IMG/VR virus record: IMGVR_UViG_3300044769_000137
Source: a virus
Direction: 5' to 3' (one strand)
Length of the DNA stretch: 35,292 nt
Shown: positions 1-35,292 of the stretch, one piece after another
Layout: each line of letters opens with the position of its first letter
Numbering within the stretch: position 1 is the first letter of the stretch
The notes under the pieces: model-generated
The model's input: the letters and a program-made list of their open reading frames with translations, nothing else
Database searches by the model: none
What the model was told of the DNA's origin: nothing
Position numbers and translations under genes: made by a program

Positions 1-127
1 CGCTGGTGTGGTTGAGGAAATACTTGGTCTCGTCGTTGAAGTCGAGCGGGGTGACCTCGCCCTCGACCTGGAGCAGGAGCTGCGCCATGCTAGCGCCCCG
101 CCCCGGTGGTGGACCCGACGAGTGGGG
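1..127. repeat. Terminal direct repeat, copy A (identical to 35166-35292); circular-assembly overlap or true DTR
   Basis: Direct comparison: cgctggtgtggttgaggaaatac...gacgagtgggg occurs at both ends. Bases 1-88 duplicate the 5' end of the 1144-aa gene. Confidence 0.95.
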
Positions 128-344
128 CGAGCCCCTTCGCCAGCGTCTCGCCCCACTCGTCGGGTCGCGTCTCCACGAGCGTGCCGTCGACCCACTGGAA
201 GTACGGCCGGCCGTCGACGGTCACCTCCAGGGCAAAGGAGGTCGCCCCGATCGGTCCGCCCATCGACAGTCCGATCATGGTCCCTTCGGGGAGGCGTTCG
301 CGCAGCTCTTCGAATACCAGCGAGAGCAGGCGTTCCACTTGCAT
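90..344 (-). CDS. Hypothetical 84-aa protein between tape measure and large distal tail protein
   Basis: ATG at 344 overlaps the tape-measure stop (ATGA). Its stop lies 1 nt before the ATG of the 1144-aa gene in the circular map. Codon bias is coding-like. No motif recognised. Confidence 0.6.
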   Translation of the reverse strand: MQVERLLSLVFEELRERLPEGTMIGLSMGGPIGATSFALEVTVDGRPYFQWVDGTLVETRPDEWGETLAKGLAPLVGSTTGAGR

Positions 345-2530
345 CAGTCCCCCTGGACCGCAACCCGGGTCCGCGTGTTCTCGGTCCCGATGCGGTTGAT
401 CTGGCGCACGAACTCGCGCGGGCCGCCGCTCCCGTAGAACTGCGGGTTGTGCATCTCCACCTTCCAGGCCGGTCCCGACGGCCCGCCGGCCTGGGCCAGG
501 GCCTGGTTCGCGCCCGCCGAGGACGCCTGCGCGATCATGCCGTTCAGGCGCTCGAGCGGCACCGCGGCCTCCGGGCCGGCCTCGCCAAACATGGCCAGGG
601 TGGGCCGCAGCGCCAGCGCCCCGCGCGCCAGCTCGGGGATGCTCGGGATGTTCGGCAGGTCGATGGTGAACCCGCCCACGCTGCCGCCACCGGGCAGCTC
701 CACCTTGGGCACGTCGATCTGCAGCTTGTTCAGCTGGTCGATGAAGAAGTTGATGATCTTTATGTAAGTGTTCACGTAGGCCTTCGTGAGGCTGATGACG
801 GCCTCCCAGGCCCGCCGCTGAAACTCCGGGAAGTCCTCGAAGGCCAGCTTGATGAGGTCGAGCGCACCCAGGAATGCGGCGCTGATCCCATCCCAGATGC
901 CCGTCACCGCATTCCGGAAGTCCTCATTGGTGGTCCACAGGATGAGGACGGCCGCCGTGATCCCGGCGATGGCCAGGATGATGAGGCCCACCGGCCCCAG
1001 TAGGACCGTGAAGGCCGCGCCCACGATGGGGGCCAGCGTCACGATGGTTCCCCACGCCGCGACCACGCCGGCCACGGTGGTGATGAGGGTGCCCACCACC
1101 ACCAGCAGCGGCCCGATGGAGGCGATCACCGCCAGCACGCCCACGATCACGAGCTGCTGGCCCTCGTCCATCTTGCTGAACCCGTCCGCCGCCCCGATCA
1201 CCAGGTCGATCAGCGGCATCAGCACGTCGATGACCTTGCCGATGGCCGGGGCCAGCCCATCGCCCAGCTTCTGGAGCAGCACCTCGGCCTTGGCCTGCAG
1301 CTGCTCCATCTCGAACCCGTTCTGGTTGATGGTCTGCGTCTGCTCGTAGAACGCCTCCTCGGTGGTGCCGGTCACGTCGCCCATGGCGGCCAGCTTCTCT
1401 TTGTAGCTCTCCGCCTGCGACCCGGAGAGGGCCATCACGGCGGTCAGGGCCTCCACCGAGGACCACGCCTGGCCAGACTTCAGCGTGTTGCCCTCGAACT
1501 GCAGGTTCAACAGCTCGATCGCCTCGCTGATACCGACCGTCTCGACGATCGTGCCGCCCAGCGCACCGGCGGCCTCGTTCATCGACTTGGCGGTCTTCTC
1601 GCTGTCGTTCTCGAGCTTCTTGAGGTCGACCGAGAGCTCTTTGTACGCCTTCGAGCCCTTCTGTCCCGCCGCCTCCATCGCCGCCTGCTGCTCGACCAGG
1701 AGGCCGATCTTGGTGGCCCCGGCGTTGTACTGGTCGACCAGCCCGCGCCAGTTGTCGACGAGCTCGCCGCCCACCAGCCGCCCCTGCGCGTCGAGCTGGC
1801 CCGCCACGTCGCTGATGGCCTTCTGCATCTGCTCGGTCGGCTTCAGGATCGCCTGGTACGTCGCGCGGAGCTGGGTGGTGACCTCGGCGGTGTTGCCGGT
1901 CACGCCGGTGAGGGTCGCCATGGAGGCGAACAGCTCCTCCTGCGTGACGCCCAGCGCGGCCGCAATAGGCACGACGGTTCCGATACTGGCGGCCAGCTCG
2001 GGGAAAGTCGTCTGGCCTAAATTCACGGCCATGAAGCCCAGGTCGGCGGCGTGCTGGACGGCCTCGACGGTGACGGTGTTGTAGCCCTTGGTCACCGCCG
2101 CGGTGAGGCCCAGCGCCTCCTCGGTCTGCGCCAGGCCCGCCTTGGCCGCCACGGCGTTAATGCGCAGGATCTCCATGGTGTCGGCGGTGTCCCCGAAGGT
2201 GGAGATCACCTCGTACAGGCCGCCGCTGATGTCCTTGGTCGACTTGCCGACCTCGACCGCCAGGTCCTGCACGCCGTCCTTCAGCTCGAGCACGCGCGCG
2301 GTGCTGCCGGGGATGAGGGTGGCCACGTTGGCCATGGCGGCGTTCATCTCGGTGCCGGCGGAGGCCGCCGCGATGCCCACCCCGACCAGGGGGAGGGTGA
2401 GGCCGACCGACATCACGCCCCCGAGGTCGGTGACGCCCTTGCCGAACTTCTGGATCTGTTTCTCGCTGTCCTGGAGGTCGGTGTGGAACTGCGAGAGGTC
2501 CGACAGGACGCGGACGATGAGCTGCGCCAT
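344..2530 (-). CDS. Tail tape measure protein (728 aa)
   Basis: Lies directly downstream of the G/GT chaperone pair. Long Ala/Gly/Leu-rich helical protein with a central block of hydrophobic TM-like segments (VIVGVLAVIASIGPLLVVVGTLITTVAGVV...). N-terminal region resembles the TP901-type TMP core. GAGGGG RBS before the ATG at 2530. Confidence 0.9.
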   Translation of the reverse strand: MAQLIVRVLSDLSQFHTDLQDSEKQIQKFGKGVTDLGGVMSVGLTLPLVGVGIAAASAGTEMNAAMANVATLIPGSTARVLELKDGVQDLAVEVGKSTKDISGGLYEVISTFGDTADTMEILRINAVAAKAGLAQTEEALGLTAAVTKGYNTVTVEAVQHAADLGFMAVNLGQTTFPELAASIGTVVPIAAALGVTQEELFASMATLTGVTGNTAEVTTQLRATYQAILKPTEQMQKAISDVAGQLDAQGRLVGGELVDNWRGLVDQYNAGATKIGLLVEQQAAMEAAGQKGSKAYKELSVDLKKLENDSEKTAKSMNEAAGALGGTIVETVGISEAIELLNLQFEGNTLKSGQAWSSVEALTAVMALSGSQAESYKEKLAAMGDVTGTTEEAFYEQTQTINQNGFEMEQLQAKAEVLLQKLGDGLAPAIGKVIDVLMPLIDLVIGAADGFSKMDEGQQLVIVGVLAVIASIGPLLVVVGTLITTVAGVVAAWGTIVTLAPIVGAAFTVLLGPVGLIILAIAGITAAVLILWTTNEDFRNAVTGIWDGISAAFLGALDLIKLAFEDFPEFQRRAWEAVISLTKAYVNTYIKIINFFIDQLNKLQIDVPKVELPGGGSVGGFTIDLPNIPSIPELARGALALRPTLAMFGEAGPEAAVPLERLNGMIAQASSAGANQALAQAGGPSGPAWKVEMHNPQFYGSGGPREFVRQINRIGTENTRTRVAVQGD

Positions 2531-2535
2531 GTGAT

Positions 2536-3230
2536 CTAGCCCCTCGTGCCGTTGGGCAGCGCGGCGGCGGCCAGGATGGCGGCCTGCTCCTCGGCGGTCT
2601 GGCGCTTCGTGCCGCCCTTACGGGGCACGAAGTCGTCCAGGCGGAAGGGACGGGCCCGCCGCTTGGGGTTGCGGTTCGCGTTGGCCAGGATGGTGGCGAT
2701 CAGGGCGAATCTCCGATCCTCGCGCTCCTGCTGCAGCTCGTAGCGGTGACTCAAGCCGAAGAACTCCCGCAGGGTCAGCCCCCACAGCTCGCTGGGCGTC
2801 AGTCCGAAGTCGTAGACGCCGACGCTCCAGACGCGATCCCATTCGACGCGGGATGCCGCCGCGCCGCCCGGTTCTGCGCCAAAGGGCGGGCGGCTGTACC
2901 GTTCCCTCCGGCCGCGGGCGCGGGCATGGCCACCCCGACGGCCTGGTCGATGGCCGCGCGGATCTGGCTGAAGTTCTCAATGTCCACGATCTCGTACACC
3001 TGCTCGAGGGTCAGGTCGGGATCCTCATGGCACAAGCCGGCCCACAGCATGGTGGTGACGCCCTCGAGGGTGCGCGACCACTCGGCGAGCGCCTCCTGCT
3101 GCTCGATCCCGATGCCAGACGCCTCCTCGATGCGGCGGAGCGCCCCCAGCGTGAAGCGCAGGTGGCGCGGGCGGTCGAGCTCGAGCCGCAGCCCGCGCAC
3201 CGGGTCGGCGCCCTGGACGATCTCGGTCAT
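2536..3230 (-). CDS. Tail assembly chaperone G-T fusion made by a -1 programmed ribosomal frameshift at 2880-2886
   Basis: The -1 frame is open from 2976 to 2536. After the slip it reads PFGAEPGGAAASRVEWDRVWSVGVYDFGLTPSELWGLTLREFFGLSHRYELQQEREDRRFALIATILANANRNPKRRARPFRLDDF..., which is clearly protein-like and gpT-like. The frame relation between 3230 and 2754 is exactly -1. Confidence 0.7.
2799..3230 (-). CDS. Tail assembly chaperone (gpG-like, 143 aa, zero-frame product)
   Basis: Lies between the major tail and tape measure genes. GGAGGAG RBS 6 nt before the ATG at 3230 (the track start at 3245 is a GTG inside the RBS). The translated tail after the slip site looks non-protein-like. Confidence 0.8.
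   Translation of the reverse strand: MTEIVQGADPVRGLRLELDRPRHLRFTLGALRRIEEASGIGIEQQEALAEWSRTLEGVTTMLWAGLCHEDPDLTLEQVYEIVDIENFSQIRAAIDQAVGVAMPAPAAGGNGTAARPLAQNRAARRHPASNGIASGASASTTSD
2880..2886 (-). promoter_or_regulatory. -1 frameshift slippery heptamer C CCT TTG (X XXY YYZ)
   Basis: Zero-frame codons are cgC CCT TTG. Re-pairing to CCC TTT enters the open gpT frame. It is located 27 codons before the G stop, as in lambda G/GT-type systems. Confidence 0.65.
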
Positions 3231-3397
3231 GGTCGACTCCTCCACTGCCGCACCAGGCTACTCACCACGAACCACCAGAAGCCCGGATGCCAACGGTGAA
3301 TCGTCACCGTGAAATCCGCATACGCGCGTCCGTCCGCACCGACGTGGACGGCATTCGGACGCAGGGGACTCAGTTTCATCCAGCTGGGCGGTCTCAT
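3227..3397 (-). CDS. Possible small ORF (56 aa, MRPPSWMKLSPLRPNAVHVGADGRAYADFTVTIHRWHPGFWWFVVSSLVRQWRSRP)
   Basis: Not in the track (under 60 aa). AGGAG lies 8 nt upstream of the ATG at 3397. Its TGA overlaps the chaperone ATG (ATGA). GC3 is visibly lower than in neighbouring genes, so it may be non-coding spacer. Confidence 0.3.
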   Translation of the reverse strand: MRPPSWMKLSPLRPNAVHVGADGRAYADFTVTIHRWHPGFWWFVVSSLVRQWRSRP

Positions 3398-3409
3398 CCC
3401 CCCCGCTCC

Positions 3410-4147
3410 TTATGTGGTGGCCCGCACGATGTCGAGGGTGTACGTCTTGGTCGCCTTGCCCGACTCGGCCACCTCGATGAACGCCCGCGTGATGGAGCCC
3501 GCCGCCCCCAGCGCGACCGCGCCCGACGCCACGCCGGTGGCCACCGTGGTCCCGTTGACCGTGATGGTCCCCACCGCCGCAGTCGGCGTGATGGTGACCG
3601 ACGAGCTGCCGGTCGGGACGTTGACCACATAGCTGGTGGTCGACTGCGCCTTGGCCGGTACGGTGTCGGTTGCCGTGCTCACCACGAAGAAGGGCGTCGT
3701 GAGGCCGGCGGCGAAGGTCACCGTGAACAGGCCCTGGCCCGACAGGCGGATCTCGCCGTTGAACTCGAGGTTGGCGTCCATCTGCGGGTTGAATTTGGTG
3801 GTCTTGAGGAAGCCGCCCCCCTCCCACTGGCCCATGCCGTTGGGGAGCGTGATGCGGTACGGGTACTCCGCCTCGTACACGAACTCGCCCTGGGTCTCCT
3901 GGATCATGCCGAGCTGGGAGGGGTGCGCGACCCAGTAGCCGCTGAAGGTCATGGTGCCGGGGTCCAGCAGCCCCCGCGCGAAGCGGCGGAAGCCGCCGGG
4001 GCTGCCGTGGGTGGTGCGTTCCACGTCGTCGGCTTCCGGCCCGAACTCGCCGATCTCGTACAGCCCGGCGATGGTCTCGAAGCCGGTGCCCCGATCGACC
4101 TCGAGGATAGTTCCAAATCCCAGGATCGCGTCAACGTCCAGCGCCAT
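3410..4147 (-). CDS. Major tail (tube) protein with C-terminal cadherin-like/Ig-like beta-sandwich domain (245 aa)
   Basis: Lies immediately upstream of the chaperones. The N-terminal ~140 aa resemble TP901-1/phi13-type tube proteins. The C-terminus TSYVVNVPTGSSSVTITPTAAVGTITVNGTTVATGVASGAVALGAAGSITRAFIEVAESGKATKTYTLDIVR fits the cadherin-like beta-sandwich pattern. A GGAGG RBS overlaps the upstream stop. Confidence 0.8.
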   Translation of the reverse strand: MALDVDAILGFGTILEVDRGTGFETIAGLYEIGEFGPEADDVERTTHGSPGGFRRFARGLLDPGTMTFSGYWVAHPSQLGMIQETQGEFVYEAEYPYRITLPNGMGQWEGGGFLKTTKFNPQMDANLEFNGEIRLSGQGLFTVTFAAGLTTPFFVVSTATDTVPAKAQSTTSYVVNVPTGSSSVTITPTAAVGTITVNGTTVATGVASGAVALGAAGSITRAFIEVAESGKATKTYTLDIVRATT

Positions 4148-4150
4148 GGC

Positions 4151-4615
4151 TTACCTCCACAGGTAGAGATTCCGCTTGTTGATGTCGAGGAACGCCTCGA
4201 ACCCGATGTAGCTCTTGTTCGCCCGCGTGACGATCCCCAACGTCGGCTCCGCCCCCCGCAGGAGCGCGCTGGTGCAGGTGTGGTCGAGACTCTGGTCCTG
4301 GCAGAACGCCTCCAGGGTCGCCTCCCAGAACGCCTCGGCGATCAGGATGGCCTGCTGGCTGTCGGCGATCGCCTCCGCCGCGATGAACTGGAGGCGCACC
4401 GCGTAGCCGATCTCCCGCAGCGCCATGCGCCGCGCGGGGTCGACCGGCAGGAAGGTCCACTCGTTCTGAAAACACCTCGGCCCCGGCAGCGCGTACTGCG
4501 GGTCGAGGAACGAGCGGTAGACCTTGGTGACCGTGTAGGGGCCAGGGGTCGTGATGGTGAGGCCCTCCTCGAGGGCGATGATGCGGTCGAGACAGGGGCC
4601 GATGGTGCCGGTCAC
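4151..4615 (-). CDS. Tail terminator / tail completion candidate (154 aa), assigned by position
   Basis: Last gene before the tube protein. GTG at 4615 overlaps the upstream stop (GTGA). An alternative GTG lies at 4624. The longer track ORF (to 4786) has an Arg/Gly-rich, non-protein-like N-terminus. Confidence 0.55.
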   Translation of the reverse strand: MTGTIGPCLDRIIALEEGLTITTPGPYTVTKVYRSFLDPQYALPGPRCFQNEWTFLPVDPARRMALREIGYAVRLQFIAAEAIADSQQAILIAEAFWEATLEAFCQDQSLDHTCTSALLRGAEPTLGIVTRANKSYIGFEAFLDINKRNLYLWR

Positions 4616-5091
4616 CGTCGCCACTCCCGCTCGACGCCCCGCTCCCAGTCGCGCGTGAGGTCCGGCATGGCGTCCTCGACCGCCTTCCGCCCGGCCAGCA
4701 GGAACTTCTTGCCCTTGGTGCCGCCGGTGCGGATCAGCTCCTGGAGCGCCCGCAGGTTGCCGCTGTAGCCGACGGCCCGGGCCCACCGCTCGAGCTTGCG
4801 GATCGAGACGCGATCGCCGGGCCTGCGCCCGCGGTCGATGGAGATGACGGTCGCCTTGAGCATGGCGGAATACACGGTGCTGCCCCGACGGTCGATGCCC
4901 ACGTTCCGCCCGATCGAGCGGACGGCCGTGCCGGTCCCGCCGTCGATCGCCAGGACCGACGCCTTCTGGCCGACGCGGGTGGCCTCCTCCATGATGGCCA
5001 GGAGCGGGGCCTCCACCAGGCGGGGGTTCTTGAGCTTGGCCGCCACGGCCTCCACCCCCTCGACCTTCACGCGCACGCGGGGCCGGGGCAT
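4612..5091 (-). CDS. HK97 gp10-like head-tail joining protein (159 aa)
   Basis: ATG at 5091 overlaps the upstream stop (ATGA). The MPRPRVRVKVEGVEAVAAKLKN... opening and the size are typical of the HK97 gp10 family. The 372-aa track ORF is an artefactual extension. Confidence 0.6.
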   Translation of the reverse strand: MPRPRVRVKVEGVEAVAAKLKNPRLVEAPLLAIMEEATRVGQKASVLAIDGGTGTAVRSIGRNVGIDRRGSTVYSAMLKATVISIDRGRRPGDRVSIRKLERWARAVGYSGNLRALQELIRTGGTKGKKFLLAGRKAVEDAMPDLTRDWERGVEREWRR

Positions 5092-5711
5092 CAGGCGATC
5101 CACCAGGTCTTGTACATCTCGACCAGGCGGTAGACGATGGCGATGGCCGACGGCGAGGTCTCGATCGCCTCCCCCAGCTCGGGAATGCGGCGGGTGGCGC
5201 GGGGGGTCTCCAGGCGCAGCAGCGCGGCGAGCTGGATGGTGCCGGCGTTGATAGCGGCCGGCACCTGGGGCCAGCCCCGCTGACAGACGATCGTCGCCCG
5301 CCCGCCGCCGAAGGCCGTGCCCGACGGATAGGCCGGGCGAATCTCGCGGTAGGGCTCCGGCTCCGGCTGGAGCGGCGCCCCGGTGGGCCACAGCTCGAGG
5401 CCGGCCGTGAGCAGCGGGGTCGCGGTGCCGAAAGCCACCGAGGTGACCGACACCAGCGGCGGGAGGGACGGGCGGGTGTTCCCGGCGTGGATGGCCAGGG
5501 GGGCGGGACGGCGCCAGTCCGGGCATGCCACGTCCACCACGATCGTCACGTCGGCCGCGTCCCGACTGAAGAACTCGCCCAGCTTGCCGTCCAGGTAGCG
5601 GCTGATGGCCACCAGATCGGTGGTGATGAGCGCGTCGTCGCCGTCGTCCCGATCGGGCGAGATGACCGCCCGGTACTCCTCGGCCGTGGCGTAGGGGTCG
5701 GCGATGGCCAT
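5091..5711 (-). CDS. Head-tail connector/adaptor, gp6-like (206 aa)
   Basis: ATG at 5711 overlaps the upstream stop (ATGA). N-terminus ADPYATAEEYRAVISPDRDDGDDALITTDLVAISRYLDGKLG and C-terminus WPQVPAAINAGTIQLAALLRLE match the gp6-like connector pattern. Confidence 0.6.
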   Translation of the reverse strand: MAIADPYATAEEYRAVISPDRDDGDDALITTDLVAISRYLDGKLGEFFSRDAADVTIVVDVACPDWRRPAPLAIHAGNTRPSLPPLVSVTSVAFGTATPLLTAGLELWPTGAPLQPEPEPYREIRPAYPSGTAFGGGRATIVCQRGWPQVPAAINAGTIQLAALLRLETPRATRRIPELGEAIETSPSAIAIVYRLVEMYKTWWIA

Positions 5712-6715
5712 CAGCGGCACCGCCGCACATAGCTCGGAATGCAGGTGACGCGGGTGGCCGTCGGGCTCGGGGTCAGGGTGGGAGGCGTGCCGTACACAAA
5801 GTCCCGATGCGCGCGGCCCTCCACGGTCAGCGAGCCGTTCGGGTTGAACAGCCAGGCCGCGTGCCCGTTCTGGTCGCAGGGCTGGTGAACGTTCCCGAAG
5901 TAGAGCGCCATCCGCACCCCGATCGCCGCAAAGGTCTGGAGGCCGGTGAGCGTGTAGTGGTAGCGGTCGGCTTCGCTCTGCCCGGCGGGCGGACAGCTCG
6001 GCTCGAACCGCTCGGCCCAGTGGCCCCATTCGGTCACGCTGATGCCCCACCCGTGCGCGTGAGCGAAGGCAGCGGCCTGCTGGGTCTGACTGGCGAGCTG
6101 CGGCTCGGTCGAGGGGAGGTCGTAGGAGGTCTGCGGGTAGAAGTGAAAGTTGAGGTCGTGCAGGAATGGGGAGGCGCCGAACTGCTGCTGATAGACGGTC
6201 AGGAACCGCTGGTACGCCTGCTGGCCCGTCACGATGTCGGGCGCACAGCAGTAGGCGGTCCAGCCGATCACCGAAGGCCCCACAATGCGGGCGGTCGGAT
6301 CAGCCGAGCGGATGGCGGCCACCTGTCCCGCGTACCACTCGACGAACGGCACCGCGTCGGCGTCGGTGGTCAGGCCGCCATCCTGCCAGCGCGAGTTATT
6401 CTCGTTGCCGATCAGCCAGGTCAGGCCCTTGGTCTGCATGGCGGCCACCTGCGGCTGCGTTACCGAGCGCCACGGGTAGCGCAGGAGTCGCACGCGGTGG
6501 GGCTCGCCGTTCGCCGTCGGCTCGGCGGTGTATTGCTGGTACACGGTGCCGCCGTAGGCGGCCAGGTCCTGCGTCGGGGAGTGGGTCCCGCCGAGGAAGT
6601 TCTCGCCGATGGCCATGGCCGCCCCGCGCACGCCCTGGGCGATCCCCACCCAGGCGAGCAGCCCCAGCGCGCAGGCGATGGCGAGGCCCCGAAACGCCCG
6701 CAGTTTTGGCGACAT
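5711..6715 (-). CDS. Secreted (or SAR-anchored) glycoside hydrolase, clan GH-A (beta/alpha)8-like (334 aa)
   Basis: N-terminus MSPKLRAFRGLAIACALGLLAWVGIAQG has a basic n-region followed by a Gly/Ala-rich hydrophobic segment. LIGNENN (acid/base Glu motif) and ISVTEWG (nucleophile Glu motif) are spaced as in GH5/GH39/Glyco_hydro_cc-type enzymes. The start overlaps the LamG gene stop (TAATG). Confidence 0.7.
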   Translation of the reverse strand: MSPKLRAFRGLAIACALGLLAWVGIAQGVRGAAMAIGENFLGGTHSPTQDLAAYGGTVYQQYTAEPTANGEPHRVRLLRYPWRSVTQPQVAAMQTKGLTWLIGNENNSRWQDGGLTTDADAVPFVEWYAGQVAAIRSADPTARIVGPSVIGWTAYCCAPDIVTGQQAYQRFLTVYQQQFGASPFLHDLNFHFYPQTSYDLPSTEPQLASQTQQAAAFAHAHGWGISVTEWGHWAERFEPSCPPAGQSEADRYHYTLTGLQTFAAIGVRMALYFGNVHQPCDQNGHAAWLFNPNGSLTVEGRAHRDFVYGTPPTLTPSPTATRVTCIPSYVRRCR

Positions 6716-7500
6716 TAGTACAACGCCCAGCGCGTGTTCAGGTAGGCCCGGACCAGCGTAGCGTCACCCGCCGACAGGACGGGGTTGTAGAGCAGGATCT
6801 CGGCCTCGTGGCCGGAGAGGGGCAGAAGCGCATCGCCCCGCAGCCCGACCGAGAGGACCTGCGGAGTCGGGAGGGTGATTCCGACCGTGCGAGTATCTCG
6901 GAGGGTCCCCTGTTGAAAAATCGTCCACCCATCACTGCCATCGACATGACCATCGAGGAGCTGGTAGCCGCCGCCCACCATCGCGGCCGCGGTCCCGACC
7001 ACGGTCCCCGGCCCAAACTCGCCCGCCCCCTGGTTAGAAGCAGTCGCCACGAGCGAAGGCTTCCCGGTGGCGGCCGGGCACCGGAGACTCCACCCGCCGC
7101 CCGCGCCACCGTAGCTCACCCACGTCGGATAACTCCCGACGGCCACCAGTTTGCCCACCACGAACAGCGAAAAGCCCGTATCGGCCATCGCCAGCGCCGC
7201 CAGGGCGAGGACATCATTCGACCCGTCAAAGAGGAGGCTGGGCAGCCCATTCTGCTCGGCCAATTTGAGGAGCGGTCGGAGCCCGGCCGTCGCCTGGCTG
7301 ACATGCCGCGCGTTGCCACTCTGGTCTGCCCATCCCCCCACCGGATCGCCATCGGCCACGGCCGGGGTGGTGCGGGCGGCGTCCTGGTAGACACCCACAT
7401 CGGCTTGGAGCCAGAATTGCAGGCCGGCGATGCTCGAGGGCAGGAACGCCGAACCGGACCCCGACCCGGCCCCGGCGCAGGCGAGCAGTGACGCGGGCAT
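6715..7500 (-). CDS. LamG / concanavalin-A-like lectin domain protein (261 aa)
   Basis: GLQFWLQADVGVYQD...DPVGGWADQSGNARHVSQ...RPLLKLAEQNGLPSLLFDGSNDVL... is the characteristic LamG (Laminin_G_3) opening seen in phage fibre proteins. GAGGTGAG RBS. Paralogous to the C-terminus of the 1144-aa protein. Confidence 0.7.
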   Translation of the reverse strand: MPASLLACAGAGSGSGSAFLPSSIAGLQFWLQADVGVYQDAARTTPAVADGDPVGGWADQSGNARHVSQATAGLRPLLKLAEQNGLPSLLFDGSNDVLALAALAMADTGFSLFVVGKLVAVGSYPTWVSYGGAGGGWSLRCPAATGKPSLVATASNQGAGEFGPGTVVGTAAAMVGGGYQLLDGHVDGSDGWTIFQQGTLRDTRTVGITLPTPQVLSVGLRGDALLPLSGHEAEILLYNPVLSAGDATLVRAYLNTRWALY

Positions 7501-7509
7501 CAGCTCACC

Positions 7510-7857
7510 TCACGAGTAGAAGAGATTGATGTTCAGGTCGTCGGCCGCCACCGCCGCCGCGCTGCTGTCGGCCAGGCCGGTGACGGTCGTGATGGCCAGG
7601 CCGGTGCCGAACTGGATACCGGCCGGGGCGAACACGTTCGCCAGCGCCCCCCCCGGCAGCACCACCGTGAAGTACACGCCCGCGCCCGCCGTGGGGGTGG
7701 TGGCCGCGTTGTGGAACACCACCTTACGCGCGGCCGCGTTGCTGTTGTAGATGGCCCAGCCGTACAGCACGGCCGGCGCGGCCTTGACCACCTGGGCGTT
7801 GACGGTGGCGAGGGACTCGAGGTGGTAGACGCTGAACCCGTTATCGGAGACTGGCAT
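7510..7857 (-). CDS. Hypothetical virion-module protein (115 aa)
   Basis: ATG at 7857 shares one nt with the upstream TGA (TGATG). The product MPVSDNGFSVYHLESLATVNAQVVK... looks beta-rich. The upstream part of the 243-aa track ORF is Arg/Gly-rich junk. Confidence 0.6.
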   Translation of the reverse strand: MPVSDNGFSVYHLESLATVNAQVVKAAPAVLYGWAIYNSNAAARKVVFHNAATTPTAGAGVYFTVVLPGGALANVFAPAGIQFGTGLAITTVTGLADSSAAAVAADDLNINLFYS

Positions 7858-8156
7858 CAGCCCCCTCGGGCCTTGTTGCTGGTCTGCTCGGGCGTGACGG
7901 CCTTGGTCGCCGCGCCCTGGCGGGCCTTCGTTTCCTCGGTCTCTGGCCCCGCCTCCTCCGTCTCGGCCGGGGGCGGCGCGGGCGCGTTCGGGTCGGCCGG
8001 GGGCGGCAGCTGGCCCGCATAGGGCGCCGCCTCCTCCTCGGTCAGGGTGCCGCCCTCCCCGACCAGCAGCGCGGCCGCCTCCGGGGAATCCTCCGGCACG
8101 ATCTTCGTCCCGTCCGCGTTGCGGTACAGCCGCTCGGGACTCACGTAGTTCGGCAT
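7857..8156 (-). CDS. Hypothetical Pro/Glu/Ala-rich protein (99 aa)
   Basis: AGGAGG lies 6 nt upstream of the ATG at 8156 (MPNYVSPERLYRNADGTKIV...). The C-terminal half is low-complexity and acidic. Confidence 0.55.
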   Translation of the reverse strand: MPNYVSPERLYRNADGTKIVPEDSPEAAALLVGEGGTLTEEEAAPYAGQLPPPADPNAPAPPPAETEEAGPETEETKARQGAATKAVTPEQTSNKARGG

Positions 8157-8170
8157 GGTGCCCTCCTGAC

Positions 8171-8695
8171 CTATGTCTGCGTGCCCACCTTCGTCCACGT
8201 CGGCGCGTAGGTGGTCCCGGTGTTGATGTACAGAATCCCATTCGTGATGTCGGTCAGCTGGGCGCCGATGGCCGCGCCTCGGCCGGTGGCGTCCACGCCC
8301 GGGGTGGTCTCCGCCACCGCCAGGGTGGGGGCCGTGCCGGTCAGGGCGCTGGTGGCAGTCAGGGTCGAGACGGCCATGCGCGCCAGGGTGCCGCCGTAGG
8401 TGAGGGTGACGGTGCCGATACCGGCGGTCAGGGTGCCGGCGGTGGCCACGATGTCCCCGGCCGTGCCGATCGCGTCGAGCGCGGCGTTGATGGCGGCCAG
8501 GAGCGTGGCGTTCACGGCCGACCAGGTGATGGCCGCCGTGTTACGGCCCTCGCGGGTGAAAGTGAAGGTCCCGGCGGTCGGGGTCCCGCCAATGGTGAGG
8601 GTCTGCACCTCGTTGGTGCCGGCCGAGGGCGCCCCCGCGGACTGATAGCCGCTGAGGCCGCCCGGCATGATGACGCCGCCGCTGATGACTGGCAT
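8171..8695 (-). CDS. Head decoration / head-fibre-like protein (174 aa)
   Basis: Lies immediately after the major capsid gene with an AGGAGGAGG RBS. The NEVQTLTIGGTPTAGTFTFT...AITWSAVNATLLAAINAALDAI motif recurs in capsid-accessory proteins of high-GC phages, as far as I recall. Assignment is positional. Confidence 0.5.
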   Translation of the reverse strand: MPVISGGVIMPGGLSGYQSAGAPSAGTNEVQTLTIGGTPTAGTFTFTREGRNTAAITWSAVNATLLAAINAALDAIGTAGDIVATAGTLTAGIGTVTLTYGGTLARMAVSTLTATSALTGTAPTLAVAETTPGVDATGRGAAIGAQLTDITNGILYINTGTTYAPTWTKVGTQT

Positions 8696-8724
8696 GGACC
8701 TCCTCCTGAGCTTCCGCTAATCGG

Positions 8725-9987
8725 CTAGATCCCGGTAATGGTGCAGAAGGCCGCCGCCCGGTAGATTTCCAGGCTCAGCCGTTCCTCAGCTCGGACCAGC
8801 ACCTTGTTGTAGGCAAAGAAGGTGTCGTGCTCGGTCGAGACGTCGATCTGGATGCCCTGCCGTCGACTGATGTGCGAATACAGCGCGAAGTCGCCCAGGA
8901 TGGCGGTGCCCTCAGTGGCAGCCGGAGTGACGACCACCGGCATCCCCCACATGCGCTCGATCCCCTCGTCGGTGGGGCTGCCGAAGATGTAGATGCCGTC
9001 GGCGGTCCGCAGCAATCGAATGTCCTGCCAGTCGTTGGGGTGGATCGCCATGCCGTTGGGGTCGGCGTAGCCGGTGTAACGCACCTTGGTCATGCCCTTG
9101 AACACCGCATCGGGGGTGGGGTCCGCCCCCTTCGCCTGGGTCTGAATGCTTGGCTTGTTGTAAAAGCCGGTCAGGTGGGGCGAGGTGCCGGAGCCGGTCA
9201 GGAGCTCGACCTCCTCCGCCAGCTGCACCATGACAGTCAGGCGATTGTCGATCAAGCTCTGCATGGCCGGCACGTCGTCGAGCTGCTGGTTGGTGACCGG
9301 CAGCGTGGTGGCGATCACCTCCACCGGCACCAGGCGCTCGGTGAAGGCCAGCGCGGATTCCGGCTTGGCCGCGTTCTCCGCGACGGCGGCCGCGTTGTTG
9401 GTGAAGGTGGTCTCCTCCATATACCGAATGGCGGAGAGCGTCGTCGGGTCTTGCGGGATCAGGTCGGCCACCATGGGGCGACGCTGGGCCGACAGCACCA
9501 CGCGCGGGATGCGGGTCGCCTCCGGTGCGAAGCCGGCGGTCAGGGTCATCACGGTTTTCATGTCGACGTCGGGGAGCGAGACCCCGAAGTGCGCCATGGC
9601 GGTGCCCTTCTCCTGCAGGTAGGCCGGATGCTCGGTGAAGAGCGTGCCGAGCGACTTGGCCGCCCGCTCGTGGAGGTCGCCGCCGGGCGCCCCACTGCCC
9701 GCCTCCGGCCGGGGGTGGACGAAGTGCTGGCCGGGCTCGTGGAGCCACCGCTGGCGCTCGGCGTTCTTCTCCCGCAGGTCCTCCGCCTCCCGCAGCGTGT
9801 CCAGCTGCTTCCCGAGGTCGGCGAGCTCGTCGTTCCGCCGTTTGATCTCGGCGGCCTTGGTGGCGGTATCGCCGTCGACGTAGCTCACCTTCGTCAGGTC
9901 AAGCTCCGGACCGGCCTCCTGGAAGATGCGCTCCAGCTGGTCCGATTTGGTGATGATCTCCCCGCGCAGCTCGACGAGTGTAGGCAT
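8725..9987 (-). CDS. Major capsid protein, HK97 fold, with N-terminal coiled-coil delta/scaffold domain (420 aa)
   Basis: Follows the prohead protease. The N-terminal ~100 aa are coiled-coil (EIKRRNDELADLGKQLDTLREAEDLREKNAERQRW). The C-terminal body is typical of the HK97 family (...IRLLRTADGIYIFGSPTDEG...GMPVVVT...). AGGAGG RBS. Confidence 0.9.
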   Translation of the reverse strand: MPTLVELRGEIITKSDQLERIFQEAGPELDLTKVSYVDGDTATKAAEIKRRNDELADLGKQLDTLREAEDLREKNAERQRWLHEPGQHFVHPRPEAGSGAPGGDLHERAAKSLGTLFTEHPAYLQEKGTAMAHFGVSLPDVDMKTVMTLTAGFAPEATRIPRVVLSAQRRPMVADLIPQDPTTLSAIRYMEETTFTNNAAAVAENAAKPESALAFTERLVPVEVIATTLPVTNQQLDDVPAMQSLIDNRLTVMVQLAEEVELLTGSGTSPHLTGFYNKPSIQTQAKGADPTPDAVFKGMTKVRYTGYADPNGMAIHPNDWQDIRLLRTADGIYIFGSPTDEGIERMWGMPVVVTPAATEGTAILGDFALYSHISRRQGIQIDVSTEHDTFFAYNKVLVRAEERLSLEIYRAAAFCTITGI

Positions 9988-10001
9988 CGGGTAGTTCCTC
10001 C

Positions 10002-10739
10002 TTACCGTGCGCCAAGTCGGGCGCGGATGTGGTCGTACTGCAGACGCAGCAGTTGCCCCGCCCGCTCGGGCGGTTCCGCCGGGGGCTCCGCGAGGAGCGT
10101 GGCGGTGAGGTAGGGGTGCAGCTCCTTCAGGAGCGTGACGTGCTCGGCGGAGAGATCGTGCCCGGCCTTCAGCGCGGCCAGGACCTCGCGCAGGGTCGCC
10201 GGCTCCAGGTCGTCGGCGGACTTGATCGAGAGCAGCTCGGTGGCGTCATTCGCCCCCACCAGGACGGGCGACCACTCGTACCACTCCCCGCGCACGAGGT
10301 CCCGCACCCCGGTTTTCTTGTCGTGGGCGTCCTCGAGCACGCGGTAGCCGATGCTGAACTCGTCGATCGCCCCGAACTTGAGGTTCGAGTACGCCTCACG
10401 GCCGGGCTGGGTGTCCAGGTTGAACTGGCCCTTCACCCACAAGCCGCCCAGGTGCGTGAGCGAAGGCGGCAGGCGCGGATCGCCGGGCAGGAGCTCCTGG
10501 GCGTCGAGCGTCTTGGCGATCGGCGTGAGCCAGTCGTGGCCCCACACGCCTTTGGCTTTGGGGCGGCCGTCCGGGGTGCGGCGGCGGGCCAGGGAGTCCG
10601 CGAAGAAACCGGGGAGGACCCGCTCCCCCTGCGCGTCGACGTTCCCGAAGACGCTCGCAATGAGCTCGGCGGTGCCGGTGGCGTCGTCGAGGACCTTGAA
10701 CTCCGCCGCGTCGAAGGTCTTGCGCTCCCGCTCGGCCAT
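10002..10739 (-). CDS. Prohead maturation protease, HK97 family (S78) (245 aa)
   Basis: The opening FKVLDDATGTAELIASVFGNVDAQGERVLPGFFADSL is typical of the family, and the gene sits between the portal and MCP genes. There is no canonical SD; the AUG is preceded by U6 and a hairpin. Confidence 0.9.
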   Translation of the reverse strand: MAERERKTFDAAEFKVLDDATGTAELIASVFGNVDAQGERVLPGFFADSLARRRTPDGRPKAKGVWGHDWLTPIAKTLDAQELLPGDPRLPPSLTHLGGLWVKGQFNLDTQPGREAYSNLKFGAIDEFSIGYRVLEDAHDKKTGVRDLVRGEWYEWSPVLVGANDATELLSIKSADDLEPATLREVLAALKAGHDLSAEHVTLLKELHPYLTATLLAEPPAEPPERAGQLLRLQYDHIRARLGAR

Positions 10740-10790
10740 AAAAAAGTGCCCCCGATGCTGCGACTAACGGCCACAAAGCAGCGTGGGCAC
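10740..10790 (-). promoter_or_regulatory. RNA stem-loop plus U6 abutting the protease AUG (translation-occluding structure or intrinsic attenuator)
   Basis: Minus-strand GUGCCCACGCUGC - 16-nt loop - GCAGCAUCGGGGGCAC, with 11 of 13 stem positions complementary, then UUUUUU and AUG. The GGGGG SD-like run lies inside the 3' arm. It sits in the only 93-nt gap of the structural operon. Confidence 0.55.
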
Positions 10791-10832
10791 GAATTTCAGG
10801 TTTAACGGTTTATGGGCAGGATAGTAGCACGT

Positions 10833-10997
10833 TTACGGCGAGGAGCCGCTCTGGTTGCGGGTTTTGCAGCGCGGACAGGTCAGGGCCCAGGGGCGCGTCG
10901 CCTGCTCGAGCAGCAGTTTGCCGCAGGCCGAGCAGCGGATCAGGGTGTCGGTGACCAGCACGGCCTTGGTGGCCGGCGGCCCCTTGACCGCCTTCAC
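10833..10997 (-). CDS. Mu Com-like zinc-ribbon protein (54 aa)
   Basis: VKAVKGPPATKAVLVTDTLIRCSACGKLLLEQATRPWALTCPRCKTRNQSGSSP carries the RC..CgKLL and CPRCK..N signatures with CxxC-x15-CxxC spacing. GTG at 10997 overlaps the upstream stop (GTGA). The track start at 11081 is unlikely. Confidence 0.7.
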   Translation of the reverse strand: MKAVKGPPATKAVLVTDTLIRCSACGKLLLEQATRPWALTCPRCKTRNQSGSSP

Positions 10998-11128
10998 CCC
11001 GTCCCCAGGAGACGATCCAGGACGGCCACCGCGCGGGGCTGGGTGATGAGCCAGAGGCCGACGACGCCGCCGAGCACACACCCGAAGACACCGGACAGCG
11101 CAATCACCAACAGATCCCCTGCCGTCAC
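10994..11128 (-). CDS. Small single-pass membrane peptide (44 aa)
   Basis: VTAGDLLVIALSGVFGCVLGGVVGLWLITQPRAVAVLDRLLGTG. GTG at 11128 overlaps the portal stop (GTGA), and its own stop overlaps the Com-like GTG. It is the only plausible part of the 525-aa track ORF 10994-12571. Confidence 0.45.
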   Translation of the reverse strand: MTAGDLLVIALSGVFGCVLGGVVGLWLITQPRAVAVLDRLLGTG

Positions 11129-12483
11129 GCCGGCACCTCCACCTCGCCCAGCAGCGCGCGGATGTGGCCGTTCAACGCGGAGCCCTCCGGGCGCCCCACC
11201 GGACGCGCCACCTGCTGGGTGGCCTGCTGCTGGTCCTCCGGATCGGTCCCCACCGGGATCACCTGCAACGACCGCGACAGGACATACACCTCGTCCTCCG
11301 GGAGGATCGGATAGCCGAGCTCGCGCTTGGCCTGGCTGCGGCTGATGAGCCCGGCCCTCCACTGCCCGATGATGCGCTCCGATTTGGCGTTCTCGTCCTC
11401 CTGGAGCACCCGCACCTGGCTGAGGTCGAACCACACCCGCCACTGCGTCAGCTCCATGAAGTCGCCGAGCAGCTGGTTGGTCAATTCGGTGGCGATCTCG
11501 CGGTACAGCGGGATGATGGTGGACTCGAACGCCTCCTCCCGGTATTCCTTCAGGGTGGCGCCCACATGGGTCGACGTGAGGCCGACCCCGAGGCCGACCA
11601 CGGCCGCGTTCACGCCCAGCACCGCCGTGATGCGCTCCTCCGGGATGCCCCGCAGGCTCCGCATGTCGAGCTCCTGGGGCGAGAATCCGAACTGGTCGAC
11701 CTGGATCTGGCCCTCGAGCACCAGGGGCTCGCCCCGGTGGCTGCCGGTCGTTTTCTCCATGAAATCCCGCTTGATCTGCTGGCCCACCGGGGCCGGAATC
11801 GAGCCCTGTTTGGGAGAGAGAATGATGCCCGGCACCCCGAGATTTTCGAGGAGCGTGGCGGTCATGGAGGCCGCCGCCTCGTCGGTCATCACCTCGCGCA
11901 GCAGGCACTGGACCGGCGCATTCCCGAGGCGCGGATCGAGCGGGTCCATGCCGTCGGGTAAGCGGATCACGTCCTCGTAGCGGAGCTCGAGGACGTCCCC
12001 GCCGTTCGGGGTGTAGCGGTAGTACGTGATGAAGTCGTCCCCCTCGCTCATCGGCGTGATGGTGGCGGCCGGAGCCCACCAGAGCTCGACCACGTTCCCG
12101 CTCGTCGAGCGAACCTTCACCACGTAGGAGATGCCGTTCAGGATGCGGTCGGCGATGAGGCCCTTGAAGAGCGTGATGCCCGAGTAGTAGCCGTTGGGGC
12201 GCGTCAGCAGCCAGAGCGCCGAGCCCGGCCACATCTCCGCGTGGGTGATCCAGCCCTGCTGGGTGCGGTCCCACTGCTGGAGGACCACCGGCGCGTCCGT
12301 AAAGTTGCGCTGAATCCACCGCACGCAGGCCACCACGATGCCGGACTGGTCCGCCCGCACCCCTCGGAGCTGCGCCACCCCCGGCCAGTAGGACCAGCTG
12401 CTCGAGACCCTGTGGCGCATCTTCGTCAGCGCGGTGCGCGTGGTCCGCTGGATGTACTGCAGGATGTTCGTGAAGATGCTCAT
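11125..12483 (-). CDS. Portal protein, HK97 family (452 aa)
   Basis: Follows TerL. ATG at 12483 overlaps the TerL stop (ATGA). Size and sequence character are typical of Phage_portal. Confidence 0.9.
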   Translation of the reverse strand: MSIFTNILQYIQRTTRTALTKMRHRVSSSWSYWPGVAQLRGVRADQSGIVVACVRWIQRNFTDAPVVLQQWDRTQQGWITHAEMWPGSALWLLTRPNGYYSGITLFKGLIADRILNGISYVVKVRSTSGNVVELWWAPAATITPMSEGDDFITYYRYTPNGGDVLELRYEDVIRLPDGMDPLDPRLGNAPVQCLLREVMTDEAAASMTATLLENLGVPGIILSPKQGSIPAPVGQQIKRDFMEKTTGSHRGEPLVLEGQIQVDQFGFSPQELDMRSLRGIPEERITAVLGVNAAVVGLGVGLTSTHVGATLKEYREEAFESTIIPLYREIATELTNQLLGDFMELTQWRVWFDLSQVRVLQEDENAKSERIIGQWRAGLISRSQAKRELGYPILPEDEVYVLSRSLQVIPVGTDPEDQQQATQQVARPVGRPEGSALNGHIRALLGEVEVPA

Positions 12484-14222
12484 GCGCTCCCCCAGGCCCA
12501 CGGTGCGGCCTCCGCCGGCTTGGCCACCAGCACCCGCACCACCGCGTCGAGCAGGGCGGACACGCCGTCAATGCGGCGGCGATGCTTGTAGGCGTCGACC
12601 TTGACCGGCTTCCGCGCGCCGTCGCGGGTCTCCTCGACGGCGGTGTTGCTGACCATCCAGCGCAGGATCGGGTTGCCCCGGTGGCGGAACTGGCCGGCGG
12701 CGAGGGCGCGCTCGACCTCCGTCACGGCCGGCGACAGCGAGCTAAAGGTCTGCGGGATCAGCACGCATTCCGGCCCCAGGTCCGCGAGCAGCCCGAGCAG
12801 CGTGGTGCTGTTCCAGGTGTCGAGGTCGATCTCGGTGGCGTCGGCCGCGAAGGTCTTGAGCTCGTCGGCGATGGCCTGGTCGTCGCGGTAGTCGCCCGGC
12901 GTCGTCAGGAGCCAGCCGTCCTCGATCCAGGCGCGGTAGGGCACCCCGTCGCGCTCCTCGGCCTCCTTCACCAGGTCCTCGGGAATCCAGAAACGGGCGT
13001 CGACGTCGAGCCCGCCGTCCGCGCCGCGTGTCACCTTCACGGCCGCCGAGAGGTCCTGGCGGCCCCCTAAGTCGACGCCGACATACCGCTCGCCGGTGCG
13101 GCGGAGCTCGGGGGATGCCGCCGCGTCCCATTTGGCGAGGTCGAGCCAGGCGGTCTCGGACTGGGTGTCGGTGTCGAGCCGCAGGCGGATGAAGGCGTTC
13201 CGTCGGCCAGGGGTGGCGATCGCCTTGTCGCGCTCGGCGATCAGCTCCTCGAGCTGGACGGTGGCGCCTAAGCTCGGGTTGCCCTTGATGTAGACGGTCG
13301 GGTCTCTCCAATCGTCCTCGGGGTCCAGGCAGGCAATGTAGGCGAACAGTCGGCCGTCGATCGGGCCGCTGGTGAGCGCCTTGCGGGCCCGCTCGTCGGT
13401 CTCGTTGTAGATCGAGGCGCCGGCCACGCCGGCGGTGGTGATAAACAGGATAAGCGGCTGCTCGCGGGCGCCCATCGCCGTTTCCATGGCGTCCACCATG
13501 CTCCTATCGCGGTGGACGTGGAGCTCGTCGAGCAGCACGCAGCTCGGGTTCAGGCCGTGCTCGGACTGGCTATCGCGCCCCAGCGCCGCAAACTGGCTCA
13601 TGGTCTCGTACACGATCAGCTTCGAGACGGTCCGCAGGTGGGCCACGCGGTTCGCCAGGAGCGGGTTGCGCTCGACCATCTGCTGGGCGACCGTCCACAC
13701 CTGCTTCGCCTGGTCGCGTTTGGTGGCCACCGAGTACACCTGCGCGCCGCTCTCGCCGTCGAAGTCGAGCATCCAGAGCCCCACGCCACCGGCGATTGAA
13801 CTTTTCCCACACTTCCTGGCCACGCGGGCGTAGGCCTCGCGGTAGAGCCGCACCCAGCGGCGGAGCTGCGGGTCGTAGAGCTGCCAGCCGAACACGCTGC
13901 CGACGACGAACGCCTCCCAGTCCAGGAGCTCGAGCGGCTGCCCGGCCCAGCGGCCCTGGTACTGCTGCAGGTGGCCGAAGAAAGTGAACACGGCCTCGGC
14001 CTCGGCCCGATTCCAGCGCAGGTCGGTCCGCGTCTTACTAGCCACCAGATCGAGCAGGTCCAGATGCCGCTGGCAGGCCAGTCGCACGTACTGCCCGGCC
14101 ACGATGGCGCCGGAGGTGACGTCGAGCGCGTACTGGGTGGCGCGGTCGGGCTTGCGGCCCCGACGGACGGGCGTTTTGGGGGACGGAGTGGGAGCCTCGG
14201 GCGGGCGATCGAGCGTAATCAC
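12480..14222 (-). CDS. terL: Terminase large subunit (580 aa)
   Basis: Terminase_1-like. P-loop-like VARKCGKSSIAGGVGLW, followed by an acidic VLLDELH Walker B-like motif and a C-terminal nuclease region. GTG at 14222 overlaps the TerS stop (GTGA). Confidence 0.92.
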   Translation of the reverse strand: MITLDRPPEAPTPSPKTPVRRGRKPDRATQYALDVTSGAIVAGQYVRLACQRHLDLLDLVASKTRTDLRWNRAEAEAVFTFFGHLQQYQGRWAGQPLELLDWEAFVVGSVFGWQLYDPQLRRWVRLYREAYARVARKCGKSSIAGGVGLWMLDFDGESGAQVYSVATKRDQAKQVWTVAQQMVERNPLLANRVAHLRTVSKLIVYETMSQFAALGRDSQSEHGLNPSCVLLDELHVHRDRSMVDAMETAMGAREQPLILFITTAGVAGASIYNETDERARKALTSGPIDGRLFAYIACLDPEDDWRDPTVYIKGNPSLGATVQLEELIAERDKAIATPGRRNAFIRLRLDTDTQSETAWLDLAKWDAAASPELRRTGERYVGVDLGGRQDLSAAVKVTRGADGGLDVDARFWIPEDLVKEAEERDGVPYRAWIEDGWLLTTPGDYRDDQAIADELKTFAADATEIDLDTWNSTTLLGLLADLGPECVLIPQTFSSLSPAVTEVERALAAGQFRHRGNPILRWMVSNTAVEETRDGARKPVKVDAYKHRRRIDGVSALLDAVVRVLVAKPAEAAPWAWGSA

Positions 14223-14686
14223 GCGGTCCCCCGCTTCCGCTGGCGCAGGCGGGCCAGGGCGTCGGCGTCGTCCTCGGCGGGCTCGGTCAGGTTGGGCCGC
14301 ACGCCGGGGAACTGCGGGCGCGCTCGGCTCGAGGGGTCGAGGCCGAAGGAAGCAGCCAGAGCGCGCATTTGGCCGATCTCCGCTGCCGACATGAACTTAC
14401 CGTCGGCCAACAGGTCGAGAAACTTCGCGTGAAGCGCGCAGTAGACGGTGAGCTGGAGGTCATCCACCACCGTGATAAGTCCCGAATTGGCGAGCGACTG
14501 ATGGATCAGATTCCAGGTCCGTTTGGCGCGTCGACTCAATTCCTTGGGTGGCCGGGGGGTCTCCGGGGTCGTTGGCGGCAACGCCGGTTGGATCTCGTCC
14601 ACGCGAATGGGACGATTCCCCGCCGTCCGCCCGTTCGGCTTGGCCTCCAGGCGCTTGATGGCGGTGGGCTTCGCGCGGCCGGTCAA
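14219..14686 (-). CDS. terS: Terminase small subunit, P27 family-like (155 aa)
   Basis: ...RRAKRTWNLIHQSLANSGLITVVDDLQLTVYCALHAKFLDL...MRALAASFGLDPSSRARP is the typical P27 TerS pattern. TTG start overlaps the HNH stop (TTGA). Confidence 0.8.
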   Translation of the reverse strand: MTGRAKPTAIKRLEAKPNGRTAGNRPIRVDEIQPALPPTTPETPRPPKELSRRAKRTWNLIHQSLANSGLITVVDDLQLTVYCALHAKFLDLLADGKFMSAAEIGQMRALAASFGLDPSSRARPQFPGVRPNLTEPAEDDADALARLRQRKRGTA

Positions 14687-15120
14687 CGGCGAGCCCCCCG
14701 CGACGACGGGAAGGAAACGCTGTGCGTTTTGCTGTCAGTGGTGGTGCGGTTGGGTTCCCCCCGAAACAAATGGCCTGCCGTAACTGGTTCTGACCGCTGC
14801 TGTCGAGCGTGGCGCCCCTGCTGGGCGGTGAGCTTGGCATGGCAGGCGTGGCAGGTGCCGCGCAGATTCTCTCGGTCCTCGCCACCGAGCAGGTAGCGCG
14901 GCCGGATGTGGTCGACCTCCACCGAGGGAGCCACCCCACACAGACGGCAGGTGGGCTCCTCACGCAGCACGCGCAGGCGCAGCTGGGTCCACCCAGGTGG
15001 GTGCGGGCGGTCCACCGGCCGGGCCCACCGACGGCGCGTGTGGGCCGGGCACCAGCTCACGTTCGGTCCGACGAGGACGCCACAGCCAGCATGAGCGCAG
15101 GGGTGCGAGGGTGCGTGCAC
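14683..15120 (-). CDS. HNH endonuclease associated with the terminase (145 aa)
   Basis: CRLCG...VDHIRPR...NLRGTCHACHAKL is an HNH motif, in the classic HK97-like position upstream of TerS. GTG start preceded by GGAGGGAG. The C-terminal ~40 codons look like read-through of non-coding, lower-GC DNA. Confidence 0.85.
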   Translation of the reverse strand: MHAPSHPCAHAGCGVLVGPNVSWCPAHTRRRWARPVDRPHPPGWTQLRLRVLREEPTCRLCGVAPSVEVDHIRPRYLLGGEDRENLRGTCHACHAKLTAQQGRHARQQRSEPVTAGHLFRGEPNRTTTDSKTHSVSFPSSRGARR

Positions 15121-15138
15121 GGGTCGGTGTCTCCCTCC

Positions 15139-15486
15139 TCAGCTGGTCGGGTCGGGCGGCGGGTCGGGCTCGGCGCGTCGTCGAGGACGGGCGGGCTCGG
15201 CGGGCGACTCGGTAGAGGGAGCGTTCGATTCGGCGGTATCGGCCGCGGGAGCTTTCGCCCGCGAACGGGAGGCCCCCGAAATGGCAGGCTCGGCAGGTGT
15301 GCCATGCACCAGGGCGGCGGCCAGCTCCTCCCGTTGGGCGTCTAAGTCGGCCGCTAACTGGCGAAGGGCGCGGGGATGGCCGCGTAACTGCAGGAGGATG
15401 CGGGATAACCCGGCCAGCAGGGTGACGGCCGAGGCGACGATCTCATCCTGCTCGGCGACGGCCTTCCGCAGCTGCTCGACGCGCAT
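15139..15486 (-). CDS. Hypothetical coiled-coil protein (115 aa)
   Basis: ATG at 15486 (MRVEQLRKAVAEQDEIVASAV...). Helical N-terminal half, Pro/Ala-rich tail. The track N-terminal extension is Pro/Arg-rich junk. Confidence 0.5.
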   Translation of the reverse strand: MRVEQLRKAVAEQDEIVASAVTLLAGLSRILLQLRGHPRALRQLAADLDAQREELAAALVHGTPAEPAISGASRSRAKAPAADTAESNAPSTESPAEPARPRRRAEPDPPPDPTS

Positions 15487-15490
15487 CGAG

Positions 15491-15580
15491 TTATCGGGCG
15501 GTCGGAGTCGGCTCGGGCTCCGGTTCGGGGGAGGGCGCGGGTTCGGGCGTGGGCTCGGCACTCAGCAGGGGATCGACCAT
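15491..15580 (-). CDS. Possible 29-aa Pro/Glu-rich micro-ORF
   Basis: A very strong RBS (GGAGGAGGAG) lies 3 nt upstream of the ATG at 15580 (MVDPLLSAEPTPEPAPSPEPEPEPTPTAR). The low-complexity product makes it uncertain. Confidence 0.25.
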   Translation of the reverse strand: MVDPLLSAEPTPEPAPSPEPEPEPTPTAR

Positions 15581-15653
15581 GATCTCCTCCTCCGGGTGGT
15601 TCAGCTTCCCATAATCGTGAGAATGGGCGGACTTCTGGCCGAGAGTTTGCGCC

Positions 15654-16037
15654 TTATGCGCCGGAACTGTCAATTCGCGTGCCTGCGCGATGCACCGCCT
15701 CAAACTCGTGGGCGCGCACCCACACACAATCGGGACGGTGCACAACCGTGTCCGAGCTCGCCCCGTGCTCCCCACAATGGACACACCAGTAGTCACGCGC
15801 ATCGACGCCGTAGGGGTCGGACTCCGCCAAATCCCGCACGACCGCGAACTGGGCTCCCCACGAATCGGCCAGCTCCTCCCGCTGGGCAGCGACCCCCGCC
15901 ACATGGCCTGCCTGGTACCCGGCGAGGTAGAGCACGGCGCGTCCGTGGGGATCGTCCTTCCCAACCTCCGGCATGGTGAATTGTCCAAACTGCTCCCACG
16001 CCACCTTGCCCTGCGCTCTGGCACGCTCGTCGGTCAT
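15654..16037 (-). CDS. Hypothetical protein (127 aa) with a Cys/His cluster (WCVHCGEHG...HRPDC)
   Basis: ATG at 16037 overlaps the upstream stop (ATGA). The sequence is protein-like. Confidence 0.6.
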   Translation of the reverse strand: MTDERARAQGKVAWEQFGQFTMPEVGKDDPHGRAVLYLAGYQAGHVAGVAAQREELADSWGAQFAVVRDLAESDPYGVDARDYWCVHCGEHGASSDTVVHRPDCVWVRAHEFEAVHRAGTRIDSSGA

Positions 16038-16453
16038 CGTCCTCGCTCCTTGGCCCGCTGCGCCACTTCGAGCTCGCGGGTCCACTCGCGCACCGGCGCA
16101 TAGCCCGCCGCCACCACGAACTGGCGGTACTCGAACTGGTTCAGGAACAGCACGCGGGCCAGGGCGTCGACCACGTGGCGGCGGGGCGGGTCGCGCTCCT
16201 CGTGCTCGATGCGGGTCAGGTACGACGGGTCGCAGCCCGCCTCGCGGGCCAGCCGGTTGCGCGAGATGTGCACCTGCGCCCGCAACCGCGTGAGCAACTC
16301 GCCGAAGGTCTCCCACTCGGCGGCGTCGGGTGAGGGGAGCGGAGCCGGCTCGAGGTCCCGCGATCGCTCGTGCTCCTGCTGGCGGAGCTGCTGCACCGCC
16401 GCCGCGTAGCCCCGCGCGTACTGGTCGTCGTGCGCCAGGGGCGCTGCGCTCAT
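16034..16453 (-). CDS. XRE/HTH_31-like helix-turn-helix protein (139 aa)
   Basis: FGELLTRLRAQVHISRNRLAREAGCDPSYLTRIEHEERDPPRRHVVDALARVLFLNQFEYRQFVVAAGY is the typical actinobacterial-style HTH. ATG at 16453 preceded by GGAGA. Confidence 0.65.
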   Translation of the reverse strand: MSAAPLAHDDQYARGYAAAVQQLRQQEHERSRDLEPAPLPSPDAAEWETFGELLTRLRAQVHISRNRLAREAGCDPSYLTRIEHEERDPPRRHVVDALARVLFLNQFEYRQFVVAAGYAPVREWTRELEVAQRAKERGR

Positions 16454-16458
16454 AGCTC

Positions 16459-16965
16459 TTATCTCCACCAGGCCAGCGGGAACAGCTCGGTGCCAATCAC
16501 CCCGAACAGGATCGGGTCCCGCCCGCGCGAGCTTCGACCAGACCAGCCGGTGATGTCCGACCCATCCGCAATGCTGAAGTGCTCAAAGAGTCCCGAAGCC
16601 TTGGCCGCCGCCAGGCTCTCCAGACACTCGGGCGGGATGAGCTTGTCGGTCCAGTCGATGCGCCGAGTTGGGATGCGCGGCATCGGCAGGTAGCCCGCCT
16701 CCACCGCCTTCAAGAACCGATCAGCGCGCTCGAGCCGATGCAGGCGCCGCGTCCGCTGCGATCGCCAGCGCGCGAGCTGGTCTGGCTCCTGGGCCGCACT
16801 GGCGGCCACTACCCCGCGCTCAGCCTCCTCCAGGGACAGGCGCCAATGGGTCGCCTCGGTCTGAGCTTCCGCCAGCACGGCATTCGCGTAGGCCTGGATA
16901 TCCGCCTTGCCCGCGACGATGGTGCGGACCACCATTGCTTGATTCTCCGTCGGCACCAGCTCCAT
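16459..16965 (-). CDS. Hypothetical protein (168 aa)
   Basis: An AGGAG RBS overlaps the upstream stop. The sequence is protein-like. No motif recognised. Confidence 0.6.
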   Translation of the reverse strand: MELVPTENQAMVVRTIVAGKADIQAYANAVLAEAQTEATHWRLSLEEAERGVVAASAAQEPDQLARWRSQRTRRLHRLERADRFLKAVEAGYLPMPRIPTRRIDWTDKLIPPECLESLAAAKASGLFEHFSIADGSDITGWSGRSSRGRDPILFGVIGTELFPLAWWR

Positions 16966-16967
16966 GG

Positions 16968-17384
16968 TTACTCCTTCCAGGTCTCGTTCCGCAGCAGCTC
17001 GAGGATGCGCCCGCGATCAGCGGGCCGCCACACGTCCACTACCACCCGCACCGTCGAGCACATCCCGTTGACCACCGCCGCGATGGAGCGGAGAGCGGCC
17101 AGCCACACTTCTTGCTCCTTCTTCAGCTTCCCGTTCTGGCGTTTGAGCTCGACGAGCACGAGGGTCGAGACCCCCGCCCGGTGGCGGATGGCCACCAGAT
17201 CCGGGAAGCCCTTCTGACTGCCGATCGAGTTGCGCGTGTGATAGATCGTGTCTCGAGGGAACCCGCACCAGAGCAGCAGGGTGATGACGTGGTTCTGCCA
17301 GACCGCCTCCGACATGCCCCGCGCCACCTGGCGGTCGTACTCCTCGAGCGTGACGGTGGGCGCGGGGGTGCGGACAGCCCTCAC
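16968..17384 (-). CDS. VRR-NUC domain nuclease (138 aa)
   Basis: KGFPDLVAIRHRAGVSTLVLVELKRQNGKLKKEQEVWLAAL is a PD-(D/E)xK VRR-NUC signature. GTG at 17384 overlaps the upstream stop (GTGA). Confidence 0.8.
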   Translation of the reverse strand: MRAVRTPAPTVTLEEYDRQVARGMSEAVWQNHVITLLLWCGFPRDTIYHTRNSIGSQKGFPDLVAIRHRAGVSTLVLVELKRQNGKLKKEQEVWLAALRSIAAVVNGMCSTVRVVVDVWRPADRGRILELLRNETWKE

Positions 17385-17899
17385 GCCGCGCCCGCCTCGT
17401 CGTCCTCGAACAGGCCCGGCTGCTCCTTCACGGTGCGGGCCATCAGCTTGAGGTCCTCGCGCCACGCGCCATAGGCCTCGAGCGTGGCGGTGAAGCCGGC
17501 GAAGTCGTAGGGCCGCAGGAGCGCGCTCCCGGTGTTCTCGTTCACCCCCGCCTTCTGGAGGGTCTCGAACATCAGGGCCTCGAGTTGGTGGTGGGTGAGG
17601 CCCAGGTCGAGGAGGTGGTCGGCGGAGAAGCACACCACGAAGTCCGCGTGGCTGTAGTGGCGCGCGAGCCCGCCGGGTTTGAGCAGGTTGGCCAGGATCG
17701 GCTCGCCCCGACTGGTGCCGCCCCGCGCCCGCCAGAGGTAGTCGAGCGAGAAATCCGCCAGCAGCTCGAAGTGCGTGGCGTGGCGGTCCATCACCGCATC
17801 GGCCAGGGCCTCGAGGTCCGGAGCGGGGAGGAAGGGCTGGCCCTTGAACTGGTCCTTGCCGGGTACGGCGAGCTGGTAGCTGAGCTGGGTAGTGGCCAT
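17381..17899 (-). CDS. Phage putative-metallopeptidase-like protein lacking the HExxH motif (172 aa)
   Basis: The overall pattern LDYLWRARGGTSRGEPILANLLK...ADFVVCFSADHLLDL...QLEALMFETLQKAGVNENTG...LRPYDFAGFTATLEAYGAWREDLKLM parallels the phage metallopeptidase family as I recall it. FETLQ sits where HELxH is expected. AGGAG RBS. Confidence 0.55.
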   Translation of the reverse strand: MATTQLSYQLAVPGKDQFKGQPFLPAPDLEALADAVMDRHATHFELLADFSLDYLWRARGGTSRGEPILANLLKPGGLARHYSHADFVVCFSADHLLDLGLTHHQLEALMFETLQKAGVNENTGSALLRPYDFAGFTATLEAYGAWREDLKLMARTVKEQPGLFEDDEAGAA

Positions 17900-17903
17900 T
17901 GAA

Positions 17904-18809
17904 TTACTCCTTCCGGGTGCGGAGGTTGGGGGCGTTGTCGGGGAAGCGGAGGACCTGGCACATCTCGGCCAGGCGTTGGCTGATGCGCTGGCCGAGATGG
18001 GTGGTCATCTCTCCTTCGGCCAGGTTGCTGGTGACGATGGTGGCCAGCTCGTAGTTGTGGCGATGGTTGAGGAGGGCGAACAGCTTTTCGGCCACCCAGT
18101 CGGTGACGCGCTCGGCGCCGAGATCGTCGAGCACCAGGAGGGTGATGGACTTGATGGCGTCCATCACCTGAGACTCGGCGGGGCTCCCGTCGCCACGTTC
18201 GCGGTTGTAGGTCTCGCGGATGCGGTCGAGGAGGTCCGGGGTCGCCACAAAGAGCGCGTCGCAGTGGGTGAGGGCGGTGCGCTCGCGCAGCGCGGAGATG
18301 GCGAGGCCGGTCTTCCCCACGCCGTAGCGACCGGCCAACAGGAGGCCGGGGCGCACCGGATCGCAGGCCCAGGCTTGGACAGTGGTGACCAGAGGAGCCG
18401 TGAGCGGGGATGGGGGGAAGGTGGCGAAGGTGGCGTCGGTGAAGCGGGGCGGGACCGACTGGCGGAAGAGGCGGGCGACGTGCTGCTCGGCGGAGGTGGA
18501 GCACGCGGTGCAGGGGATGGCCTGGCCGAAGCCGGGCTGTCCGGTGCGCAGGAGATGGTTCACCACCTTGCCCAGCCCGTAGCAGTATTGGCACCGAGCA
18601 GCCTCGGCTTTGGTATCGGTGCGACGGGGAGCCACGCCGTCGGGATCGGCCAGGAGCTGGCGATAGGCGACGAGCTCGGCATTCGGCTCAGAGGCCGCAG
18701 GAGGCGACGTAGCCGTCGTCGGGCTCGTTGGCGAAGCGGGGGTGACGCCAGGGCGTTCCCGCACCTCCGGTGGCAGAGCGTGGGGAAGACTGGCGGCCAG
18801 GGGCTCCAT
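17904..18809 (-). CDS. DnaC/IstB-like AAA+ helicase loader with N-terminal Cys4 motif (301 aa)
   Basis: Walker A GRYGVGKTGLA, Walker B LLVLDDLGAE, sensor TIVTSN. CQYCYGLG...CTAC lies upstream. ATG at 18809 is preceded by AGGAGG (9-nt spacer). No alternative start lies nearer the upstream stop. Confidence 0.85.
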   Translation of the reverse strand: MEPLAASLPHALPPEVRERPGVTPASPTSPTTATSPPAASEPNAELVAYRQLLADPDGVAPRRTDTKAEAARCQYCYGLGKVVNHLLRTGQPGFGQAIPCTACSTSAEQHVARLFRQSVPPRFTDATFATFPPSPLTAPLVTTVQAWACDPVRPGLLLAGRYGVGKTGLAISALRERTALTHCDALFVATPDLLDRIRETYNRERGDGSPAESQVMDAIKSITLLVLDDLGAERVTDWVAEKLFALLNHRHNYELATIVTSNLAEGEMTTHLGQRISQRLAEMCQVLRFPDNAPNLRTRKE

Positions 18810-19494
18810 GGGCTCGCTCCTCCTGCTGCTGGACGTCGCGCTGCAGCCAGCGCTTCACGTAGAGCTCGAGATTGGAATATTTGCGGGCGTTCTGGTGGGA
18901 GAGCGCGAGCGCGATGGTGTCGCGCACGAGGTCGGAACCGCCGAGGGGCTCGGCGAACTGGGTGAGCAGACGATCGACCGCGGCCTCGTCGATTTCCGGG
19001 GGGTGCGGCGCGGCGGAGCCGCGCACACTCCCACTGGAACCGGGCCGCGGGGAAGAAAGACTTTTTCCGGTACGTACCCCCTGTTCTACGTGGTTATGTT
19101 CTGGTGTTGAGTCACTCAACACGTTCGTGTTGAGTGACTCAACACGTTCGGCCTTTCGCGTTGAGTGGGTCAACACGTTCGCGTTGGACGCGTTGAGTGG
19201 GTCAACGTATTTAATGGAAGAACGCGTTGAGTGGGTCAACACGTGGCAGTGGTTAAGCTTCCCTCGTTTCTCGGTCTCGAGGTAGCCAAGCTCCCGCAAT
19301 TGGTCGAGGTGGGAGGCGACCGTGGAACGGTCCATTCCGAGCCGCTCGCCCAGTGTCACCTGCTTCGGATGACACCAGCCATCCGCATCGGCGTAGCTCA
19401 GGAGCGCGGCCAGCACCCGGAAGGCCGCGTGGGTGAGGTCAGGGTCCTCGATCGCCCCCGTCGGTATCTTGGCGTAGCGTCCCGCTGGGCTCAT
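18688..19494 (-). CDS. Replication initiator-like protein with N-terminal winged HTH (HTH_36-like) (268 aa)
   Basis: AFRVLAALLSYADADGWCHPKQVTLGERLGMDRSTVASHLDQLRELGYLE. ATG at 19494 overlaps the HNH stop (ATGA). It contains the iteron array in its linker, as in lambda O, and lies upstream of the DnaC-like gene. Confidence 0.75.
   Translation of the reverse strand: MSPAGRYAKIPTGAIEDPDLTHAAFRVLAALLSYADADGWCHPKQVTLGERLGMDRSTVASHLDQLRELGYLETEKRGKLNHCHVLTHSTRSSIKYVDPLNASNANVLTHSTRKAERVESLNTNVLSDSTPEHNHVEQGVRTGKSLSSPRPGSSGSVRGSAAPHPPEIDEAAVDRLLTQFAEPLGGSDLVRDTIALALSHQNARKYSNLELYVKRWLQRDVQQQEERAHGAPGRQSSPRSATGGAGTPWRHPRFANEPDDGYVASCGL
19106..19244. repeat. Five iterons GTTGAGT(SRS)TCAAC(AC)GT; candidate origin of replication
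   Basis: Copies at 19106-19126, 19129-19149, 19160-19180, 19192-19208 and 19226-19244. The first two contain the perfect dyad GTTGAG-TSA-CTCAAC. An AT-richer patch (gtatttaatggaagaa, 19207-19222) lies within the array. Confidence 0.75.
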
Positions 19495-19928
19495 CGGGAG
19501 TAGCCCAGCGCACGCTTCAGGGCCTGGCGAGCACGCCCTTCGGCGGCTGCCTTGCGGGAGTTGCACGTCCAGCAGAGCGTTTGCAGATTCGTTAACTCAT
19601 CCGACCCGCCTGCACTGAGTGCCACCACGTGATCGACCACCAGCCCGATCCCTACGAGGCCCTGGAACTGCTGCGGGTCCTGCGTAAAGCGCTGGGGCTC
19701 GCCGACCAACCCGCAGACTTGACAGGTAAAGGCATCCCGCGCAAAGACGAGGGGACGGAGACGCCGCTTCACCCGTTCCCAGCGCTGACGAGCAGCCTCT
19801 ACTTCCTTCGCGTGCTGGCTGTAGCGATAGAACTCCGATGCAGGGGCACCCGGCGATTCACGCACTCCCCGCTCCTGGTCACCGGGGAGGCAGAGGTCTA
19901 GTACGCGGTCCGTTAACCGCCAGCTCAT
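19491..19928 (-). CDS. HNH endonuclease (145 aa)
   Basis: CQVCG...VVDHVVALSAGGSDELTNLQTLCWTCNSRK. ATG at 19928 preceded by GGGAG. Confidence 0.85.
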   Translation of the reverse strand: MSWRLTDRVLDLCLPGDQERGVRESPGAPASEFYRYSQHAKEVEAARQRWERVKRRLRPLVFARDAFTCQVCGLVGEPQRFTQDPQQFQGLVGIGLVVDHVVALSAGGSDELTNLQTLCWTCNSRKAAAEGRARQALKRALGYSR

Positions 19929-19966
19929 CAACGTCTTCTCCCTTTTTGGCCGGCTGACTGGGGATC

Positions 19967-20002
19967 AAAAAAAGGCCCCGGGGCACTCGTCCCCCCGGGG
20001 CC
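19967..20002 (-). terminator. Rho-independent terminator
   Basis: Minus strand GGCCCCGGGG - 9-nt loop - CCCCGGGGCC, a perfect 10-bp GC stem, followed by TTTTTTT. It lies 8 nt after the stop at 20010. Confidence 0.8.
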
Positions 20003-20009
20003 GTCGATG

Positions 20010-20363
20010 TTAGCGGTGCGCGGTCTGGTCCTTACTCAGCTCCCGCACCAGGTTCGCAAGGAATTCGGCGCTGGCATATTTGCGCAGGGTGCGGGCCGCT
20101 GAGCTGGCGTCGTCCAGGCGAAGCGTGGTCGCGCGTGCGGTAAGGCCGGCCTCCAGCGCCGCCGCCCGCACACTGCGAAACTCACCGGCCGCCATGCGCT
20201 CGAGCAGGTCCGGCCGGTCCCGCGCAATGCGCGCCGTCAGGTAGTCGGCAGTATTTCCGGTGGCGAACGTGCCGCGCTCGGAGGCGGTGCGGGAGCTCGA
20301 GCGCCGGTCTCCGCCATTGGGGAGCAGCGGCGCCACGGCCTGGGCGCGCTCGGCGGGGGTCAT
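20010..20363 (-). CDS. Small DNA-binding-like protein (117 aa)
   Basis: ATG at 20363 overlaps the HNH stop (ATGA). ADYLTARIARDRPDLLERMAAGEFRSVRAAALEAGL resembles the HTH segment seen in KorB/ParB-like plasmid and phage proteins (from recollection). Confidence 0.5.
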   Translation of the reverse strand: MTPAERAQAVAPLLPNGGDRRSSSRTASERGTFATGNTADYLTARIARDRPDLLERMAAGEFRSVRAAALEAGLTARATTLRLDDASSAARTLRKYASAEFLANLVRELSKDQTAHR

Positions 20364-20857
20364 AGCAGCCGCTCCTGACGAATCGCCGGCACCGGCCCCA
20401 CGTGACGGCGGCGCTGGCCCTCGTTGCGATCGTGGTTGCACACGTGGCAGAGCGTGCGCAGGTTCTCATCCGTGGTCGGGCCACCCTCGTCGCGCGGCAC
20501 CACGTGATCGACCTCCAGGCGCACCGGCCAGCCGTCCAGCGCCAGCTCCGCGCTGCCCACGCCGCAGAGATGGCAGCGCGATCCGTCCCGCTCGAGGATG
20601 CGTATGCGTTGGGCCGCGCTGATCTCCCGCCCATCCCCGCGCGGCTCGTTCATCCGCGCCGGGAGCAGACGGCTATTCCCTCGCCCATCGAATTCAATCG
20701 GGTATCCCCTGGCCCGCAGCTTCCGCAGAGCGCGCGGCACGTCATCGCCCCCGGTCAGCGTGCGAAGAGTGCCATGAGTTACCCACTCCCCCAGATGGGC
20801 CTGCAGGTAGGTCACGATCAGCTGCGGGTTCGACGCCTTCCGTAGCGGCCCGCTCAT
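20360..20857 (-). CDS. HNH endonuclease with N-terminal winged-helix-like domain (165 aa)
   Basis: CHLCG...LEVDHVVPRDEGGPTTDENLRTLCHVCNHDRN. ATG at 20857 overlaps the methyltransferase stop (ATGA). Confidence 0.85.
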   Translation of the reverse strand: MSGPLRKASNPQLIVTYLQAHLGEWVTHGTLRTLTGGDDVPRALRKLRARGYPIEFDGRGNSRLLPARMNEPRGDGREISAAQRIRILERDGSRCHLCGVGSAELALDGWPVRLEVDHVVPRDEGGPTTDENLRTLCHVCNHDRNEGQRRRHVGPVPAIRQERLL

Positions 20858-22233
20858 ATCGACGTCGCCATCCGACGCGCGGCCGCCTCGATGTACTGCT
20901 GCGACTGGTCGTAGCCGATCGCCTGGCGCCCCAGCCGGTGGGCTACGACCACCGTCGTGCCGCTCCCCACGAACGGGTCGAGCACCGTATCGCCAGGAAA
21001 CGAAAAGAGCGTGATGAGCCGTTGGGGGAGCTCCTCCGGGAACGGAGCGGGGTGACCTTCCCACGGGTAGGACTCGCCCCGGAAGGACCACAGCCCATTG
21101 GTCCAGTCCAGCCAGTTCTCGCGGTCGATGCAGGCCGGTCCGTCCCGGTGCCACTCCTCGCGGTAGAACACCGCGATCATCTCCACCCGCGCGATCACGT
21201 GCGGGGCCGCCGCCGAGTCGACCGACCCGCGCGCCGTCGATTTGTTGATGTTGTTCTTGTTCCAAATGATCGTTGTCCGGTAGCTCCAGCCAGCCTCCAG
21301 CGCCGCGTCCACGGCCTGGGCGTAGCAGGGCCGCTCCACGGGCTCCGTCGTGTCGAGCGGCACATTGAGCGCCAGGCGCGCGCCACGCTTGCCCACCCGG
21401 TAAGCTTCCCGGAGGGAGTCAACCAGGAGCGCCCGCCATCCCCCGGCCTCGTCGCTCATCCCGTGGTAGGAAATGCCAACTCCATAGGGCGGGCTCGTGA
21501 CGATCAGGTGCACGGTCTCGTCGTCGAGCGGGAGATGGCAGGCGTCGGCTACCTCGAGCGTGACGGGGAGCAGGGCGCGGGCCACCAACGGTTTCGGCTC
21601 GGCGGCTTTCCTCGCGGCTTCCTGTTTGCGAACCACTTTGACCGCATCGGCCAGGGGCAACGACCCGTCATATACCTGCTTCGCCAGCTCCGGCGCGTGG
21701 TCTCGCACCTTCTTCGCGTCACGCATTTTCTGGCGACTCACTCCGAGTAACCTGGCCGCCCGCTCGGTTGCGTCCGGTCGATGCCGCACGATCTTCGGCG
21801 ATGGTTGCTCCCCCGCAATCCCAATGTCCGCCGGTATGGCGGACATTGGGATTGCGGGCTGCGAACGCTGATGATTGGCCTCTGCCACGGCTCGCCGCCG
21901 ATGCTCCGCGGCTTCATCGGCCAGGGCTCGCTCAATATTGAGGTTGACCACCATCATTTGGTCGTCGCTCAGCTGGCGGCGCCGAAGATTCACACTCACG
22001 ACAAACTGCACCAGCGAGCCCTGGCCGTGCCAGTCGCGGAACAACGGAGCCACGCCGCACTCGAGGCACGCGCGATACCGATGGCGACCGTCGATGATCT
22101 GCCCCTCGTACAACCAGATGGGGTCGATCAGGCCGTGGGCGCGGATGTCCTCCACCAGCGCCGCGTATTCATCCGGGCGCAGCGCAGGGAAAAGCTCGGC
22201 GACCGGGTGGAAGGCGAGGGGCTCGTTGGTCAT
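20854..22233 (-). CDS. ParB-like N-terminal domain fused to a beta-class N6A/N4C DNA methyltransferase (459 aa)
   Basis: ParBc signature IIDGRHRYRAC. Motif IV is IVTSPPYG, followed later by motif I LDPFVGSGTT (the IV -> I order defines beta class). ATG overlaps the upstream stop (ATGA). Confidence 0.9.
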   Translation of the reverse strand: MTNEPLAFHPVAELFPALRPDEYAALVEDIRAHGLIDPIWLYEGQIIDGRHRYRACLECGVAPLFRDWHGQGSLVQFVVSVNLRRRQLSDDQMMVVNLNIERALADEAAEHRRRAVAEANHQRSQPAIPMSAIPADIGIAGEQPSPKIVRHRPDATERAARLLGVSRQKMRDAKKVRDHAPELAKQVYDGSLPLADAVKVVRKQEAARKAAEPKPLVARALLPVTLEVADACHLPLDDETVHLIVTSPPYGVGISYHGMSDEAGGWRALLVDSLREAYRVGKRGARLALNVPLDTTEPVERPCYAQAVDAALEAGWSYRTTIIWNKNNINKSTARGSVDSAAAPHVIARVEMIAVFYREEWHRDGPACIDRENWLDWTNGLWSFRGESYPWEGHPAPFPEELPQRLITLFSFPGDTVLDPFVGSGTTVVVAHRLGRQAIGYDQSQQYIEAAARRMATSI

Positions 22234-23678
22234 CGCCCCACCGCCGGCGCGGCCTTCGCCTGCGCCGCCTTGGCCTCCGCCCGCAGGGTCGTGAAGGCGT
22301 CCTCGAGGTCTGCGATGCGAATGGGCAGGATCAGCGGCGGCTGGGGGTGGAGCTCATCCGCCGTGCGCTCCAGCAGCGTCAGCCAGCCCCGCCAGCGCTG
22401 ATCCTGGGGATCGCTGATGGAGGGCTCGCCCAGGAGGTCCGTCGCCTCCTCCGGTTCGGGCTCCGGCTCCCACTCAGGTCCTGGCTCCTCCTCGTCGTCC
22501 GGCTGCCACACCAGCGCCGCCGCCGCCGCCAGGAGCCCGGCCGCGTCGGCCTCGGTCGCCCGCCCCAGGAAGGTGGCCAACGAGTCGGTCACCAGCTCCG
22601 GCCGCGCCGCATACCGCTCTCGCGTGTAGGCGTGCACCAGCTCGTGGCGGGCGAGCGGCGTCTCCAGCCGCGTGCCCCGCACCGCCGCGAACCAGCGCTG
22701 GCGATAGTGCTGCGGATCACAGGGCGGATCGCCCCGCGTGAGGTTCTCCCGCTGGCGCTCGGTCGGCTCCTCGACCCAGGCCTCGTCGAGGTCCAGGTCC
22801 GGCCCCTCGAGCTCCAGGATCTCCATGGTCGGCGAGGGGAGCTGCGCCACCTTCAGGCTCGCCCCCTCCGCCAGCGCCGCCGAGAGCAGCCCCCGGAAGT
22901 TCGGGCTGGCGAGCTGGATGCTGGCCGGCGGTCGGAAGGCCAGCGTCCACACCATGATGTCGCGCTTCCGCCCGTTGGGGCCGCTCACCTCGCGCGGCGT
23001 GAGCTGCAGCTCGAACGGGATGCCCGCCAGCCGCCCGCCCGAGAAATCCCGCTGGATGTGCTGCAGGGTGCCCACCAAGCTCTGATACGAGTGGCGGCTG
23101 GTGAACCGCAGCCGATACCACTGGCCCACCCCGTCCGGAAAGTCGATGATGGGCTGCGTCCCCTCCCAGTGGGCCAGGGTGAAGAACACCGAGACCTCCA
23201 CCTTGCAGGTCCGCAGGATCGCGTCGTAGCCCGGGTCCGTCGAGCGGTAGACCTTGCGCTCCACCTGCTCGTTCTTCTCCTCGCCCCGCACCACGATCTC
23301 GGTCAGGCCGTCCGCGTCCCCGTAGACCTGCAGCGAGGACGCCGAGTGCCGCGTGAAACGGGCCTGCAGAATGTCCCCCAGCCGGTTCGACGCGAAGGCG
23401 ATACACAGCGAGCGGTACGCGGTGGCCTCCAGCGCGCGCAGCAGCCCCGGGGCCTGGCTGTGCTCGTCGTGCAGGCTGATGCGCCCGTCGCGGTTCATCA
23501 CGGGATAGCCCTGCTCGTTCTTGCCGCCGGCGCTGATGGTGGCCAGCCAGTTGGCCCTCGGCTCCGCGAGCCGCATGCCTCCCGGCGCGTACACGTCCAG
23601 CATCACGTACTCGTCGTCGTGCCCCCGGACCTCGGGGTCGACGAGCTCGCCGGTGTCGTGATCCAGAATGCGCGTCAT
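22230..23678 (-). CDS. Hypothetical early protein (482 aa), function not recognised
   Basis: Long protein-like ORF. ATG at 23678 overlaps the upstream stop (ATGA). The C-terminal third is acidic and low-complexity. Its position suggests a recombination or replication role, but I cannot support that. Confidence 0.7.
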   Translation of the reverse strand: MTRILDHDTGELVDPEVRGHDDEYVMLDVYAPGGMRLAEPRANWLATISAGGKNEQGYPVMNRDGRISLHDEHSQAPGLLRALEATAYRSLCIAFASNRLGDILQARFTRHSASSLQVYGDADGLTEIVVRGEEKNEQVERKVYRSTDPGYDAILRTCKVEVSVFFTLAHWEGTQPIIDFPDGVGQWYRLRFTSRHSYQSLVGTLQHIQRDFSGGRLAGIPFELQLTPREVSGPNGRKRDIMVWTLAFRPPASIQLASPNFRGLLSAALAEGASLKVAQLPSPTMEILELEGPDLDLDEAWVEEPTERQRENLTRGDPPCDPQHYRQRWFAAVRGTRLETPLARHELVHAYTRERYAARPELVTDSLATFLGRATEADAAGLLAAAAALVWQPDDEEEPGPEWEPEPEPEEATDLLGEPSISDPQDQRWRGWLTLLERTADELHPQPPLILPIRIADLEDAFTTLRAEAKAAQAKAAPAVGR

Positions 23679-23887
23679 CGGGTACTCCTCTCTTCGCTCG
23701 CGTCCGCTAGGGCTTCCAGCGCGTTCGCCTGCCGCAGGGTCAGGGACAGCAGGGCCTCGAGGCTCCGCTCGATCCGCTGCAGGATGAGGGTCTGCTCGTA
23801 GAGCAGCGTGGCCAGCGGCTCGGCCGCCACCAGCGCCGCACTCCGCCGCTCGTCGGCCTCCCAGTCGAAGGTGCCCGGTACGTTCAC
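23675..23887 (-). CDS. Hypothetical helical protein (70 aa)
   Basis: GTG at 23887 overlaps the upstream stop (GTGA). VNVPGTFDWEADERRSAALVAAEPLATLLYEQTLILQRIERSLEALLSL... Confidence 0.5.
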   Translation of the reverse strand: MNVPGTFDWEADERRSAALVAAEPLATLLYEQTLILQRIERSLEALLSLTLRQANALEALADASEERSTR

Positions 23888-24147
23888 CACCCCAGCACCG
23901 CCTGCACTTCGTACCACCAGGCCCCCAGCAGCAGCAGCCCGGCGAGATAGCCCAGGCTCAGCCCCAGCCAGAGCACGACGGAAACCTTTTCGTACCAGGG
24001 CGTCAGCACCGGCCGGGCCGCTCGAGGAAACCAGAGCACCGGGGGCGCGCATTCATGGCAGCGCAGGCCGGGGCCGAGGCGCCCGACGTCGGCGTTACAC
24101 AGGCTGCAGCGGCCTGCGATGGGTCGGGGGCGGCTTATACTTGCCAT
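23884..24147 (-). CDS. Zinc-ribbon plus C-terminal TM protein (87 aa)
   Basis: CSLC-x12-CHEC, then the hydrophobic stretch VSVVLWLGLSLGYLAGLLLLGAWW. GGAAGGAG RBS. Confidence 0.55.
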   Translation of the reverse strand: MASISRPRPIAGRCSLCNADVGRLGPGLRCHECAPPVLWFPRAARPVLTPWYEKVSVVLWLGLSLGYLAGLLLLGAWWYEVQAVLGW

Positions 24148-24164
24148 ACGGATACGCTCCTTCC

Positions 24165-24197
24165 GCGCCCGCCCCGGTTCGCCGCCGGGGCGGGCGC
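24165..24197. other. Perfect 13-bp GC stem-loop in an early-gene intergenic gap
   Basis: gcgcccgccccgg (24165-24177), 7-nt loop, ccggggcgggcgc (24185-24197). The T-rich tract (tcgtttatt) follows only on the plus strand. Confidence 0.6.
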
Positions 24198-24220
24198 TCG
24201 TTTATTCGGTCAAGAATCGC

Positions 24221-24499
24221 TCAGGTCCGATCGGTGCACCCGCTCACCCGCGACGGCTCGTAGAACGGCGGCTGCCCCTGGACGTCGACGCGCCAGCGCC
24301 GCCAGGGCGGGATGGGGTAGTCGCACCTCGAGCAAAAGCCCTTGACCGAGATAAAGCCCTGCGTCGCGCCACACGCTAAACAGGCCGGGTGATGGAGGCC
24401 GTAGGCGGTGGTGCGGTGCTTGTGGCCGCGCGCCGCCAGCTGCCGAGGAATGTCGGTCAGCTCGAGGTCGAACGTGTCAGGTGACACCGGGCGGCTCAT
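24221..24499 (-). CDS. Zinc-ribbon protein (92 aa)
   Basis: ATG at 24499 overlaps the upstream stop (ATGA). Carries CLACG...CSRCD. Confidence 0.55.
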   Translation of the reverse strand: MSRPVSPDTFDLELTDIPRQLAARGHKHRTTAYGLHHPACLACGATQGFISVKGFCSRCDYPIPPWRRWRVDVQGQPPFYEPSRVSGCTDRT

Positions 24500-24834
24500 G
24501 GCCACCACTCCACTTCCCGGTAGCGCGAACCCCAGTTGATGGCGTCGTCGCAGTCGGGCATCCAGATGTCCACGTGCTGGCCCAGCACCCCTCCGCCGGT
24601 GTCCAGCGCGATAAAGGTGCGACTGGTGCCGGCAATGGCGACCTCCGAGTACAGAGGGATCACCTTCGGGTCGACTGCCACCGCGCCCCAGCGCGTGTAC
24701 TCGCCGGTCCGCATGGTCCCGGTCAGACAAAAAGCCGTGATCCGAAACGTGCCACTGCCCGAGGGCGCCTGCGCGGCGGCCGGCGGCAGACTGGTAGCAG
24801 CCAGCAGCACACAGGACACCAGAACCCGCGTCAC
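24496..24834 (-). CDS. Secreted 3D-domain (RlpA/MltA-like double-psi beta-barrel) protein (112 aa)
   Basis: GTG at 24834 overlaps the upstream stop (GTGA) and yields the signal peptide VTRVLVSCVLLAATSLPPAAAQA. FRITAFCLTGTMRTGEYTRWGAVAVDPKVIPLYSEVAI...ALDTGGGVLGQHVDIWM is the 3D-domain pattern. Confidence 0.75.
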   Translation of the reverse strand: MTRVLVSCVLLAATSLPPAAAQAPSGSGTFRITAFCLTGTMRTGEYTRWGAVAVDPKVIPLYSEVAIAGTSRTFIALDTGGGVLGQHVDIWMPDCDDAINWGSRYREVEWWP

Positions 24835-25043
24835 GACCGAGCTCCGCTGGCCTGTTGCACCAGCTGCGCGCACTCCGTGGCCAGCCGCGCGGCGTACCGC
24901 AAACGAAAGTGCTGCGCTTCGCTCAGCTCCGCGTGCTCGAGCAGCTGCGCCAGCGTGTACTCCAGGTGGCCGGCCAGGATCTCCGCATCGACGAGCGCGG
25001 GGACCGCCGCCTGAGCGGTCGAGGAGCCCTCCTCGGCCTTCAC
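24831..25043 (-). CDS. Hypothetical helical protein (70 aa)
   Basis: GTG at 25043 overlaps the upstream stop (GTGA). Confidence 0.5.
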   Translation of the reverse strand: MKAEEGSSTAQAAVPALVDAEILAGHLEYTLAQLLEHAELSEAQHFRLRYAARLATECAQLVQQASGARS

Positions 25044-25261
25044 TCCCCCCGCTCCATCTTCTCCATCACCTCACGGAACGCCTCGTAGAAATTCATGCCG
25101 TCTTCACCCGCGGTCAGCTCCGCAACCCGCCGCACCGCCTCCGGCGTGCCCATCACGCCCGGATCGGGAGAGACGGCCCGGGGGGTGCCGTACATCCCCG
25201 GCCTTGGTTTGAGCTGTCCGGCGAGCAGTCGAGGGCCGAGATTCTTCCTGGCTACCGTCAC
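25040..25261 (-). CDS. Hypothetical protein (73 aa)
   Basis: GTG at 25261 overlaps the upstream stop (GTGA). Confidence 0.5.
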   Translation of the reverse strand: MTVARKNLGPRLLAGQLKPRPGMYGTPRAVSPDPGVMGTPEAVRRVAELTAGEDGMNFYEAFREVMEKMERGE

Positions 25262-25512
25262 GAGGGCGCCCCCTTCCGCCGGGCCGCGTTCGCCTTCAAA
25301 CGGATCTTGGCGAAGTGCGCCGCCATCGCGGCCCGTGCCCGCCGGGCCCGCTCGTCCCCGTCCAAGTTGGTGTCTTGCTCGGCCAGGAACTTCTCGAACA
25401 GTCCCTGTTGGCCTTTGCGCGCGCGCTCGCTCACGTCGATCCGAGAAGCGGTGATGTACCCGCCGATCTGGCCGATTCGCTTATGGAAGCCGGGGTCGGT
25501 GGTCTTCGCCAT
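25258..25512 (-). CDS. Hypothetical basic protein (84 aa)
   Basis: ATG at 25512 shares one nt with the upstream TGA. A GTG at 25515 is an alternative start. Confidence 0.5.
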   Translation of the reverse strand: MAKTTDPGFHKRIGQIGGYITASRIDVSERARKGQQGLFEKFLAEQDTNLDGDERARRARAAMAAHFAKIRLKANAARRKGAPS

Positions 25513-25724
25513 CACTCCACCGCCTTTCGTGGTCGCCCGCGACGAGGGCCGCCGGGTAGCTCGCTATCGGGCACCCAATCCAGCGTCGGGCCGGGGTAGC
25601 GCCGACTCGGCGTACCGCACGTCTGGCAGCGAATGCAGTCGTTGATCCAATCGGGGCGCATGTGCGGCCTCGAACAACAAAGATTTGCTTGGGAGTTCGC
25701 TCTGATACGATGTGTCTGGGGCAC
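25512..25724 (-). CDS. Hypothetical protein (70 aa, or 49 aa from the internal ATG) with CxxC and a GRPRK tail
   Basis: AGGAG lies 7 nt before the GTG at 25724. The first ~20 codons have low GC3, so the ATG (MRPDWINDCIRCQTCG...) is an alternative start. Confidence 0.45.
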   Translation of the reverse strand: MPQTHRIRANSQANLCCSRPHMRPDWINDCIRCQTCGTPSRRYPGPTLDWVPDSELPGGPRRGRPRKAVE

Positions 25725-25779
25725 CTACTTGCTCCTCTCGCCGTCCCGTGTTCAGTGCACGTGGGCGGCGTTTTTGTGT

Positions 25780-25980
25780 CTAGACCGCGTCGCTCTCGTC
25801 CCGCGAGAGCCCCTCGAACCAATCCAGCGAGCGCTCGAGGAACTTCACTGCCGTGGCGCTCTCGCTGGTGCCTCGCTTGTCCGCCGCGTTCTTCAGGCGC
25901 TTGCGCAGCACGGCGGGCATGTACACGTTGAGCCGATCCTGCTCCTCCTCTTTGACCTCGGGCCGCTCGTCCACCTGCAT
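25780..25980 (-). CDS. Ribbon-helix-helix (CopG/Arc-like) protein; first gene of the lytic strand, Cro-like by position (66 aa)
   Basis: RLNVYMPAVLRKRLKNAADKRGTSESATAVKFLERSL fits beta-strand/helix/helix. GGAGAG RBS. Divergent from the XRE gene. Confidence 0.65.
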   Translation of the reverse strand: MQVDERPEVKEEEQDRLNVYMPAVLRKRLKNAADKRGTSESATAVKFLERSLDWFEGLSRDESDAV

Positions 25981-26002
25981 CCACTCTCCCTCTGGCCGGA
26001 AT

Positions 26003-26019
26003 CTACGGGATTTCCGTAG
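26003..26019. promoter_or_regulatory. Candidate operator: 17-bp near-perfect palindrome CTACGGGATTTCCGTAG
   Basis: 7 of 8 arm positions are complementary. It overlaps the predicted leftward transcription start. A second inverted repeat, GGGATTTC (26007-26014) / GAAATCCC (26029-26036), overlaps it. Confidence 0.45.
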
Positions 26020-26021
26020 TC

Positions 26022-26050
26022 AGTTTAAGAAATCCCAAAGCTAAATACAA
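26022..26050 (-). promoter_or_regulatory. Candidate leftward (lytic) promoter TTGTAT-17 nt-TAAACT
   Basis: -35 at 26050-26045, -10 at 26027-26022, exact 17-nt spacer, about 40 nt upstream of the RHH ATG. Confidence 0.5.
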
Positions 26051-26062
26051 CCCTTTGCGGGC

Positions 26063-26068
26063 TAGAAT
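26063..26068 (+). promoter_or_regulatory. Candidate rightward -10 (TAGAAT) for the XRE/lysogeny operon
   Basis: TAGAAT lies 34 nt upstream of the GTG at 26102. No good -35 (GCTAAA at 17 nt). Confidence 0.35.
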
Positions 26069-26101
26069 GGCACGGGCTCCGGGATCCTCGTAGGGGCGCG
26101 T

Positions 26102-26455
26102 GTGGATACGGTGGGGCAGCGCTTGCGGGCGTTGAGAAAGCGAGCTGGATTGACCCAGGTGGAGTTGGGGTCAAAGCTCGGTGTGACGGGAGCGACGATC
26201 TCTGGTTACGAGACCGGGTACAGCCGCCTAGTCGCGGATGAGCTGCCGAAGTACGCCGGGGTGCTGAACTGCTCGCCCTGCGATTTCTTCGAGGACGCTA
26301 CGGCGCAGCCGCCCACGCCCACCGAGCCGTTCGTGCCGAGCGCGAGCCAGCGCATGGCGCGGAAGCTGCTCGCGCAAGCCCTGAACCTGCCCGAGGAGGA
26401 TCTGGAGGCGCTGGTGCGGGTGGCCGACCGCTTGCGCGAGCTTCCGCCAGCTTGA
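26102..26455 (+). CDS. XRE-family HTH regulator, CI-like by position (117 aa)
   Basis: GQRLRALRKRAGLTQVELGSKLGVTGATISGYETGYS is a canonical HTH_3. GTG start preceded by AGGGG. Confidence 0.85.
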   Translation: MDTVGQRLRALRKRAGLTQVELGSKLGVTGATISGYETGYSRLVADELPKYAGVLNCSPCDFFEDATAQPPTPTEPFVPSASQRMARKLLAQALNLPEEDLEALVRVADRLRELPPA

Positions 26456-26477
26456 CTATCAGAAGGATTGTTCTAAT

Positions 26478-26837
26478 GTGCACCCACCCCCAGCGATAGG
26501 TGAATGCATGTCCAGACGAACCGTGGATGACCTCCCCGCCCGCGCCATCCTGGCCATCTCCGCCGCCGCCGGCGAAGTCATGGAGGAGCTCGTACAGGCC
26601 CACGAAGAGCGGATGCACCTGCCGCCGCGGCGCACCGATCCGGTGACGGCGGTTCCGTTCGCGGGCGAGCGCCTCCCGGACACCGTGACTTGCGAGGGCA
26701 TCGAGCTGCTGCGCAAGGGACACAGCCTGGACGAAGCGGCCGACTTCCTGAGCGTCGAGGCGATGGTGCTCGAGCGGGCGATCTACGACTACCGGCCGCC
26801 CTATCGCCGCTGGTTGGTAGCCCGGGGCATCGGGTAA
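26478..26837 (+). CDS. Hypothetical protein with a possible C-terminal HTH (119 aa; 109 aa if ATG 26508 is used)
   Basis: Coding-like. IELLRKGHSLDEAADFLSVEAMVLERAIYDY resembles a Hin/LuxR-type HTH. The start is ambiguous. Confidence 0.5.
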   Translation: MHPPPAIGECMSRRTVDDLPARAILAISAAAGEVMEELVQAHEERMHLPPRRTDPVTAVPFAGERLPDTVTCEGIELLRKGHSLDEAADFLSVEAMVLERAIYDYRPPYRRWLVARGIG

Positions 26838-26885
26838 CCGTGAACGGCGCGCACCTCGCGCCATGGATCAAAGCAAAGGAATGGA

Positions 26886-27725
26886 ATGCACACCCGAATC
26901 ATTGTTCTCGCATTACTGAGTTTCCTGTGGGTCGCCCCGGTGGCCGCCCAGCCCGCCGCGGTCCCCGACCAGGAGGCGATCGTCACGAACGTCGTCGACG
27001 GTGACACGATCGACGTCCAGCTCGCCGACGGCAGCACCTACCGCGTGCGCTACATCGGCATCGACACGCCGGAGACGGTGGCGCCCGGCCGCCCGGTCGC
27101 GTGCTGGGGAGCGGAAGCGTCCGCGCGTAATCGGGAGCTGGTGCTGGGGCAGACGGTCTACCTCGAGCGGGACACCTCCGAGACCGATCGGTTCGGCCGC
27201 CTGGTCCGCTATGTGTGGCTGGGCGACGAGCTCGTCGAGTCGATCCTGCTCACCGAAGGCCAGGCCCGCGCGTTCCCCTTCCGACCAGACACCGCTCGAG
27301 CTGAGGAGTTTGCCGCACTCGAGCAGGGAGCCCGCGAGCAAAGCGTAGGTCTATGGGGCGCCTGTGAGGGTCTGCCGCCGGTCGGCGAGGGCGAGGTCCT
27401 CCCGGATGCGCCGCCAGCCGCCACCGCGACCACGGCGCCCCTGCCGACGCCGATCCCGACGGCGACCAGGAGCGCACCCACCGTCGCACCCGTTCCGACC
27501 CCGACCTCCCCGCCCTCTTCATCCGGGACACGGATCGGCACCCGCACGGGCGAGCCTCTGCGCTTCGACCCGAATGGCCCCGACCGGGATTGCAGCGACT
27601 TCCGCACCTGGGCAGAGGCGCAGGACTTTTACGAGGCGGCCGGTGGTCCCGCCAGCGATCGGCACCGCCTGGACGCGAATAACGACGGCATCGCCTGCGA
27701 GACGCTTCCGGGCGTGCGCCGCTAA
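26886..27725 (+). CDS. Secreted staphylococcal-nuclease (SNase/thermonuclease) homologue with C-terminal Excalibur Ca-binding domain (279 aa)
   Basis: Signal peptide MHTRIIVLALLSFLWVAPVAAQP. SNase core VVDGDTIDVQL...YRVRYIGIDTPE...RFGRLVRYVW. Pro/Thr linker. Excalibur motif DRDCSDFRTWAEAQDFYEAAGGPASDRHRLDANNDGIACE. Confidence 0.9.
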   Translation: MHTRIIVLALLSFLWVAPVAAQPAAVPDQEAIVTNVVDGDTIDVQLADGSTYRVRYIGIDTPETVAPGRPVACWGAEASARNRELVLGQTVYLERDTSETDRFGRLVRYVWLGDELVESILLTEGQARAFPFRPDTARAEEFAALEQGAREQSVGLWGACEGLPPVGEGEVLPDAPPAATATTAPLPTPIPTATRSAPTVAPVPTPTSPPSSSGTRIGTRTGEPLRFDPNGPDRDCSDFRTWAEAQDFYEAAGGPASDRHRLDANNDGIACETLPGVRR

Positions 27726-27732
27726 AAGACCG

Positions 27733-27775
27733 GGCGCCGGGGGCCCTCGATCGAGACGGTAACCGGCGCCTTTTT
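27733..27775 (+). terminator. Probable terminator after the nuclease gene
   Basis: GGCGCCGG (27733-27740) pairs with CCGGCGCC (27763-27770), followed by TTTTT. The large 22-nt loop contains the 10-bp palindrome CTCGATCGAG. Confidence 0.5.
27752..27769 (+). repeat. 18-bp direct repeat CGAGACGGTAACCGGCGC, copy 1 (in terminator loop/arm)
   Basis: Identical to 27927-27944. The core GGTAACCGG also occurs at 27882-27890. Confidence 0.9.
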
Positions 27776-27903
27776 CGCGCCTGCTCCAGGCACGCGCTAA
27801 GCCCAATGGACGCGAGTACCCGAAGGGTATCGGGTTGACATGCAAACCGCAAATGCGAGGATCGTAGGCACGAATCCAGCAGGTAACCGGGGGAGTGCGT
27901 TTA

Positions 27904-28845
27904 ATGAAGGTCGCCAAGCCAGAGACCGAGACGGTAACCGGCGCTCGGGACCTCACCGACTACCAGGCGCTGCTCTGGTCCTGGATGCTCACCCTGGAGG
28001 TGGCCGGCAAGAGCTTGGAGACGCGCAAGGTCTACCGCGTGTCCGCCGAGCAGCTGGGCGCCCACCTGCTGGAGCAGGGCATGCCCGTCCACGTCGCCGC
28101 CATCACCCGTGAGCACGTGGAGTCGTATCTGCTCGAGCTCCGTCGCCAGCATCCCACCAGCAGCACGGTCGCCACCCGCTACAAGGGCCTGCGCCAGTGG
28201 TTCAAGTGGCTGGTCGAGGAGCACGAGATCGAAGCCTCACCCATGATCAATATCAAGAAGCCCACCTACACCGAGAAAGAGATTCCCATCCTGCCCGATG
28301 TCGCCGTCAAGCGGATGCTCGACGACTGCAAGGGCCAGGGCTTCGACGATCGCCGCGACCTGGCCATCCTGCGCGTGTTCCTGGCCACGCCGCTGCGTCG
28401 GTCGGAGATCGCCAACCTGAGCGTGACCGACGTCGACCTGTCCGCGCGCACGGTGCACGTGACGGTGAAGGGCAACCGCCAGCGCACGGTGCCCATCGAC
28501 GTGAAGGCGGTCCAGGCGCTCGACCGCTACCGGCGCATTCGCCCCACTTCGCGGTGGGCAGGTGCGGCGGGGTTGTGGCTGGGCCAGCTCGGGCCCCTCA
28601 CCGACAGCGGGCTGTATCAGGTGCTCCGCCGTCGCGCGAAGCACGCGGGGGTGGAGGGATTTCATCCGCACTTGTTCCGTCACAAATTTGCGGACTCGTG
28701 GCTTCGTGCAGAAGGACAAGAGCGGGACTTAATGCGATTGGGTGGATGGAGGAGCGCGGAAGTGATGAGGAAATACGCGGAGAATCTGGCCGAGGAACGT
28801 GCCATCGAGAGTTATCGTAGGCTCAGTCCGGGCGATCGGTTCTAG
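27904..28845 (+). CDS. int: Tyrosine recombinase / phage integrase, XerC/D-like (313 aa)
   Basis: N-terminal SAM-like domain, then catalytic LRRSE (R), HPHLFRH (HxxR) and GGWRS...MRKYAE (W/H...Y). ATG at 27904, 8 nt after GGGAG. Confidence 0.92.
   Translation: MKVAKPETETVTGARDLTDYQALLWSWMLTLEVAGKSLETRKVYRVSAEQLGAHLLEQGMPVHVAAITREHVESYLLELRRQHPTSSTVATRYKGLRQWFKWLVEEHEIEASPMINIKKPTYTEKEIPILPDVAVKRMLDDCKGQGFDDRRDLAILRVFLATPLRRSEIANLSVTDVDLSARTVHVTVKGNRQRTVPIDVKAVQALDRYRRIRPTSRWAGAAGLWLGQLGPLTDSGLYQVLRRRAKHAGVEGFHPHLFRHKFADSWLRAEGQERDLMRLGGWRSAEVMRKYAENLAEERAIESYRRLSPGDRF
27927..27944 (+). repeat. 18-bp direct repeat CGAGACGGTAACCGGCGC, copy 2 (codons 8-14 of the integrase gene)
   Basis: Identical to 27752-27769. 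Confidence 0.9.
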
Positions 28846-28887
28846 GTTGGCGTTTGGGCGGTCATTTTATTACGGGGAATATTCCAA

Positions 28888-29139
28888 TTAGCCCCGCTCG
28901 CGCACCGGCCAGCGCCGGCCCGCACCACGCTCGTCCCCCACCGCTCGCCGTCCCGCGATCCGGTCCTCGCACGCCCGGCAGCGGGCTCGCGTCGGCTCCG
29001 GCTCGCCCCACCCATACGCCACGCCGCACAGTGGCCGCTCCGCCAGCCCCTTCTCGGTCAGCAGCCGTGCGTGAGTCCTCGAGCGGTACGCGGCTTTGGT
29101 CTGCACGGCGAACCAGATAATCTCGCCATCCAGCTGCAT
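28888..29139 (-). CDS. Hypothetical protein (83 aa), last gene of the late strand
   Basis: ATG at 29139. High GC3. A Cys cluster (C..CRAC). Weak RBS. Confidence 0.45.
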   Translation of the reverse strand: MQLDGEIIWFAVQTKAAYRSRTHARLLTEKGLAERPLCGVAYGWGEPEPTRARCRACEDRIAGRRAVGDERGAGRRWPVRERG

Positions 29140-29158
29140 CAATTCACCACCCAGCTGC

Positions 29159-30007
29159 TCACGCCGAGGGCTCCGTCACCTCGCGGGCGAAGGCGTTTAA
29201 GTCAATGGGACTGCTCGAATATTGATGCCCCTTGACCATCTCACGCGGCCAGTAGGGGCTCGGCGTGTCGAGCTGCTCGAGCCCGTCATACGCCGCCAGC
29301 CACACCGGGTACTCGACGAGGCGCCCAATCTGGCCGTGCCAGTAGGCGTCGACAAACCAATTTCCGGTGTAAATACCCGAGCGAATCCCCCGTTGGTCAC
29401 AAGCCGCACAGGCCGCTTCCGCCTCGTCGATCGTGGGGGCCGTGCCCTGGTACGTTTCCAGATCGATCCACAAGAGCGGCAGCGTTACCCCAGCCCGCTC
29501 GGCCACCTCGAGCGCCTGCTGGACCTGCTGAGCGGGGCTGATCCCGTGGTAGAGCCATACGTAGGCCCCGACACTGCATCCGTTGGCGAGTGCACTGTGC
29601 ATCTGCTGGATGGTGCAGGACTGCGGAACACTCTCAATTTCCTGGTACGCCTTCACTACCACATGGGAGGGTCGGAACTGCTGGATGTAGGCGGTCAGGT
29701 CCCGTACCTGGTGCGAGCTCACATCCATCCCCCGCACGACCCCGGTGAGGGGCTCCGGTGGCTCCGGTAGATCGGGCGGGGCCAACTCAAAAGGGTGGGT
29801 CTTACTCGGCCAGACCTCGGGCGCGGGGTTCTCGTTCCCCGGAGCCACGCAGATGATCTCCTCGAGGGACCCGTAGTCGTACCAGGCTTTGCGGACCTGT
29901 CCCAGCTTGTCCGTACCACTGCCTGCCTTCATGATCGTAGGACCGCTCCAGCGGACCCCTAGCGAGTCTCCCAGGCGCTCTTCGGCCTGCTCCAGGGTCT
30001 CACTCAT
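29159..30007 (-). CDS. Endolysin: GH25 muramidase domain with an unknown ~95-aa N-terminal domain (282 aa)
   Basis: GMDVSSHQ, HVVVKAY, LWIDLE (DxE) and WLAAY fit Glyco_hydro_25. It follows the small TM genes. GGGAGG lies 5 nt before the ATG at 30007. Confidence 0.85.
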   Translation of the reverse strand: MSETLEQAEERLGDSLGVRWSGPTIMKAGSGTDKLGQVRKAWYDYGSLEEIICVAPGNENPAPEVWPSKTHPFELAPPDLPEPPEPLTGVVRGMDVSSHQVRDLTAYIQQFRPSHVVVKAYQEIESVPQSCTIQQMHSALANGCSVGAYVWLYHGISPAQQVQQALEVAERAGVTLPLLWIDLETYQGTAPTIDEAEAACAACDQRGIRSGIYTGNWFVDAYWHGQIGRLVEYPVWLAAYDGLEQLDTPSPYWPREMVKGHQYSSSPIDLNAFAREVTEPSA

Positions 30008-30055
30008 GGCCACCTCCCAAAAATAGAGCGGTTGCGCTCCATTTTCCGCTCCTCC

Positions 30056-30169
30056 TCACCGCCAGCCCGCCAGCCGAAACGCCAGATACCACAGCGCCCC
30101 GAACACGCTGAGCACACCGACCGCCGCCAGCCCCAGCTCGAGGCCGTCGCGCCACTCCCGCCAGGTCAT
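30056..30169 (-). CDS. Small single-TM protein (37 aa), lysis-cassette member
   Basis: MTWREWRDGLELGLAAVGVLSVFGALWYLAFRLAGWR. The ATG overlaps the upstream stop (ATGA). Confidence 0.5.
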   Translation of the reverse strand: MTWREWRDGLELGLAAVGVLSVFGALWYLAFRLAGWR

Positions 30170-30303
30170 CCGACCAACAGCGAGGCCGACAGGAACGCCA
30201 CGGCCCCCGCCAGGAGCTGCGAGCCGTAGGGTAACGGAGGAAGGGCAGCCAGAATTGCGAGGATGCAACTTACGATCAGGAACGCTACGCGCAGGTTCTC
30301 CAC
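30166..30303 (-). CDS. Small two-TM protein (45 aa), lysis-cassette member
   Basis: VENLRVAFLIVSCILAILAALPPLPYGSQLLAGAVAFLSASLLVG. GGAGG lies 6 nt before the GTG at 30303. Confidence 0.5.
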   Translation of the reverse strand: MENLRVAFLIVSCILAILAALPPLPYGSQLLAGAVAFLSASLLVG

Positions 30304-30314
30304 TGTTCGCCTCC

Positions 30315-30431
30315 CTACCTCATGCCCGCCCACAGATCGAGCAGCACGCCTAAGAGCAGCACCAGGGCCAGCATCCCCAGGCTGATAATCACCACCTGCC
30401 AGAGCGCGCGCCGCCACACGTCGTCGATCAT
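30315..30431 (-). CDS. Small single-TM protein (38 aa), lysis-cassette member
   Basis: MIDDVWRRALWQVVIISLGMLALVLLLGVLLDLWAGMR. The ATG overlaps the upstream stop (ATGA). Confidence 0.5.
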   Translation of the reverse strand: MIDDVWRRALWQVVIISLGMLALVLLLGVLLDLWAGMR

Positions 30432-30718
30432 TCGTGGGGCTCCTCCAGCGGCGGCCCCGGCGGCTTGGGCTCCACCACCGGCGGCGTGGCCTTGCGCGGC
30501 GGCTTGCGAATCGAGGGCAGCGCCGCCGCCACCACGCCGATCATGGCAGTAACCACGGCGATGATGCCCAGCCACTGGCGGGTAATCCCGATGGCGTCCG
30601 CCTGGCTAGACGCCACCCCTAAGCCTGCCAGGATGGCCGCACAGCCGACGGCGGTCCAGTAGTAAACCGCATAGCTCCGCGAGCCCCGATCCTCGTCTCC
30701 GTTCGTCTCCTGCGCCAT
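30428..30718 (-). CDS. Holin-like two-TM protein with Pro-rich C-terminal tail (96 aa)
   Basis: TM segments YAVYYWTAVGCAAILAGLGV and WLGIIAVVTAMIGVVAAAL. AGGAGG RBS. First of four membrane ORFs upstream of the endolysin. Confidence 0.65.
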   Translation of the reverse strand: MAQETNGDEDRGSRSYAVYYWTAVGCAAILAGLGVASSQADAIGITRQWLGIIAVVTAMIGVVAAALPSIRKPPRKATPPVVEPKPPGPPLEEPHE

Positions 30719-30742
30719 TTGGGATACCTCCTTGCTGGGACC

Positions 30743-31822
30743 TTAGCGCGTGCTCAGGGCGAGGTCGGTGAGCACGTCCGGCGGGATCGGCACGATGTTC
30801 AGCGCGTTGCCCGAGAAGATGGTCTGCTGCGCCACGAAGGTCGTCGGCAGGCCGGGCGTCCCCAGCACGAGCCCCTGGAGCTCGTAGGTCCGTCCCGCGT
30901 TCGCCCGCCACAGCGGCACCTGCGCGCCGTTCGCGTCCCACAGCGGCACGCCGTAGTCGAGACTCACCCCGAACCCGTCCACCGGCAGGCCCCCGAAGTT
31001 GCCGAGCAGCGAGGAGGCCACCGCGAAGGCGCTCCCCTCGTCCACGAGGTCCTGCGAGCGGTCCACGAAGTAGGTGCGGCGCAGGCCGTAGGTGTGCTGC
31101 GAGTCCATATCGTCGGCCCAGGCGTAGCCGTCCGACCACTTGACCAGCACGCGGTTGTAGAGGTTCTGGAGGTCCCACCCGATCGAGGCCGCCGCCTGGT
31201 CAGGTAGCCGCACCACGTAGTCGGCCACGGTCGAGGGTCGCACCACCTCGAGGTAGGGCCGCCCCGCGTCCTGGCTCCAGATGTGCCAGCGCACCCCCGC
31301 CAGCGCCGCCATGGCGTTGAACACCGCCTTCGCCGTCTTGCCCCCGAAGTCCTCGGAGTCGGCCGCCAGGGCGATGCCGGTGGGGCGAATGGCGGCATTA
31401 CTGGTCGACAGCAGCGGACACAGCTCGTCCCGCGCGTGGCGGAACACGTTCTCGATCGGCGTGCCGGCCGGGTACACCTGGGCGTGGGTGAAGCGGTCGT
31501 CCCCCGCGTGGCTGCTGAACCCGCGCGCCTCGAAGGCGAGCGAGGCCTCGCGGTAGAAGAAGTCCCCCCCGTCGTGCTCGAGGCGCAGGTGGCGGAAGCG
31601 GCCCGCGCGGTCGAAGAGCTCCGCCTCGGCCGACGGCACCGCCAGCACGTTGTCGTAGGGCTCCGCCGCGTCCACCCGCCAGCTCGCGGACAACTCCCCG
31701 CCGTGGCTGGCGGTCTCCATCTCCAGGTCCCGCAGCAGCGTGGTGTGGACGTACTGCCGCCCGTCCGCGGCCGTGATGACCACCGCGATGGCGTCGGGCT
31801 CGCCGTAGGTGGCCTGGCTCAC
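30743..31822 (-). CDS. Tail tip / Tal-like baseplate protein (359 aa), assigned by position
   Basis: GTG at 31822 overlaps the stop of the 1144-aa gene (GTGA). Protein-like sequence. The rest of the 767-aa track ORF is Arg/Gly-rich junk. Confidence 0.6.
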   Translation of the reverse strand: MSQATYGEPDAIAVVITAADGRQYVHTTLLRDLEMETASHGGELSASWRVDAAEPYDNVLAVPSAEAELFDRAGRFRHLRLEHDGGDFFYREASLAFEARGFSSHAGDDRFTHAQVYPAGTPIENVFRHARDELCPLLSTSNAAIRPTGIALAADSEDFGGKTAKAVFNAMAALAGVRWHIWSQDAGRPYLEVVRPSTVADYVVRLPDQAAASIGWDLQNLYNRVLVKWSDGYAWADDMDSQHTYGLRRTYFVDRSQDLVDEGSAFAVASSLLGNFGGLPVDGFGVSLDYGVPLWDANGAQVPLWRANAGRTYELQGLVLGTPGLPTTFVAQQTIFSGNALNIVPIPPDVLTDLALSTR

Positions 31823-34800
31823 AGCCCCGCCTCGTTGAGCAGGTATTCCACCAGCTCGTCGACCTCGGGCGCGGCCAGGCCGTGGGCAATGATGAGCTGC
31901 CCGATGTCCATGGTGCACTGGGAGCCCTCGGGGGTGATCCCGGAGCCGCCGGAGAGGTTGCTCGCGTTGGCCTCGATGGTCAGGTTCGTGCCGTCGCGGC
32001 TGAGCGCGAGCGCGGTATCCGCATAGGTGGCGTCGAGCACGAACAGGTGCCAGGCCCCCATCACCGCGTTGACGTTCTCCTGCCGCTTGAACGCGCCGCT
32101 GTTGCCGCTCGAGTACATGTGCCCGTACAGGCGGAAGCTCCCGAACGACTCCTGAAAGCCCAGCCCATAGTTCGGCCCCGCACCGGCGGACGTGCGCAGC
32201 ATGGTGCCCTGCGACGTGGTGGCCGTGACCTTGGCCACCAGGAAGATTTGGGCCTCGGGCAGGCTGATCTCCGACCAGCCGTACTTCCCGCCGTTCATCC
32301 GCACCACGCGCAGGCTCCCGAGGCCCCCGTCGAGGATCAGCGGGTGGTTCCCCGAGCCCGGCCAGGTGGCGTTCCGCCCATTGCCCGAGAGGTCCGGCCA
32401 GGTGTCCAGGTTCGCCCCGTTCGCCCCCGCCACGTCGTAGCTGCGGAACCAGTAGTCGAAGTTGGCGATGAGGTCCCCCGGCGTGAAGGCCGGCGGCGCC
32501 TGGCCCAGGATCCCGCCCTCGGCGTAGCGGATGCACACGTCGAACTCGTCGTCGGGACACAGCTGGTCGTCGATCTCGGTGCGGCTCACGCGCACCAGGA
32601 TCAGGTTCTCGCCGGGGTACAGGGTGACGTATCCCCCCTCCACCGAGGTCGTGGTGCGGAGCGTGTTGCCCGCGCCGCTCGCCACGTACACCGTGCCGGA
32701 CGCGGGGTCGAACACCTGCACCTCGTCGGGTGCTGGCCCCTTCCCGACGGCGTTCCGCGCGATGATCTGGTTCCCCGCCGGCCACAGCTCCAGGCAGTCG
32801 AGGTCCAGGTGGACGGGATCGCTCGAGCTCGACACCGGCTCGACGATCACCGAGAAGGTGAAGGACGTGATGGGTGCCGACGGATCGGTCGGCGTGGCGG
32901 GGATCACCACCGCCCCGATGCGCCCGGTGCGCACGCCGTCGGACTCCTCGACCGTCACCATGCTGGAGGCCACCAGCTGGCCGTCGTCCCCACCGGAGCG
33001 CACGATCACCCCAATGGGCCCGCCGCTCGCCTTCATCCGCGCCCACAGCTGATAGGTCCCGTAATGGTCGACCACGTTGGCGTCGATGGTCACGCGGAAG
33101 GCGACCGCGCCGCTGTCCGTCTCCTCGGCCAGGTGCTGCACCACCACCCCGTCGAGGAACCCGCCCGCGCCGCTCGCGCCGTAGGCTTTGAGCGTCATGC
33201 TGTCGCCGTCGGCCACCTGGGTGATCTCCACGCGGTCGAAGTCGAGGTCGTTCGTGGTGGTGAGCACCTCCTGGTTCGCGCCGGACTCGACCTCGAACGA
33301 GAAGGGCGGCGTGGCCTGGTAGGCGCTGTTCGCGTAGCCCCGCGCCTGGATATTGGCCACCACGCGGTAGGTCTCGCCGTCGATGGTCGAGAGGGTCTGG
33401 CCCACGTAGTTATCGGTGTCCCCCTCGCCGACGCCCTGGCTCGAATCGCCGTCCACCTGGCGCTCCGTCACGCTCTGCGGATACCAGCCGACGAACGGCA
33501 CCTCCTGGTGCCCCTTGGCGGTCCCGACGGCTGCCCACCCGTCGGCGGAGCTCGCCACCTCTCGGATCAGCAGGTTCTTGTAGAGCGTGGCCGAGAACAC
33601 GCCCTCCACGCCCAGGTAGATCAGCACCTGCTCGGACATCGGCACGAAGTCGAGGTACACCGTCGTGAAGCTGGCCGTGTGCTGGCGGAGCGCCACGTTC
33701 ATGTTCGACCCGTCCTGGAGCGCCACCCAGCAGCCACTGCCCGGCGGTGAGCCCGTCAGGGTGCGGCAGTCGATCTGGAGCCGCACTGGCACGCCCGGCG
33801 TCAGTCCGCCGTAGCTCCTGGCCGCGAAGCCCTGGCCGTTGGGGTTGCCGCTGGCATCCGGCGTGATCTGGAGCGCGCTGTGGGTCCCGTTGTAGCCCAT
33901 GCCGGTGCCGGTGTTGCGGTCGTAGAAGGTCCAGCCGGTGGTGTCCGGGATCGCGTCGGTGACCAGCGTCGAGCCGAAGGCTGGCCCCGAGTAGGGCTCC
34001 TCGAGCGCGCCGTTTAAGAACCCGCCGGTCCCCTGCACGGTGGCCCGCACGCCGACGTCGAGGCCGGTGGGGCCGGCGTAGTCCTGGAACGCCACGAAGG
34101 TCTCCTGGCCGTCGGTGGTCGAGCTGAGATAGGTGGTGTCGCCGTCGTTCGCGCCCACCGCGTCGTTGACCGCATCCCAGGCCGTGGCCGCGCCGGTCTT
34201 CGTCCAGGCGTCGGCCGCCCCCGCGCCATCCGCCAGCCGCGTGGTGATGACCTCGGTGAGCTGGTCGCGCTCGACGTACAGCGGCGCCAGGTAGAGCTGC
34301 GTGATCCGCACCTCGGTCGCCCCGACCTTCTGGACGCCCCACTGGCCGGCGTTCAGGTCCGCCTCGGTCCAGGGGAGCTCGGTGGCCGGGTTGCTGGAGA
34401 CCTCGTGGATGTGCTCCTGGTACGCCGCCCCGTCGGTCAGGGTGGTGAGCGCGCCGGCATTGAAGGAGTCGCCACCGCCGGTCCGCCAGCGGAGCTGATA
34501 CTGGCCGGTGCCCTTGGCCAGCACGTGCACGCGCACCCCGCCCACGCGGCCCGCCCCGCCCAGCTCCACGGTGTAGCCGGTGGGCGGCGTGTCGAGCCCG
34601 AGGTACAGCGGCCAGAGGAAGTTCTCGACGTCGCGCGTCCGGCTGTCGAGCGCGGCGGCGCGGATGAAGTCGTAATGGTCGGCGTCCCCGTGGGGGGTGA
34701 CCGAGATTCTGGCCTGGACCGGCTCACTGCCGCCCACCTCGATCACCCAGGGGTCGTAGTTGCAAAGGCCGTACTCGCACTGCTCGGTGAAGGTGAGCGC

Positions 34801-35253
34801 GTGGGGGATCGGCGAGCAGCGCAGGTACAGCTCCCCCGAGATGTAGTTCACCGACTCGAGCGCCTCGTCCTTGCGGAAGAAGTCGCCGTACTCGACGTCG
34901 TACACCTGCGGCTCGGCCTGGTCGCCCAGCTGGCGGATGAAGCGCACCGGGCTGCCCACCCGCGCCGGCTTGGCGTAGGCCTCCGCCGCCCGCAGCCGCG
35001 TCAGGATCTCCGAGAGGTTGCTGAGCGTCTCCTGGTACGTCGCCCCCCGGCAGCGCACCTCGAACCGCAGCTCGGTGGCGATCTGCGTGGACCTCACCAG
35101 CATCTCGCCGTCCGCCCCCCGTCGGGGAGCCGTGTGCCGCTCGAACACGGGCGTGGGCGGGAGCGCGCTGGTGTGGTTGAGGAAATACTTGGTCTCGTCG
35201 TTGAAGTCGAGCGGGGTGACCTCGCCCTCGACCTGGAGCAGGAGCTGCGCCAT
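31819..35253 (-). CDS. Large distal-tail / receptor-binding protein (1144 aa): Dit-like N-terminus, repeated beta-sandwich/CBM-like modules, C-terminal LamG domain
   Basis: Second gene downstream of the tape measure gene in the circular map, after the 84-aa ORF (90-344). The N-terminal ~170 aa resemble siphovirus tail-component (Dit) proteins. Two jelly-roll/CBM-like segments (...TGWTFYDRNTGTGMGYNG...LYKNLLIREV; ...DGWAAVGTAKGH...GFLDGVVVQHL). The C-terminus DYWFRSYDVAGANGANLDTWPDLSGNGRNATWP...LILDGG is LamG-like. Confidence 0.8.
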   Translation of the reverse strand: MAQLLLQVEGEVTPLDFNDETKYFLNHTSALPPTPVFERHTAPRRGADGEMLVRSTQIATELRFEVRCRGATYQETLSNLSEILTRLRAAEAYAKPARVGSPVRFIRQLGDQAEPQVYDVEYGDFFRKDEALESVNYISGELYLRCSPIPHALTFTEQCEYGLCNYDPWVIEVGGSEPVQARISVTPHGDADHYDFIRAAALDSRTRDVENFLWPLYLGLDTPPTGYTVELGGAGRVGGVRVHVLAKGTGQYQLRWRTGGGDSFNAGALTTLTDGAAYQEHIHEVSSNPATELPWTEADLNAGQWGVQKVGATEVRITQLYLAPLYVERDQLTEVITTRLADGAGAADAWTKTGAATAWDAVNDAVGANDGDTTYLSSTTDGQETFVAFQDYAGPTGLDVGVRATVQGTGGFLNGALEEPYSGPAFGSTLVTDAIPDTTGWTFYDRNTGTGMGYNGTHSALQITPDASGNPNGQGFAARSYGGLTPGVPVRLQIDCRTLTGSPPGSGCWVALQDGSNMNVALRQHTASFTTVYLDFVPMSEQVLIYLGVEGVFSATLYKNLLIREVASSADGWAAVGTAKGHQEVPFVGWYPQSVTERQVDGDSSQGVGEGDTDNYVGQTLSTIDGETYRVVANIQARGYANSAYQATPPFSFEVESGANQEVLTTTNDLDFDRVEITQVADGDSMTLKAYGASGAGGFLDGVVVQHLAEETDSGAVAFRVTIDANVVDHYGTYQLWARMKASGGPIGVIVRSGGDDGQLVASSMVTVEESDGVRTGRIGAVVIPATPTDPSAPITSFTFSVIVEPVSSSSDPVHLDLDCLELWPAGNQIIARNAVGKGPAPDEVQVFDPASGTVYVASGAGNTLRTTTSVEGGYVTLYPGENLILVRVSRTEIDDQLCPDDEFDVCIRYAEGGILGQAPPAFTPGDLIANFDYWFRSYDVAGANGANLDTWPDLSGNGRNATWPGSGNHPLILDGGLGSLRVVRMNGGKYGWSEISLPEAQIFLVAKVTATTSQGTMLRTSAGAGPNYGLGFQESFGSFRLYGHMYSSGNSGAFKRQENVNAVMGAWHLFVLDATYADTALALSRDGTNLTIEANASNLSGGSGITPEGSQCTMDIGQLIIAHGLAAPEVDELVEYLLNEAGL

Positions 35254-35292
35254 GCTAGCGCCCCGCCCCGGTGGTGGACCCGACGAGTGGGG
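35166..35292. repeat. Terminal direct repeat, copy B (identical to 1-127)
   Basis: Direct comparison of the two ends. Confidence 0.95.

Follow-up and report, generated by a model that had tools for sequence, protein, structure and literature searches.

Two head-module genes and a possible exchanged three-gene cargo cassette between the capsid and adaptor genes of a temperate soil siphophage

The 3-kb stretch between the capsid and head-tail adaptor genes of this phage was interpreted as two regular members of the head module, p174 and p99, followed by a horizontally exchanged cassette of three cargo genes; we give this reading an even chance of being correct. The cargo proper is p115, p261 and p334 (7857→5711). 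The window, that is, the whole stretch of 35,292 nucleotides analysed (IMG/VR record IMGVR_UViG_3300044769_000137), was a complete circular genome with a 127-bp terminal overlap, belonging to a temperate siphophage from a soil metagenome (35.2 kb) that carries an integrase gene. The only hint of a host was a Dehalococcoidia MAG contig bearing a 41%-identical capsid gene.

Five closely packed genes occupied the gap that separates the HK97-type capsid gene from the adaptor gene, running 8695→5711 on the minus strand (Table 1); all five open reading frames of the initial annotation were found there, where it had placed them. The capsid protein was recognized by PF05065 (E = 1e-41) and phrog_10 (E = 2e-62), and was 44% identical to that of MW202444, while the adaptor matched phrog_442 (E = 1.7e-5). 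An identical metagenome contig with independent gene calls had the same products of 174, 99, 115, 261 and 334 aa, homologues of all five were found elsewhere, and their third-position GC was typical of coding sequence; these were therefore considered real genes rather than chance reading frames of a 69% GC sequence. Read from the sequence, the capsid gene was separated from p174 by a 29-nt spacer with AGGAGGA, p174 from p99 by 14 nt with AGGAGGG, and p115 from p261 by 9 nt. The other three of the six junctions overlapped: p99/p115 (TGATG, 1 nt), p261/p334 (TAATG) and p334/adaptor (TGATG). The TGATG and TAATG couplings described earlier were thus present, while the 4-nt ATGA overlap was absent. 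The ATG start of p99 was preceded by a GGAGGG Shine-Dalgarno sequence, and a longer, GTG-initiated form was judged unlikely.

Table 1. Positions of the genes and predicted elements discussed in the text
Feature	Position	Strand	Remark or basis
Major capsid protein (HK97 fold), 420 aa	8725..9987	(-)	upstream boundary of the region
p174	8171..8695	(-)	
Inserted NEVQ / Bxb1 CTE-like domain of p174, about aa 27-135	8291..8617	(-)	phmmer and profile matches
Conserved C-terminal segment of p174, aa 141-174, ...LTDITNGILYINTGTTYAPTWTKVGTQT	8174..8275	(-)	homology to the MW202444 protein
p99	7857..8156	(-)	
p115	7510..7857	(-)	
p261	6715..7500	(-)	
p334	5711..6715	(-)	
Predicted signal peptide of p334, aa 1-33	6617..6715	(-)	composition and family conservation
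Asn104-Glu105 of p334, predicted acid/base pair, end of strand beta-4	6401..6406	(-)	invariance and model
Glu229 of p334 (TEW motif), predicted nucleophile, end of strand beta-7	6029..6031	(-)	invariance and model
Thr/Pro-rich linker and C-terminal Cys-x7-Cys loop (CIPSYVRRC) of p334	5714..5785	(-)	family alignment
Head-tail adaptor, 206 aa	5091..5711	(-)	downstream boundary of the region
Canonical lysis cassette, outside the region	29159..30718	(-)	PF01183 match and hydrophobicity scan

Comparison with relatives (MW202444, StopSmel, Mwe-Yong1, the Dehalococcoidia-MAG contig, L010 and L014) showed two to seven genes in the same gap, so the expectation that the connector gene directly follows the capsid gene is untrue for this lineage. 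Nor were all five intervening genes accessory, as had been proposed: relatives routinely carried p174 and p99, which are conserved positional families, but not p115, p261 or p334, which are variable cargo. The p99 family occurred in the gap of five other phages, with homologues in L010 (98 aa, E = 3e-11), L023 (102 aa, E = 3.6e-10), Mwe-Yong1 (E = 6.6e-7) and MW202444 (76 aa, E = 1e-4), and a 64-aa protein in StopSmel that was aligned by eye; in MW202444, StopSmel and L023 the adaptor gene came immediately after it. Searches of Pfam, PHROG and the PDB gave no match for p99. Its ordered N-terminus of about 50 aa was followed by the Pro/Glu-rich tail for which it had been singled out, and it was taken as a core gene of the head module, with head completion as a candidate role.

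p174 belonged to a family defined by position, its gene being the one that immediately follows the capsid gene. Its N-terminus (MPVISGG...) was shared with a 119-aa MW202444 protein encoded directly after the capsid gene (phmmer, E = 5.5e-16), its C-terminal 34 aa were 73.5% identical to that same protein, and a 263-aa homologue held this position in L010. Residues Y156, N158, T159, P165 and G171 were invariant (alignment A4), and the C-terminal segment may be a capsid-binding or oligomerization element. The alignment showed that the MW202444 protein lacked the domain lying between the two conserved segments. This domain, noted initially for the NEVQ motif of a protein described as decoration-like, did prove homologous to the CTE-like domains of mycobacteriophage Bxb1: it matched Bxb1 gp23, which has three repeats (PDB 9d93 chain Ma; phmmer, E = 7.9e-10), and a profile of four homologues matched both gp23 (E = 9.1e-17) and residues 318–376 of the Bxb1 capsid protein 9d9w (E = 0.0054). 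It also matched the C-terminal part of phrog_10909, 'major tail protein' (E = 3.6e-4). The Bxb1 distal tail protein has been described with three CTE-like domains (PMC13252515), and the CTE domain of Bxb1 is surface-exposed. p174 would carry a display domain inserted between its conserved ends, and is most likely a capsid decoration protein, albeit a putative one; its position and its homology to a displayed domain point to association with the virion. Among the five products, capsid display is plausible for p174 only.

The cargo genes followed a different distribution. In L014, the capsid protein was just 26% identical to that of the present phage, but the LamG protein was 68%, the hydrolase 57%, the adaptor 77% (37% for the adaptor of L023) and the next gene product 95% identical. 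L010 had a 42%-identical capsid protein, no LamG gene, a 67%-identical hydrolase and an unrelated adaptor; L013 similarly lacked LamG and had an unrelated adaptor, with a hydrolase 78% identical on a contig where the capsid protein was unrecognizable. L015 had LamG at 57% identity, its neighbours again being unrelated, and in L012 the hydrolase gene was placed differently, upstream of HNH and terminase genes. Hydrolase and LamG genes were thus common to phages whose head genes were unrelated or highly diverged, and so they move as cassettes. Here the cassette would have been inserted at the boundary of the head and neck modules, and would be expressed within the late operon.

The first cargo gene, p115, encoded what was confidently modelled as a stand-alone jelly-roll beta-sandwich; the AlphaFold2 model (mean pLDDT 94.2, pTM 0.86) had eight strands, which bears out its description as beta-rich. 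It belongs to a very large, uncharacterized family: at E ≤ 0.001 it had matches in 3,847 representative clusters, 50–68% identical across thousands of clusters and almost always at the C-terminus of proteins of 130–1100 aa, usually fibre-like ones, and stand-alone homologues of 115–198 aa occurred on phage-size contigs. Structural searches of BFVD gave TM values of up to 0.9, to uncharacterized phage proteins, while the best PDB match was no better than E = 4.7e-3 and no Pfam, PHROG or NCBIfam family was matched. Conservation was unusually high for a receptor-binding tip, and p115 may have another role, such as that of an assembly or oligomerization domain.

The LamG lectin fold proposed for p261 was confirmed at family level. 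p261 itself fell below Pfam detection, but 93 homologues were found and PF13385 (Laminin_G_3) was matched by 23 of the 57 that were aligned (best E = 1.7e-14); the family profile matched LamG-type structures (4qvs, E = 1.7e-6; neurexin LNS; 5hon). Sequence comparison thus places p261 among LamG/concanavalin-A-like proteins. It also matched phrog_10356, 'virion structural protein' (E = 7.9e-15), although such PHROG labels are annotations and not tests. A hydrophobic N-terminus was absent from p174, p99, p115 and p261, which had zero to two cysteines each (none in p174). With no export signal, p115 and p261 would remain cytoplasmic; most likely, both are accessory proteins of lectin type, riding on the virion surface, as position and PHROG-style labels suggest, or acting after lysis.

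Alternatively, p115 and p261 could be parts of a head- or neck-attached fibre, with p115 as its oligomerization or assembly domain, forming a host-range (adsorption) module in which the hydrolase is a passenger. The strong conservation of p115 and its nearly constant place as C-terminal domain of fibre-like repeat proteins are consistent with this, as are three fibre-type repeats at the N-terminus of the L014 LamG homologue, the 311–321-aa fibre-like proteins in the equivalent position of L010 and L013, and the p115-domain protein immediately upstream of the capsid gene in phage S-SRP01. However, no gene here codes for a fibre shaft, p115 and p261 each consist of one globular domain, and known fibre tips and chaperones gave no structural match. 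Signal peptides were present in four of the 12 p115 relatives read, several of them short (138–182 aa), which fits poorly with a virion assembly domain. A fibre module was thought unlikely.

The third cargo product, p334, was confirmed as a clan GH-A glycosidase with an N-terminal export signal, in agreement with its initial description, and is related to PF11790/GH128-type cell-envelope enzymes. All Foldseek matches in the PDB at E ≤ 1e-4 were clan GH-A enzymes (GH5, GH79, GH128), followed by GH44 from E = 2.2e-4 and a few GH18 chitinases from E = 2.8e-4; confidence in the model was moderate (mean pLDDT 65), with TM of about 0.4 to PDB matches. No Pfam family was reached over the full length, the GH44 match being partial (E = 6.6e-6). 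Alignment by hhalign to a cellular protein of PF11790, which corresponds to GH128, gave a probability of 98.7% (E = 4.3e-16), with GNE and TEW aligned. N104 and E105 were invariant in all nine family members, stood at the end of model strand 99–104 and aligned with GNE of the PF11790 protein; Glu229, also invariant, lay within strand 224–230 and aligned with TEF of that protein, while the invariant H191 and Y193 were at the end of strand beta-6. Eight close homologues were found, on phage contigs in every context examined, but there was no match among 50,697 isolate phage records. The predicted signal peptide had three K/R residues, a 17-aa hydrophobic core and small residues at its end (...GAA/MA, with cleavage presumably after GAA), and all nine family members had one to three K/R, a hydrophobic core (KD15 1.7–3.2) and an AxA-like end. 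AF2 placed residues 3–33 in one helix that stands apart from the barrel; this Gly/Ala-rich segment could instead be an uncleaved signal anchor. The mature part had six cysteines, as in most of the nine, and ended in a motif, C[IVP][PT][ST][FY][VI][RK][RK]C, conserved in eight of nine beyond a linker of 10 to about 80 aa.

These features bear on the proposal that all five products form a capsid-displayed apparatus, with p174, p115 and p261 as sugar binders and p334 as a depolymerase carried on the head. All five genes do follow the capsid gene in a late operon with coupled junctions, the p174 domain occurs in solved Bxb1 virion proteins (gp23 and the capsid C-terminus), and the PHROG that contains LamG homologues bears the label virion structural protein. 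Yet tailed-phage capsids assemble in the cytoplasm, which p334 would leave; its Sec-type signal, found in every family member, and its six cysteines make it very improbable as a part of the capsid, and capsid-displayed glycan degradation is contradicted. An internal start at Met34, invariant in the family, could conceivably give a signal-less cytoplasmic isoform, but this codon lacked a strong Shine-Dalgarno sequence. Furthermore, p334 was 67–78% identical between phages whose capsid proteins were 42% identical or unrecognizable, and the L012 gene lay away from any head gene; hence p334 shows no co-evolution with a partner in the capsid. The virion depolymerases known to us are tailspikes without signal peptides. 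The display of all five was thus regarded as very improbable, while the other suggestion made for p334, a late secreted factor hitch-hiking in the structural operon, fitted it well.

Another possibility is that p334 is a second, Sec-exported lysis enzyme that the phage needs for host lysis, comparable with signal-peptide or SAR endolysins or mycobacteriophage LysB, with p115 and p261 as unrelated hitch-hikers. Late expression, the export signal and intact catalytic residues agree with this; cellular relatives adjoin envelope-polysaccharide genes, the aligned PF11790 protein having genes for a MurJ-type flippase and a DUF4012 protein as neighbours, and Glyco_hydro_cc (PF11790) domains have been reported in groups of candidate endolysins from uncultured phages (PMC5968864). 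Against this, a complete cassette was present at its usual site behind the tail genes, comprising a holin-like 96-aa protein (30428–30718) with two membrane-spanning-like segments in a hydrophobicity scan and a GH25 endolysin (29159–30013; PF01183, E = 7.7e-12) without signal peptide, so p334 is not the sole or principal lysin. Nor do we know of clan GH-A/GH128-type enzymes that cleave peptidoglycan. The gene was absent from the close capsid- and neck-module relatives MW202444, StopSmel, L015 and L023, and is therefore dispensable for that lineage. An essential lysin was considered doubtful; the idea largely overlaps with the cargo reading, differing only on whether p334 is essential.

The cargo might also comprise lysogenic-conversion morons, which the prophage would express to its host's advantage (for example in glycan foraging or biofilm remodelling) and which would have no lytic role. 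The phage is temperate and has an integrase, other secreted moron-like proteins with signal peptides are encoded (an SNase-Excalibur nuclease and a 3D-domain protein), and the cargo is horizontally mobile and variably present in relatives. But those secreted genes lie beside the integrase, whereas the cassette is inside the late operon, its stop and start codons overlapping with virion genes upstream and downstream. No promoter-like or terminator-like site was found flanking it, or on the minus strand anywhere between the capsid and adaptor genes, by an E. coli-type consensus that may not be the host's; the region showed no GC anomaly, and the cassette had the same composition as the remainder of the genome. 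Morons were rated rather improbable.

Under the cargo reading, p334 would be synthesized late and exported by the Sec pathway, its disulfides forming outside the cytoplasm. There it would act on a glycan of the host envelope or matrix as a retaining clan GH-A hydrolase, Glu105 serving as acid/base and Glu229 as nucleophile, and would be an accessory to the separate holin-GH25 system. The likely gain, given such a substrate, would be that progeny pass more easily through a polysaccharide layer other than peptidoglycan, and/or that glycan which would otherwise trap released virions is destroyed. Parallels are provided by Rhodococcus phage REQ2, which has a LamG-hydrolase gene pair inside its structural operon, and cyanophage KBS-S-2A, with a LamG gene in its neck module; phage cargo of this kind is of interest, yet precedented.

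The window begins and ends with the same 127 bp, a direct overlap from which it follows that a complete genome of 35,165 bp was assembled as a circle. Its G-C content is 69% and no tRNA genes were found in it. Judging from gene content, the phage is a temperate siphophage. The minus strand encodes, in order, a small terminase, an HNH protein, a large terminase, a portal, an S78 protease, an HK97-type capsid protein and the five-gene region concerned here; beyond this lie the head-tail adaptor and neck proteins, a tail-tube protein that ends in an Ig-like part, then chaperones, the tape measure and distal tail proteins. The tail genes are followed by a gene for a holin-like protein, two segments of which are hydrophobic, and one for a GH25 muramidase that lacks a signal peptide. 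Other loci encode a tyrosine integrase, repressor-type HTH proteins, a DNA methylase and a secreted SNase-Excalibur nuclease. Several soil-type metagenome contigs carry identical copies of the region. No close relative was found among cultured phages, the best capsid match in 50,697 phage records being 44%, and a search of a genome collection with the capsid protein matched only a contig from a Dehalococcoidia MAG (41% identity).

Some features lie outside the region. The tail module spans the window ends, with the tape measure near one and a 1144-aa protein at the other. At its C-terminus the major tail protein is extended by an Ig-like part, and a weak Cadherin-like Pfam match was obtained on the identical gene of contig L001; an accessory domain is probably displayed on the tail tube as well. 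The SNase-Excalibur nuclease looks like a classical secreted moron. A 482-aa protein matched the Gp3-like recombination-directionality-factor family (PF18897, E = 9e-8), and far exceeds the 191-position model in length.

Positions of the genes and sites discussed, with the junction to the next gene downstream where this was determined
Feature	Sequence	Position	Strand	Junction or remark
Direct overlap	window	1-127 and 35166-35292
Tape measure	window	344-2530	-
Major tail protein	window	3410-4147	-
Head-tail adaptor	window	5091-5711	-
p334	window	6715-5711	-	TGATG overlap
p334 terminal Cys loop (aa 325-333)	window	5714-5740	-
p334 Met34	window	6614-6616	-
p334 signal peptide	window	6617-6715	-
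p261	window	7500-6715	-	TAATG overlap
p115	window	7857-7510	-	9-nt spacer
p99	window	8156-7857	-	TGATG overlap
p174	window	8695-8171	-	14-nt spacer, AGGAGGG
Capsid protein	window	8725-9987	-	29-nt spacer, AGGAGGA
482-aa protein	window	22230-23678	-
3D-domain (RlpA-like) protein	window	24496-24873	-	N-terminal signal peptide
SNase-Excalibur nuclease	window	26886-27725	+	N-terminal signal peptide; adjoins integrase
Integrase	window	27895-28845
1144-aa protein	window	31819-35253
Fibre-like protein	L010	8328-9263
Fibre-like protein	L013	2871-3836
31-aa hydrophobic ORF	L014	2976-3071
Cellular PF11790 relative with flanking genes	L029	3987-8678
gp13-gp14	L045 (Rhodococcus phage REQ2)	5587-7529

Independent gene calls yielded the same five products that the initial annotation had listed between capsid and adaptor, here named p174, p99, p115, p261 and p334 by their length in residues. 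No promoter- or terminator-like site was found on the coding strand between 8725 and 5711 when scanned with an E. coli-type consensus, which may not be that of the host; co-transcription with the virion genes would therefore be the simplest, if tentative, reading. No compositional sign of recent acquisition was found for the region.

The initial annotation had started from the premise that the capsid gene is normally followed directly by the connector. This was wrong for the lineage, since all relatives examined have intervening genes: two in MW202444 (119 and 76 aa) and in StopSmel (87 and 64 aa), three in Mwe-Yong1, four in the Dehalococcoidia MAG contig and in contig L014, and seven in contig L010. 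The capsid-to-adaptor gap is a recombination hot spot, where display domains, lectin folds, fibre-like proteins and hydrolases vary among otherwise related phages. The description of all five genes as accessory was narrowed; p174 and p99 are conserved positional genes in relatives, and the true cargo is p115, p261 and p334 (7857 to 5711).

The first of the positional genes combines conserved ends with a variable middle. The first ~25 and last ~34 residues of p174 (73.5% identity) are common to the 119-aa protein of MW202444 (overall E = 5.5e-16), while residues ~27-135, which include the NEVQTLTIGG...GTFTFT motif, sit between these ends and are missing from the MW202444 protein. The same post-capsid family is present in L010, where the counterpart has 263 aa and the insert occurs twice, and, weakly, in L014; a search of isolate phage genomes matched the C-terminal tail alone. 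The insert is homologous to the C-terminal extension (CTE) domain of mycobacteriophage Bxb1. [quoted passage not shown] According to PMC13252515, three CTE-like domains are present in the distal tail protein of Bxb1. In Bxb1, sequence homology with the middle of p174 extends to capsid, tail-tube and distal tail (gp23) proteins. There the CTE is joined to the capsid or tail protein at its end, whereas in p174 it is inserted in a separate, small post-capsid protein. The Bxb1 CTEs are reportedly exposed, immunodominant domains on capsid and tail tube. The most fitting reading of p174 is that of a decoration-type protein with an acquired display domain, and capsid binding is suggested by its position next to the capsid gene and its conserved termini. 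T4 Hoc, lambda gpD and phage L Dec are similarly small, non-essential products of capsid-adjacent genes that display a beta-rich domain and vary among relatives, but none has a sequence or structural match with p174. Accessory proteins of this kind, for capsid decoration and adhesion, have been reviewed (Dedeo et al. 2020).

Homologues of p99 were found in L010 (E = 3e-11), the Dehalococcoidia MAG contig (E = 3.6e-10), Mwe-Yong1 (E = 6.6e-7) and MW202444 (E = 1e-4), and the 64-aa protein of StopSmel can be aligned with it; in three of these five phages the adaptor lies directly downstream. The protein consists of a conserved N-terminal part of ~50 residues and a charged, proline-rich tail, and no match was obtained in Pfam, PHROGs, NCBIfam or the PDB. 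A role in head completion or as a packaging accessory would only be a guess from position. Fusion of p99 and p115 through frameshifting was considered, because the p115 frame is open across p99 (a 243-aa ORF) and relatives of p115 are usually C-terminal domains. It was rejected because the p99 homologues stand alone in five other phages, the N-terminal extensions of p115 relatives are unlike p99, and short, stand-alone p115 homologues are common.

The last cargo gene, directly before the adaptor, encodes p334. Eight close homologues of p334 were identified, on a phage contig in every context examined, and there was no match among isolate phage genomes (50,697 records). The structure model, of moderate confidence (pLDDT 65), has the alternating strands and helices of a (beta/alpha)8 TIM barrel. 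All PDB fold matches at E <= 1e-4 were clan GH-A enzymes; GH128 structures gave the best target coverage and the highest target-normalised TM scores (0.49-0.59). All nine sequences have N104-E105, H191/Y193 and E229, which in the model come at the ends of strands beta-4, beta-6 and beta-7; N104-E105 ends the strand at 99-104 and E229 that at 224-230, and these two sites align with GNE and TEF of a PF11790 protein. On both fold and catalytic residues p334 is placed in clan GH-A, and retaining glycosidase activity is predicted. These fold matches, with a signal segment in all nine family members, bore out the earlier call of a glycoside hydrolase with an N-terminal signal.

The link to a particular family was indirect. 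No match of p334 itself to PF11790 (Glyco_hydro_cc, corresponding to GH128) was obtained at E <= 0.1, but a metagenome scan recovered distant cellular relatives that do match this model (E = 2.6e-12 and 1.5e-7). These bridging proteins are ~32% identical to p334 over half the domain, and hhalign of the phage family against one cellular PF11790 protein gave 98.7% probability with the catalytic motifs aligned. GH128 enzymes (clan GH-A beta-1,3-glucanases) have in common with p334 the (beta/alpha)8 fold, NE on beta-4, Glu on beta-7 and a catalytic core of ~270 aa, and differ in having no Thr/Pro linker or terminal Cys loop. The cellular protein aligned by hhalign is encoded on contig L029, with a MurJ-type flippase gene to one side and a DUF4012 gene to the other, which suggests action on envelope polysaccharide; another relative, on L031, is a 621-aa protein with a Pro/Thr-rich linker of ~250 aa. 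Both cases give a hint of envelope-polysaccharide involvement in their source bacteria. The secreted or periplasmic clan GH-A-type enzymes PslG, BcsZ and GH44 EpsB, which are encoded in exopolysaccharide gene clusters, act on the cell's own surface polysaccharide; similarity of p334 to these is only distant, and it is a phage gene outside any biosynthetic cluster. Assignment to GH44 (PF12891) was rejected, since the match (26.7 bits against a cut-off of 25.1) covers only residues 133-195, i.e., 63 residues at profile positions 155-222 of 223, PDB GH44 chains reached only E = 0.066 over the same 70 residues, and p334 is without the C-terminal beta-sandwich. A match to NCBIfam NF041873 was weak.

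Every member of the p334 family (9/9) begins with one to three basic residues, after which come a hydrophobic core and a stretch of small residues; the window's segment is Gly/Ala-rich. The mature parts have six cysteines in most members, and the proteins end in a Thr/Pro-rich linker of 10 to ~80 aa followed by a conserved C-x7-C loop, which reads C[IVP][PT][ST][FY][VI][RK][RK]C in p334 and homologues P0001-P0007. Signal segment and cysteines are the marks of an exported enzyme. Other routes were considered and set aside: the terminal loop is too short for a sortase- or exosortase-type signal, the twin-arginine motif of Tat export is absent, and the cysteine of a candidate lipoprotein signal (LAIAC) is not conserved in homologues. 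Met34, directly after the predicted signal peptide, is invariant in 9/9 sequences; an internal start here might conceivably give a signal-less isoform, with no strong Shine-Dalgarno sequence preceding it. The heads of tailed phages assemble in the cytoplasm, and together with the marks of export this makes p334 very unlikely to be a capsid component.

Lys44 of Oenococcus phage fOg44 is a signal-peptide endolysin, P1 Lyz and phage 21 R are SAR endolysins, and mycobacteriophage LysB is an accessory envelope-degrading enzyme; these are muramidases, transglycosylases or esterases from the lysis cassette. They resemble p334 in being Sec-borne to the envelope, or in attacking a non-peptidoglycan layer in support of lysis. 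By contrast, p334 is a clan GH-A glycosidase by prediction, its gene lies where head and neck genes meet, and the genome also has a normal holin-GH25 cassette; relative to SAR and signal-peptide endolysins, it has the export segment and lacks a peptidoglycan-cleaving domain, being GH128-related. That p334 is the phage's own endolysin or SAR endolysin was rejected, since holin-like and GH25 genes occur elsewhere and the fold is not muralytic. A view of p334 as strictly a lysis enzyme overlaps with the mechanism preferred below, but conflicts with the dispensability of the gene in relatives, and was thought unlikely. Nor does p334 resemble the depolymerases of tailspikes and fibres, which have an anchoring domain, a trimeric beta-helix and no signal peptide, whereas p334 has a TIM barrel and a signal peptide.

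The cargo genes showed patterns of identity discordant with those of the flanking genes. Relative to L014, identity was 26% for the capsid protein, 68% for the LamG protein (p261), 57% for the hydrolase (p334), 77% for the adaptor and 95% for the next gene. In L013 no capsid gene was recognisable on the contig, LamG was absent, the hydrolase was 78% identical and the adaptor unrelated; in L010 the capsid protein was 42% and the hydrolase 67% identical, with no LamG and an unrelated adaptor. A LamG protein of 57% identity occurs in L015, replacing the fibre-like protein and hydrolase of its sister contig L013, and the hydrolase gene of L012 lies upstream of HNH and terminase genes. The cassette is missing from MW202444, StopSmel and the Dehalococcoidia MAG contig, and has different neighbours in L010, L013, L014 and L015. 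It follows from this mosaic of identity and position that the hydrolase and LamG genes move independently of head and neck genes, which fits cargo better than parts bound to fit a structural partner. Variable presence and mobility are also characteristic of morons; however, the cassette's junctions overlap and no promoter or terminator of its own was seen with the E. coli-type consensus, so that a moron for lysogenic conversion was considered quite improbable. As one of two possible readings, the initial annotation had offered a glycan-binding and glycan-degrading apparatus displayed on the capsid. Such a head-borne, bind-and-cut machine conflicts with both the signal peptides of the p334 family and the mosaicism, and was given very little credence.

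Between its LamG and hydrolase genes, L014 has a separate 31-aa hydrophobic ORF (MRAGRGLALAGLLLCGWLL...). This ORF is similar to the signal peptide with which the window's hydrolase begins (M..RAFRGLAIACALGLLAW...), and the signal peptide of the L014 hydrolase is of the other type (MRPRYLLGPLLAL...); the arrangement looks like a recombination scar at this junction. In phages without LamG the slot is filled by Gly/Thr/Ser-rich, fibre-like proteins of 311-321 aa, and those of L010 and L013 have a common C-terminal motif (GFYGV..VARQT.ATG....VITALQNLGL.SQT). The protein upstream of the L012 hydrolase ends ...VPVYSDGTNWIVL, a fibre-type ending.

The p261 family comprises stand-alone proteins of ~240-265 aa (93 matches), whose members occupy various places in phage structural regions. 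Its LamG identity, as first annotated, held at the level of the family: p261 alone had no match to PF13385 (Laminin_G_3) at E <= 0.1, but 23 of 57 aligned homologues did (best E = 1.7e-14), and the family profile matched LamG-fold structures (4qvs, E = 1.7e-6) including neurexin LNS domains. There is no export signal; a possible lipoprotein signal (SLLAC) was rejected because homologues do not conserve its cysteine and the protein has neither a charged nor a hydrophobic leader. LamG proteins of this family were found in two other virion operons, both 27-49% identical to p261 over parts of the protein only. In Rhodococcus phage REQ2, gp13 has a C-terminal LamG domain and is followed, with a stop/start overlap, by the hydrolase gene gp14; this second LamG-hydrolase pair lies between tail-tube and chaperone genes of the structural operon, and gp14 is an alpha/beta hydrolase without a signal peptide, as opposed to the signal-peptide clan GH-A enzyme p334. 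In cyanophage KBS-S-2A, CPKG_00053 is a stand-alone LamG protein in the neck module, between adaptor and head-closure genes. A literature search found no publication on LamG capsid decoration.

Structure prediction and fold search, as had been suggested for the 115-aa product, gave a confident eight-stranded beta jelly-roll (pLDDT 94, pTM 0.86). By fold, the PDB returned generic jelly-rolls alone (E >= 4.7e-3; plant-virus coats, Ena pili, the HFTV1 turret, CBM36), and by sequence nothing useful; models of uncharacterised phage proteins in BFVD superposed at TM 0.9. An exhaustive search recovered the domain in 3,847 representative clusters (50% identity) at E <= 0.001, and the family has no Pfam, PHROG or NCBIfam model. 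In almost all relatives, which are proteins of 130-1100 aa, the domain occupies the extreme C-terminus (last ~113 residues). Some of the relatives whose sequences were read have fibre-like repeats, e.g., FWQATQPVSG and SGTWTVQPGNT, and 4 of 12 have N-terminal signal peptides; stand-alone homologues of 115-198 aa occur on phage-size contigs, often within structural regions. Our best guess for p115 is a lectin or knob. Identity of 50-68% across such varied contexts (P0102-P0288) is strikingly high, and because of this conservation a role in assembly or oligomerisation could also apply. A fibre or adsorption module with p115 as its assembly domain was regarded as doubtful. Proteins of 129 to 131 aa in the same slot of L010, L013 and L015 were rejected as divergent p115 homologues (hhalign probability below 1%).

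The mechanism preferred here, which we hold to have about an even chance of being correct as a whole, is as follows. The p174 protein would decorate the head and display its CTE-like domain, with p99 as a conserved head-module gene. Late in infection p334 would be exported and cut an envelope or matrix glycan, aiding progeny release or preventing trapping alongside the holin-GH25 system. The lectin-type proteins p115 and p261 would be cytoplasmic and probably either become attached to virions or function once the cell has lysed. The best-supported step is the export of p334 and its absence from the virion; the weakest are the roles of p115 and p261.

A more ambitious reading may be drawn, which, taken whole, is decidedly unlikely. 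The exported, GH128-related enzyme would found a phage-specific family of 'exit glycanases', carried as a mobile cassette at the head/neck junction in phages whose hosts are soil bacteria, monoderm and coated with polysaccharide (possibly Chloroflexota). Two lectins borne on the virion, p115 and LamG, would recognise the same glycan, so that binding and cutting would be split between particle and infected cell; and p115 would represent a very large, unrecognised domain family (~3,800 clusters) that phage fibres share with secreted proteins of bacteria and whose ligand is conserved.

The analysis does not reveal a biological system of a new kind. Analogues are known for each of the elements: CTE domains of Bxb1, decoration proteins, LamG in structural operons, GH128-type enzymes, and exported lysins or LysB-like enzymes. 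What is unusual is a clan GH-A enzyme, predicted to be exported by Sec and not muralytic, that travels as a cassette between head and neck genes, the insertion of a display domain in a separate post-capsid protein, and a p115 family that is very large yet undescribed. This uncharacterised jelly-roll family has been brought to light and deserves a structure and a ligand. If the proposal is true, the virion operon in phages from little-studied soil bacteria has, as exchangeable cargo, a glycanase that is non-muralytic and exported by Sec; this would be a route of envelope or matrix degradation apart from tailspike depolymerases and classical endolysins, and a source of new glycan-active enzymes.

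Follow-up and report, generated by a model that had tools for sequence, protein, structure and literature searches.

How phages set the amounts of portal, protease, capsid and tail proteins inside long "constitutive" late operons is, as far as we know, poorly understood. In lambda, the promoter pR′ is followed at once by the terminator tR′, and this arrangement, with the Q antiterminator, gates the late genes. Ogr of P2 and Delta of P4 are DNA-binding transcription activators. To our knowledge, Com of phage Mu has so far been a one-off textbook case, in which a tiny zinc protein turns on one accessory gene (mom) through the melting of an mRNA hairpin. Mu Com binds a hairpin beside the structure in which the mom start is hidden, and melts the mom structure (PMC6483171). 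Terminator-like stem-loops occur inside the late structural operons of SPP1 (PMC6316719).

Here we analyse a viral DNA of 35,292 nucleotides (IMG/VR record IMGVR_UViG_3300044769_000137; hereafter, the window), in which a small zinc-ribbon gene and a hairpin precede the prohead protease gene. A first-pass annotation of the letters had proposed that Com-type logic gates translation of the protease and major capsid genes and, alternatively, that the hairpin is an intrinsic attenuator. The observation is confirmed, and every sequence-level statement in that annotation holds; its interpretation is supported in part. Com-type translational gating, joined in the window phage by terminator activity, has in our estimate roughly an even chance (about 0.5) of being the correct reading of the locus.

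Results

Layout of the locus

On the minus strand, the portal gene is followed by a 44-codon membrane ORF, the 54-codon CxxC-x15-CxxC ORF, a low-GC gap and the prohead protease gene (Table 1). The two GTGA overlaps described earlier, between the portal stop and the 44-codon ORF and between the stop of that ORF and the 54-codon ORF, lie where they had been placed. The 44-codon ORF is present as a gene call in five JGI contigs. It is conserved in locus L008 alone (36 aa there), and its pN/pS of 0.77 is weak evidence of constraint. Since it is missing from the other carriers of the cassette described below, it is not a core part of it.

Table 1. Features of the locus, in window coordinates
Feature	Position	Strand	Remarks
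Portal gene	11125..12501	−	PF04860, E 2.5e-42
44-codon hydrophobic ORF, single-TM-like	10994..11128	−	GTGA coupling to portal and to 54-codon ORF
Com-like zinc-ribbon gene, 54 codons	10833..10997	−	CxxC-x15-CxxC; product ...LIRCSACGKLLLEQATRPWALTCPRCKTRNQ
Non-coding gap	10832..10740	−	93 nt; GC 0.516 vs 0.687 for the window
23-nt box ACGTGCTACTATCCTGCCCATAA	10810..10832	−	Directly past the ORF stop codon
Extended −10-like sequence TGCTACTAT	10829..10821	−	Within the box; TACTAT at 10826..10821
A/U-rich spacer, 19 nt	10791..10809	−	Same length in window, L008 and L009; sequence free
45-nt hairpin GUGCCCACGCUGCUUUGUGGCCGUUAGUCGCAGCAUCGGGGGCAC	10746..10790	−	Conserved GUGCCC and GUGGCC motifs
SD-like GGGGG	10749..10753	−	Within hairpin 3′ arm, 9 nt before protease AUG
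U6 tract	10740..10745	−	Between hairpin and AUG; terminator-like, doubles as SD-to-start spacer
Prohead protease gene (HK97-type, S78)	10002..10739	−	PF04586, E 6.3e-14; presumed regulated gene
Major capsid gene	8725..9987	−	PF05065, E 1e-41; starts 14 nt past protease stop
Hairpin + U-run in relatives without the Com-like gene			L010/011, L012, L015, L017-19, L022-24, L032/034, L061, L075, L082

The gap had been called the only sizeable one in the structural operon. Its length is as described, and its uniqueness depends on gene calls, the other ORF-poor stretches of the structural region being filled by short or lower-GC3 ORFs. A 164-nt "gap" behind the gene of the major tail protein was considered as a second element and rejected, as it contains a 56-aa ORF with a Shine-Dalgarno sequence (SD).

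The protease ATG at 10739 fits its homologues, of which 337 were found and with which the N-terminus aligns. The capsid gene has a strong SD of its own, AAGGAGG, with a low opening energy of 7.1 kcal/mol; therefore, gating at the level of translation would not by itself suffice to control it. Other genes of the window phage have GGAGG-type or GGGGG-type SDs. A phage N6/N4 methyltransferase gene (20854..22233) lies 10 kb off and is translationally coupled to a different gene.

A zinc ribbon related to Mu Com

The product of the 54-codon ORF has the four-cysteine ribbon core RCxxCxKLL ... CPRCK (IRCSACGKLLLEQATRPWALTCPRCK), and its family has the consensus D..(I/P)RCxxCGKLLAExxTRPWxIxCPRCKxxN. 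A pN/pS of 0.29 against L008 places the ORF under constraint and thus identifies it as a real gene. An AF2 model of the product is a zinc ribbon (pLDDT 84.7).

The kinship with the Com family suggested at first pass holds at the level of profiles and fails for the window protein at the Pfam threshold. Against PF10122 (Zn_ribbon_Com) this protein scores 14.1 bits (E 0.033), under the gathering cut-off of 22.9, and the generic Zn_ribbon_3 outscores PF10122 on it; an NCBIfam search with it gave no Com match. Its top two PHROGs are nevertheless both Com families, phrog_6417 ("translational regulator") and phrog_13819 ("gpCom"), in a class of proteins, the zinc ribbons, that is prone to many weak cross-hits. 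About 236 small proteins (236 representatives) make up the family in which the ORF falls. Among 104 members, 37 match PF10122, the Pfam family matched most often, while 54 match phrog_6417 and seven phrog_13819, with no other PHROG matched. Aligned with Mu Com by hhalign, the 104-member family profile gives a probability of 95.5% (E 1.4e-8), and BLASTP finds 12/27 identities to Mu Com across the ribbon core with one 1-residue gap. Many family members carry the JGI label "phage FluMu protein Com". A PDB sequence search and Foldseek against PDB and BFVD returned generic zinc ribbons only, with no Com structure there for comparison. Judged by sequence, the ORF product and Mu Com share a zinc-ribbon lineage, in which their relationship is real but remote.

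A hairpin predicted to pair the protease SD

The predicted window hairpin has a free energy of −23.9 kcal/mol (z −3.3), equalled by one of 200 dinucleotide shuffles, and the stem postulated earlier is thus thermodynamically favoured. Its outer 13-position stem agrees with the first drawing; in the minimum-energy fold, the 16-nt loop of that drawing gives way to a longer stem, imperfectly paired, whose apical loop has 5 nt. The L008 hairpin is predicted at −28.5 kcal/mol (z −3.4), and the L008 changes A7U, U36G and C37U are compatible with the stem or improve it. Two of the L008 pairs (U7-G39 and G9-U37) are G-U pairs on the sense strand, which argues for a structure at the RNA rather than the DNA level.

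The hairpin is conserved, with synteny in at least six lineages, and covariation is nearly absent: it is found at two of 16 pairs, and the RNAalifold covariation term is unfavourable, as the stem hardly varies. The cause of this conservation could be recognition of the sequence or a recent transfer instead of pairing. Furthermore, the best folds of L100 and L108 use GUGGCC as the 5′ arm and not GUGCCC, so no one structure is common to all versions. Rfam, searched at the gathering threshold and at E ≤ 10, held nothing credible for the hairpin.

The GGGGG run in the 3′ arm is, as had been stated, the sole SD-like run near the protease AUG. All seven protease-linked versions place a G-run or GGAGG in the 3′ arm 7 to 9 nt from the start, whatever the spacer sequence. 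The predicted energy for opening the window protease ribosome-binding site (RBS) is 14.5 kcal/mol. Across nine Com-linked genes, a small and partly related sample in which the window and L009 are close, the values range from 14.3 to 23.8 kcal/mol, against a median of about 6.6 in control protease genes without a Com-like gene (n = 51; p 5e-6; p 0.004 in a GC-matched subset). Predicted structure is common at the RBSs of this GC-rich phage, among which that of the protease ranks only 7th of 28. In these models, the SD of the gene next to the Com-like ORF is sequestered in a stem-loop.

The inverted repeat might instead act as DNA: a regulator, which could be the zinc-ribbon protein itself, would use it as an operator and block or activate transcription into the head genes. 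Three GTGSCC-type motif copies (GTGCCC, GTGGCC and the inverted GTGCCCCC) just downstream of a promoter-like box would suit such a role. We consider it very improbable: the G-U pairs occur on the sense strand only, the consistent spacing from the 3′-arm SD to the start points to a function in mRNA, and the homology to Mu Com indicates an RNA binder (hhalign; PMC6483171).

Two other uses of the element were rejected. The loop GUG might have served as a second protease start or opened a leader peptide, but only four of six versions have it in frame and it lacks an SD; a U UUU UUA frameshift was dismissed on the same ground.

A putative mobile cassette

The order Com-like gene, hairpin, protease occurs in at least six distinct lineages, whose head genes differ strongly from one another. 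The carriers' proteases are 28 to 31% identical to that of the window, whereas their hairpins are about 80 to 90% identical. Between the window and L008, the ORF is 80% identical in amino acids, the 23-nt box is identical at 23/23 positions and the hairpin at 37/45, against 30% for the proteases and 35% for the portals. Although the portals differ so much, DNA similarity picks up at the portal stop: the last ~15 nt of the portal gene, GGTGnCGGCGTGACG, are already within the block common to both.

Protein and hairpin lead to each other. Loci L100, L101 and L197 were found via the protein alone, and all three have the hairpin ahead of an S78 protease; P0127, also found via the protein, is known from gene order, which is the same. 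L108 was found via the hairpin pattern alone, and the ORF is present there. The covariance model R1 scores 38 to 75 bits at every one of these Com-linked protease loci and finds the hairpin at 0 of 86 loci with protease relatives lacking the Com-like gene, the ORF being absent there too. A looser hairpin pattern scan returned nine loci, two of them real (one phage, L108/L111). A weak match of the model in Wheelbite (22 bits) was set aside as a terminator of the usual kind that precedes a TTGACA promoter.

Exact IMG/VR scans for the box 21-mer and for the full hairpin gave no match, nor did a DNA similarity search with 9900..12600 against 50,697 phage records. Scans with the protease, which gave 80 loci in metagenomes and 6 in genomes, revealed neither a cassette carrier nor a host; the matches in genomes were 39 to 45% identical and came from CPR and Gammaproteobacteria MAGs. 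A terminase search for the host gave only matches of ~36% identity, from enterobacterial phages.

On these comparisons, the ORF and the hairpin appear to form a mobile cassette that is exchanged between phages as a unit. In two further lineages (L194-196 and L192), the ORF follows a tail terminator gene and is itself followed by a 131-nt gap, whose hairpin is predicted to bury the SD of the tail gene that comes next; the GUGCCCC and GUGGCC motifs are retained in L194. In about 300 freshwater viral contigs and in Arthrobacter phages, family members lie behind head-tail connector genes with no gap after them; therefore, the family is not always tied to the hairpin. Cultured Arthrobacter phages that encode a family member include Ottawa, where it is gp5, and Wheelbite, where it is an unannotated ORF at about 24.8 kb.

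The candidate mobile cassette, its occurrence before tail genes and a −10-type box between ORF and hairpin had all escaped the first-pass annotation.

The U-run and termination

The hairpin followed by U6 might be a plain intrinsic terminator or attenuator of the terminase-portal transcript, with the protease and capsid genes expressed by read-through or from the −10-like box and the ORF unrelated. The first-pass annotation had thought a terminator odd at this place. It is not odd. Nine runs of at least five T occur in the window; four directly follow strong GC hairpins, one of these being the U6 site and the other three lying at apparent operon ends, so that the element resembles the other terminators of the phage. 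The U-run is kept as U7 in L009 and as U5GU3 in L100. Relatives without the Com-like gene also have hairpin and U-run elements at the same junction (Table 1), followed by a free SD, and the SPP1 late operons contain terminator-like stem-loops (PMC6316719).

We nevertheless judge this account unlikely as the whole explanation. The U-run is replaced by UGUC in L008, CGACGU in L101, AUUUCU in L108 and UCCU in L197, yet these loci keep the hairpin sequence; as four of seven cassette versions lack the U-run, the function that is conserved cannot be termination. The hairpin is conserved beyond the need of a terminator, with 37/45 positions shared with L008 against a 38% difference at synonymous sites in the neighbouring ORF, and with its high identity between phages whose proteases are 30% identical, and it is strictly linked to the ORF. 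In addition, the −10-like box is upstream of the hairpin, whereas a terminator-then-promoter arrangement would have it downstream, and a generic terminator scan did not call the window hairpin.

A promoter-like box ahead of the hairpin

The 23-nt box is unchanged in L008 and also in L009, though synonymous sites in the adjacent ORF differ at 38%. By contrast, the spacer is 6/19 identical to that of L008; box and spacer together have a GC content of 0.43. Counterpart boxes are TGGTACTAT in L108, GCGCTATACT in L100 and L101, and TTGACA-N17-TAGAGT in L197, so that −10-type hexamers (TACTAT, TATACT, TAGAGT) are found in six lineages. These hexamers lie 25 to 30 nt before the hairpin in five lineages and ~100 nt before it in L197. 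L100 has a second copy at leaderless spacing (TATACT-N7-ATG) before a 72-aa ORF. A −35 hexamer at 16 to 18 nt is absent from the window, TTGACA-N17 being found in L197 alone, and a consensus promoter scan of 8000..15000 returned 0 promoter-like sites. A role as a repeated phage-RNAP promoter was rejected, since the box occurs once in the window.

These features raise the possibility of an internal promoter, starting ~7 nt past TACTAT, combined with a 5′-UTR stabiliser or standby site. The hairpin would then block 5′-end-dependent decay or be an RNase III-type processing site, boosting the most abundant virion proteins, and the zinc ribbon would be a DNA-binding promoter activator (like P2 Ogr) or unrelated. 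The TAnnnT box directly past the stop codon in six lineages, its invariance against 38% difference at neutral sites, the canonical TTGACA-N17-TAGAGT of L197, the repeated box of L100, the A/U-rich leader and the position of the cassette before genes of abundant proteins (protease-capsid or major tail) all agree with this. We find it rather unlikely, because the window has neither a −35 nor a promoter in the consensus scan and the box sequence varies among lineages, the hexamer excepted. Moreover, a 5′ stabilising hairpin has no need of an SD, whereas every version carries one in its 3′ arm, and the relatives of Com are RNA-binding proteins and not known transcription factors.

Discussion

In the Com-type gating that we favour, the 54-codon ORF and the adjoining non-coding stretch would constitute one regulatory cassette, the gap presenting in turn the promoter-like box of −10 type, a short A/U-rich leader without structure, and the conserved hairpin that pairs the protease SD. 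When the protein is absent, the hairpin would hold the protease start closed and, given the U6 tail in the window phage, probably also halt part of the transcripts. The Com-like protein would be made from the upstream terminase-portal transcript, bind the conserved GUGCCC/GUGGCC RNA and open the stem, allowing translation of and read-through into the protease-capsid genes. Thus, the head-shell genes would be turned on only after packaging and portal expression.

Stated in its full breadth, the proposal is that of a gate not described before, which would act post-transcriptionally and move horizontally. An RNA-binding zinc ribbon of the Com lineage would carry its own cis RNA operator, a hairpin behind a promoter-like box that sequesters the SD and in some phages is also a terminator. 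The pair would stand before the genes whose products are most abundant in the virion (protease-capsid or major tail), in diverse phages that are probably actinobacterial, and would make shell and tail synthesis dependent on prior packaging and portal expression. We offer this wider version tentatively, as possible and somewhat short of probable.

Com-type control may therefore extend to virion-building genes. If true, it would be a general, transferable device for timing or dosing core morphogenesis genes. The analysis defines a compact pair, a protein of ~50 aa and an RNA of ~50 nt, and suggests what the hundreds of small phage ORFs of this family, which are unannotated and occur also in cultured Arthrobacter phages, may do. 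As Rfam contains nothing that matches it, the hairpin would represent a new family of cis-regulatory RNAs, and it adds a candidate cis-regulatory RNA outside that collection.

Comparison with known systems

Like the cassette protein as proposed here, P2 Ogr and P4 Delta, compared by description, are small phage-encoded Cys4 zinc proteins controlling expression of morphogenesis genes; their Cys spacing is unlike that of the window ORF, and we know of no similarity between them and it. The succession of promoter-like box, short leader, hairpin with U-run and structural genes resembles lambda pR′-tR′, and it too would need a phage factor. In contrast to lambda, the cassette lies within the structural genes, with the portal on one side and the protease on the other, instead of ahead of them; its U-run is not conserved and its hairpin also holds an SD. 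Q-type factors bind DNA and RNAP, whereas the candidate here is a 54-aa zinc ribbon of RNA-binding type.

With the SPP1 late-operon terminators, the locus shares a GC-rich stem and U6 between blocks of morphogenesis genes. It differs from them in that the hairpin is extremely conserved across unrelated head modules and linked to one ORF, with the SD in the stem and the start codon directly past the U-run.

The differences from the Mu Com/mom TIS are several. The target here is a prohead protease or tail gene instead of a DNA-modification gene, and the window ORF does not overlap its target. The window family has TRPW between the Cys pairs, with a spacing of 15 rather than 16. The Mu recognition motif CC(N)2-3GAG, located in the hairpin loop next to the TIS (PMC6483171), is absent from 10832..10737, and GUGCCC/GUGGCC is conserved in its place. 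One composite hairpin stands here against a separate binding hairpin and TIS in Mu, some cassette members have a U-run, and a promoter-like box lies ahead of the hairpin. Alike in both are the small four-Cys zinc ribbon with RCxxCxKLL...CPRCK, the position of its gene immediately upstream of the target, the conserved RNA element beside or within a stem, and the enclosure, predicted here, of the target SD and start in a stem-loop.

Results

Architecture of the head module

The head module belongs to a 35-kb temperate phage genome of 69% GC, in which a lysin gene joins the accessory genes listed in the table. On the minus strand, the genes run in the order small terminase, large terminase, portal, 44-codon ORF, 54-codon ORF, gap, protease, and capsid, and the GTGA overlaps described in the first-pass annotation were confirmed. 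The gap before the protease is indeed poor in GC (51.6% versus 68.7% for the window). Its final 51 nt consist of a 45-nt hairpin and U6, with the protease AUG directly 3′; folding gave −23.9 kcal/mol, a value matched by 1 of 200 shuffles. The sole Shine-Dalgarno (SD)-like run ahead of this AUG, GGGGG, lies within the hairpin 3′ arm, 9 nt upstream; the window's other genes have GGAGG or GGGGG at similar spacing. Since anatomy, folding, and SD position all agree, the initial description of a hairpin burying the protease SD was correct.

Features of the window around and beyond the protease leader
Feature	Coordinates	Strand	Remarks
Portal	12501..11125	−	
Hydrophobic (TM) ORF, 44 codons	11128..10994	−	GTGA overlap with upstream portal
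CxxC-x15-CxxC ORF, 54 codons	10997..10833	−	GTGA overlap with upstream 44-codon ORF
Gap			93 nt, between 54-codon ORF and protease
Box	10832..10810	−	within gap
Hairpin	10790..10746	−	within gap
Prohead protease S78	10739..10002	−	
Major capsid protein	9987..8725	−	
DNA methyltransferase, N6/N4	20854..22233	−	accessory gene
Repressor	26102..26455		accessory gene
Integrase	27895..28845		accessory gene

A metagenomic variant of this phage (L007; L-numbers are loci of other phages or contigs) carries two SNPs, at its positions 170 and 904. One of them interrupts the portal ORF as called, apparently through a premature stop; with the other, the U-run reads TTTTGT instead of TTTTTT. Elsewhere in the window, the 164 nt that separate the putative major tail gene (4147..3410) from the gene after it are filled by a 56-codon ORF (3227-3397, minus strand, GGAG SD) with no assigned family. 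The methyltransferase gene, 10 kb away from the zinc-ribbon ORF, shows ATGA translational coupling to an upstream 482-aa Gp3-like gene and has the most structured predicted ribosome-binding site (RBS) of the window (20.5 kcal/mol). This is of note because Com homologues of Mu-like prophages adjoin DNA-modification genes.

The zinc-ribbon protein as a relative of Com

The comparison between the window and its relative L008 (pN/pS 0.29, pS 0.385) shows the 54-codon ORF to be a real gene, evidently under purifying selection. Its proposed membership in the Com family stands as remote homology and fails by the Pfam definition. Against the Pfam Com model, the window protein scored 14.1 bits (threshold 22.9), with generic zinc ribbons equal or better. 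Its top two PHROGs are nevertheless both Com families, phrog_6417 "translational regulator" (1e-4) and phrog_13819 "gpCom" (2e-3); the L008 orthologue reached 9e-6 and 1e-3, respectively. A complete search of 1.84 billion representatives by HMMER, queried with the alignment of orthologues (E ≤ 1e-3), gave a family of 236 proteins, nearly all of 45 to 100 aa, with the consensus D..(I/P)RCxxCGKLLAExxTRPWxIxCPRCKxxN. Among 104 members, PF10122 was the Pfam family matched most often (37 members), and the only PHROG matches were the two Com families (54 and 7 members). The family profile aligned with Mu Com itself at 95.5% probability, and many members carry the JGI label "phage FluMu protein Com." AlphaFold models the window protein as a confident zinc ribbon, and structure searches with this model (PDB, BFVD) added nothing. 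We conclude that the protein represents a divergent branch of the Com lineage rather than a Pfam-defined member. The representative search also returned giant family proteins with 9 to 13 tandem Com-like ribbon matches and small ones with two copies; the proteins concerned are P0123 (2604 aa), P0183 (2940 aa), P0137 (427 aa), and P0124/P0134.

ORF and hairpin travel together

The exact window protein is confined to this phage (L003-L007 are near-identical DNA). L008 encodes an 80% identical Com-like protein next to a protease and a portal of 30% and 35% identity. The DNA block common to both begins some 15 nt ahead of the portal stop and runs through the final base of the hairpin, thus containing the TM ORF, zinc-ribbon ORF, 23-nt box, spacer, and hairpin. 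Box and hairpin match at 23/23 and 37/45 positions, and the spacer has diverged at the same length (6/19). In L008, the zinc-ribbon ORF is followed at its 3′ end by an inserted extra ORF of 72 aa; L009, whose protease is 87% identical, is laid out like the window with U7 instead of U6. Four members (47 to 62% identical), namely P0127, L100, L101/102, and L197, were located through their protein sequence only. The Com-like gene lies just upstream of an S78 protease in all four, and a recognisably homologous hairpin is present in all three with DNA (L100, L101/102, and L197). A hairpin-pattern scan of IMG/VR added one more phage, L108/L111, where the ORF is also present. The com-hairpin-protease synteny to be sought in other phages was therefore found in L008, L009, L100, L101, L108, and L197. 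Proteases, capsids, and portals of the more distant cassette phages are 28 to 31%, 30 to 45%, and 35 to 43% identical to those of the window.

A covariance model built from seven hairpins scored 38 to 75 bits in all seven and gave no significant match on 86 loci with ORF-less protease relatives (40 to 71% identical); box and ORF were likewise absent when searched there. Across the loci compared, these patterns show that ORF and hairpin were inherited together, independently of the flanking genes, and that the hairpin is associated exclusively with the Com-like ORF.

Other gene contexts differ. In L194-196 and L192, the ORF comes after the gene for the tail terminator and before a 131-nt gap, a small ORF, and the major tail gene; the gap ends in a hairpin with the SD (AAGGAG or GAAGGG) in its 3′ arm, and L194 retains GUGCCCC and GUGGCC. 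In the L192 leader (265-397), the 5′ arm GCCUGCAAC can pair either with GUUGCAGGC, followed by U6 and terminator-like, or with GAAGGGUGCAGGC directly before the AUG, sequestering the SD, which looks like a pair of alternative structures. In Arthrobacter phages and ~300 freshwater IMG/VR contigs, the ORF follows head-tail connector genes without a gap behind it. Thus, the link to an RBS-hiding hairpin is a property of the branch nearest the window, not of the whole family. The freshwater contigs (L114-L191, e.g., L114 2423-2608) encode a near-invariant Com-like peptide, TDEFQRCWKCDRLLFESATRPWSIRCPRCKSKNKSG, amid very diverse flanking DNA, and a following 127-aa ORF overlaps the ORF's 3′ end in a different frame. 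Among the Arthrobacter phages, the family member of Ottawa is gp5 (L097, 1749-1922), annotated hypothetical, and those of Wheelbite (MF140434, L098 ~4024-4200 of the locus), Laroye, Salgado, and LiSara are unannotated. Behind the Wheelbite ORF lies TTAGGAT-N6-ATG, which gives gene 35 a promoter geometry of the leaderless type.

SD sequestration versus termination

All versions of the hairpin keep both motifs, GUGCCC and GUGGCC, place an SD-like run (GGGGG, GAGGG, or GGAGGGGG) in the 3′ arm, and leave 7 to 9 nt between this run and the start codon. On the 5′ side, the SD arm pairs with GUGCCC in five versions and with GUGGCC in L100 and L108. The substitutions that L008 shows in the stem keep or improve pairing, sense-strand G-U pairs included. 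The stem is nearly invariant in the seven versions, and therefore the covariation suggested as a check was not demonstrated. The predicted cost of opening −16 to +3 was 14.3 to 23.8 kcal/mol in nine Com-linked genes, versus a median of ~6.6 kcal/mol in 51 Com-less protease genes (p 5e-6; GC-matched p 0.004). The protease RBS ranks 7th of 28 genes in the window by this cost, and the genes above it are mostly translationally coupled with the RBS within coding sequence. RBS sequestration by the hairpin is thereby shown as a prediction.

Alternatively, hairpin and U6 might form a plain attenuator, which we consider rather unlikely. The element resembles the phage's three other hairpin-plus-T-run sites (25771-25775 and 27771-27775, plus strand; 19973-19967, minus strand; −24 to −27 kcal/mol) in a window with only nine runs of T≥5. 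These three are likely intrinsic terminators at operon ends, so, even at 69% GC, the host employs terminators of the canonical kind. The junction in Com-less relatives often holds a hairpin and U-run ahead of a free SD, and SPP1 late operons provide a precedent for internal stem-loop terminators (PMC6316719). Given these parallels, partial termination at the window hairpin is plausible, in contrast to the first-pass annotation, which had regarded an attenuator here as odd. However, the U-run, present in the window, L009, and L100, is replaced by UGUC in L008, CGACGU in L101, AUUUCU in L108, and UCCU in L197, whereas the SD-containing stem is kept. Judged from these versions, the function for which the element is conserved must therefore be something other than termination.

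The Com-less loci L010/L011, L012, L015, L017-L019, L022, L023, and L061 have another leader in common, ~110 nt upstream of the protease start. Its order is stop codon, TTGACA/TTGATA, a block like (C)ATTTAGCGAGCCA, GC hairpin with U-run, free GGAG, and protease start; a −10 is not apparent 17 nt from TTGACA/TTGATA. This leader seems to be a further conserved element, distinct from the cassette hairpin, at the protease junction.

A promoter-like box

A TAnnnT hexamer with a G/C-rich prefix directly follows the stop codon in every protease-linked version (GTGCTACTAT in the window, L008, and L009; TGGTACTAT in L108; GCGCTATACT in L100 and L101), and L197 carries the canonical TTGACA-N17-TAGAGT. 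In the window, all 23 nt of the box are conserved against a background of 38% difference at neutral sites (0.615^23 ~1e-5). The window box has no −35, and a generic promoter scan calls none. If the box is a promoter, the hairpin lies within a 5′ leader, and "terminator of the upstream operon" would describe it incompletely. We regard an internal promoter with a stabilising leader as an unlikely account of the cassette, and a DNA operator as a very improbable one.

In L100, the 15-mer of the box, TAGGCGCTATACTCG, occurs twice (3850-3872 and 4087-4101), flanking an inserted 72-aa ORF; its first copy places TATACT 7 nt before the ATG of that ORF, which is the leaderless-transcript geometry of actinobacterial promoters. 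The repeat may have arisen by duplication of a promoter or, in the manner of a target-site repeat, by moron insertion. The 72-aa ORFs of L008 and L100 are unrelated and inserted at the equivalent place.

Discussion

We favor Com-type gating by the ORF and the hairpin, with a probability of about one half. On this view, the terminase-portal transcript would yield the Com-like protein, which would bind conserved RNA of the leader or hairpin and open the stem, exposing the protease SD and, where a U-run exists, favoring read-through. RNA binding and activation by this protein are inferred by analogy; the box may act as a promoter and the hairpin as a terminator, and the biological purpose may be to set the order or the dosage of head and tail proteins. 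An Actinomycetota host is suggested, though not established, by the high GC, the relatives among Arthrobacter phages, and a promoter geometry of the leaderless type.

Full-text literature searches found neither Com-type control of morphogenesis genes nor this RNA element described, and Rfam had no match to the hairpin. The novelty would thus lie in three traits of the Com-like regulator: the class of gene it targets, an RNA element of its own, and mobility as a cassette. The model for the analogy is Com and the translation-inhibition structure of mom in phage Mu (PMC6483171). If the box is a promoter, the promoter-then-hairpin order of the cassette also recalls lambda pR′-tR′.
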